Assembly: GCA_002269645.1 (NCBI GenBank)
Contig: NIVC01003246.1
Coordinates: 1 to 64,000, forward strand
Length of the DNA: 64,000 nucleotides
Reading direction: 5' to 3'
DNA from: Macrostomum lignano
Lineage: Eukaryota
Shown here: piece after piece, positions 1 through 64,000 of the stretch
How the letters are laid out: each line of letters begins with the position of its first letter
Numbering within the stretch: the first letter of the stretch is position 1
The notes under the pieces: generated by a model
What the model was told of the DNA's origin: nothing
The model's input: only the letters and a program-made list of their open reading frames with translations
The model's database searches: none
Translations under genes and position numbers: made by a program

Positions 1-113
1 AAGTGGATTCAAAGGCCCGCAATATTTATAGCCGGGAAGTGTCCAGCCTTGTTTGGACGAGGAAGCTTTTCTATCAGTCCATGTGAATCTATTTTACCAC
101 CAGAGCGTTGCAT
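1..113 (-). pseudogene. Parvovirus VP1u-type phospholipase A2 (PLA2X-like), 5' part; one frameshift; continues off the window edge
   Basis: ATG at 113 gives MQRSGGKIDSHGLIEKLPRPNK. A 1-nt shift then gives GWTLPGYKYCGPLNPL, resembling the parvoviral PLA2 Ca-loop (LPGYKYLGPGN). Confidence 0.8.
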
Positions 114-143
114 TATTTTATTTAAAATTTTCTTTTTAAATAT

Positions 144-1162
144 ATGACAGATCAGAAACTTAAAAAACTCTACTACAGCGACAAAGGATTTTTGTAGGCA
201 AAATCTGTTTAGTAAACTCATGGAGCTGAGTAAGAGCCAAAAGCTACAGTAGAAAAATGGCTCTCTAAGCAGGCTGTCTTTCAAGTCTATTTCCCACCAG
301 TAAAATTTGAAAGGCCCCATTTCAGTATATTATATAACTAATGAAGCGCACCAGCAGATCTTTTGTTCTCCCAACGACTCAGGCTACAAGTATGCTCTTA
401 CAATTATTACATTGCTTCCAGATATAAGGAAGCTCGCCCACTCAAGACGAAGAAGTCAGAGGTTGTTGCCAGCGCACTGCAAGATATTTATAAAAACTCT
501 CACTCACATACCCCAAATCTTTATGACCGACCCGGGTAAGGAATTCATGGGTGTAGTGAATCCCTTATGGAAAAGAAAAACACGAGATTCGCTATGGCAG
601 AACAAACTTGCACAGAGACTAGGCTTTTGTGGAAAGATTCAATCTAACTCTAGCAAGAGGCTATTCACTAAGCAGACAGCTGAAGAGCTGAAAAAAAAGT
701 GCGGACAATATACCAAGTGGTCAGACCGGCTCCCCACTGTTATAGAGCAACTGAACAATGAAGTCACACGTATGACTGGATTGAAACCATCCCATGCAAT
801 TAAACAAGACACTGTCAACTTAAGCACTCAAAGAACAGACAACAAACACTACAACCCCACACAACACACACAACACAAAACACACTCGAACTACCCTAAG
901 CTTCCAGGAGTTGAATCACCATACATACTGACAAACTCTGAGTTTCTACGCTTTTATATCTACCTGGAGAGCTAGAGAAGGACACAAAAGAAGAGCTACA
1001 GATCCATACTTCAGCCTGATGTACATATAAAATAGACAGACATTTTACCTCCGACTCGGTGACTATTACTTTTTATCTCAAGCCTTTAACCCTAAATCCC
1101 CCACGCGGTCATTCACTAGAGCTGAACTCCTAGTGATACCAGCTGACACAGAAATTAATTAA
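144..1162 (+). pseudogene. INT: Polinton retroviral-like (rve) integrase, with several frameshifts and a stop
   Basis: Pieced across frames: MTDQKLKKLYYSDKGF, EKWLSKQAVFQVYFPP, YKYALTII, ASRYKEARPLKTKKSEVVASALQDIYK, TDPGKEFMG, RLPTVIEQLNNEVTRMTGLKP, LPGELEKDTKRRATDPYFS, TRSFTRAELLVIPADTEIN*. Confidence 0.9.
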
Positions 1163-1177
1163 AATATTAAAAAAAAA

Positions 1178-1630
1178 ATGACAAAGATTGAAACCAGAAC
1201 CATCAATAAACTCAATAAAATCATTGAATCAAAGAAACCAGGTCTTATATCAATTAAAGGTATCAAAGTAAAAATCGATCCCACACAGCAAATAGTTCAT
1301 GTAATGAGCAAAGACACAGCATCACAGATGAAAAGTCAGGAGGAATCCTACCATTAGCAGCTCTTTATCCGATTATTGCAGGCGCTGTAAGTGCCGCAGG
1401 TGGTGTAGGGAGGTGTAGCAACTGCTGTTAAAGCTGGTAATGATAGAGCCCACCAGCTGAATTGCAAAAGATTGCAAGAGACAAAGGTATAACAATTAAG
1501 GCAGGAGATGGCTGCCCTGATTTTGATGATTGTGATGATTGTGAGCATGAAAATTCTGTAAGCAAGTCTGACATTGTCAAAGCAATCATGACACTGCACA
1601 ATGCTGGGTTTACAATAATGCGGATGTGAT
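1178..1630 (+). pseudogene. Small core/virion protein with an adenovirus pX(mu)-like GG-ILPL hydrophobic segment; frameshifted
   Basis: MTKIETRTINKLNK...MKS, then shifted frames give GGILPLAALYPIIAGAVSAAGGVG and GVATAVKAGND...AIMTLHNAGFTIMRM*. Compare adenovirus pX MRGGILPLLIPLIAAAIGAVPGIA. Confidence 0.6.
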
Positions 1631-1746
1631 GAGGTTTAAAACCCCACTTATCCAGCTTCATAAACCTAACTACTTATAGGATGTAGAAACAGTTCAACTT
1701 TCTATCAGGGTGGTCACCCTCAAAATTTTTTTTATTTAGAGAAAAA

Positions 1747-4700
1747 ATGCCAAAAGCTAATCCAGCAAAAGATTTAGTCAACAAATATTTTTCAAAAGGC
1801 GTCTCATTTCAAGACAAAAGTAATTCACTAAGAGAAGCATGCAAACAAAAGTTCAACACCGACCCTGGTCACCTGGGAAGCTATGAAAAACAGTTGGAAA
1901 TCATCAATCAATTAGAATCAACCAGTATGCGCCTATAAAAATTCTGCAAAGGAACACCAAGAGAGGAGTCGCAACTTAGTTAACAAATACGAAACTCTCA
2001 CTGGCGTGAAAAAGCAAAGTACCACAAAATAAGCAGGAACAAGAGAAATTAGAGCAATTAATCCATTTAAAAGAGTCGGAGCTTGCCACTGAAGAGATTA
2101 ATTTTGCACAGAGGAAGTTTACAGAACATTACATAGAGTACACAATCCCAATTAACGGCACAACGTACCACCGCAAATATCTACGACTATAAAGACAGCA
2201 TCCAATCAGTTGTTGATCACACACTCAAAACACGCAAGACTTTTAAACTACAGATATCATTCAAGATTGCGTTTTATATGCCTGCAAACCACTGAGCATC
2301 TCGAGTATTACATGACAACAAAGGCAAAGCCATTCACCCCTACAGACACACTGGATCCTTTCCTTCAAGATGTCACTAAGAAAATTGAAGCGTTTACATC
2401 CAGAGGTTCCGGATGGGTCGTAGAGGGATTCAAAGACAACTGTCATGGTCATGAAATATGACCCACTTAAAGCCTCCTCTTATATAGAGCTCCCACATAA
2501 GCTAGCCGGAAAAAAGCTTGCATAAATGTTAAAAATAAAGACAATTGCTGTGCTCTATGGGCAGTTTTTTCTGCACTTTTCATGATAGTGTCCTCACCAC
2601 CCCGAAAGAACCTCAAATTATCAAAATTATTTCAACTACTATCTCATCGAATGCGAAAAGAAGGGAATCAGGTTTGACAAAGGAGGCTTGGCGATCTCTC
2701 AGATCCCAAAGCTAGAAGAAGTGTTTAATAACAAAATTAGAATCACAGTCTTTGAATGGAGTGAAAAACTGAGAAAGTTCAACCGGTCAGATGTAGCAAA
2801 GACGTTTTAGATCCTGAGGGGAAAAGGCGGACTGAAGTGGATCTTCTAGTGATTGGTAATTTACTAGAGGAGGCTCACTATGTTTGGATTAAAGATCTTT
2901 CAAGACTCATTCACAAGCAGTTGAATAATCATCACGAGGCTGTTGCCATCTGCCGCTTGTGCCTTAAGCATTACAGTGGACCTGAACGCTTTGAAAAGCT
3001 AACAGAGCATGAATTATCATGCGAGGATCACCCGACAAACTGCTCTCTTCCTTCAGCTGAAGAGAAGTATCTCCGTTTTAAGAACTATCACAAGATGGAG
3101 AAGCTCCCATGTATATGCTGATTTCGAATGCTCAATCATGCCGGAAACACAAAAACAAACTCAAACTCAAAAAACAAACTCAAACTCAAAAACATGTCCC
3201 CAATTCAGTAGCATATGCCTTTATTACTACAAAAGGACTTGTTGAGTATAATATTTCTTTGGAGAGCAGTGTGTGGAGCAGTTTATTGCCAGAATGTTAG
3301 AGTTGCAAAAAGTGATTAGCACCCTTCAACCTGTTCCAATAATGATGACTGAGGAGGATGAAAGCAATTTCCTATCAGCAACTCATTGCCACATCTGCAG
3401 GAAACATTAACTTGCACTGATATTAAAAAACCCACCGTTAGGACCACTGCCACTTTACTGGGAAATTTAGAGGCGCGCGCATAACACCTGTAATCTAAAG
3501 CTAAAATCGAACATTCATGATCTAACGATATTTTGTCACAACGCAAAGAACTATGACATGCATTTAATAGTTGAAAAAATCGGCATGATTCCAGACATAC
3601 ACCTTGATTGCATCGCAGAGAACAAGGAGAAGTTTAAGTGTGTTGATATTAAACAGGATAATTCGGTAAAGGTGAAGGTTCGGGTACAGGTAAAATAAGA
3701 CTGAAGGATTCATATCAATTTCTAGCTGCCAGTCTAGACGAACTAAGCAAGAATCTAAAAGATGAACAATGTACATATACAAAGATGTTTGCAAGTAAAA
3801 TTAACAACAGTGATGAATCATTTAAACTTTTAAGAAAGAAAGGCTTCTACCCCTATGAAAATATTACTGGGTATCACGTATTTGAAGAGGTTTACCACCA
3901 CAAGAAAGTTCTTTTCAAACTAACAGACTCTGGAATCTCTGACAAAGACTATGAGCACGCGAAGCATGTCTATAATTACTTTAATTGTCAAAACTTCTTC
4001 CAGTATCACCTGCTTTACCTCTTCACAGATGTGTTTCTGCTGGCTGATGTGTTTGAAACCTTCAGATACACCTGGTACACAGCATATGGCCTCGATCCAG
4101 CACATTATGTGTCTCTGCCTGCCACTAGCTGGGAATCTTTGCTTAAAATGAAATGGGATCAAGATCCAGATTGGTACATTGAACTTCTTACAGACATTGA
4201 CATGTACAATTTTGTCGAATCGTCAAAGCGAGGGGGAATCTCAATTTGCGTTAACAGGTATGCAAAAGCAAACAATCCCTACATTGAATCTTACAATAAG
4301 GAGCAGCCCTCAAACTACATTACTTACTTGGACGCTAATAATCTCTACGGGTGGGCGATGAGTCAAGATCTTCCAGTTAGAGATTTTCGATGGCTACCCT
4401 CATCAGAACTAAAGTGGGACTTTTCATTGGCTGCCATTTATGAGTTGATGTTTACATTCCACCAGAGCTTCACGACTATTTCTCTGACTTTCCACCCTTC
4501 CCAGAGAACATCAAGTGCCCGAAAATAATCGAAACTCCCAATGATAATAATGGAACTTGGCGCTTGTCAGGAACAGAAAAAGAACATACAGAGAAACTAA
4601 CACAGAATCTAAACAACAAGACACGTTACAAAATTCATTACAAACTGCTTCAGTATTTTATCTCACTTGGTTGCAGGGTCACCAAAGTTCACAGGGCTCT

Positions 4701-5610
4701 TACATTTACAGAGGAAGCGTGGATGAAACCCTACATTGATAAGAACACCCAGTTTAGGACCAAAGCAACCAACGACTTTGACAAGAACCTCTTTAAGTTG
4801 GCCAACAACTCTGTCTATGGCAAGACTCTTGAGAATGAGCGGAAAAGAACAAACCTGAAACTTGTTACCTCATCAGAGCCTGCTGTTATTCAGGCAAATA
4901 TGTCAAAGCCAACATTCAAAGAACTCCATATCTTTAATAGCTACTTAGGTGTGATCATATTTTACAAAACCAAGGTGACGTTGCGCAAGCCGATCTATAC
5001 AGGTGTCACTGTTCTCGACGAATCAAAACGTTTGATGTACCAGTTCTTCTATGGCATGAAGCAGCAGTACAAGGATAAAATGAAACTCTTGTACACCGAC
5101 ACAGACAGTTTTATTATGGACATTCAAACAGCAGACATTTATCAGGACATGCTGCAGCAAAAAGATTTGTTTGACTTGTCTGAGTATGATGAATCTTGCA
5201 GGACGCTGAATGGTGATCAAGTGTTTGACGCTACTAACAAGAAAGTGATTGGGAAAATGAAGGACGAGATTGCTGGTGACATAATCACTGAATTCATTGG
5301 GTTGAGAGCAAAGTCCTATTTTGTAAAATGTGAGTCGTCAGACCCAATCAAAAAATCAAAGGGAATTCCGAAACGTGTAGTTAGGAAGGAAATTAATGAA
5401 GCTGAATACAGAGACGCCTTGAATTGCAACAAAAAGACATCACATGAGTTCTCAAAGCTACAATCTAAAAACCATATTATTCACACAATTCAGCAAAAGA
5501 AGATTGGACTGTCAGGTGCAGATAACAAGAGATTCATTTTTGATGACAATATCAACAGTCTACCGTTCGGGCATTGGAGGTTAGGTTTAGGAGGTGGATA
5601 TTGGGTTTAG
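1747..5610 (+). pseudogene. pPolB: Protein-primed family B DNA polymerase with N-terminal extension and endonuclease VII-like insert; multiple frameshifts
   Basis: Motifs in order: RGSGW, YDPLKASSYIELP, NVKNKDNCCALW, HYVWIKDLSRL, YADFE, CHIC...DHCHFTGKFRG..HNTCNL, FCHNAKNYD, KDSYQFLAASLD, FYPYE, YLDANNLYGWAM, KLANNSVYGK, YTDTDS, GKMKDE, GLRAKSY, KSKG, DNKR. Confidence 0.95.
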
Positions 5611-5643
5611 GTTTGAGAGAAAGTTTAATAAACCTCATAAAAA

Positions 5644-6045
5644 ATGACAACAAATAACTTTCTTGAAGATTTGGCTAACGAACTGGAAATCCCAAACTTT
5701 AGAGGAATATTTATGAGGGACACTCTGCCTGATTTTCCTCTAAGAAAAGAATGCGGCATCATGAACTTTGACACCACCGATAACCAGGATCTCATTGGGT
5801 TTGCTGGGTGATTGATCCCGATCGCAAGCACAAGTGTTATTACTTCGATAGCTATGGGACGGCAGTACCAGAAGAGCTAAGAAATTATATGAAGGGAAAA
5901 AATAATAAAAAAAAATTATCGCTCAGACTTTATTCTCCAAGGTCTTAGCAGTGATATTTGCGGTGAGCTGTGCATGACTGTTTTGTATGCAATGACCAAA
6001 ACACGAAAGACCTACAAGGAAATTATTCTTGGCTGTGTTTCATAG
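5644..6045 (+). pseudogene. PRO: Adenain-like cysteine protease (C5), about two frameshifts; absent from the ORF track
   Basis: MTTNNFLEDLANELEIPNFRGIFMRDTLP...ECGIMNFD, then GSHWVCW, YYFDSYGTAVPEEL, and LQGLSSDICGELC. His, Asp, Gln and Cys catalytic motifs are in the expected order. Confidence 0.9.
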
Positions 6046-6776
6046 GGTTCATTGTGTGTATTTCTCGTTGTCCTTCTTGCCGAATTTCTTGCCGACTTTC
6101 TTTCCACATAATGTTGAAGAACTTTCTCGAGTTCATTTCTCAGCTGACTCATGTCATCAGTACCGACCATGTTCAAGTTCATTCGAATTGATTGTTCATA
6201 AAGATCCTGAATGGTTTTGAACTCATCCTCTGAAATGAACTTATCCTCGATTGCCCTTGAAATGTACCCTATGATTGAAGTGTGCACCCCTGTCTCTTTT
6301 ACTTGCTTCTCCTGTAGCTGCTTTAGTTTTTTTCGCCTGTTTCGCGCTAATGCTCCAGTAATTGCTGAAATAAGTCCACATGCAGCACCCACAGAGCCGA
6401 GCGGGATTGCGATTGGGGCTGTGATGACTGGCAACACTGAGACAGCTGCAGCAGATCCAGATAGAACAGACACAGATCCTAGAATCATATTGCTGTAGTC
6501 GAAAAATTTACAGTGGTTGTCATAGCGCTTAATTTTCTTTGTGTTGTGGAAAATATTTTTTTCAAGATCATCGCGCATTTTTTGAATCTCCACCAGTCGA
6601 AACTGCTGAGAGTTACAAGTAATGACGGGGTAGAGTTTTTGTTGCTCATATTGAGGTGCATTCAGATTCGGTGCCAGGTTTTGTGTGTTCGAATTCGGTG
6701 CCATTGAGTTTGGTGCTGTCGGTATTTTAGGTTCAACGTATTGAGACTGATCGTATAGAGAATTTTGTTGGGCCAT
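6012..6776 (-). CDS. Polinton-type putative membrane protein (central hydrophobic hairpin flanked by helical regions)
   Basis: Open ORF; likely ATG at 6776 (AAAAAATG context). LYPV..FRLVEIQKMRDDLE, hydrophobic ILGSVSVLSGSAAAVSVLPVITAPIAIPLGSVGAACGLISAITGAL, basic RRKK, then ISRAIEDKFISEDEF. This pattern recalls conserved Polinton accessory proteins (from memory). Confidence 0.7.
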   Translation of the reverse strand: MAQQNSLYDQSQYVEPKIPTAPNSMAPNSNTQNLAPNLNAPQYEQQKLYPVITCNSQQFRLVEIQKMRDDLEKNIFHNTKKIKRYDNHCKFFDYSNMILGSVSVLSGSAAAVSVLPVITAPIAIPLGSVGAACGLISAITGALARNRRKKLKQLQEKQVKETGVHTSIIGYISRAIEDKFISEDEFKTIQDLYEQSIRMNLNMVGTDDMSQLRNELEKVLQHYVERKSARNSARRTTRNTHNEPYETQPRIISL

Positions 6777-6867
6777 TTTTTCTCTAGAAAAAATAAAAAA
6801 AATTATAAAACTATCCGGTTGAAAGATCTGTTTTCTTTTTGATAATTCCATCTGCACCGCCGGTTGT

Positions 6868-7687
6868 CTAGGCGGCTCTCGTGACGCCGGAGGATCGCGA
6901 GTCCAGCAGGCAGCGGCTGGGCGGCTGACGTTTGAGAGCGTGCCGGATTACTCCGGCGGGGTCCAGAGCTCCTTCTACTCGATCTGTAGACATGACCGGA
7001 CGAGCAGCAGATTCTGCTTCATCAATAGCAATGTCACGAAGATTGAGTGTTCTCTCCAGACGATCAAGCCTCCTTAGTATTTTACCCCAGGAGCTATACA
7101 TTCCGTTTAGATAGCTACTGTGTGATACATCCTTTCTCTTTAATGCTTCAAGTCTTTCTTTGATTCGATCATGCAACGATGTTGACTGAGTCATGAACTC
7201 TTCTAAATTATTGACTTTACCTGTAATGGTTGCGACGTTTTCTTTAATTCTATCATGCAACGCTGTTGACTGGTTCATGAACTCTTCTAAATTATTTACT
7301 TTAGCTGTGTTTGTGAAAACTCCTCCTTCAAGAATACGCATCCGTCTATCAGTGGAATTTCCCAGAAGATTAACTGATGATCTCAAGCCGTTGATTAGCG
7401 AGACTATCGAAGTTATTTCTGACCTAAGTTCATTAGTTGCGTTTAACAACGGCACATAAAGCTTATCACTGTCAAACTTCTGTTCTAGCTACTTTAAGCC
7501 TGAGATCTTCTATGTTTATCTGTAGCTGGTGCATGGAGCGCTCTAGGGCTTTCAGTCTGTTTTTATTCAGTTTGATCTCTGGGATCTTTTCGTCGCTGTT
7601 GATATATCGCCTGTCAAGTATGGATATTTGAGCTGATGTAAGAGCGCTGTTGCCAGAAATGGATTCACCTGCAAAGTTTATCGACAT
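6868..7687 (-). CDS. Coiled-coil orphan protein; probably one gene split by a 1-nt frameshift near 7485 (or two small ORFs)
   Basis: ORF 7472..7687 (MSINFAG...) abuts ORF 6868..7455. The downstream frame is open back to LEQKFDSDKLYVPLL at ~7487. Internal repeat KVNNLEEFMxQSTxLHDRIKE occurs twice. Confidence 0.55.
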
Positions 7688-7703
7688 CTTTTAATAGCAA
7701 ATT

Positions 7704-8504
7704 TTAAATTACAGTTCTTTTTTCTTTGCTGATAATCACAAACTGGTAAGGCTGATTCCACTTGTCATAGCAAAGATTAACGAATTCCTCTTGTGAAATC
7801 TTTCTGCTTGAGTTTTTTGTTGGATTTATGAAATAGGCAGGCGCAATGACCTCATTGTAAAATCTTTTTAACCTGTCCTGTGGAATGGTTGGAAACAGGA
7901 GAATCAGATTGCAGTTCCCGCGAATTGTTTTGTTCGGGAGCTCGAACCAATTCTGTGCAATGTAAATTACATTACAATTGTTATGTCGCCCTCTTGTAAA
8001 ATAGTTTTCTATCTGCTTCTGTGGGCCTGTCATACAATCATCAAAGACGATCAAATGCTTTCTCCCCTTTTCTAGCTCATCTGGTTGGGGTAGAAGTTTG
8101 GTCTTTGGATCAGCCTGTGGATCTCCATAGGTGAACACTTTAATGTTCTGCCATTTTTCATTGTCTTTGAGGTGCTTTGCATATTCGGCAGCTACAATTT
8201 CTGGGTTACTGGGAAGGCTCATTTGGTTATTAAAACATGCAATAATGTCCTCTTTGTTCAGCTTGTTTTGAAGCCCTGCAATCAGCATTCTATACTCATC
8301 TTGATACAGTGTGGGAGAGTAGATGTGCAGAGTGTCATAGTCGATAAATCCAGGTCTAAGAAGCATGTTAAAGACTCTGAATGTTTTACCTGAACCTGAC
8401 GAACCAACAACAATGCATCTGAAGTGACTCGGGATTGACTCATGATGAGAAAACTTAATCTGATTACGCGTCCAGTGAGGATTGAAGTCGTTTGAAAAGT
8501 CCAT
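7704..8504 (-). CDS. ATP: A32/FtsK-like genome packaging ATPase
   Basis: Walker A IVVGSSGSGKT, Walker B LIVFDD, and FTRGRHNNCNVIYIAQ signature. The likely start is MDFSN at 8504; the upstream MTHLSPK repeats are an artefact of the 21-bp array. Confidence 0.95.
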   Translation of the reverse strand: MDFSNDFNPHWTRNQIKFSHHESIPSHFRCIVVGSSGSGKTFRVFNMLLRPGFIDYDTLHIYSPTLYQDEYRMLIAGLQNKLNKEDIIACFNNQMSLPSNPEIVAAEYAKHLKDNEKWQNIKVFTYGDPQADPKTKLLPQPDELEKGRKHLIVFDDCMTGPQKQIENYFTRGRHNNCNVIYIAQNWFELPNKTIRGNCNLILLFPTIPQDRLKRFYNEVIAPAYFINPTKNSSRKISQEEFVNLCYDKWNQPYQFVIISKEKRTVI

Positions 8505-8542
8505 TTTTTCTATGATGAAAAAAAATTTAAATAATAAATAAT

Positions 8543-8794
8543 TTAGATGTGTCATTTCGGGACTTAGATGTGTCATTTCGGGACTTAGATGTGTCATTTT
8601 GGGACTTAGATGTGTCATTTTGGGACTTAGATGTGTCATTTTGGGACTTAGATGTGTCATTTTGGGACTTAGATGTGTCATTTTGGGACTTAGATGTGTC
8701 ATTTTGGGACTTAGATGTGTCATTTTGGTACTTAATTGTGTCATTTTGGGACTTAGATGTGTCATTTTGGGACTTAGATGTGTCATTTTGGGAC
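8543..8794. repeat. 12 x 21-bp tandem array (TTAGATGTGTCATTTTGGGAC) inside the virus
   Basis: Twelve head-to-tail units counted, few substitutions, no spacers. Confidence 0.97.
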
Positions 8795-8838
8795 TAGTCT
8801 TGTACCTTTACATTTCTTGTACCCTCGGAAAGTACCCT

Positions 8839-9216
8839 TTAGTCAAATTTGAAACCACTTCCTTTTTTAATGCTAGCTTTCATCTTCTCATAGACTGCAG
8901 GGTCCACACTGTCTGGGTTTGGGGCCAGCGGAGCCAGAGGTTGAATCTCTTGTTTAGGTGTTACAGTATCCTTTATCTTTTTGGCTGCTGTGGCTACACT
9001 GCCAGCCGCTTCGGCAACGTTCTTGATGTTCTCTTTGTTCTCTCCAATGACCTTAAAAATCTTGGCCCCCTGAGCGATCAAATCGGCAAGGCCATTCCCA
9101 GAGCGTTCTTTTCTTGGATAGTGGCCTGCAGGGAAAAGTCCAGATCCGCGTTTAATGAGATTAAGTTCCTCTTTGTCATAGTATTTGTCCACGTCTTTCT
9201 CAAAAATAATCGGCAT
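8839..9216 (-). CDS. Small basic/amphipathic virion-type protein with three GxG motifs
   Basis: ATG at 9216 (MPIIFEK), 125 aa. RGSGL, SGNGL and KGSGF motifs; amphipathic LADLIAQGAKIFKVIG segment. Confidence 0.7.
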   Translation of the reverse strand: MPIIFEKDVDKYYDKEELNLIKRGSGLFPAGHYPRKERSGNGLADLIAQGAKIFKVIGENKENIKNVAEAAGSVATAAKKIKDTVTPKQEIQPLAPLAPNPDSVDPAVYEKMKASIKKGSGFKFD

Positions 9217-9232
9217 CTTTTTAAATAGAAAT

Positions 9233-10438
9233 TTATTTTTTGTTAAACCGTGAAAGCAAAAGTTCTCTTGCTCTTTTATCGATATATTTTCTCTCAAGCA
9301 TTTTGTCCAGGATGTTGACAAATTCTTTTCTATTCTCGTCTTTCATTCCGGTCTTTGCCGCTCCTAGAAGAACAGCTAACCGCTTGTAGAATTCAGGCAT
9401 GCCTTTTCCGGAAGAGCTTGGAGGTGATTCGAATGATTGGTCAGAGGAGGAACTGTCATGTGGCGCTTGTCTTTGTTGAGGTGTGAATACTCTGTCATTG
9501 ATTCGCTTCATTCGTTCTGGGGAGAGCCGCTCTAATTGTCGCCAAGTATCAGGGTTTGTATCTTTGTACTGGGAAATCTCATTTGGCCCTGCTTTTTCAA
9601 GCGCTTCTAGTACTTGTTCGGGTGTGATTTGTTGCTGTGGCGGTGGAGGTTGTTGTGGTTGTGGTTGTGTTTGTGGTTGCTGCCGTTGTGGTTGTTGTAG
9701 TTGTTGTTTTGGTTGCTGCTGTTGTGGTTGCTGCTGTTGTGGCTGTGGTTGTTGTCTTATGACCTCTTCTTGATCTGGCAAACCAAACCATTGTTTAAAG
9801 TATTTGTATTTTCTAAACCTGTTCAAGTCAATCCTGTTTTCATGTAAAACTTTCAAAACACCGTTGTTCTTGAGAATGTCTATGTCCCTCTCTAAAGCGA
9901 AGGTAACCAGATCTCTATAATTCTTTAATTGCTTCTCGGATATTTTTTCCTGATTTTTAGTCATGTAGTCGAGTAAACTTTGAGTGAAGGGGATTCGTTT
10001 AGTTTCTGCGCCTTTATTGATTGAAATAGTTTCCTTCGTCACTTCAATGTTGTAATCCGCCGGTTCCCCGGTGATATTTTTTCGCCAGGCGCTAATTCCA
10101 AATATATATTTTCCATCATCCGTTACGGGGCCAAAAAAGTTATCCGTCACTTTCATCTGCACTGGTTGTCCTGGTTGCTGAGCCTGTGGTTGTCCCGGTG
10201 AAGATGGGATTTTACCCAATGTGTTTTGCAACTGGCTCTCTTGAATATCATCAATTGTTTCCTTCACAGTGTCGATGTTTTTCTTCGCTTCTGTGTATCC
10301 AGGTTTGTGAAATTCGGTGGCTGCTTGGACGAATTCATTGTAAGATTGTTGTTCTTTGTTGATTAGTCCGGTAACTCGTTTCTCTGCTTGCGCCAGCTTT
10401 TCTAGTTCAGAGATATGATATGAACTTTTCCGCTTCAT
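9233..10438 (-). CDS. Polinton PZ-like protein with Q/P-rich linker
   Basis: Intact 401-aa ORF. C-terminal GKG.PEFYKRLAVLLGAAKTG...EFVNILDKMLERKYI resembles the conserved helical tail of Polinton PZ proteins (from memory). Confidence 0.65.
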   Translation of the reverse strand: MKRKSSYHISELEKLAQAEKRVTGLINKEQQSYNEFVQAATEFHKPGYTEAKKNIDTVKETIDDIQESQLQNTLGKIPSSPGQPQAQQPGQPVQMKVTDNFFGPVTDDGKYIFGISAWRKNITGEPADYNIEVTKETISINKGAETKRIPFTQSLLDYMTKNQEKISEKQLKNYRDLVTFALERDIDILKNNGVLKVLHENRIDLNRFRKYKYFKQWFGLPDQEEVIRQQPQPQQQQPQQQQPKQQLQQPQRQQPQTQPQPQQPPPPQQQITPEQVLEALEKAGPNEISQYKDTNPDTWRQLERLSPERMKRINDRVFTPQQRQAPHDSSSSDQSFESPPSSSGKGMPEFYKRLAVLLGAAKTGMKDENRKEFVNILDKMLERKYIDKRARELLLSRFNKK

Positions 10439-10468
10439 TTCTTATTTTATTTTATTTTTAGTTAAAAA

Positions 10469-11755
10469 ATGAACGACCCACTGACACCAGTTTTCTACAA
10501 AATTAACAAGCCTATTTTGAGTGATGATAGCACAATCAAAGCGACACAAGTTAGAGTTCCGAGTCACGAGAACCAGAATGAAACTAATTTGGGTCCAGGT
10601 CAAACACTGACATTTACATACAATGGATGTTCGTCTCTGGTTAGTGTGCACAGTCTTAAGAGCGGCTTCCATATGACATTTCAATTCAAGACAAAGGGTG
10701 GTGCGGATGCGGCTCGTGCTAACGTTGACAAGCATGATGCGGATGTGGCTCTGATCAGTAACTTTTGGGCGTACATGTTCAAGGAGTTTAGTGTATCGAA
10801 TGGGAGCACAGAGTTGGAGCAAATCGCCAACTTTGGAATTGTCTATGACGCTCATTGTTTGATCGAGAATCCTGATTTTATTCAGTTGGGAAGTGGTGCG
10901 GGTTTTATTGCAGATGAAAAAGAAGGAGACATCAATGACAGTGGCTATAAAAAGAGGAAGAAGAGATACAACTATGCATTGCAAGGTGCTGATGATGCTG
11001 CTAAGAACCCACAGTATCGGTCTGTTGATGTATTTGTACCATTGAGATTCATGAGTGGATTCTGTAATACATTTAATCGACTGACTAGTAACTTTAGCTA
11101 CACCTTTAGGATGACTAGAGATGATCGCAGTAGAGTGTTGTGGACTGGGGCGGATCACACAAGGATGGAGGTGAAGCTAACCGGAATCGAGCTGTATTTG
11201 GAAGTCATTGAGCCAAAGACTGCACTAAAAGCAGACTATCTTAAGGCAATAGAGAAGGACATTGATGTTGCATACACAGCCTACATGTGTCGAGATGAGC
11301 GAAACGAAACTAGAACAAACATCTGCATTAAAGAGGGATCATGCAGCAATCCAAGGTATATCATTATTAATATGAGAAACCCAAATAGCATTATACGCTA
11401 TATGCATGGAGACGTGCGGTCCATTCAGCATGAAATCAGTGATAATCTTTACCCTGCACTGCCACAAAATGGAGATTTCAGTCAGAACAAGATTAGCAAA
11501 TTTTACAGCGAGTTGGTCGACTTGGTTGTGAAAGAGAACAATGGAATTGCTATCACTGCTCTTCAATATGGAACTCTATATCCGATGTTTGGCGCTGATG
11601 TGTCTGCCAGACAAATGCCTACTGATAACAGCCCTGTGAATATCGTGACTAACATTGAAAGGACTGCCGCAACACCCGTGGACCTGTACATTGTCTATGC
11701 ATTTGAGAGGAAGGTGAAGCTTAACATGATCAACAATTCATCCAGTAAAGTTTAA
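10469..11755 (+). CDS. MCP: Double jelly-roll major capsid protein
   Basis: Intact 428-aa beta-rich ORF. Polinton MCP-like segments SNFWAYMFKEF..ELEQI..FG, VPLRFMSGF, RMTRD, PRYIII, NLYP..NGDFSQN, YPMFGADVS. Lies directly upstream of the penton gene. Confidence 0.88.
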   Translation: MNDPLTPVFYKINKPILSDDSTIKATQVRVPSHENQNETNLGPGQTLTFTYNGCSSLVSVHSLKSGFHMTFQFKTKGGADAARANVDKHDADVALISNFWAYMFKEFSVSNGSTELEQIANFGIVYDAHCLIENPDFIQLGSGAGFIADEKEGDINDSGYKKRKKRYNYALQGADDAAKNPQYRSVDVFVPLRFMSGFCNTFNRLTSNFSYTFRMTRDDRSRVLWTGADHTRMEVKLTGIELYLEVIEPKTALKADYLKAIEKDIDVAYTAYMCRDERNETRTNICIKEGSCSNPRYIIINMRNPNSIIRYMHGDVRSIQHEISDNLYPALPQNGDFSQNKISKFYSELVDLVVKENNGIAITALQYGTLYPMFGADVSARQMPTDNSPVNIVTNIERTAATPVDLYIVYAFERKVKLNMINNSSSKV

Positions 11756-11775
11756 ATATTTTTTTAGGACAAAAA

Positions 11776-12639
11776 ATGGAAGCTATAGCCGAAAGACTAA
11801 ACAACATTGTTTCACACTCTAAGGAGAGCATTCCTATTACAATAACTGGTCGAATTAATGACTCAAACGGGATGTTTGTTGAAAAATTAGAGCAGGCGAT
11901 TCGCCTGGATCCAGGCGCTAATTACCATGTCTATCTTAACGACTTCACCGGTTGGTCAAACGTTCCTAATGTGATGGCAGCAAATAATAAGTTTTATTAC
12001 AAATGGAAAGGTGCAGCAGCAGACCCTGTGGTATTCCATGTGAGCACGCAAAGTGTGGATACCTACAATAACTTTCTAGAAAATGTCTTTACTAAGAGAG
12101 GCCATTTTGAGACACCTGATGCGAGTAAGCCAGAGAAGAAACTGTTCCCTGTCAAACTAACCTATGATCTCACTGTAATGAGAGTGGTCATGCAAGTTCA
12201 CAAAAATGCGGAGGTTGAGTTTAAAGATGACACTTGGTATAGGGAACTAGGATTCGAGAAGAAAGTTTATAAGGCAGAATCCGCGGCGCAGACCGCCACT
12301 CAAGCATCGGGGACCGTTAAAATGGCCCGGGAAAATGTAAGCGGTTTGTTCTTAGCACCCAATATTGCAGACATTGTAAAGGGTTTGAATATTCTAATCA
12401 GAAGCAATCTCAGTCTTGATTGGGTATTTAAGGGAAAGCGAACCAATATTTTGTACAACATCTCCAACTCTGTTGCTGGAGGACAGATGGTGGTAGAGAA
12501 ACCAAATCCAGTGAAAAGAGTTGTATTGAGTAATAAAGAGATTCACGAGATTGTGCTACAGTTTGAGACTGAAGATGGGATGGGCGTTGATTTTAATGGG
12601 GAGGAGTTTGTATTGACGTTGATCATTGAAAGAATGTAA
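11776..12639 (+). CDS. mCP: Minor capsid (penton) protein
   Basis: Intact 287 aa. AIRLDP..YHVYLNDF..SNVPNV..NNKFYY at the N-terminus; EKPNPV...IHEIVLQFETEDGMGVDFNGEEFVLTLII at the C-terminus. Confidence 0.88.
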   Translation: MEAIAERLNNIVSHSKESIPITITGRINDSNGMFVEKLEQAIRLDPGANYHVYLNDFTGWSNVPNVMAANNKFYYKWKGAAADPVVFHVSTQSVDTYNNFLENVFTKRGHFETPDASKPEKKLFPVKLTYDLTVMRVVMQVHKNAEVEFKDDTWYRELGFEKKVYKAESAAQTATQASGTVKMARENVSGLFLAPNIADIVKGLNILIRSNLSLDWVFKGKRTNILYNISNSVAGGQMVVEKPNPVKRVVLSNKEIHEIVLQFETEDGMGVDFNGEEFVLTLIIERM

Positions 12640-12643
12640 GAAA

Positions 12644-12883
12644 TCACAATTGTCTAATGATTTCTACAAAGTTATAGTAGCTGTCGTAATCTTTTACATA
12701 GGTTACTCCATACTTATGAAACCAGTGTCTTTGGAGAGCTAGATTAATATTAGGGACATTGATATCAACGTCGGGCCAATATTTTCTCATGTACTCGCTG
12801 CATTCAAGTTTGCATCGGTACTTGGATTTGTAATTAGGCTCGTGCGCTTTGTAATAAGAACCCGGAGAGACAACTGGAAACAT
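12644..12883 (-). CDS. Small Tyr/Lys-rich orphan ORF (79 aa)
   Basis: ATG at 12883 in AAAAATG context like other viral genes. Converges on the penton stop. Confidence 0.5.
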   Translation of the reverse strand: MFPVVSPGSYYKAHEPNYKSKYRCKLECSEYMRKYWPDVDINVPNINLALQRHWFHKYGVTYVKDYDSYYNFVEIIRQL

Positions 12884-13120
12884 TTTTAGAGAAAATTTAA
12901 TTTTTTTTTTCAAAGGGTAAGGACCCTGGGTTAGGGGATTCAAAGTCTTTGGGATGCGTAGCGAATTGCGAATTGAATGTGGGCCCCATGGGGAGAAGAA
13001 TGCAGATTATTTTCTGATTGTTTCGAAGATGCTATGGGTGGATGTTGGTGGATTATGTCTGTGTCAGTGAGCATAACAAGTGTCCACAGTGAGCATAACA
13101 GGTATCAGTGGACACCTGCT

Positions 13121-13335
13121 CTGATTCTGTCAGGGATAATATAGATGGATTTAATGGGATTATGTTCGAAGTTTTCGGAGCAAGTGCGGCCCCTCCCCTT
13201 TTTCATGATTCTGTCAGGGATAATATGGATGGATTTAATGGGATTATGGAGGACGTTTTGTGAGCGAGTGCGACCCCCCCTTTTTTCTGATTCTGTCAGG
13301 GATAATATGGATGGATTTAATGGGATTATGGAGGA
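13121..13335. repeat. Three ~83-bp direct repeats near the right end of the virus
   Basis: TGATTCTGTCAGGGATAATAT(A/G)GATGGATTTAATGGGATTATG starts at 13122, 13206 and 13288, separated by variable segments. Confidence 0.9.
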
Positions 13336-13761
13336 TGTGAAAAATTTTGTCCCAGAAGCCCCCTCATGCCTTCTACTTACAGCTGATCTATTGGTTGCAT
13401 ATTTGGCCCTATTGTGGTAGGTGTAATCAATTATTATTATTATTATTATTATTATAACTGTAAATAATGAATAATGACTAGACATAGCAAACAGTGTCTA
13501 AATTATCTCTAGAGGAGTCATTTCACAGAGCAAAATATCCGTAAGCCTCTACTTTCAGTAAATATAAAACTCTGTTTCTATCCCAGCTACCTGCCCCTCA
13601 GCCAATCAAAGCCCGTTTACGCACTCTCTGCACTCATTGCATGGGCCTGGAGCGGATTTGAACCGAGCTACAGGAGAGGATTAGAGATAGAAAGATCCCC
13701 AGGGCCTCCGAGCTTGAAGCATTCGGGCGCACCGCAGCTGCACAGTTGACACAGCGAAGCA

Positions 13762-16700
13762 ATGAGCGCTGAACTTCCCGCCGCCATTGACGTGACGGCC
13801 TGGCGCGGCGCCCGGGTGCTGTTCTACCACGAGCCCCTGGCCGCCTACCTGCCCGGCCAGCTGGTGGCCTTCACTCCCGGCAACCAGCGAGCCGTTGTTG
13901 AAGTCGAAGAGCGCCTGGCCAGCAGCCTCGGCCTGGTGGTCACCGACTATCGCTCGGTGAAGCTCAAGCTGAAGAGCCCCAGCTTGGCTGCTGGCGACGC
14001 CGGTTCCGGTCTCTCCAGCCGGCAGTTCCGCGTCCCCATCGAGGAGGTCGTGAGCGACGCCGCGCCGCAGCTCAGCCAGCTGGTCGAGGGCCAACTCGCC
14101 TGCGCCCAACTGCCGCAGGACCAGCTGGCCGACGGTGTGTACCGCTCAGTCACCGTTGACGGCCTGTCCGCGGCCGCCCAGCCCGCTGTGACCGTGCGGC
14201 TGAGCTCCGGCCAGCTGGCGCCGGTGCACCGCTCCCAGCTCCGGCTGCTGCGCCCGCCCTGGCAGGACGAGCTGGACGCCGCTGCCGCCGCCGCTGCTGC
14301 TGAAGTCGCCGCTGCCGCTCCTGCTGCCGCGACCACCGAGTCGACTGCCACCACGGCGTCCGCCTCCGACACCGTTGACGATTTGTCCTCACCGCCGCCG
14401 GGACTGGAAGATGAAGATGAGTCTGGTGAGTCTGCTACTGAAATTCTTTCGGCCGTAATCTTTCTCTTAAAGCTCTTCCATCTGCAGCTTCCGCTCTCCC
14501 ATCCGCAGCTTCCGCTCTCCCATCTGCAGCTTCCACTCTCCCATCTGCAGCTTCCGCTCTCTCATCTGCAGCTTCCGCTCTCCCATCTTCAGCTTCCACT
14601 CTCCCATCTGCAGCTTCCGCTCTCCCATCTGCAGCTTCCACTCTCCCATCTGCAGCTTCCGCTCTCCCATCTGCAGCTTCCACTCTCCCATCTGCAGCTT
14701 CCGCTCTCCCATCTTCAGCTTCCGCTCTCCCATCTACAGCTTCCGCTCTCCCATCTGCAGCTTCCACTCTCCCATCTGCAGCTTCCGCTCTCTAATCTGC
14801 AGCTTCCGCTCTCCCATCTTCAGCTTCCACTCTCCCATCTGCAGCTTCCGCTCTCCCATCTGCAGCTTCCACTCTCTTATCTGCAGCTTCCGCTCTCTTA
14901 TCCGCAGCTTCCACTCTCCAATCTGCAGCTTCCGCTCTCTAATCTGCAGCTTCCGCTCTCCCACCTGCAGCTTCCACTCTCTCATCTGCAGCTTCCGCTC
15001 TCTTATCCGCAGCTTCCACTCTCCCATCTGCAGCTTCCGCTCTCTTATCTGCAGCTTCCGCTCTCCCACCTGCAGCTTCCACTCTCCCATCTGCAGCTTC
15101 CGCTCTCTTATCTGCAGCTTCCGCTCTCCCATCTGCAGCTTCGGTTCCCCCTCTCTGCTACTTCTTAAACCAATCGAAACAATTCCGACAAAGTCACGAG
15201 AGCGGTGCTGCAGTCACTTTCATCCTCACTATAACAGGCTGCCTCATCGTCTTTGACAAAAACTCTTTTTTGAGATGCAGCCCTGCCGGGAACTGGGCTT
15301 GCAGTCGGTCAGGGCCCGGGGTGTCGGTTTACACATTGCCGGCCTGCGAATCTGCCCATTTGGCTGCGACAATTATCGATATTTGCTCCACAGATGAGCC
15401 CTGCTTCTCTTTACAATCTCTTTTATCTTCTTTCGGAGCAATAGCAGCAATTTTCAATCGCTGGCTTTTGGAGGGGGTTGGGGAAAATCTGTTGCAGCTG
15501 GGGCCGCTTCTTTGAGCCGCCGGGATTTCTGCTGCCGGATTCCATTCTGCTTCTTTTCATGAATGGGGCGAAATCAACAAAATTGCCCCAGTGTGTCTCA
15601 GCCAGGCCCTGCGCTGGCATTTGAGCACAGTGGGGGTCCCCCGCCTTTTCCCTGTCCCACTAGTTATGCTGCGATGCTCGCTCAGGTTCAGATTCGCTCA
15701 GGGCGTGCAGTTGACAGTCGGTGGAAGATAGACTTGATTCCACTGGTTGCTTAAGCGGGCGGAAATGACTGCCTAGTTTGAGCAGGAATCAGGCCCCTAT
15801 TTCATATTCTCCACCTGCTTGGGAGTAGCGGGAGGGTAATCAAATTAATAGATAAGCTGCCGAGCTCCAGGCCTGTTGCCTATAAATAGAAATTCGAGAT
15901 AAACAACCAGACTTTCGGGGCTGAGTGTCCGGTGATTCATTTCTGAAGAATTGCTTTCGTGTGCTTAATCAGTATTCACAGATCAGGACTTTCTAGGTGG
16001 GTTTGGATTTACCATCAGTAGCCTAATGGCTTTCGGGATCAGTAGCCTAATGGCTTTCGGGATCAGTAGCCTAATGGGATTCGGGATCAGTAGCCTAATG
16101 GGATTCGGGATCAGTAGCCTAATGGCTTTCGGGATCAGTAGCCTAATGGGATTCGGGATCAGTAGCCTAATGGGATTTGGGATCAGTAGCCTAATGGGAT
16201 TCGGGATCAGTAGCCTAATGGGATTTGGGATCAGTAGCCTAATGGGATTTGGGATCAGTAGCCTAATGGGATTCGGGATCAGTAGCCTAATGGGATTTGG
16301 GATCAGTAGCCTAATGGGATTCGGGATCAGTAGCCTAATGGCTTTCGGGATCAGTAGCCTACGGGATTTGGGATCAGTAGCCTAATGGGATTCGGGATCA
16401 GTAGCCTAATGGCTTTCGGGATCAGTAGCCTATGGGATTTGGGATCAGTAGCCTAATGGGATTCGGGATCAGTAGCCTAATGGCTTTCGGGATCAGTAGC
16501 CTATGGGATTTGGGATCAGTAGCCTAATGGGATTCGGGATCAGTAGCCTAATGGTATTTGGGATCAGTAGCCTAATGGCTTTCGGGATCAGTAGCCTATG
16601 GGATTTGGGATCAGTAGCCTAATGGGATTCGGGATCAGTAGCCTAATGGGATTCGGGATCAGTAGCCTAATGGTATTTGGGATCAGTAGCCTAATGGGAT

Positions 16701-19700
16701 TCAGAATCAGTAGCCTAATGGGATTTGGGATCAGTAGCCTAATGAGATTTGGGATCAGTAGCCTAATTGGATTTGGGATCAGTAGCCTAATGAGATTTGG
16801 AATCAGTAGCCTAATGGGATTTGGGATCAGTAGCCTAATGAGATTTGGAATCAGTAGCCTAATGGGATTTGGGATCAGTAGCCTAATGGGATTTGGGATC
16901 AGTAGCCTAATCGGATTTGGGATCAGTAGCCTAATGGGATTTGGGATCAGTAGCCTAATGGTATTTGGTATCAGTAGCCTAATGGGATTTGGTATCAGTA
17001 GCCTAATGGGATTCGGGATCAGTAGCCTAATGGGATTTGGGATCAGTGGCCTAATGGCTTTCGGGATCAGTAGCCTATGGGATTGGGGATCAGTAGCCTA
17101 ATGGCTTTCGGGATCAGTAGCCTATGGGATTCGGTATCAGTAGCCTAATGGGATTTGGGATCAGTAGCCTAATGGGATTGAGGATCAGTAGCCTAATGTG
17201 ATTTGGGATCAGTAGCCTAATGTGATTTAGGATCAGTAGCCTAATGGGATTTGGGATCAGGAGCCTAATGGGATTTGGGATCAGTAGCCTAATAAGATTT
17301 GGGATCAGTAGCTTAATGGGATTTGGGATCAGTAGCCTAATGGGATTGGCTTTTTCAAAGTCCTTGAGGGGAAGAAAATCCCATCTAAGCAATATTATAT
17401 AATTTGCGCCATCCGCCCGCAGACTGCGACCCGCAGCTGGCCTCGGGCCGGTTCAGCAAAGGTGACGTCGTCCGGACTCCGGGCGGGGTGAAGAAGAAAT
17501 TCAACGGCAAGCAGTGGCGCCGGCTGTGCAGCGCCGACGGCTGCTCAAAGGAGAGTCAGCGAAGGGGCTTCTGTTCCAGGCATCTCAGCCAGAAAGGAAA
17601 AGCATCCAAGTGAGTGTGACCGGTTATGACAGGTCTGGGAAGAATATCCCAATCTTATTAGGCTACTGATCCCGAATCCAATTAGGCTACTTATCCCAAA
17701 TCCAATTAGGCTACTGATCCTCAATCCCATTAGGCTACTGATCCCAAATCCCATTAGGCTACTGATCCCAAATCCCATTAGGCTACTGATCCCAAATCCC
17801 ATCAGGCTACTGATCCCGAAAGCCATTAGGCTACTGATCCCAAATCCCATTAGGCTACTGATCCCGAAAGCCATTAGGCTACTGATCCTCAATCCCATTA
17901 GGCTACTGATCCCGAATCCCATTAGGCTACTGATCCCAAATGCCATCAGGCTACTGATCCCAAATCCCATTAGGCTACTGATCCCAAATCCCATTAGGCT
18001 ACTGATCCCAAATTCCATCAGGCTACTGATCCCAAATCCCATTAGGCTACTGATCCCAAATCCGATTAGGCTCCTGATCCCAAATCCCATGAGGCTACTG
18101 ATCCCAAATCCTATAAGGCTACTGATCCCAAATCCCATTAGGCTACTGATCCCAAATCACATTAGGCCACTGATCCCAAATCCCATTAGGCTACTGATCC
18201 CAATCCCATTGGGCTACTGATCCCAAATCTCCTTAGGCTACTGATCCCTAAATCCCATTAGGCTACTGATCCCAAATCCAATTGGGCTACTGATCCCAAA
18301 TCCCATTAGGCTACTGATCCCAAATCCCATTAGGCTACTGATCCCAAATCACATTAGGCTACTGATCCCAAATCCCATTAGGCTACTGATCCCAAATCCC
18401 ATCAAGCTACTGATCCCGAAAGCCATTAGGCTACTGATCCCAAATCACATTAGGCTACTGATCCCAAATCACATTAGGCTACTGATCCCAAATCCCACTA
18501 GGCTACTGATCCCAAATCCCATTAGGCTACTGATCCCAAATCCCAGTAGGCTACTGATCCCAAATCACATTAGGCTACTGATCCCAAATTCAATTGGGCT
18601 ACTGATCCCAAATCCCATTAGGCTACTGATCCCAAATCACATTAGGCTACTGATCCCAAATCCCACTAGGCTACTGATCCCAAATCCCATTAGGCTACTG
18701 ATCCCAAATCACATTAGGCTACTGATCCCAAATCCCACTAGGCTACTGATCCCAAATCCCATTAGGCTACTGATCCCAAATCACATTAGGCTACTGATCC
18801 CAAATCCCACTAGGCTACTGATCCCAAATCCCATTAGGCTACTGATCCGAAATCCCGATCCCTACCGCAGCGGAGCCCTTCTTGGCTTTTGCAGCGCTAC
18901 TTAAGCTTTCAGCAAGGATTTTCAGCAAGCCTGTTTGGAATTTTCCAGATACCAGCGCCCTTTGGAGCCCTGGGCGCCTGGCGTGCCTCCTGCTGCCGCT
19001 GCGCCAGCCGCACCGGTTGCACCTGCAGCCTTTTTTGCTACCGGCTACTCCACTTTTGCTCCAGCCTCCGTTGTTACACCGTTGTCTTCTGCTTTTAGTC
19101 TGCAACTGCATCACCAGCAGCAGCAGCCTCATCCGTCCTGCACCAGCCTGCTGCCCATTCTGGAGTCTGAGCTCAAGCGCGATCCCAGCCAATCGGTGCT
19201 TCATCAAGACCAGCTGCCAGCCGTAGCCACCGCCGGCGCACTTGATGGACCGGCAGCTCGGCCAGCGGCTGCCAGCGAGTCGGACACCGCGGCTGAGGCT
19301 GCCCCAACTGTTGGCTCTGCTGCTATGGAAGATGAAGACGACGTGTTCCAGCTGCCGGAGAGGCCGCAGCGAGATGCTCCTCAGGCGGACAAGTCCCAGC
19401 AGCAGCAGCAGCCGGAGCACATTCGCCGCCCCATGAACGCCTTCATCCTGTTCAGCAAGCGGAATCGAGCTCGCGTCCAGGAGGAGAATCCCGGCCTGGA
19501 TAACCGCGCCGTCAGCAAGATCCTCGGCGAGCTGTGGTACAACCTGTCCAAGGTGGACAGGGAGCAGTACAACAGCCTGGCCAGCCAGGTCAAGTCCGAG
19601 CACTTCCGCCAGAATCCCAACTTCCGCTGGTCGTCCGCTAAGGAGCGCCGACGGTCCGACTCAGCCTCTGCCGCTGTCACTCAGCCGCTTCATCATCAGA

Positions 19701-20008
19701 TCGGTGGCGCTGCAGCCAGCAACGGCAGCGACAGCAACCTCCGTCTGCTGGCGGACGCCGCGGTGGCTCATCAGGCCGCTCAGGCGTCGCCGGGGTTGCC
19801 GCCGACTTTGCAGCGACAGCAGCAACAGCCGCCGCGTCCGCCTCCGCTGCAGCCGACTGTGTCGAAGTTTCGTCGACTATCGGAGCATCTGCAGCAGCAA
19901 GGATTTCAGCGCTACTCAACAAGCAGCAGCGGAGGCGCAGTTCTGGTTCCAACCACGGTGCAGCCCAGCCTGCTCAGCATCAGCGACCAGCACAGCCAGC
20001 ACCAGAGT

Positions 20009-20039
<31 letters not shown>

Positions 20040-22647
20040 TGGACTCCCCGTCAGCTTTCACTCATTTTGTGCTGCGCCGCAATCCGCCGCCGCCAGTGCA
20101 GCATCACCACTCGGACGGTTCCACAGTCAGCTCGTCTGGCGGCGGCGGTGCTAGCAGCGATGACTTGTCTGGCAAGGCAGCCAGCAGCGGCGGCAGTCGG
20201 CGGCGGGGCGAGCGGCCAGCCCCGCTGCAGCTGTCCCCGACAATCGTCAGCGGCAACAACAGCGCCGGCGTCGGAGCCCCTGCGACCAACGATTCTCCGT
20301 CCGCGGTGCCGGCGTCGGCGCCACCCGAAGAGGCCAAGAGCACCCCGGACGGCATCTTCAAGCGCCAGCTGGACGTGACCACCAAGTCCGTGCTGACCGA
20401 GGTGGACTTCGGCCGCAAGTTCAGCCACCTGCCCGAGTTCCAGCCCGGCGCCGCACCGGTCTCCGCCATCAGCCCGCGAAACTTCTTCCAGCAGCACTGC
20501 CGCAGCGCCCCGCCGACGGCCGCCGAGTCGCTGTACGCTGCCGTCGCGGCCGCGGCTGCCGCCGGCTCCCAGCAGGACCGGCACGTGTTCTTTGGGCAGA
20601 ATTTCTCCGCTGAGGAGGCCGAAGAGCTGGCCAGGTCCACTCTGCAGATGGCCGGCGACGATTTCGTTGCCGTGACGCCGGGCGGCAGCAACAGCGGCGG
20701 CGGCGGCCCCGGCACACCGCGGAGTCCCGGCGGCAGCGCCAGGCGAATGCTGGAGCAGCGACGAGGCCTCGTCATGACGCTGTTCCAGCAGTGCGACAAC
20801 TTCTTTCCGACTAGTGAGTTTCTGCCTCTGTCATAGCTGCGTGCCCCGCTGATGGTGGATCTTAAATCCCAAATCCCAAACTCACGCAGACGAGCAGCTG
20901 GAGAATTTCCAGCGCAAACATTCGGACGTGTTCCCGAGCAAGGGCACTCTGATACTCAAAGTCCGGGAGGTGCGGCAGAAGCTGCGACAGACGGCCAGCC
21001 AGGCCCTGCCGAGCAGCCCCGCAACCGTGACCGCCTCCAAGGATCATCGGGTAAGTCGGCTTCTGAGAGTTTCGGAGTCAACCGAGTTTGTGCGGGTAGC
21101 TAGTGAGATTGTGACTGGGTTTATGGGGTAGCTAGTGAGATTGTGACTGGGTTTATGGGGTAGCTAGTGAGATTGTGACTGGGTTTATGGGGTAGCTAGT
21201 GAGATTGTGACTGGGTTTATGGGGGTAGCTAGTGAGATTGTGACTGGGTTTATGGGGTAGCTAGTGAGATTGTGACTGGGTTTATGGGGTAGCTAGTGAG
21301 ATTGTGACTGGGTTTATGGGGGTAGCTAGTGAGATTGTGACTGGGTTAATGGGGTAGCTAGTGAGATTGTGACTGGGTTTATGGGGGTAGCTAGTGAGAT
21401 TGTGACTGGGTTTATGGAGGTAGCTAGTGAGATTGTGACTGGGTTTATGGGGTAGCTAGTGAGATTGTGACTGGGTTTATGGGGTAGCTAGTGAGATTGA
21501 GACTGGGTTTATGGGGTAGCTAGTGAGATTGTGACTGGGTTTATGGGGTAGCTAGTGGGATTGTGACTGGGTTTATGGGGTAGCTAGTGAGATTGTGACT
21601 GGGTTTATGGGGGTAGCTAGTGAGATTGTGACTGGGTTTATGGGGTAGCTAGTGAGATTGTGACTGGGTTTATGGGGGTAGCTAGTGAGATTGTGACTGG
21701 GTTTATGGGGTAGCTAGTGAGATTGTGACTGGGTTTATGGGGTAGCTAGTGAGATTGAGACTGGGTTTATGGGGTAGCTAGTGAGATTGTGACTGGGTTT
21801 ATGGGGTAGCTAGTGGGATTGTGACTGGGTTTATGGGGTAGCTAGTGAGATTGTGACTGGGTTTATGGGGTAGCTAGTGAGATTGTGACTGGGTTTATGG
21901 GGTAGCTAGTGAGATTGTGACTGGGTTTATGGGGTAGCTAGTGAGATTGTGACTGGGTTTATGGGGGTAGCTAGTGAGATTGTGACTGGGTTTATGGAGG
22001 TAGCTAGTGAGATTGTGACTGGGTTTATGGGGTAGCTAGTGAGATTGTGACTGGGTTTATGGGGGTAGCTAGTGAGATTGTGACTGGGTTTATGGAGGTA
22101 GCTAGTGAGATTGTGACTGGGTTTATGGGGTAGCTAGTGAGATTGTGACTGGGTTTATGGGGTAGCTAGTGAGATTGAGACTGGGTTTATGGGGTAGCTA
22201 GTGAGATTGTGACTGGGTTTATGGGGTAGCTAGTGGGATTGTGACTGGGTTTATGGGGGTAGCTAGTGTGATTGTGACTGGGTTTATGGGGTAGCTAGTG
22301 AGATTGAGACTGGGTTTATGGGGTAGCTAGTGAGATTGTGACTGGGTTTATGGGGTAGCTAGTGGGATTGTGACTGGGTTTATGGGGGTAGCTAGTGTGA
22401 TTTTGACTGGATTTATGGGGTAGCTAGTGAGATTGTGACTGGGTTTATGGGGGTAGCTAGTGAGATTGTGACTGGGTTTATGGGGGTAGCTAGTGTGATT
22501 TTGACTGGATTTATGGGGTAGCTGACCCCTATACCCCGTATGCTGACGTCCAGCCTGCATACAAGCCAGTGCGCTTTTTAAAGCAGCAAAATGTTGAATA
22601 TTATTAAACTTCTGCAGGTTGCGGACCCCGACAAGTCGACACCCTGA
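13762..22647 (+). CDS. cic: Capicua (long isoform) HMG-box transcriptional repressor, ~980 aa
   Basis: Exons 13762-14425, 17423-17609, 18913-20813, 20890-21050, 22618-22647; GT-AG, phases consistent, 2943 nt. [39 protein letters not shown] motif; HMG box [26 protein letters not shown]; C1 domain [34 protein letters not shown]. Confidence 0.93.
14477..15143. repeat. 21-bp minisatellite (CTCCCATCTGCAGCTTCCGCT), cic intron 1
   Basis: Tandem units directly visible. Confidence 0.95.
16014..17346 (+). repeat. 24-bp minisatellite (ATCAGTAGCCTAATGGGATTTGGG), cic intron 1
   Basis: Tandem units directly visible. Confidence 0.97.
17650..18850 (-). repeat. Same 24-bp minisatellite in inverted orientation, cic intron 2
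   Basis: Unit CCCAAATCCCATTAGGCTACTGAT is the exact reverse complement of the 16014-17346 unit. Confidence 0.97.
21094..22523. repeat. 32-33-bp minisatellite (GGGTAGCTAGTGAGATTGTGACTGGGTTTATG), cic intron 4
   Basis: Tandem units directly visible. Confidence 0.97.
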
Positions 22648-22854
22648 GCAACTTTTGAATCCTCTGTTGATGCTGGTTTAGTGTGTTACAAATTAACTGA
22701 GTTTATTTTATACATTGTTTCGTTTTCGCCTTGTAAGTCTCAATTTTGCTTACTGTTAGCTGCAGTATTTTATCAGGCTTCTTTTCTCTTTAACGAGTTT
22801 TAAAATTCGATAATTTCATGTGGTAAGCAACACGTTCGGGGTAGAAGACGATTG

Positions 22855-23415
22855 GATGATTGGCTGAGGACGGGTTCAAGGAGTTTGTGGGATAGAAGAC
22901 GGTTGCTGATTGGCTGAGGACAGGTTCAAGTAGTGGGTGGGATAGAAGACGGTTGCTGATTGGCTGAGGACAGGTTCAAGTAGTGGGTGGGATAGAAGGC
23001 GGTTGCTGATTGGCTGAGGACGGGTTCAAGGAGTGTGTGGGATAGGAGACGGTTGCTGATTGGCTGAGGACAGGTTCAAGGAGTGTGTGGCATAGGAGAC
23101 GGTTGCTGATTGGCTGAGGACAGGTTCAAGGAGTGTGTGGCATAGGAGACGGTTGCTGATTGGCTGAGGACAGGTTCAAGGAGTGTGTGGCATAGGAGAC
23201 GGTTGCTGATTGGCTGAGGACAGGTTCAAGGAGTGTGTGGCATAGGAGACGGTTGCTGATTGGCTGAGGACAGGTTCAAGGAGTGTGTGGCATAGGAGAC
23301 GGTTGCTGATTGGCTGAGGACAGGTTCAAGGAGTGTGTGGCATAGGAGACGGTTGCTGATTGGCTGAGGACAAGTTCAAGGAGTAGGTGGGAAAGAAGAC
23401 GGTCGCTGATTGGCT
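22855..23415. repeat. 50-bp tandem repeat downstream of cic
   Basis: GGTTGCTGATTGGCTGAGGACAGGTTCAAGGAGTGTGTGGCATAGGAGAC units. Confidence 0.95.
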
Positions 23416-24104
23416 GAAGAACGATGTTTATACAGAAACAAATTCCCCAGCTGTAAAGTACTCGTATCATTTAAAGTTCGTAAGCACCGTGTATTGAGGA
23501 CGCATATTTTTGTTAAGCGGGCAAATTCTCTGCTTAGTCGCTTTGTCATTCAGGGAAATCAGTTCTGTTATTGTCGATCTGTATTTTAGCAAATCCCAAG
23601 TATTATTAGCCAATAAAATTCAACCATTTGTTTATCTTTACTCAAGCGATTTCTGGTATTTTTTGTAGTTTTCGTTGTTTATTAAAGCGCTTGCTTTTCG
23701 TGCTGTGCAGAGAATCATTAAAGAATGGATATTGGCTGCAAGCCTTCCATAGTCTATTTTTCGTATATTTAATTGTACCAGGTATCTTTTGTTGAAGCGG
23801 CTTCTGTTTGGGAAATCACAGTGTGCAAAACTCTGCTTATTGTAACCTTATGCGCCTGTTTATAAATTGTGTTTATTGCTTTTTTGTGTTTAATTTTATT
23901 GCTACAGTTTGTATTGTATATTGTTGTAAATTGCTGACACATAGGACTATTTTTGTAAGCTTATTCAGCTTGAACAGGAGCCAGAGTGAGTGCCCAGGAG
24001 GTTTGGAGTGCCCTATATGGGATGTATGGAGTGCCCTATATGGTTATTTAGAGGGCCTAATTTGGGTTATCTAAAATGCGCTTAATGTGGGACATGTGGA
24101 GTGA

Positions 24105-24765
24105 TTACTCTGGGATATATGGAGTGCTCAATCTGGGATACATGGAGTGCTCAATCTGGGACATATGGAGTGCTCAATCTGGGATATATGGAGTGCTCAA
24201 TCTGGGACATATGGGGTGCTCAATCTGGGATACATGGAGTGCTCAATCTGGGACATATGGAGTGCTCAATCTGGGACATATGGAGTGCTCAATCTGGGAC
24301 ATGTGGAGTGCTCAATCTGGGATACATGGAGTGCTCAAGCTGGGATACATGGAGTGCTCAATTTGGGATACATTGAGTGCTCAATCTGGGATATATGGAG
24401 TGCTCAATCTGGGATACATGGAGTGCTCAATCTGGGATACATGGAGTGCTCAATCTGGGATATATGGAGTGCTCAATCTGGGATACATGGAGTGCTCAAT
24501 CTGGGATACATGGAGTGCTCAATCTGGGACATATGGAGTGCTCAATCTGGGACATATGGAGTGCTCAATCTGGGACATATGGAGTGCTCAATCTGGGATA
24601 TATGGAGTGCTCAATCTGGGATATATGGAGTGCTCAATCTGCGATACATGGAGTGCTCAATCTGGGACATATGGAGTGCTCAATCTGGGACATATGGAGT
24701 GCTCAATCTGGGACATATGGAGTGCTCAATCTGCGATACATGGAGTGCTCAATGTAGGATGTATA
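24105..24765. repeat. 23-bp minisatellite (TGGAGTGCTCAATCTGGGACATA)
   Basis: Tandem units directly visible. Confidence 0.95.
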
Positions 24766-25859
24766 TAGTGCCCAGTGTACAATATATGGGCTGACCAATG
24801 TGGGATATTTGGAGTGCTCAATCATGAACTCTCGGATTCCGTCATGAGTATGATTGTCTTTCTGATGGCTACCTCTATTTATTCAGCTAAGATGGCGTTC
24901 ATGCAGGCCAATAATAAATCGCGATTGTGGCAACACATTATGATTATGGCAGACGCCTCTCTGTCTCGCTTGTGTCTCTCAGTGCTTCGTTGCAATCTCT
25001 ATTGGCCTCCCCAATTGCGAGATAAATTGAAGCTGCTTGCTGGGTAATTTTGGAGTTGGGTGTTTAAAGATTAAAAATCTTTTTAATATTATTTTGTGTG
25101 ACCTGCGCGCCAAAAAGTGTTCTGTGTTAATAATTGCGCTTCTGCGGTTCATCTTTTTAATGGTAAATTATTTTTTAATTGCCGAAGTCTGTGTTATATT
25201 TTTGTCCTGCTGTGTACCTGAATCTTTCTTGTGATTTTATCTGGCTGGTAGCCGCTTCGCTTTGTAATCTCTTAAGTAATTATTCTCGTGCTCGTCTTCC
25301 CGCACCTGTCTCTTTCTCACGTCCTTGATCTCATCTTTCTCACCTCCGTAATCTCATCTTTCTCACGCTCTCAACCTGATCTTTCTCACTCATAATCAAT
25401 TTCGCGGCTCATCTCCAGCTCTTCTCCAGTCTTTCTCATGCCCGGCCTCGTCAGCGCTGCCGCAAGCAAATCTTTCTCATCGCTCCTGGGCGGTCTCTCA
25501 GAGCAGTTTTTTAGCAACAACCTGTATCCAGCCTTTCGTTGTAGATGTTCTCAATTGAGCAAAAGTATTTTGTGCATGTTGCAAATCTATATTAGCGCGC
25601 GAGCTCTTTTATCAGAACTTTATCGGGTACGGGAGTGTCAAAAAAGTGCTTCTTGTACTTGTCCGCTTTCACTGTTGATTTGTTAAAAACGAGTTCAATT
25701 GATTATAAATAAAGCTTGTTAATTCTTAGAAAAGCAATTTTAAATTTGTGCCATTCTAATTTCAAAGTTTTTCTGGCCTGCAATTTTTCGATTAGATTTT
25801 TTCAAAAGACCTGTCAGAAATTTGATTAAAAGATGGAACTCGAAGATAGCAATGCTCTT

Positions 25860-27830
25860 ACAACTCGTCCCTTAAAGCGATCCACCTTGTCATCGCCCTG
25901 ATGCTTAACCTTTGAGTTCCATTTTATCCCGGTTTCATTCTCCATCAGGGAATTAACTGAATTCTGATTCAGCGGCAGCTTTCCGTTGCTTCGCGTAGTC
26001 AGCTTTCAGGGCTTCGTCGATCTCTGTCGGTTCGATAATTTCGGTCATTCTGAGCGCAGTGTTCGGTCTCAGGTGCCACTTTTGCGCCTTCATATCTGGG
26101 ACGGTCAGGAGCTCTCCTTTCACATTGAGGAAATCGCTTCTGATCAGTTTCTGTCGACACTAACTGTTCCTGTTCTTGTTGACGTGGTGTCGGTTCTGTT
26201 ATCTTGAGCTCAAGTTCCAAGCTGTCTACTTATGCAGTCTGCAACTCACCAGTTGGCCTTTGCTCATCTGATTTAGTTGCACTTGTGTCAGGTGGATCAA
26301 CAGCAATATGTCGCCTTTATCCTTTGCTGCTGCTCGTACACTAAACACGTGCACGACAGCCGAGACACTAGAAGTACTCGTACATCCGTCGCAGCAGTCT
26401 TGAAACGCTTGTCTGTCATGTGGCAGGAGCATACTGAGTTTTACTTGACCGCTGCCGCAGGCCGCTGCGACTGTTCAACCATCACCTAGGCTGACCCGTT
26501 CAGGTCGCGCAAACAGCTTGTAGTTGACTAGTAGCTCTGTAGAGTATGTAGTGTGGCAGGACGATCCGAGTCAAATATCCAGTTGGATATGTCAGATCTG
26601 GTCTTGATGGGAGACACAAAGAATGTCTCGTTGCAGCTTTTAGATGCATCATCATCAAGTGAGGTTTCGGCTGTTTTGGCAACTGGTCCTTGAAGGTCTT
26701 TTAAATCCCCCTGAACGACTTGTCTTGACAGCTCGATGGGCCACGTGACCAATTTTTCTGCAAGCAAAACATTTGACTGCACGATGTGGCAGCCCTTGGC
26801 CTTTTTGGATCTTCAGTGCAGATACTCCACCTCCAAACCCTCGCTCACCTAATTGACTCCGCTTTTGCTCCTCGTTGATGCGTGCTTGGTGAATCATCTG
26901 TAGCCTAGTAACCAAGGTAGAGTAGTTCTCGGGCAGACTGCTGAGCAGCATGACCACTTGGTCCTCTTCACTGTCAGGTGCGTTGATAGAGACCAGTTTG
27001 TCGGTCAGCTCCTTCATATAGCGGATACGAGCTATGATCAACCGTCGATGACTCCCCCAAAACCCTGAATCTTCCAAGTATAGTCAGTCCACTTCCGCTT
27101 CCCACCAAAGGACACCAGGACACATTCAAGGGCAACAGGACACATTCAAGGACACCAGGACACATTCAAAGACACCAGGACACATTCAAGGACATCAGGA
27201 CACATTCAAAGACACCAGGACACATTCAAGGATACCAGGACACATTCGAGAATACCAGGACACATTCAAGGACTTCAGGACACATTAAAAGACACCAGTC
27301 ACATTCAAGGACACCAGGACACATTCAAGGACTTCAGGACACATTCAAGGGCACCAGGACACATTCAAGGACAACAGGACACATTCAAGGACACCAGGAC
27401 ACATTAAAAGACACCAGTCACATTCAAGGACACCAGGACACATTCAAGGACTTCAGGACACATTCAAGGACATCAGGACACATTCAAGGACACCAGGACA
27501 CATTCAAAGATACCATCCGCCATTTCCTCGGACAGTTTGTGTTGAGAACAAGCTTATTCTTCGTCGGAGCAAGGCTTCTGAATCAGCTACCGCTTATGCA
27601 CAATGGAGCCCATAACCTACCTGTTGGATTTACAGATGCAGTAGCAGCTTATCGAGTATACATGTATTTCTTAGTCAATAAGCAACAGCAGTTGAGTAAC
27701 CCAAGATGATTAAGGCTGAAGCCAAAGGGCGAGAGCAGTTTAATCGAGATTGCACAGGATCATTCTGGACAATTAAAAACTTGGGAATCTCGGGGGGTTA
27801 CTATAATTGGCATAGATACAATTTACATCA
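25860..27830 (-). mobile_element. Degenerate, internally deleted Ty1/copia LTR retrotransposon remnant
   Basis: Gag core VMLLSSLPENYSTLV and zinc knuckle CFACRKIGHVA (26655-27077); protease NWIFDS (~26580); RT start KWNSKVKHQGDDKVDRFKGRVV (~25862-25930); copia-type PBS remnant GGTTATGGGC at 27617-27608, close to a ...CAACA end. LTR limits are uncertain. Confidence 0.7.
27111..27512. repeat. 20-bp minisatellite (CAGGACACATTCAAGGACAC), copy 1, inside the copia remnant
   Basis: Tandem units directly visible. Confidence 0.95.
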
Positions 27831-27954
27831 CTTCTTAAACGCGTGTCCCCTGTTGGATAGGTTTGTGTCACCTGTTGGATAAGTTTGTGTCCACTGTTGG
27901 ATAGATTCGTGTTACCTGTTAGAGACTGAACAGTGCCATTTGTTGGATGTGCCG

Positions 27955-29262
27955 TGCCATCTGTTAGAGATGGGACTGTGTCACCTGTTGTAGATGGGAG
28001 TGTCACCTGTTGGGAGATGGGACTGTGTCACTTGTTGGGAGATGGGACTGTGTCACCTGTTGTAGATCGGACTGTGTCACCTGTTGTAGATGGGAGTGTC
28101 ACCTGTTGTAGATGGGAGTGTCACCTGTTGTAGATAGGACTGTGTCACCTGTTGTAGATCGGACTGTGTCACCTGTTGTAGATGGGACTGTGTCACCTGT
28201 TGTAGATGGGACTGTGTCACCTGTTGTAGATGGGACTGTGTCACCTGTTGTAGATGGGACTGTGTCACCTGTTGTAGATAGGACTGTGTCACCTGTTGTA
28301 GATGGGACTGTGTCACCTGTTGTAGATAGGACTGTGTCACCTGTTGTAGATGGGACTGTGTCACCTGTTGTACAACAACAACAAAATACGCTGTCATGAT
28401 GGTAAAAGTCAGCGTCACAGGGCGCGCTTCATGGCTTGGGCGCGAACAAAGGCCGCGCCACCGGCAGTGTCCGGGGCGCCGGCGTCAGCCGTTCTACCTG
28501 TTGTAGATCGGACTGTGTCACCTGTTGTAGATCAAACTGTGTCACCTGTTGTAGATGGGAGTGTCACCTGTTGTAGATGGGTCTGTCACCTGTTATAGAT
28601 GGGACTGTGTCACCTGTTATAGATAGGACTGTGTCACCTGTTGTAGATGGGACTGTGGCACCTGTTGTAGATGGGACTGTGTCACCTGTTGTAGATCGGA
28701 CTGTGTCACCTGTTGTAGATGGGACTGTGTCACCTGTTGTAGATCGGACTGTGTCACCTGTTGTAGATGGGACTGTGTCACCTGTTGTAGATCGGACTGT
28801 GTCACCTGTTGTAGATGGGAGTGTCACCTGTTGTAGATCGGACTGTGTCACCTGTTGTAGATGGGAGTGTCACCTGTTGTAGATGGGACTGTCACCTGTT
28901 AGGAGATGGGACTGTGTCACCTGTTGTAGACAGGACTGTGTCAGCTGTTGTAGATAGGACTGTGTCACCTGTTGTAGATAGGACTGTGTCACCTGTTGTA
29001 GATCGGACCGTGTCACCTGTTGTAGATGGGACTGTGTAACCTGTTGTAGATCGGACTGTGTCACCTGTTGTAGATGGGACTGTGTCACCTGTTGTAGATG
29101 GGAGTGTCACCTGTTGTAGATGGGACTGTGTCACCTGTTGGGAGATGGGACTGTGTCACCTGTTGGGAGATGGGACTGTGTCACCTGTTGTAGATCGGAC
29201 TGTGTCACCTGTTGTAGATGGGACTGTGTTGCCAGTTGGGAGATGGGACTGTGTCAGCTGTT
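27955..29262. repeat. 24-bp minisatellite (TGTAGATGGGACTGTGTCACCTGT), interrupted at ~28372-28497
   Basis: Tandem units directly visible. Confidence 0.95.
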
Positions 29263-29547
29263 GGAGGCTATGATTTTGTTGTTGTTAAACGAATGGGTGT
29301 AAGTTAGGCACCCTCGGATCAGCCCGAAATGGGCTCTGCCGCTTTATTTTAATTTTATATACGAATTTAGTTGGCGAAGGCTATGATTTTACATGTAAGT
29401 AGTTTTGACGGAATTACTTTTTAGATTCAGCCACATATACCAGAAATTATTAGAGTTTCTTATCTATGGCTTCAGCAGAACGCTACTACTAACAGTAGGA
29501 AAATTGCAGTTTCGTTTATTGAAGTAGTTGACTTGCTCCGGACTTTC

Positions 29548-40921
<11,374 letters not shown>

Positions 40922-41499
40922 CACTGCTCCCAATGAAGCGAGCTCGGAACCTTGGGATAAGGAATTGAGTTATTCTTTCCTCCGGAAGCCTTTTTCAACA
41001 GATGTGAAAACAAAATGTGACTGATTCTGATTGGATGCGATGAGTTTCTCAATTTAATTCAGCTTCAAATCAATGAAAATATTTTCGTTATTTTCTACTG
41101 ACAGTAGCAGGCAAAGCTGCGATTTCATTTTTCGAATATCGCTGAGTTTCCTTTCTGAGTGCGTCTGAACCTGCGGCCTGCAGCACTGAGTCACTTCAAT
41201 TCTGTGGGACTTTACTGACAGCTATGAGTAGCTGATGGGGTTCTGTTTGCTCTCATAAGCTGACACAAACCTCACCTGCTGTCAATCAAGTGCAATTTAT
41301 AAATCAGAAATTTCTGTGCTTTGGTACGATGCAGCTTGCACAGGCAGGCGGAGCTCTCGGAGAGATATGAATTTCACTGATTTTGGAGCCTTCATCATGC
41401 AAGACAGAGGAGCTTAATGAGTAGACAGACTTTCCTCATTTATTTATATGGCTTCAGTTATACGAACAGTCAGACATTCATAGACACAGTCACAGACCA

Positions 41500-42258
41500 A
41501 GCCAAAGACAGCCACAGACACAGCCACAGACAAAGCCACCGACACAGCCACAGACAAAGCCACCGACACAGCCACAGACAAAGCCACCGACACAGCCACA
41601 GACAAAGCCACCGACACAGCCACAGACAAAGCCACCGACACAGCCACAGACACCGACACTGCCACAGACAAAGCCACCGACACTGCCACAGACAAAGCCA
41701 CCGACACTGCCACAGACAAAGCCACCGACACTGCCACAGACAAAGCCACCGACACTGCCACAGACAAAGCCACAGACACAGCCACAGACAAAGCCACCGA
41801 CACAGCCACAGACAAAGCCACAGACACAGCCACAGACAAAGCCACCGACACTGCCACAGACAAAGCCACCGACACTGCCACAGACAAAGCCACAGACACA
41901 GCCACAGACAAAGCCACCGACACTGCCACAGACAAAGCCACCGACACTGCCACAGACAAAGCCACCGACACTGCCACAGACAAAGCCGCCGACACTGCCA
42001 CAGACAAAGCCACAGACACAGCCACAGACAAAGCCACCGACACTGCCACAGACAAAGCCACCGACACTGCCACAGACAAAGCCACCGACACTGCCACAGA
42101 CAAAGCCACCGACGCAGTGACAGACACACTCACAGACACAGTGACAGACACAGACACAGACACAGACACAGTGACAGACACAGACACAGACCACGCCAAA
42201 GACAGCCACAGACACAGCCACAGTGACAGACACAGACACAGACACAGACACAGCCACA
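41500..42258. repeat. 24-bp (6-mer based) CACAGC/CACAGA array
   Basis: CACAGCCACAGACAAAGCCACCGA units. Confidence 0.95.
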
Positions 42259-42842
42259 GTAATTTGCAGCCAATTCCAATAGAAAACTGAGAGACTACTC
42301 AAACTAGTTGAACTTTAAACGAGTCTCTGTAGAAAACTATACATGTATTACTTTCTTTCCATTTCCGAAGAGCCATTGTTTTTCCGTTGGCCGCGCAAAG
42401 TCGCTCCCCACGATTCCTTCACGTCTTTCAATCAAAACCAGAAGCAGAACTAAAGCAGAAAAGCAGAGAAGCTTGCAAGCTTACAAATCAAGTCACTGTT
42501 TAGAGAATAAACTCCAACAGCCATTAACTGAGCTGTAAAGTTCGGGGCGCAAAACAGAATTTGCATTGATTAGTTCTCTCCGTTCATTCAAGAACCCCTT
42601 CTGGTTGTCAAGGCAACCAGAAATCCTTCTGGAATAAATTTCTCCGCTTCTGTGTTCCCGCAGACTCGATCGACAGGTAAACTGAGGCTCACCAGAGCTC
42701 TTCACCATAAGCTCACCTGAAGCTCATCTAAAGCTCATCTGCAGCTCACCTGTAGCTCATCTGCAACCTCACCTGAAGCTCACCTGAAGCTCATCTGAAG
42801 CTCATCTTAAACACACCTGAGGTATTTCTACCAAAAGAGAGC

Positions 42843-45960
<3,118 letters not shown>

Positions 45961-46407
45961 AGTGCAAGAGGGACGCGGCGGCCAACCGGCTGATCCTCCT
46001 GTGAACTGCGCTGCAAAATGCATTGGCGAGATTGGGCAGCTTCAGCTTTTTACACCAAATTTACAAAAAATTTTACCAGGGAGATCTCGAAGTGTGCAGA
46101 CTGGCGATGCTAAAGTCAGGGCGTTTCCTACACGGATCTCTTGTGTTTGCTATCTTACATGAAGAGAATCCCGTTCATAAAAATAAACTGAAAAAACAGG
46201 AACAGCTGACATTTTCCCGAAACTTTGCATTCCTATTTGTCTCCGGAAGCAGGTTTTGAAAGCTTAAGAAATTGTGTTGGAACAAAACACTGAGCTCTAC
46301 TTGCTTCATTTTCATTTTTTTATTCTAGTAGCTGAGATATTGACTATTAGATTTTTAGAAACTGAAAGATTCCAGCCTATCAGCTCCTAACGGCCTTATT
46401 TATTCTC

Positions 46408-47315
46408 CTTCATCAATGTCAGGAGGCTGGAATTCTCCTTCATCGATGTCAGGAGGAGGCTGGAATTGTCCTTCATCAATGTCAGAAGGAGGCTGGAATT
46501 GTCCTTCATCAGTGTCAGGAGGCTGGAACTCCTCTTAATCAATGTCAGGAGGCTGGAATTCTCTTTCATCAATGTCAGGAGGCTGGAACTCCTCTTCATC
46601 AATGTCAGGAGGAGGCTCGAATTCCTCTTCATCAATGTCAGGAGGCTGCAATTCCCTTTCATCAATGTCAGGAGGAGGCTGGAATTCCCCTTCATCAATG
46701 TCGGGAGGAGGCTGGAATTCTCCTTCATCAGTGTCAGGAGGAGGCTGGAATTCTCCTTCATCAATGTCAGGAGGAGGCTGGAATTGTCCTTCATCAATGT
46801 CAGGAGGCTGGAACTCCTCTTAATCAATGTCAGGAGGCTGGAACTCCTCTTAATCAATGTCAGGAGGAGGCTGAATTCTCCTTCATCAGTGTCAGGAGGA
46901 GGCTGGGATTCTCCTTCATCAATGTCAGTAGGAGGCTGGAATTGTCCTTCATCAGTGTCAGCAGGTGTCTGGAATTGTCCCTCATCAGTGTCAAGAGGAT
47001 ACTGGAATTCCCCTTCATCAGTGTCAGTAGGAGGCTCGAATTCCCTTTCATCAATGTCAGGAGGCTGGAATTCCCCTTCATCAATGTCGGGAGGAGGCTG
47101 GAATTCCCCTTCATCAATGTCGGGAGGAGGCTGGAATTCCCCTTCATCAATGTCGGGAGGAGGCTGGAATTCCCCTTCATCAATGTCAGGAGGAGGCTCG
47201 AATTCCGCTTCATCAATGTCAGGAGGAGGCTCGAATTCCGCTTCATCAATGTCAGGAAGAGGCTGAAATTGTCTTTCATCAGTGTCAGTTGGAGGCTGGA
47301 ATTGTCCTTTATCAT
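46408..47315. repeat. 27/30-bp minisatellite (AGGAGGCTGGAATTCCCCTTCATCAATGTC)
   Basis: Tandem units directly visible. Confidence 0.95.
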
Positions 47316-47849
47316 TCATCCGTCAGGTTTTCTATGACATCTATAGGAGAAATTTCGTATACTATCTAATAGTCAGCAGAGGTCTTAAGGAGTTTTAAAA
47401 CCGTTTTGTTTTAGTCAGAGTTTTGCATTTCAAAACAGCACACACGCCTGCATCACTTCTCCTGTCATGATCCAGCAATTTACGCGCAATACAGAATGCA
47501 TCCATTAAGCCGTGCTCGGCCTCCCCAGACCCTCAGAGTTCCTCAGCTTTCATCACGGTCCACTTGAGCCAGCGTCTGCATGAGCTCTTGGTTGCTCAAA
47601 AACATTTCCTCATCCAGTAACTCAACTCTTTCCCCTGTTGCTGGCGCGCTCGGCCGGAACTGAAAAAAACTCGTACTTGAGCACGACTCGGAGCTGCGGG
47701 GGACGGCTGGTTGTGTAAATCCGCATGTCCTTATAGATCGTATGGAAGAAAGGCGGAGCAGTCGATCTGTATGAAGGATCAACGTTTCTGAGTTTGTGTC
47801 AATAGAGTTGGAAGCTGTGTTTTGGGGTGTCAGAAAAGTAGAGTACTGT

Positions 47850-48155
47850 CCATAGTAAAGTGCAGTAAAGTTGTGTGTCCACAGTTTAGTACAGTAGAGT
47901 TATGTGTCCACAGTAAAGTACAGTAGAGTTATGTGTCCACAGTAAAGTACAGTAGAGTGATGTGTCCAAAGTTAAGTAATTTGTGTCAGCAGTAAAGTAC
48001 ATGTAACCTGTGTACACAATAAATTACAGTAATGTTATGTCTACAGTAAAGTACCTGTGTCCACAGTAAAGTACAGTATCCACAGTAAAGTACAGTAATA
48101 TGTCCACAGTAAATTTGTGTCCACAGTAAAGTAATTTGTGTCCACAGTAAAGTAC
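47850..48155. repeat. Degenerate TGTGTCCACAGTAAAGTACAGTA tandem repeat
   Basis: Imperfect units visible. Confidence 0.8.
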
Positions 48156-49904
48156 ACTCGTATCTGTCACAGCACAAAGCCGGCATAAAATCGTTCAAAA
48201 GCGCATCAAAGGAGCGGTCAGGCGCAGTCAAAGGCCCGAGCCGCTCACCTACCCCTTCCAATTTCAGTCCGTTGCCATTGGTTACGGGGGGCGCTATGAG
48301 CGCTAATTAAAGGACTCGCAGCACTGTGTGGCCTAGCGGCTGCCGGGAGAATCTCAGCGGGCGGGAGAGCAAACTGAGTCAAAAGGAAAGAAAAGAATTG
48401 AAAGAGGGAAGCGCAGAGGCACGGGGGGGGGGCAGGATTGGGTGTCAGTCACGCCCAGCTTCTGCCCTTCATCCACCTCCGCGTATGCATGAATGCCGGC
48501 GTGCTGCTCAAACTCAGGCCCTTTCAGCTTTGCGGTCTGGGATGCTGGGCCGGACTGTACTTGACTGGCAGGGAATCGCAAATTCAAAACTGCTTTTAGG
48601 GGCGTTGGGGAAGGGGGTTAGGGTCGCGCACCGCTCTGTCTCTCTCCTGCTTGCCCTGCCTGCGGCCTCCTCTGCTGCTCCGTGCTTCTCGCTGACGCCG
48701 GCCTCCACCTTCTCTCCTTTCTTCTCCTCTCATCTTCTCTCCCATCTTTTCTTTCCCATTTCTCGTGGCTCATGTCTGAACTCTCATCTTCAATGTCTTA
48801 TGTCTCTTGAATCTTATCTCTTTTATAATCTCTCCTCTTCCATCTCCCTTCTTCGATCCTCTCTCCTCTCTTATCTCTCCTCTCTCATCTCTCCTCTCTC
48901 ATCCCCCCTCTCTCCTCTTTCATCTGTCTTCTATCATCACTACTCTCTCATCTTTATCCTCTCTCCTCTCTCATATCCCCTCCCTTATTTCTCCTCTCAT
49001 CTGTCCTTGCAGAAAAAAATGAAGTCGCAAAAATTCGCAGAAGGCCCAACAAAAATTTTGAATAAGAATCTGCAAGCCGAAAAGCTATAAAAAGTCAATA
49101 AAAAAGGTTAACTGCATTTATTGCATTGAAACACAGTGGAATTTCGGTGTCTAACTAAGCTAAACAAAAACTTGCAATCCGCGAACGGGAGATCACGTGA
49201 TCGCGCGAGTCCGTGCGAGTGTGCAGCTGCAGATCACGTGACTGCAAATGGCAATAAAAGCGCCGCAATAACCTGGACTCCTGTAGCGCAGGCGCGCAGC
49301 GAGCAATAAACAAGTCGAGTGACAAAAATGGTTAAAAACAGTGAATAAAACACTCGGTGAAACACTTGAGATTATTTGAAGAAATAGTGACTCAATAAGA
49401 AGTGTTTAAACAAAAAAGCTATCGACTTAAACAGAAAAGTGCAAAAATGGAATGCTCAGGCGGCTGAGTTATTGATTTTTTTGTTAGTCTAAAAATGAAG
49501 TATTGAAAATCACAAGTTATTTATTAGTATCGAATGCAGAGCTGCTGAGTCTATAGAAAAACTATTACAAACCTTGTCAGTTAGTGAAGTGCCCAGAGGC
49601 ACCCAGCCAGGTTAATGAAATTCTCAGATCGAGTCTTCCACTGCTAGGGGATTACTCGTAAAAGGCCGATATGGGAATTTTCCCAATAGGATATTAGCGG
49701 CCCACGCATAGAGAAATCTCAATACATGAGCACGAAATAGCAATTTCTATAATGAATTAACTATTGGACACGAAGCATGTCAGTGCGGTGCAGAACATAA
49801 TGGGAATATTTTATCAATGCCCTTTCTTGAATAATTGTTTCAACAAGCTTCAGGCCTCGGGGGTTTGGGCTTCAACAAGTGAATTAAAGATTAAAATTTA
49901 CGCT

Positions 49905-50240
49905 TGGGAGGACATTGGGGGGTCAAATTTGGGAGGACATTTGGGGGGGTCAAAGTTGGGAGGACATTGGGGGTCAAAGTTGGGAGGACATTGGGGGGTC
50001 AAAGTTGGGAGGACATTGGGGGGCTCAAATTTGGGAGGACATTGGGGGCTCAAATTTGGGAGGACATTGGGGGGTCAAATTTGGGAGGACATTTGGGGGG
50101 GGTCAAATTTGGGAGGACATTGGGGGGTCAAACTTGTCAGGACATTGGGGGGGGCAAATTTGGGAGGACGTTGGGGGTCAAAATTGGGAGGACATGCGGG
50201 GGGGGGGTCAAATTTGGAGGACATGGGAGGTCAAATCGGG
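49905..50240. repeat. ~25-bp G-rich minisatellite (TTTGGGAGGACATTGGGGGGTCAAA)
   Basis: Tandem units visible, just downstream of the PAQR stop. Confidence 0.92.
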
Positions 50241-50315
50241 AGTGGAAGTTCGGAGGTCGAGTTGGAAATAACATTGGGGATCAACTTAGACCTTAGGAGA
50301 GGACATCGGGGGTCA

Positions 50316-51724
50316 TCAATCGGAGCGTTTCTTCCCGCAGCCACCGCCGCCGCCTGCGGCCGCCAGCCGCCGCACCCGCAGGCTGTAGCGCAGGACGATG
50401 CCGCAGGCGCAGGCGGCCACCAGGCCGGCGCTGACCAGCATGGGCAGCCAGGGAGGCGGCGAGGTCAGCAACGGCCGACGATCCCGAAGGTCGAAGCGCA
50501 GCGCGGCGATCTGGTCGGCGGTGCCCATGCAGCCGGCCAGGTGGAACAGCTGGTGCGAGTGCCCGACGATGTCGAATGCGCCGGGCCAGAGGCGCTCCGG
50601 CAGGTGCGTCAGGTAGAGGAAGGCCATCGCCAGCACCAGCCACAGCTGGCGGCGCCAGTGCGGCAGCGACGCCTCGTCGGAGTTGGCGGCCGCAGCGGCC
50701 AGGCGGGCAAGCACCGGCAGGTTGGCGATGAGGCAGGCGAGCACGAAACCCGAAAGGCGGAGCACCTGCCGGCTCAGGGATCTGGGGGGATATTTTTGGG
50801 ATTATATCTCGTAAAGTGTTGGCTATTCGGTACAGGTGGGATTTCGGTTCTTACGGATGGGATCTCGGTTCTTACGAATGGGATCTTGATTCTTACGGAT
50901 GGGATCTCCGTTCTTAGGGATAGGATATCGATTGTTACGGATGGGATATCGATTCTTACGGACGGGATCTCAACTCTTTTTGATGGGATCTTGATTCTTT
51001 TTGATGGGATCTTGATTCTTTTTTATGGGATCTTGATTCTTTTTGATGGGATCTTGATTTTTTTGATGGGATCTTGATTCTTTTTTATGGGATCTTGATT
51101 CTTACGGATGGGAGGTTGGTGATTACAGGTGGGAGTTTGATATCTAAGAGCTGAATTTGATGTCGGAGCTCTCAAATTCGGAGAGCACCTGGGCATGAAC
51201 CTGGTCCGACAGGAGGTCCAGACTCCCCATATGGCGGTGGCGGTGGAGGCGGCCAGAAGCAGCAGCTGAGGCGCGGGCGCCATCATGTGGCCGGGCAGAG
51301 AGTAGGCCGAATAGGCGCAGGTGGCGCAGTGCCCGTAGAAGGCGATGGCCGCGTAATCAATGAAGAAGCAAACGTCCCGGGCCTCCCTGGACAGCACGTT
51401 GAACATGTGCGCCAGCGCGGAGGCCAGCGGGTACAGCACCGAGGCGAGCAGGAAGAGGTACAGCGGCCAGACGGCCGGGTCTGAGACGCCGAACTCGCTG
51501 ACGGCGCCGACGGCCATGGACAGGAAGGCCAGCGAGCCCAGCAGGTGGCTCCAGACATTGAGGGTCTCGTTATTCCAGCTGAAGATGCTGCGGACGCACT
51601 GCGCCACCGAGCTGCTGACTGGCCGGTAGCCCGATAGGATGAAGACCTCCTTGAAGTGGCCCGGCACCTCGTGGTGGCGCAGGACGGCTGGCTTCAAGTA
51701 GGCGGCCTGCATTGACGCGGGCAT
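50316..51724 (-). CDS. PAQR family (membrane progestin receptor-like) 7TM protein, 333 aa
   Basis: Exons 51189-51724 and 50316-50781, in phase. [51 protein letters not shown]. Confidence 0.93.
50830..51110. repeat. 21-bp minisatellite (GATGGGATCTTGATTCTTTTT), PAQR intron
   Basis: Tandem units visible. Confidence 0.9.
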
Positions 51725-54149
51725 GGGGCAAGTCGGTAGGTTGTGGCCATGGCACGCGAGTTTAAATTGGTGGACAAATAATTATTCAGCAGCCATAAAC
51801 ACAATGCCCATATGGGGTAAATTTTTCATGCTTTTTTCGAACAAGCTGCCCATTTTAAACAAGCAAAATATTTTTTTCAAAACTGGTTAAACAATATTTT
51901 AATCCATTGCACATAGATAGAAATGTTGCAATTAGTAACATCAAATTAGTTGCTTATAAAGCTACATGATTAAATAAAGTAGAAATCCTAACCAGATAAA
52001 TTATTCCTAAAATAAACTGAAAATTTGTAGCAGCTACATCAACTGAAAAATCTCAAAATTGCATTGCTCAGAGGAATCAGAGGCTAAATCAAAAAGCTAA
52101 ATTCTAAAAGCTAAAATGTGCATGTGTTTTAATAAATAAGACTTAAAGCTAAACATAATTTATGATAGCTGAATATTTGCTTAGCTATAAAGGCGGTGGC
52201 TTATTAGTCATCAGGGTAAACTAAATTTCATTATTTTTTTCCTTATATGCTTGTAAAAAGTTGCTTCTTTGAACATTCTGGTGGGATTGCAGCACAAAAA
52301 ATACACATTGACAGCGAATTCAATAAAAATCACATTTCTTGTCACCATCATAGATAAAGAGATCACTATTTATGTCGTTTGAATATGAAAATAAAATGTT
52401 TCAAGAAAAATTACAGCTTTATATTTTCTATAATAGCTTTGTTTTATTCGATATAAACACAGTCTATGTCAGAGTTGCAAGCAAGGCATTATATTTCTAA
52501 TTTGATCTGTGTATAATAATCACAAGGACTACTTAAGTTATAAAAGTTATAACTTTAGAGCCTTGAGTAGTAGTTCTCAGAAAAATCAGCTTAGAAAGTG
52601 AAACTAAAAAATAAAGCTTTGCTTGATAACAATTTTATCTTTAGTTTAGATCAAAATTATGTAAAAATGAAAACTTATTGATCATTAGCACTTGCTGAAG
52701 CTTTTTTATTTTGCATAATTATTGGTGTAATAGTTATTGATTTGTTTAAACTAATAAAAAACGAGGAAAAAGAAAATAAAAAGAATCCGGCGCTTTAAAT
52801 TGAAATATTAAGTATGTACAACAAGGAAAAGAAAATTAATCAGCTTAATAAACTTAATAAGCTTTAACCTTTCTGAAAAACTAGCTTTTCTTTCTAAAAA
52901 AATCAAAACACTTGGAAGTTGTCTTTCTGACTACTAGTGTCTTTGATAGGAAACAAGCCATAAAAATTTCTACACAAAAGCCCACAGAAAATACGAGTCG
53001 AATCCTTCGATCTACTGAAGCCGTCTTTGTCTAGACTATAGTGTATGTTAAGGGTTATGTTTTTTACGAATTTTTCATCTAAATATGTACGCGATTCTAG
53101 TAGATTATTTAAAGAAAAAAAATTCTACTTAGCGCTGCATTGCATTAAAAGTAAACTCTTACCTAATAAATTTTTCAGCGTTTGAAACACTGGGCATTGA
53201 CAGCCACTTTTGACAGCTTGACAGCAAAATGCTACTGTATAGCGCAGCCGAGAATGATTCCAAATTGTCAATTCATTTCAATAATTTTCAAATTGGCAAT
53301 CAATTGTTACGATAAAAAGCTCATTTACAAAGCAATGTTTTACAAAGACTAAACAGTTGATTATTGATGAAAATGGGCACATTTTATTGAAAATAAGTTA
53401 ACATTCTGAATAATTAACATTCAAAGCGCATTGGGCTAAGTTACAATTGCAGTAATGCCGTAACTTAAAGGACACGAGACGCGCCTGGTAGTGGTAATTG
53501 TTAGTGCATACAATGTACATCAAAGCATTAGTTAGTCAGCTGATGTTGATTAATATTTTTAAACAGTCACGGTATTTTTTAACGAGGCCAACAAAGTTCA
53601 AAATAGCCACGGAATGGTGCACTATTAATTTGATTACGGAATAATAAGCTGAGCTATTTTTCAGCAACAGACGATTTGCGAAAGCTGGAATCAATTTTTT
53701 TTCTGCAACCGAGTGCTGACGGGAAAGCAGAGCAGCAGGCATTTCGTAAGAATGAAGAATTATTAATACAAATACACTGAATAACTGAAAATAATATTTT
53801 TAGATAATCTACAAACAAAAAAATCCCGAACGCGTACTAACCTACTTACAGCAGTGTGCAAAGAAATTTGCAAATATATTGGCAAAATGAAAGCAAACAC
53901 AGGAGTGGCATTAATAGTTTTTATCCAACTATCATGTCTGATTGCAAGAGAAATTTCTAACCGAGTGCAAGACTGATTGGTGCGGCCCGGCCTGGGCTCG
54001 AGAAATAAGCATTGAGCATTCATTCAAGTATTGTAACTGATTGATTGAATTGAGAGAAGTACAAAAAATGACTCGAATAATTTATGTTGCTTTCGACTGA
54101 GACTCGGCCAGGAGTTGCCGTTAGGATGGCATGCGGCGGGTGAGTCACT

Positions 54150-57100
54150 TCAGGTGCTTTCACTGACGCATTGCCTGAAGTTATATTTCAAGAGGCTCCA
54201 AATTACTGAATGGGAATTGGACTTAGGGGATGCACAGACCTGACAACTAAGGCCTAAGAGAATGGGATCATTGGGATTGGGATCAATGGGATCTAAAAGA
54301 TTGGGGGGATCAATGGGATCTAAGTGATTGGGGTCAATGGGATTTAAGTGATTGGGATCAATAGGATTTAAGTGATTGGGATCAATGGGATCTAAGTGAT
54401 TGGGATCAATGGGATCTAAGTGATTGGGATCAATGGGATCTAAGTGATTGGGGATCAATAGGATTTAAGTGATTGGGGATCAATGGGATCTAAGTGATTG
54501 GGATCAATGGGATCTAAGTGATTGGGATCAATAGGATTTAAGTGATTGGGATCAATGGGATCTAAGTGATTGGGATCAATGGGATCTAAGTGATTGGGAT
54601 CAATAGGATTTAAGTGATTGGGATCAATGGGATCTAAGTGATTGGGGATCAATGGGATCTAAGTGATTGGGGATCAATGGGATCTAAGTGATTGGGGATC
54701 AATGGGATCTAAGTGATTGGGATCAATGGGATCCAAGTGATTGGGATCAATGGGATTTAAGTGATTGGGGATCAATGGGATCTAAGTGATTGGGATCAAT
54801 GGGATCCAAGTGATTGGGATCAATGGGATTTAAGTGATTGGGGATCAATGGGATCTAAGTGATTGGGATCAATGGGATCTAAGTGATTGGGATCAATGGG
54901 ATCTAAGTGATTGGGATCAATGGGATCCAAGTGATTGGGATCAATGGGATTTAAGTGATTGGGGATCAATGGGATCTAAGTGATTGGGATCAATGGGATT
55001 TAAGTGATTGGGGATCAATGGGATCTAAGTGATTGGGGATCAATGGGATCTAAGTGATTGGGATCAATGGGATCTAAGTGATTGGGATCAATGGGATCCA
55101 AGTGATTGGGATCAATGGGATTTAAGTGATTGGGATCAATGGGATCTAAGTGATTGGGATCAATGGGATCCAAGTGATTGGGATCAATGGGATTTAAGTG
55201 ATTGGGATCAATGGGATCTAAGTGATTGGGATCAATGGGATTTAAGTGATTGGGGATCAATGGGATCTAAGTGATTGGGGATCAATGGGATCTAAGTGAT
55301 TGGGGATCAATGGGATCTAAGTGATTGGGATCAATGGGATCTAAGTGATTGGGATCAATGGGATCCAAGTGATTGGGATCAATGGGATTTAAGTGATTGG
55401 GATCAATGGGATCTAAGTGATTGGGATCAATGGGATCCAAGTGATTGGGATCAATGGGATTTAAGTGATTGGGATCAATGGGATCTAAGCGATTGGGGGA
55501 TCACTGGGACCTGACTAACTGTCATCGGACACCAGGAACCGCGGTGACTCACTTGACCTGCAGCAGGGTGCGGCACCGGCCCTGCAGCCGGCTGATCTTG
55601 TCGAACACCTTGACCGCAGGCCCCAGCTTCAGGCCCAGGCCCGTCAGGACGTCCATCCGCTTCATCAGCATCAGCGAGGCGCCGTCGATCTCCTGCTCAA
55701 CGCAGGCCTGCGCAGCCAGCGGGAAGCCTTCGCCGTCCAGCCAGCTGCGGACCTGCGCGATGCTCCACAGGCTGGCGTCGCCCGCCAGCTGCGCCTGCGA
55801 CTCCTGCGGCGGTGGCTGCTGACCGGAGCTGAGGAATCATAATTGGTGGGGATTATGGATCATTGTAGCCTGAAGTTGAAAACCCATAAATCAGGGATCC
55901 CAAAGCCATAAATCAGGGACCCAAGAGCCATAAATCAGGGACCCAAGAGCCATAAATCAGGGACCCAAGAGCCATAAATCAGGGACCCAAGAGCCATAAA
56001 TCAGGGATCCCAAGAGCCATAAATAAGGGATTCCGAAGCCCATAAGTCAGGGATCCCGAAGCCATAAATCAGGGATCCCAAGAGCCATAAATCAGGGACC
56101 CAAGAGCCATAAATCAGGGACCCAAGAGCCATAAATCAGGGACCCAAGAGCCATAAATCAGGGACCCAAGAGCCATAAATCAGGGATCCCAAGAGCCATA
56201 AATAAGGGATTCCGAAGCCCATAAGTCAGGGATCCCGAAGCCATAAATAAGGGATCCCAAAGCCATAAATCAGGGACCCAAGAGCCATAAATCAGGGATC
56301 CCAAGAGCCATAAATAAGGGATTCCGAAGCCCATAAGTCAGGGATCCCAAAGCCATAAATCAGGGATCCCAAGAGCCATAAATAAGGGATTCCGAAGCCC
56401 ATAAGTCAGGGATCCCAAAGCCATAAATCAGGGATCCCAAGAGCCATAAATAAGGGATTCCGAAGCCCATAAGTCAGGGATCCCGAAGCCATAAATAAGG
56501 GATCCCAAAGCCATAAATAAGGGATTCCGAAGCCCATAAGTCAGGGATCCCAAAGCCATAAATCAGGGATCCCAAGAGCCATAAATCAGGGACCCAAGAG
56601 CCATAAATCTGGGATTCCGAAGCCCATAAATCAGGAATCTCATAAACCATAAATCAGGAATCTCATAAACCATAAATCAGGGATCCCAAAGCTCATAAAT
56701 CAGGGATATCAAAAGCCATAAATCAGGGATCCCAAAGCCATAAATCAGGGATCCCAAGAGCCATAAATAAGGGATTCCGAAGCCATAAATAAGGGATTCC
56801 GAAGCCCATAAGTCAGGGATCCCGAAGCCATAAATAAGGGATCCCAAAGCCATAAATAAGGGATTCCGAAGCCCATAAGTCAGGGATCCCGAAGCCATAA
56901 ATAAGGGATCCCAAGAGCCATAAATAAGGGATTCCGAAGCCCATAAGTCAGGGATCCCAAAGCCATAAATAAGGGATTCCGAAGCCCATAAGTCAGGGAT
57001 CCCAAGAGCCATAAATCAGGGACCCAAGAGCCATAAATCAGGGATCCCAAGAGCCATAAATAAGGGATTCCGAAGCCCATAAGTCAGGGATCCCGAAGCC

Positions 57101-60100
57101 ATAAATAAGGGATCCCAAAGCCATAAATCAGGGATCCCAAGAGCCATAAATAAGGGATTCCGAAGCCCATAAGTCAGGGATCCCAAAGCCATAAATCAGG
57201 GATCCCAAGAGCCATAAATCAGGGACCCAAGAGCCATAAATCTGGGATTCCGAAGCCCATAAATCAGGAATCTCATAAACCATAAATCAGGAATCTCATA
57301 AACCATAAATCAGGGATCCCAAAGCTCATAAATCAGGAATCTCATAAACCATAAATCAGGAATCTCATAAACCATAAATCAGGAATCTCATAAACCATAA
57401 ATCAGGAATCTCATAAACCATAAATCAGGAATCTCATAAACCATAAATAAGGGATCCCAAAGCCATAAATAAGGGATTCCGAAGCCCATAAGTCAGGGAT
57501 CCCGAAGCCATAAATAAGGGATCCCAAAGCCATAAATAAGGGATTCCGAAGCCCATAAGTCAGGGATCCCAAAGCCATAAATAAGGGATTCCGAAGCCCA
57601 TAAGTCAGGGATCCCAAAGCCATAAATCAGGGATCCCAAGAGCCATAAATCAGGGATCCCAAGAGCCATAAATAAGGGATTCCGAAGCCATAAGTCAGGG
57701 ATCCCAAAGCCATAAATCAGGGATCCCAAGAGCCATAAATAAGGGATTCCGAAGCCCATAAGTCAGGGATCCCGAAGCCATAAATAAGGGATCCCAAAGC
57801 CATAAATAAGGGATTCCGAAGCCCATAAGTCAGGGATCCCAAAGCCCATAAATCAGGAATCTCATAAACCATAAATCAGGAATCTCATAAACCATAAATC
57901 AGGGATCCCAAAGCTCATAAATCAGGAATCTCATAAACCATAAATCAGGGATCCCAAGAGCCATAAATCAGGGATCCCAAGAGCCATAAATAAGGGATTC
58001 CGAAGCCCATAAGTCAGGGATCCCAAAGTCATAAATCAGGGATCCCAAGAGCCATAAATCAGGGATCCCAAGAGCCATAAATAAGGGATTCCGAAGCCCA
58101 TAAGTCAGGGATCCCGAAGCCATAAATAAGGGATCCCAAAGCCATAAATAAGGGATCCCAAGAGCCATAAATCAGGGACCCAAGAGCCATAAATCAGGGA
58201 CCCAAGAGCCATAAATCAGGGACCCAAGAGCCATAAATAAGGGATCCCAAAGCCATAAATCAGGGACCCAAGAGCCATAAATCTGGGATTCCGAAGCCCA
58301 TAAATCAGGAATCTCATAAACCATAAATCAGGAATCTCATAAACCAGAAATCAGGGATCCCAAAGCCCATAAATCAGGGATATCAAAAGCCATAAATCAG
58401 GGATCCCAAAGCCATAAATCAGGGATCCCAAGAGCCATAAATCTGGGATCCCAAAGCCCATAAATCAGGAATCTCATAAACCATAAATCAGGGATCCCAA
58501 AGCCCATAAATCAGGGATATCAAAAGCCATAAATCACGGATCCCAAAGCCATAAATCAGGGATCTCAAAAGCTATAAATCAGGGATCCCGTAAGCCGTAA
58601 CTCAGGAATCCCAAAAATCATAAATCAGGGATCCCAAAAGCCATAAGCCATAAATAAAAACACAAAGGATCCCATAGAATCAACAGACCCGTCCGCTCGC
58701 TCCTCCTCCCGGCAGCGGCTGCACACCCACTTGGCGTCACTGGCTGGTCGCTCGGTGACGCGGGGCCGGTGGCAGCTGACGTGGTAGCCTTTGTCGCAGG
58801 CGTCGCAGATCAGGATGAGCTCGGGGTCGCCGCTGCCCGAGCACACGCAGCAGGTCTTGCACTCGGAGCACTGCCACGGCGACTGGCAGGCCCTGGCGGC
58901 CAGCTCCGGCCCGTACAGCATGCAGCTGGGGTGCGCCTGGGGCGGGCGGGTGCTGCGTGGCAGGGCTGATCCCAATCGCCATGGCTCTGATCCCAATCGT
59001 CATGGCTCTGATCCCAATCGCCATGGCTCTGATCCCAATCGTCATGGCTCTGATCCCAATAGCCATGGCTCTGATCCCACTCATAGCGGCTCTGATCCCA
59101 CTCATGACGGCTCTGATCCCACTCATGACGGCTCTGATCCCACTCATGACGGCTCTGATCCCAATCCCCACGGCTCTGATCCCAATCCCCACGGCTCTAA
59201 TCCCAATCCCCACGGCTCTGATCCCAATCCCCACGGCTCTGATCCCAATCCCCACGGCTCTAATCCCAATCCCCACGGCTCTAATCCCAATCCCCACGGC
59301 TCTAATCCCAATCCCCACGGCTCTAATCCCAATCACCATGGCTCTAATCCCAATCCCCACGGCTCTGATCCCAATCACCATGGCTCTAATCCCAATCCCC
59401 ACGGCTCTGATCCCACTCATGACGGCTCTGATCCCAATCGTCATGGCTCTGATCCCAATCACCACGGCTCTGATCCCAATCCCCACGGCTCTAATCCCAA
59501 TCCCCACGGCTCTAATCCCAATCCCCACGGCTCTAATCCCAATCCCCACGGCTCTAATCCCAACCCCCACGGCTCTAATCCCAATCCCCACGGCTCTAAT
59601 CCCAATCCCCACGGCTCTGATCCCAATCCCCACGGCTCTAATCCCAATCACCATGGCTCTAATCCCAATCCCCACGGCTCTGATCCCAATCCCCACGGCT
59701 CTAATCCCAATCACCATGGCTCTAATCCCAATCCCCACGGCTCTGATCCCAATCACCATGGCTCTGATCCCAATCCCCACGGCTCTGATCCCACTCATGA
59801 CGGCTCTGATCCCAATCCCCACGGCTCTAATCCCAATCCCCACGGCTCTGATCCCAATCACCACGGCTCTGATCCCAATCGTCATGGCTCTGATCCCAAT
59901 CACCACGGCTCTAATCCCAATCACCATGGCTCTAATCCCAATCCCCACGGCTCTGATCCCAATCACCATGGCTCTAATCCCAATCCCCACGGCTCTGATC
60001 CCACTCATGACGGCTCTGATCCCAATCCCCACGGCTCTAATCCCAATCCCCACGGCTCTGATCCCAATCACCACGGCTCTAATCCCAATCCCCACGGCTC

Positions 60101-63100
60101 TGATCCCAATCACCACGGCTCTAATCCCAATCACCATGGCTCTAATCCCAATCCCCACGGCTCTAATCCCAATCCCCACGGCTCTAATCCCAATCCCCAC
60201 GGCTCTAATCCCAATCCCCACGGCTCTGATCCCAATCCCCACGGCTCTAATCCCAATCACCATGGCTCTAATCCCAATCCCCACGGCTCTGATCCCAATC
60301 ACCATGGCTCTAATCCCAATCCCCACGGCTCTGATCCCACTCATGACGGCTCTGATCCCAATCCCCACGGCTCTAATCCCAATCCCCACGGCTCTGATCC
60401 CAATCACCACGGCTCTAATCCCAATCCCCACGGCTCTGATCCCAATCACCACGGCTCTAATCCCAATCACCATGGCTCTAATCCCAATCCCCACGGCTCT
60501 AATCCCAATCCCCACGGCTCTAATCCCAATCCCCACGGCTCTAATCCCAATCCCCACGGCTCTGATCCCAATCCCCACGGCTCTAATCCCAATCACCATG
60601 GCTCTAATCCCAATCCCCACGGCTCTGATCCCACTCATGACGGCTCTGATCCCAATCCCCACGGCTCTGATCCCAATCCCCACGGCTCTGATTCCAATCG
60701 CCACGGCTGATCTCAACCCGGGGCCACGGCTATCACAAGTCAACCCAACTCGACAAAGCGGCCCGCGATTCGACATCCTAACTCGTCTTTTCAACATCCG
60801 CATTACAGATCCCATCACTATTCACTCCTTGTCTCAGCCTCAATCCCCGACTCTACATTCTGTTCATATTCCCATCCCTATCAAAATTTAAATCCCACAT
60901 CCCATCCCACACTGAATCCCATCCCCCAAATCCCATCCAGTGCCGATCCCAACCCCACCTTGTGCGCGCAGTCCCGGCAGCGCAGCATCCGCTCGGGGAC
61001 GCCCATGCGATTCGCACTTGGAGGCGACTGGCAGAAGTCGCACAGGTCCGGTGAATTCGCCGAGCCGCCGCCGCCGCCGCCACCGCTGGCCGAGGCGGCC
61101 GCGTCCATGGAGGATGAGGAGGCGGAGGGGGCGCGAGAGGCCACCACCGGCGACTTCTTCCGACGGCGGCGTCGACGCGGAGCGCCGCACAGCCGCAGGT
61201 CCAGCGGCGTCGAGCCGGCACCCGCTGCCCGCTTGACGGCCGGCGGCCCGACGAATTCGTCGCCGTCGCCGTCATCGCCGTTGTCGTTGTCAGCGTCGTC
61301 AACGACTGCAGCGGCCACGGCGGCCACGGCGGCCGCAGCGGCGGCTCGGCGCCGTTTGGCGAGCTGCACCCGCTCCTTGCGGCGGCGCAGGGCCGCCTGG
61401 CGCCGCGAGCCGTCCAGGTCGAGCTGGAAGCGGCTGGGCCCGAGACGGAACAGCCGGCCGGCGGCGGCCTCCCGCTCCAGCGCCTCGGACAGGGCGGTGG
61501 CCGACATTGGGGGGACTTCGGCATGCTGGCGGAATGCAGATGGGACGAAATGCGAGATAGAGAAAGAAGTGGACGGCCAAGGTGTAGGGGAAAAAGCAAA
61601 AGGGCGGGGACAAGATGGAGGGAGAAGGAGATGGGAGAAGATGGAGAAGGAGATGGGGAGAAGATGGAGAGGGAGATGGGGAGAAGATGGAGAGGGAGAT
61701 GGGGAGAAGACGGAGAGGGAGATAGGGAGAAGATGGAGAGGGAGATAGGGAGAAGATGGAGAGGGAGATGGGGAGAAGATGGAGAGGGAGATGGGGAGAA
61801 GAGGGAGAGGGAGATGGGGAGAAGATGGAGAGGGAGATGGGGAGAAGATGGAGAGGGAGATAGGGAGAAGAGGGGAGGGAGATGGGGAGAAGATGGAGAG
61901 GGAGATGGGGAGAAGAGGGAGAGGGAGATGGGGAGAAGATGGAGAGGGAGATGGAGAGAAGAGGGGAGGGAGATGGGGAGAAGATGGAGAGGGAGATAGA
62001 GAGAAGAGGGGAGGGAGATGGGGAGAAGATGGAGAGGGAGATGGAGAGAAGAGGGGAGGGGATAAGGAGAGGGAGAGGGGAGAGGAGGAAGAAGGGCAGC
62101 GGGGAGATTGGGATGAGAGGAAGAGAGGGGGAGGGAGTAAATGAGGTCTATCAGCCAAACTCACTCCCTATTAATCCCTATTGGAATAAGTTTGAAAAAC
62201 CTGCGGACGCGCACACAGGCCAAAAAATGGCGCCCCAAAAGTGCGACGCAAACACGAATATTGCGGTTATTATTACGGTTATATAATAGCCGTAATGCGA
62301 CACCTCAGTCCGCGCGTTTTCTTTATTTTCCAGAGTCGCGACACTGGAAAATTCCTTACTTCGTTCAATGGAAAGCATCGCAGCTAAGGACTGATGTCGC
62401 AGAGACTGGCATGACAATGGGGATGTGCAGGGATTAAGCCCCATAAGTCAATCAGCAGCAACGCACCTGCTGCAGCAGCAGCATCCGAGCGTGCAGCATC
62501 TGGACGGTGAAGGTGGCACCGTCCGGGAGGCTCTTGGCTGCGGCGAGCACCCGCTGGGTGGTGTCCGGGCTGTTCCGGCCGCTGGCCAGCTCCTTCCGGC
62601 GGTGCCAGCTGGAGGCGTTTCGGTAGGACACGGAGCCCTTGTACTCCACCCGCATCACCTGGCGCTGTTCGACAAGGCGCTGCAGGATGCTGGCCACGGC
62701 ATCCCGGGTGAGCTCGGCGCCTCCGGGATTCTGCTGCCGCTGACGGTTGGCCTGGAGAAGCGGGGCGGCGGTTCGAACTGCGAATTGAGCGCTTCGGGGT
62801 TGAAATGATTCTGGGAAATAATCTATAGGGGAAGAGTTGCCGCTAGCAATGATGAGTCAGCTTCCACTTTATGGCAGCGAATTCGGATTGGGTGACTCTT
62901 GGCCATAGACAGTTGGTTGACTGCCTACGCAGCTCGTTTCCTTCGGACTATGAGGCTCGCACCAACCTCTGCTCCTGCGAGTGTTCTGGAGAACATCAGG
63001 CGCCGAAAATGAGTTTCAAGTGATTGACAGAGAAAATGAGTTTCCGATGAGTATCCGATTGAGAAAATGAGTTTCCGATGAGTATCCGACTGAGAAAACG

Positions 63101-63709
63101 AGTATCCGATGAGTATCCGATTGAGAAAATGAGTTTCCGATGAGTATCCGATTGAGAAAACGAGTTTCTAGTGAGTGTCAGACTGAGAAAATGAGTTTCT
63201 GGTGAGTGTCAGACTGAGAAAACGAGTTTCTAGTGAGTGTCAGACTGAGAAAATGAGTTTCTGGTGAGTGTCCGACTGAGAAAACGAGTTTCTAGTGAGT
63301 GTCAGACTGAGAAAATGAGTTTCTGGTGAGTGTCCGACTGAGAAAACGAGTTTCTAGTGAGTGTCAGACTGAGAAAATGAGTTTCTGGTGAGTGTCCGAC
63401 TGAGAAAACGAGTTTCTAGTGAGTGTCAGACTGAGAAAATGAGTTTCTGGTGAGTGTCCGACTGAGAAAAGTTACTCTCATGCGAAAAGCAATAATGCTA
63501 GAGTCAATAAAAAGCACCAGAGTTCATATACACAATAAATAGCGATATTTTACCATGACGAAGATTCGCTCAACATCCGGTCGGGCCTTGCGGTCTCTCA
63601 GCTTGTCGATGACGCTCAAAACCGTCGCCATCCAGTCGTCAAGATGGCGATCAGACGAATCGGACAGGGTGTCCGCCTGCTGCTGCGCGGCCTCTGATTG
63701 CTCCGGCAT
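54150..63709 (-). CDS. Chromatin protein: SAMD1/KAT6-type winged helix + second WH/H15-like + double PHD finger + SAM domain, ~518 aa
   Basis: Exons 63554-63709, 62467-62751, 60959-61525, 58689-58936, 55553-55828, 54150-54174; 1557 nt, phases consistent. VLSVIDKLRDRKARPDVERI..VEYKGSVSYRNA; CDFC..ERMLRCRDC..AHPSC..WQCSECKTCCVC..LICDACDKGYHVSC..WVCSRC; WSIAQV..EQEIDGASLML..LKLGPAVK. Confidence 0.87.
54262..55505. repeat. 24-bp minisatellite (GGGATCAATGGGATCTAAGTGATT)
   Basis: Tandem units directly visible. Confidence 0.97.
55885..58650. repeat. 21-23-bp composite minisatellite (AGCCATAAATCAGGGATCCCAAG and variants)
   Basis: Tandem units with higher-order blocks visible. Confidence 0.96.
58964..60710. 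repeat. 21-bp minisatellite (GGCTCTGATCCCAATCCCCAC)
   Basis: Tandem units directly visible; source of three ~640-690-aa artefact ORFs. Confidence 0.97.
61615..62090. repeat. 22-bp purine-rich minisatellite (GGGAGAAGATGGAGAGGGAGAT)
   Basis: Tandem units visible. Confidence 0.93.
63025..63472. repeat. 31-bp minisatellite (GAGAAAATGAGTTTCTGGTGAGTGTCCGACT)
   Basis: Tandem units visible. Confidence 0.93.
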
Positions 63710-64000
63710 GGCCAAATAAAAGGCAAAGGAAGATGGACTCTCGTGTCTTTGTTTTTGAGAGGCGCGAAAGAAGAGCAAATTGCGGCCTTTTCTCTAAACT
63801 TTCTTGTCTCTTAAACAAGCTCGATTTTCACTTAGCAAGCAACCAGGGCCGCTATTAAAGCTATTTTACTTCAGTTCTAAAGGCAAAAGCCGCTCCGGTG
63901 TCGCGCGACGCGTTTGCGCGCAAAAATTGGGGGCCCGCCCGCTCGCAAAAGTCCCGGCGGTCCAAAGGGAAACGCAGCAGAAAAGAGAAAAGGTGGCAGG

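Follow-up and report, generated by a model that had tools for sequence, protein, structure and literature searches.

The first 13,377 nucleotides of the window, by which we mean the whole 64,000-nucleotide stretch of Macrostomum lignano DNA analysed here, are an integrated Polinton (Maverick, adintovirus; Polintoviricetes). We consider it likely that they represent the right-hand 13.4 kb of the element, lying directly upstream of a capicua-like gene, and that the frameshifts of its left arm are mostly errors of the consensus sequence. Gene identities, gene order, the unbroken capsid genes and the pattern of breaks are direct observations within this explanation.

Gene content and extent of the element

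The region from 1 to 13,377 has a GC content of 40%, compared with 65-69% in the neighbouring host exons, and is about 94% coding, with 13 intronless genes that occupy positions 1 to 12,883 (about 94% of that stretch). The full usual Polinton gene set is present, namely integrase, a pX-like protein, pPolB, adenain-type protease, A32 ATPase, MCP, penton and a PLA2-like protein. The features by which Polintons or Mavericks are recognized were found among them: pPolB, an rve integrase (weak), a double-jelly-roll MCP, a single-jelly-roll penton, an A32-type ATPase and an adenovirus-type protease. The earlier sequence-only reading had proposed at least 13 compact genes including this hallmark set, and thus a Polinton or adintovirus. 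Each named gene was tested, and both the count and the identity were borne out. Its description of the element as near-complete holds for gene content but not for the ends or the frames, since the left end lies beyond the window edge and, as assembled, frame changes interrupt six genes (PLA2, integrase, pX, pPolB, protease and a fibre-like gene). No second copy of the element, of its right end or of its 21-bp repeat was found elsewhere in the window.

The left arm

The left arm carries the following genes:

1 to 113, minus strand: start of a parvovirus-type PLA2-like gene that continues past the left window edge, with one frame change near 60-70
143 to 1162, plus strand: rve integrase of retrovirus-like type, split among about a dozen frame pieces
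1178 to 1629, plus strand: core protein with an adenovirus pX-like segment, in pieces, with a gene-start motif at 1178
1747 to 5610, plus strand: DNA polymerase B of the protein-primed type (pPolB), about 1,290 codons with at least 15 frameshifts
5644 to 6045, plus strand: adenain-type cysteine protease in three frame pieces, recognized by Pfam and motifs

An AT-rich gene-start motif at 113 opens the PLA2-like gene, of which about 37 codons fall within the window, the C-terminus lying outside. Its minus-strand frame at 1-60 matched PF08398 positions 1-16 (E 4.6e-4, under the cut-off), and all 32 PDB matches at E<=10 were parvovirus capsid proteins, the best with E 0.014. A 103-aa minus-strand ORF at 9-320 was rejected as a gene, being mostly antisense to the integrase. 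For the integrase, D, D and E motifs were read by eye across the frames and both PDB matches were integrases (weak, E 0.054-0.19); its pieces did not match rve in Pfam, and one possible in-frame stop was seen by eye at 620-622. Adeno_PX matched positions 1258-1428 of the pX gene (E 1.1e-4, under the cut-off), and the protease matched Peptidase_C48/C57 (E 0.011-0.017), with His, Asp, Gln and Cys motifs visible by eye. The breaks in integrase, pX and protease were read by eye, without close homologues.

From motifs read by eye, we take pPolB to consist of a vOTU domain, an exonuclease with an HNH-like insert and a palm. The OTU Cys and His motifs are visible, PF03175 matched one fragment (weak, E 9e-8) and the palm fragment was unmatched. 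An AT-rich leader suggests a start at 1747. The search gave 598 homologues among 3,639 candidates, with collinear tblastn blocks over 2,117-5,595. Judged by its sequence, the polymerase is of an ordinary invertebrate type, its C-terminal part sharing 40-46% identity with the best 120 of the 598 homologues.

Accessory genes, ATPase and repeats

The middle and right parts of the element contain:

6012 to 6776, minus strand: 254-aa protein in an open frame, with a long central hydrophobic stretch (hydropathy peak 1.89)
6868 to 7687, minus strand: coiled-coil, fibre-like gene with one frame change near 7,490
7704 to 8504, minus strand: A32/FtsK-type packaging ATPase in an open frame, with a gene-start motif at 8504
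8543 to 8795, no strand: intergenic 21-bp minisatellite of 12 copies
8839 to 9216, minus strand: 125-aa protein containing three Gly-x-Gly sites, the second of them followed by a possible amphipathic helix
9233 to 10438, minus strand: 401-aa protein in an open frame, with a Gln/Pro linker and helical ends
12644 to 12883, minus strand: 79-aa orphan ORF with a gene-start motif

The ATPase matched Pox_A32 above the curated cut-off (E 3.6e-6), with Walker A and B visible. It was the only ORF named by the PHROGs search, as a terminase-family match (E 1.5e-7), and a PDB sequence search with it gave nothing meaningful. A longer, 360-aa ATPase ORF with MTHLSPK repeats was rejected, because its frame reads through the 21-bp minisatellite, which falsely lengthens it beyond the gene-start motif. 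The NCBIfam search gave only spurious coiled-coil or ParC matches, for 2 of 10 ORFs.

Several ORFs had been described as orphan genes. This goes too far, since the 254-aa ORF has a likeness, if a weak one, to unnamed clusters that include mollusc and viral members (Atlas look-alikes at 0.93, recognition below threshold). We assume that this ORF and the 125-aa, 401-aa and coiled-coil ORFs correspond to recurring Polinton accessory genes, the 254-aa protein presumably resembling the adintovirus 'GasderminX', the 125-aa protein 'Cupiennin' and the 401-aa protein PZ. Neither Pfam nor PDB gave a gasdermin match for the 254-aa protein, and its PDB sequence search returned nothing meaningful. The coiled-coil gene, which may encode a fibre, gave weak coiled-coil-type matches only and contains an internal 84-bp duplication (repeat at 7155-7308). 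The 125-aa protein is a candidate protease-processed core or membrane protein; the moment of its helix (0.57) is borderline, being reached in 18 of 300 shuffles. The 401-aa protein is a candidate core protein that matched only DUF1104 (E 1.1e-4, probably spurious). Pfam, PHROGs and NCBIfam gave no family match for the 125-aa protein or the 79-aa ORF.

Divergent capsid genes

Both capsid genes are unbroken:

10469 to 11755, plus strand: double-jelly-roll major capsid protein (MCP), 428 aa, recognized by Pfam and fold search
11776 to 12639, plus strand: single-jelly-roll penton, 287 aa, recognized by model and fold search

The MCP matched PF21738 under the curated cut-off (E 4e-5), a profile that matched 21 of the 23 distant MCP relatives tested. 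Its structural model is weak (pLDDT 53). In the fold search the faustovirus MCP came first (Z 11.7, rmsd 6.2, 305 aligned), and each of the first 13 rows was a double-jelly-roll capsid or scaffold protein. The penton model reached pLDDT 76 and matched the mavirus penton (Z 12.4, rmsd 10.1, 236 aligned). Homologues were few for both proteins, 9 among 4,065 candidates for the MCP and 13 among 482 for the penton. In Atlas the MCP fell among unnamed clusters, with recognition under the threshold as for the 254-aa ORF, so that both are weak leads.

The MCP lies within a small 9-row clade of unnamed proteins, to which it is 70–77% and 42–44% identical, and the best identity to the next full-length relatives outside that clade is 22-27% (FastTree on the 98 rows, out of 159, with lengths of 380-520 aa). 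The capsids are thus divergent, as had been claimed, and the MCP probably represents an undescribed capsid sub-lineage. The broader claim of an undescribed lineage shrinks to that sub-lineage at most, as flatworm Polintons have already been tabulated (PMC10748475). The suggestion that intact or active relatives exist stands in part: there are close relatives, but one of them, a 96-97% identical MCP fragment, is internally deleted.

The right end and the capicua flank

The right boundary and its flank contain:

12884 to 13377, no strand: candidate terminal repeat of the right end, containing 2.6 copies of an 84-bp unit at 13,120-13,335
13762 to 14460, plus strand: host capicua-like N-terminal exon (DUF4819, E 6e-12), in the flank outside the element

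A candidate end, CTACT, lies at 13,373-13,377, and the 6 bp after 13,377 are a candidate target-site duplication. Read on the minus strand, the right end is AGTAGA, which agrees at 5 of 6 positions with the (AGT)2 end motif given in PMC8097293. Polintons characteristically have terminal inverted repeats with AG..CT-type ends and a 6-bp target-site duplication; the left-hand partners of both would lie beyond the window edge. The proposed terminus stays a candidate, because CTACT occurs twice in 12,800-13,800. From it to the capicua-like exon there are 385 bp, and an HMG box (E 5e-19) lies in the exon at 19,325-20,836. The insertion, if real, may affect one copy of capicua. A flatworm host for the element, as the earlier reading proposed, is presumed.

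The viral block might instead be joined to the capicua locus only by assembly, or derive from a co-sequenced organism or a free virus. The sharp GC step, the hints that the block's sequence is of poor accuracy, the contaminant adintovirus contigs described by Starrett et al. (PMC8502044) and MCP relatives that carry no host name would agree with such an origin. However, the window contains no N, the breaks are distant from the join, and the join directly follows a stretch resembling a terminal repeat and a motif resembling an end. Moreover, 8 of 78 tabulated M. lignano rows share this integrase-polymerase spacing, and the MCP alignment, when used to scan bacterial and archaeal genomes, gave 60 pattern matches and 0 confirmed relatives. 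We regard a chimera or contaminant as very unlikely.

Frameshifts in the left arm: sequencing error or decay

Against a profile built from 40 of the best 120 homologues, about 1,000 codons of pPolB showed no stop but 15-16 frameshifts under two penalty settings; against five single homologues it showed 12-14 frameshifts, again with 0 stops. Penalties strongly favouring stops gave 10 frameshifts and 3 stops. Net single-base losses account for 11 of 15 breaks, and the clean arm contains runs of at least four identical bases at about the same frequency. The breaks cluster to the left, 14 of 15 falling in 2,345-3,950 (p 4.5e-4), and none was found in the MCP (profile of 7 relatives) or the penton (profile of 11 relatives), which together span 2,145 bp (p 7.5e-4).

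True decay of the provirus, with genuine frameshifts in what would be a dead fossil, would account for the six interrupted genes. The internally deleted sibling and the CpG observed/expected ratio, which is mostly lower in the left arm (0.39-0.61, against 0.67-0.92 in 7 of 8 right-hand bins and 0.31 in one), also speak for decay, and most vertebrate Mavericks are described as degraded (PMC8097293). However, neutral decay would predict 2.7-13.5 stops, the probability of none being 0.067 to 1e-6 (for assumed, not measured, indel-to-substitution ratios of 0.25-0.05). Columns conserved at 90% or more are matched equally in the broken (89/109) and clean (162/200) parts of pPolB, with no extra erosion, and the breaks fall off steeply from left to right, whereas neutral decay should affect both arms alike. 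Decay is in our view unlikely.

The restriction of nearly all breaks to the left arm, with MCP and penton unbroken, could also reflect co-option by the host, the copying arm having decayed while selection preserved the capsid arm, for instance as a module for forming particles or for defence beside capicua. This is hardly credible: the gradient runs inside pPolB, with 14 of its 15 breaks in the first half, the left-side virion genes (pX, protease, PLA2) are broken as well, no stops were found, and a candidate terminal repeat is retained.

Since 15 frameshifts occur without a stop, conserved residues are kept and the MCP and penton are unbroken, the left-arm frameshifts probably fit long-read consensus error better than decay. 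Most of them would be errors in a poorly covered stretch of the assembly, and published long-read Macrostomum assemblies contain many base errors (PMC5730564). If the frameshifts are consensus errors, the real insertion is therefore probably recent and largely undamaged. Where damage consists of frameshifts only and fades along a contig, the reads should be consulted before the element is declared a fossil.

Proposed life cycle and significance

By analogy with the family, the rve integrase would insert the linear genome, producing a 6-bp duplication, and after excision pPolB would copy it by protein priming from the terminal repeats. The A32 ATPase would pack the DNA into the MCP/penton capsid, the protease would cleave Gly-rich sites in core proteins, and PLA2 together with hydrophobic proteins may aid entry through membranes.

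What the element contributes is a divergent clade of capsids together with accessory genes of mixed type. It leaves the general view of the class as it was: many model animals are known to carry intact Polintons, and hundreds of flatworm copies have already been tabulated. A bolder reading, which we hold only tentatively and think rather doubtful, is that all breaks are artefacts and that the element is intact, recently inserted and able to form particles. It would then belong to an undescribed polintovirus lineage, of genus level, found in free-living flatworms, and would pair a common invertebrate polymerase with a capsid at no more than 22-27% identity to anything outside its clade and with mixed Alpha (PLA2)/Beta accessory genes. 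If true, a laboratory model animal would carry such an element at a distance of 385 bp from capicua, and could be searched for natural particles. No Maverick-Polinton has been seen as virions or as free linear genomes (bioRxiv 10.64898/2026.06.19.733378), and therefore a young and intact element is worth looking at in any culturable animal.

Comparison with known systems

Beta adintoviruses were described by Starrett et al. 2021 (PMC8502044), and Betadintovirus belongs to the Eupolintoviridae, Amphintovirales, Polintoviricetes. The Beta class is defined by a divergent OTU-PolB less than 30% identical to the PF03175 type and grouping with the Terrapene reference, by GasderminX and Cupiennin accessory genes, and by hexon and penton proteins clustering with those of the Terrapene class; the Alpha class is defined by PLA2X, a PLA2 domain with a C-terminal pX. 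The element probably falls in the Beta-polymerase class. It shares with Betadintovirus the integrase, adenain, FtsK/A32 ATPase, hexon, penton, a pX-like segment and an OTU-bearing pPolB weakly matched by PF03175, and it has candidate GasderminX-like (6,012-6,776) and Cupiennin-like (8,839-9,216) ORFs. Unlike Betadintovirus, it carries a PLA2-like gene, typical of Alpha virion modules (PMC8502044), and its pX is a gene of its own after the integrase. Its MCP, with 9 homologues among 4,065 candidates, has no named relative by sequence, and the adintovirus or MELD rows in the MCP fold search are at about 10% identity.

Among flatworms, Jeong et al. 2023 listed 748 integrase-linked pPolB copies in 8 of 73 genomes, 78 rows belonging to NIVC01, the M. 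lignano Mlig_3_7 assembly (PMC10748475, Supplementary Tables 2 and 3). In 8 of these 78 rows (by eye) a gap of 0.48-0.94 kb separates the end of the integrase ORF from the start of pPolB, compared with 585 bp here, and a second flatworm assembly contributes three rows in which the gap is 582-598 bp and the pPolB is 1,275-1,281 aa long. The likeness is one of layout only, the table holding no sequences, capsid data or integrase strand. One supplement file of Starrett et al. (PMC8502044) contains no flatworm terms, and no described Macrostomum Polinton family was found in the literature; the supplements of two bioRxiv preprints (flatworm loci; MCP HMMs) may cover the lineage.

Finally, 2 of the best 120 pPolB matches carry organism names, Elysia marginata and Oculina patagonica, which places mollusc and coral Polintons among the closest known systems. 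For the capsid proteins no named relative comes as near as these do for the polymerase, and the virion module has therefore diverged further or has a different history.

Gene content and organization of the element

The block at 1-13,377 of the window is a Polinton (Maverick/adintovirus) provirus. The sequence-only reading had proposed at least 13 compact genes with the Polinton hallmark set, and this is borne out by the 13 compact genes found in 1-12,883, which cover ∼94% of that stretch, and by their family and structure matches.

Genes of the element, in order (position, strand, gene)
Window left edge, truncated there, minus: PLA2-like gene
143-1162, plus: integrase
1178-1629, plus: pX gene
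1747-5610, plus: pPolB
After pPolB, plus: protease
6012-6776, minus: 254-aa ORF
After the 254-aa ORF, minus: fibre-like gene, ATPase, 125-aa ORF and 401-aa ORF, in that order
10469-11755, plus: MCP
11776-12639, plus: penton
After the penton, last gene, minus: 79-aa ORF

The GC content of the block is 40%, whereas that of the adjoining host exons is 65-69%. A strict AT-rich leader-plus-ATG pattern has eight matches in the element, every one at a called gene start, against four in the other 50.6 kb of the window; by eye, the remaining gene starts have similar AT-rich leaders. The window contains no N. In a tally of eight Polinton features, six were present; the terminal ends are represented by a right-side candidate, and the target-site duplication needs sequence beyond the window. 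Along 1-14,000, CpG observed/expected ratios lie at 0.39-0.61 for the left arm, and most right-arm values at 0.67-0.92.

Identity of the predicted proteins

A Pfam search with 34 pieces matched pPolB to DNA_pol_B_2 (E 9e-8) and the ATPase to Pox_A32 (E 3.6e-6). The matches of the MCP (DJR-like, E 4e-5), the pX gene (Adeno_PX, E 1.1e-4) and the protease (clans C48/C57, E ∼0.01) lie under the curated cut-offs. The predicted MCP structure is weak (pLDDT 53); in the fold search, the first 13 structural rows were all double-jelly-roll capsid or scaffold proteins, faustovirus MCP being the best (Z 11.7, rmsd 6.2, 305 aligned), and a viral structure library gave a concordant result. For the penton model (pLDDT 76), structural matches included a PBCV-1 capsid chain at Z 12.8 (rmsd 3.1, 131 aligned), the mavirus penton at Z 12.4 (rmsd 10.1, 236 aligned) and a Sputnik chain at Z 11.6; the viral library pointed to minor capsid proteins. 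A 22-residue loop insertion in the penton, at ∼12,270-12,340 of the window, is absent from most relatives, and the predicted structure is of low confidence there.

Minus-strand bases 1-60 match positions 1-16 of PF08398, and all 32 PDB sequence matches of PLA2 are parvovirus capsid proteins; judged from these alignments, the PLA2-like gene is genuine, though partial in the window. The integrase call comes from two weak integrase matches and D, D and E motifs read across frames. The eight hallmark calls (integrase, pPolB, adenain, packaging ATPase, MCP, penton, PLA2 and pX-like) were thus upheld by Pfam, PDB and fold matches at varying strength. The GasderminX, Cupiennin, PZ and fibre labels on other ORFs are resemblances that found no confirmation in family, PDB or look-alike searches or in hydropathy/helix analysis. 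Both the 125-aa and the 401-aa protein contain Gly-x-Gly sites, which are candidates for protease cleavage.

Frameshifts in the left arm

The element had been described as near-complete. This stands for gene content, but the left-arm genes are fragmented as assembled, which the sequence-only reading had missed. Homologues of pPolB align collinearly but change frame again and again: a profile built from 40 of the best 120 homologues places breaks near 2432, 2506, 2597, 2767, 3113, 3183, 3257, 3406, 3441, 3476, 3679, 3891, 3908, 3919 and 4446, with no in-frame stop in ∼1,000 aligned codons. Only penalties strongly favouring stops gave another result, with three stops and 10 frameshifts. Read by eye, the frame changes about a dozen times in the integrase, which also has one possible stop, ∼3 times in the pX gene, twice in the protease, and once each in the PLA2 and fibre-like genes. 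The same profile method found no break in MCP or penton.

These breaks could reflect either a truly degraded provirus or errors of the long-read consensus. About 4-5% of single substitutions in the pPolB frames create a stop, and neutral decay with 15 frameshifts predicts 2.7-13.5 stops (assuming 0.25-0.05 frameshifting indels per substitution), against none observed. Highly conserved columns are matched in 89/109 cases in the broken part of pPolB versus 162/200 in the clean part, so the broken part carries no extra substitution load. Of the 15 breaks, 14 lie within the first half of the aligned stretch (p 4.5e-4) and 11 are net base losses, a pattern that would be usual for a thinly covered long-read consensus, for example near a contig end in a long repeat. 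Base accuracy of Macrostomum long-read assemblies is known to be limited, as described in PMC5730564. Consensus error is therefore the likely source of the left-arm frameshifts, and the damage to the provirus is probably artefactual.

Candidate right end and host flank

The 490 bp of non-coding sequence beyond the last gene include 2.6 copies of an 84-bp unit and are followed by CTACT at 13,373-13,377. On the minus strand this end reads AGTAGA, a 5/6 match to the (AGT)2 end motif given in PMC8097293. Position 13,377 is a candidate right end on this motif, and stays a candidate because CTACT occurs twice in the surrounding kilobase. A capicua-like gene begins 385 bp further on.

Host features in the window (position, strand, feature)
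13,762-21,131, plus: capicua-like gene; DUF4819 exon (E 6e-12), HMG-box exon (E 5e-19), C1-like end
26,528-27,083, minus: copia-type LTR retrotransposon gag fragment (Retrotran_gag_2, E 8.5e-9)
∼29,550-39,440, minus: Cys-loop ligand-gated ion channel gene (Neur_chan_LBD, Neur_chan_memb), interrupted by long minisatellite introns
43,940-46,160, plus: gene with ALK/LTK-type glycine-rich domain (E 2.4e-6)
50,316-51,781, minus: PAQR/HlyIII-family membrane protein, with an intron of 21-bp minisatellite between its two exons
55,549-62,856, minus: chromatin gene with SAMD1-type winged helix, PHD finger and SAM domain

In the capicua-like gene, the introns consist of minisatellites with 21- and 24-bp units; its 24-bp arrays, at 16,014-17,347 and 17,646-18,856, are inverted copies of one another. 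Host DNA combines GC-rich exons with introns packed with 20-25-bp minisatellites, in line with Macrostomum, and we infer a flatworm host. PMC5730564 gives 15% simple and tandem repeats. Inside the element, 8,543-8,795 is a 21-bp × 12 minisatellite whose period class matches that of the host intron arrays; this may point to residence in the host genome, although the 64-kb window has no further copy.

Relatives of the capsid and polymerase

The MCP search gave nine homologues among 4,065 candidates (seven at 70-77% and two at 43-44% identity), all on contigs <4 kb, and the penton search 13 among 482 (12 at 55-64%, one at 38%). A profile search with the MCP retrieved 537 proteins at E<=0.001, and 21 of 23 tested match PF21738. 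A FastTree phylogeny built on 98 of the 159 rows places the window MCP in a 6-row clade (support 100) nested in a 9-row clade (support 99, stem 0.57), outside which full-length identity is 22-27%. The proposed capsid divergence thus holds for the MCP, which, on its sequence, represents a divergent sub-lineage. One 157-aa protein (P0132) is 96-97% identical to two MCP blocks (window 10,775-11,749) and lacks most of the second half of the MCP through a large internal deletion between them; it is an internally deleted sibling, so near-identical siblings exist. The C-terminal part of pPolB shows 40-46% identity to the best 120 of 598 matches, two of which are named (sea slug and coral).

Comparison with known Polintons

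By analogy with the family (PMC8502044, PMC11071308), the rve integrase would insert the element, the TP-vOTU-exonuclease-palm polymerase would copy it by protein priming, ATP-driven packaging would load the DNA into an MCP/penton shell, the protease would mature particle proteins and PLA2 would aid membrane entry; what is observed here is the parts list and its layout.

The polymerase leans towards Beta adintoviruses according to Starrett's definition (PMC8502044). Alpha virion modules typically carry PLA2 according to PMC8502044, and bioRxiv 10.64898/2026.06.19.733378 describes it as common in 'group 2'. The accessory set here may therefore be a mixture, and exchange of modules is already on record in these two sources. 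For flatworms, PMC10748475 counts 748 integrase-linked pPolBs, spread over 8 of 73 genomes, with 78 rows for M. lignano Mlig_3_7 in its supplement and 175 for a second assembly in the same tabulation. An integrase lies within 1 kb upstream of pPolB in 8 of the 78 Mlig_3_7 entries (PMC10748475) and 585 bp upstream here, a likeness of layout only. Embedded Polinton insertions in flatworms are also reported in a 2026 preprint (10.1101/2025.04.19.649669, section 10). Our literature search turned up no account of this capsid family, though supplements and Repbase may hold one; the suggestion of an undescribed lineage stands to that extent, and at most for the capsid sub-lineage, but not for flatworm Polintons, which are already tabulated. 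The assembly with 175 rows is presumably also M. lignano. Flatworm Polintons are already known, and the element is a further member with a divergent capsid sub-lineage.
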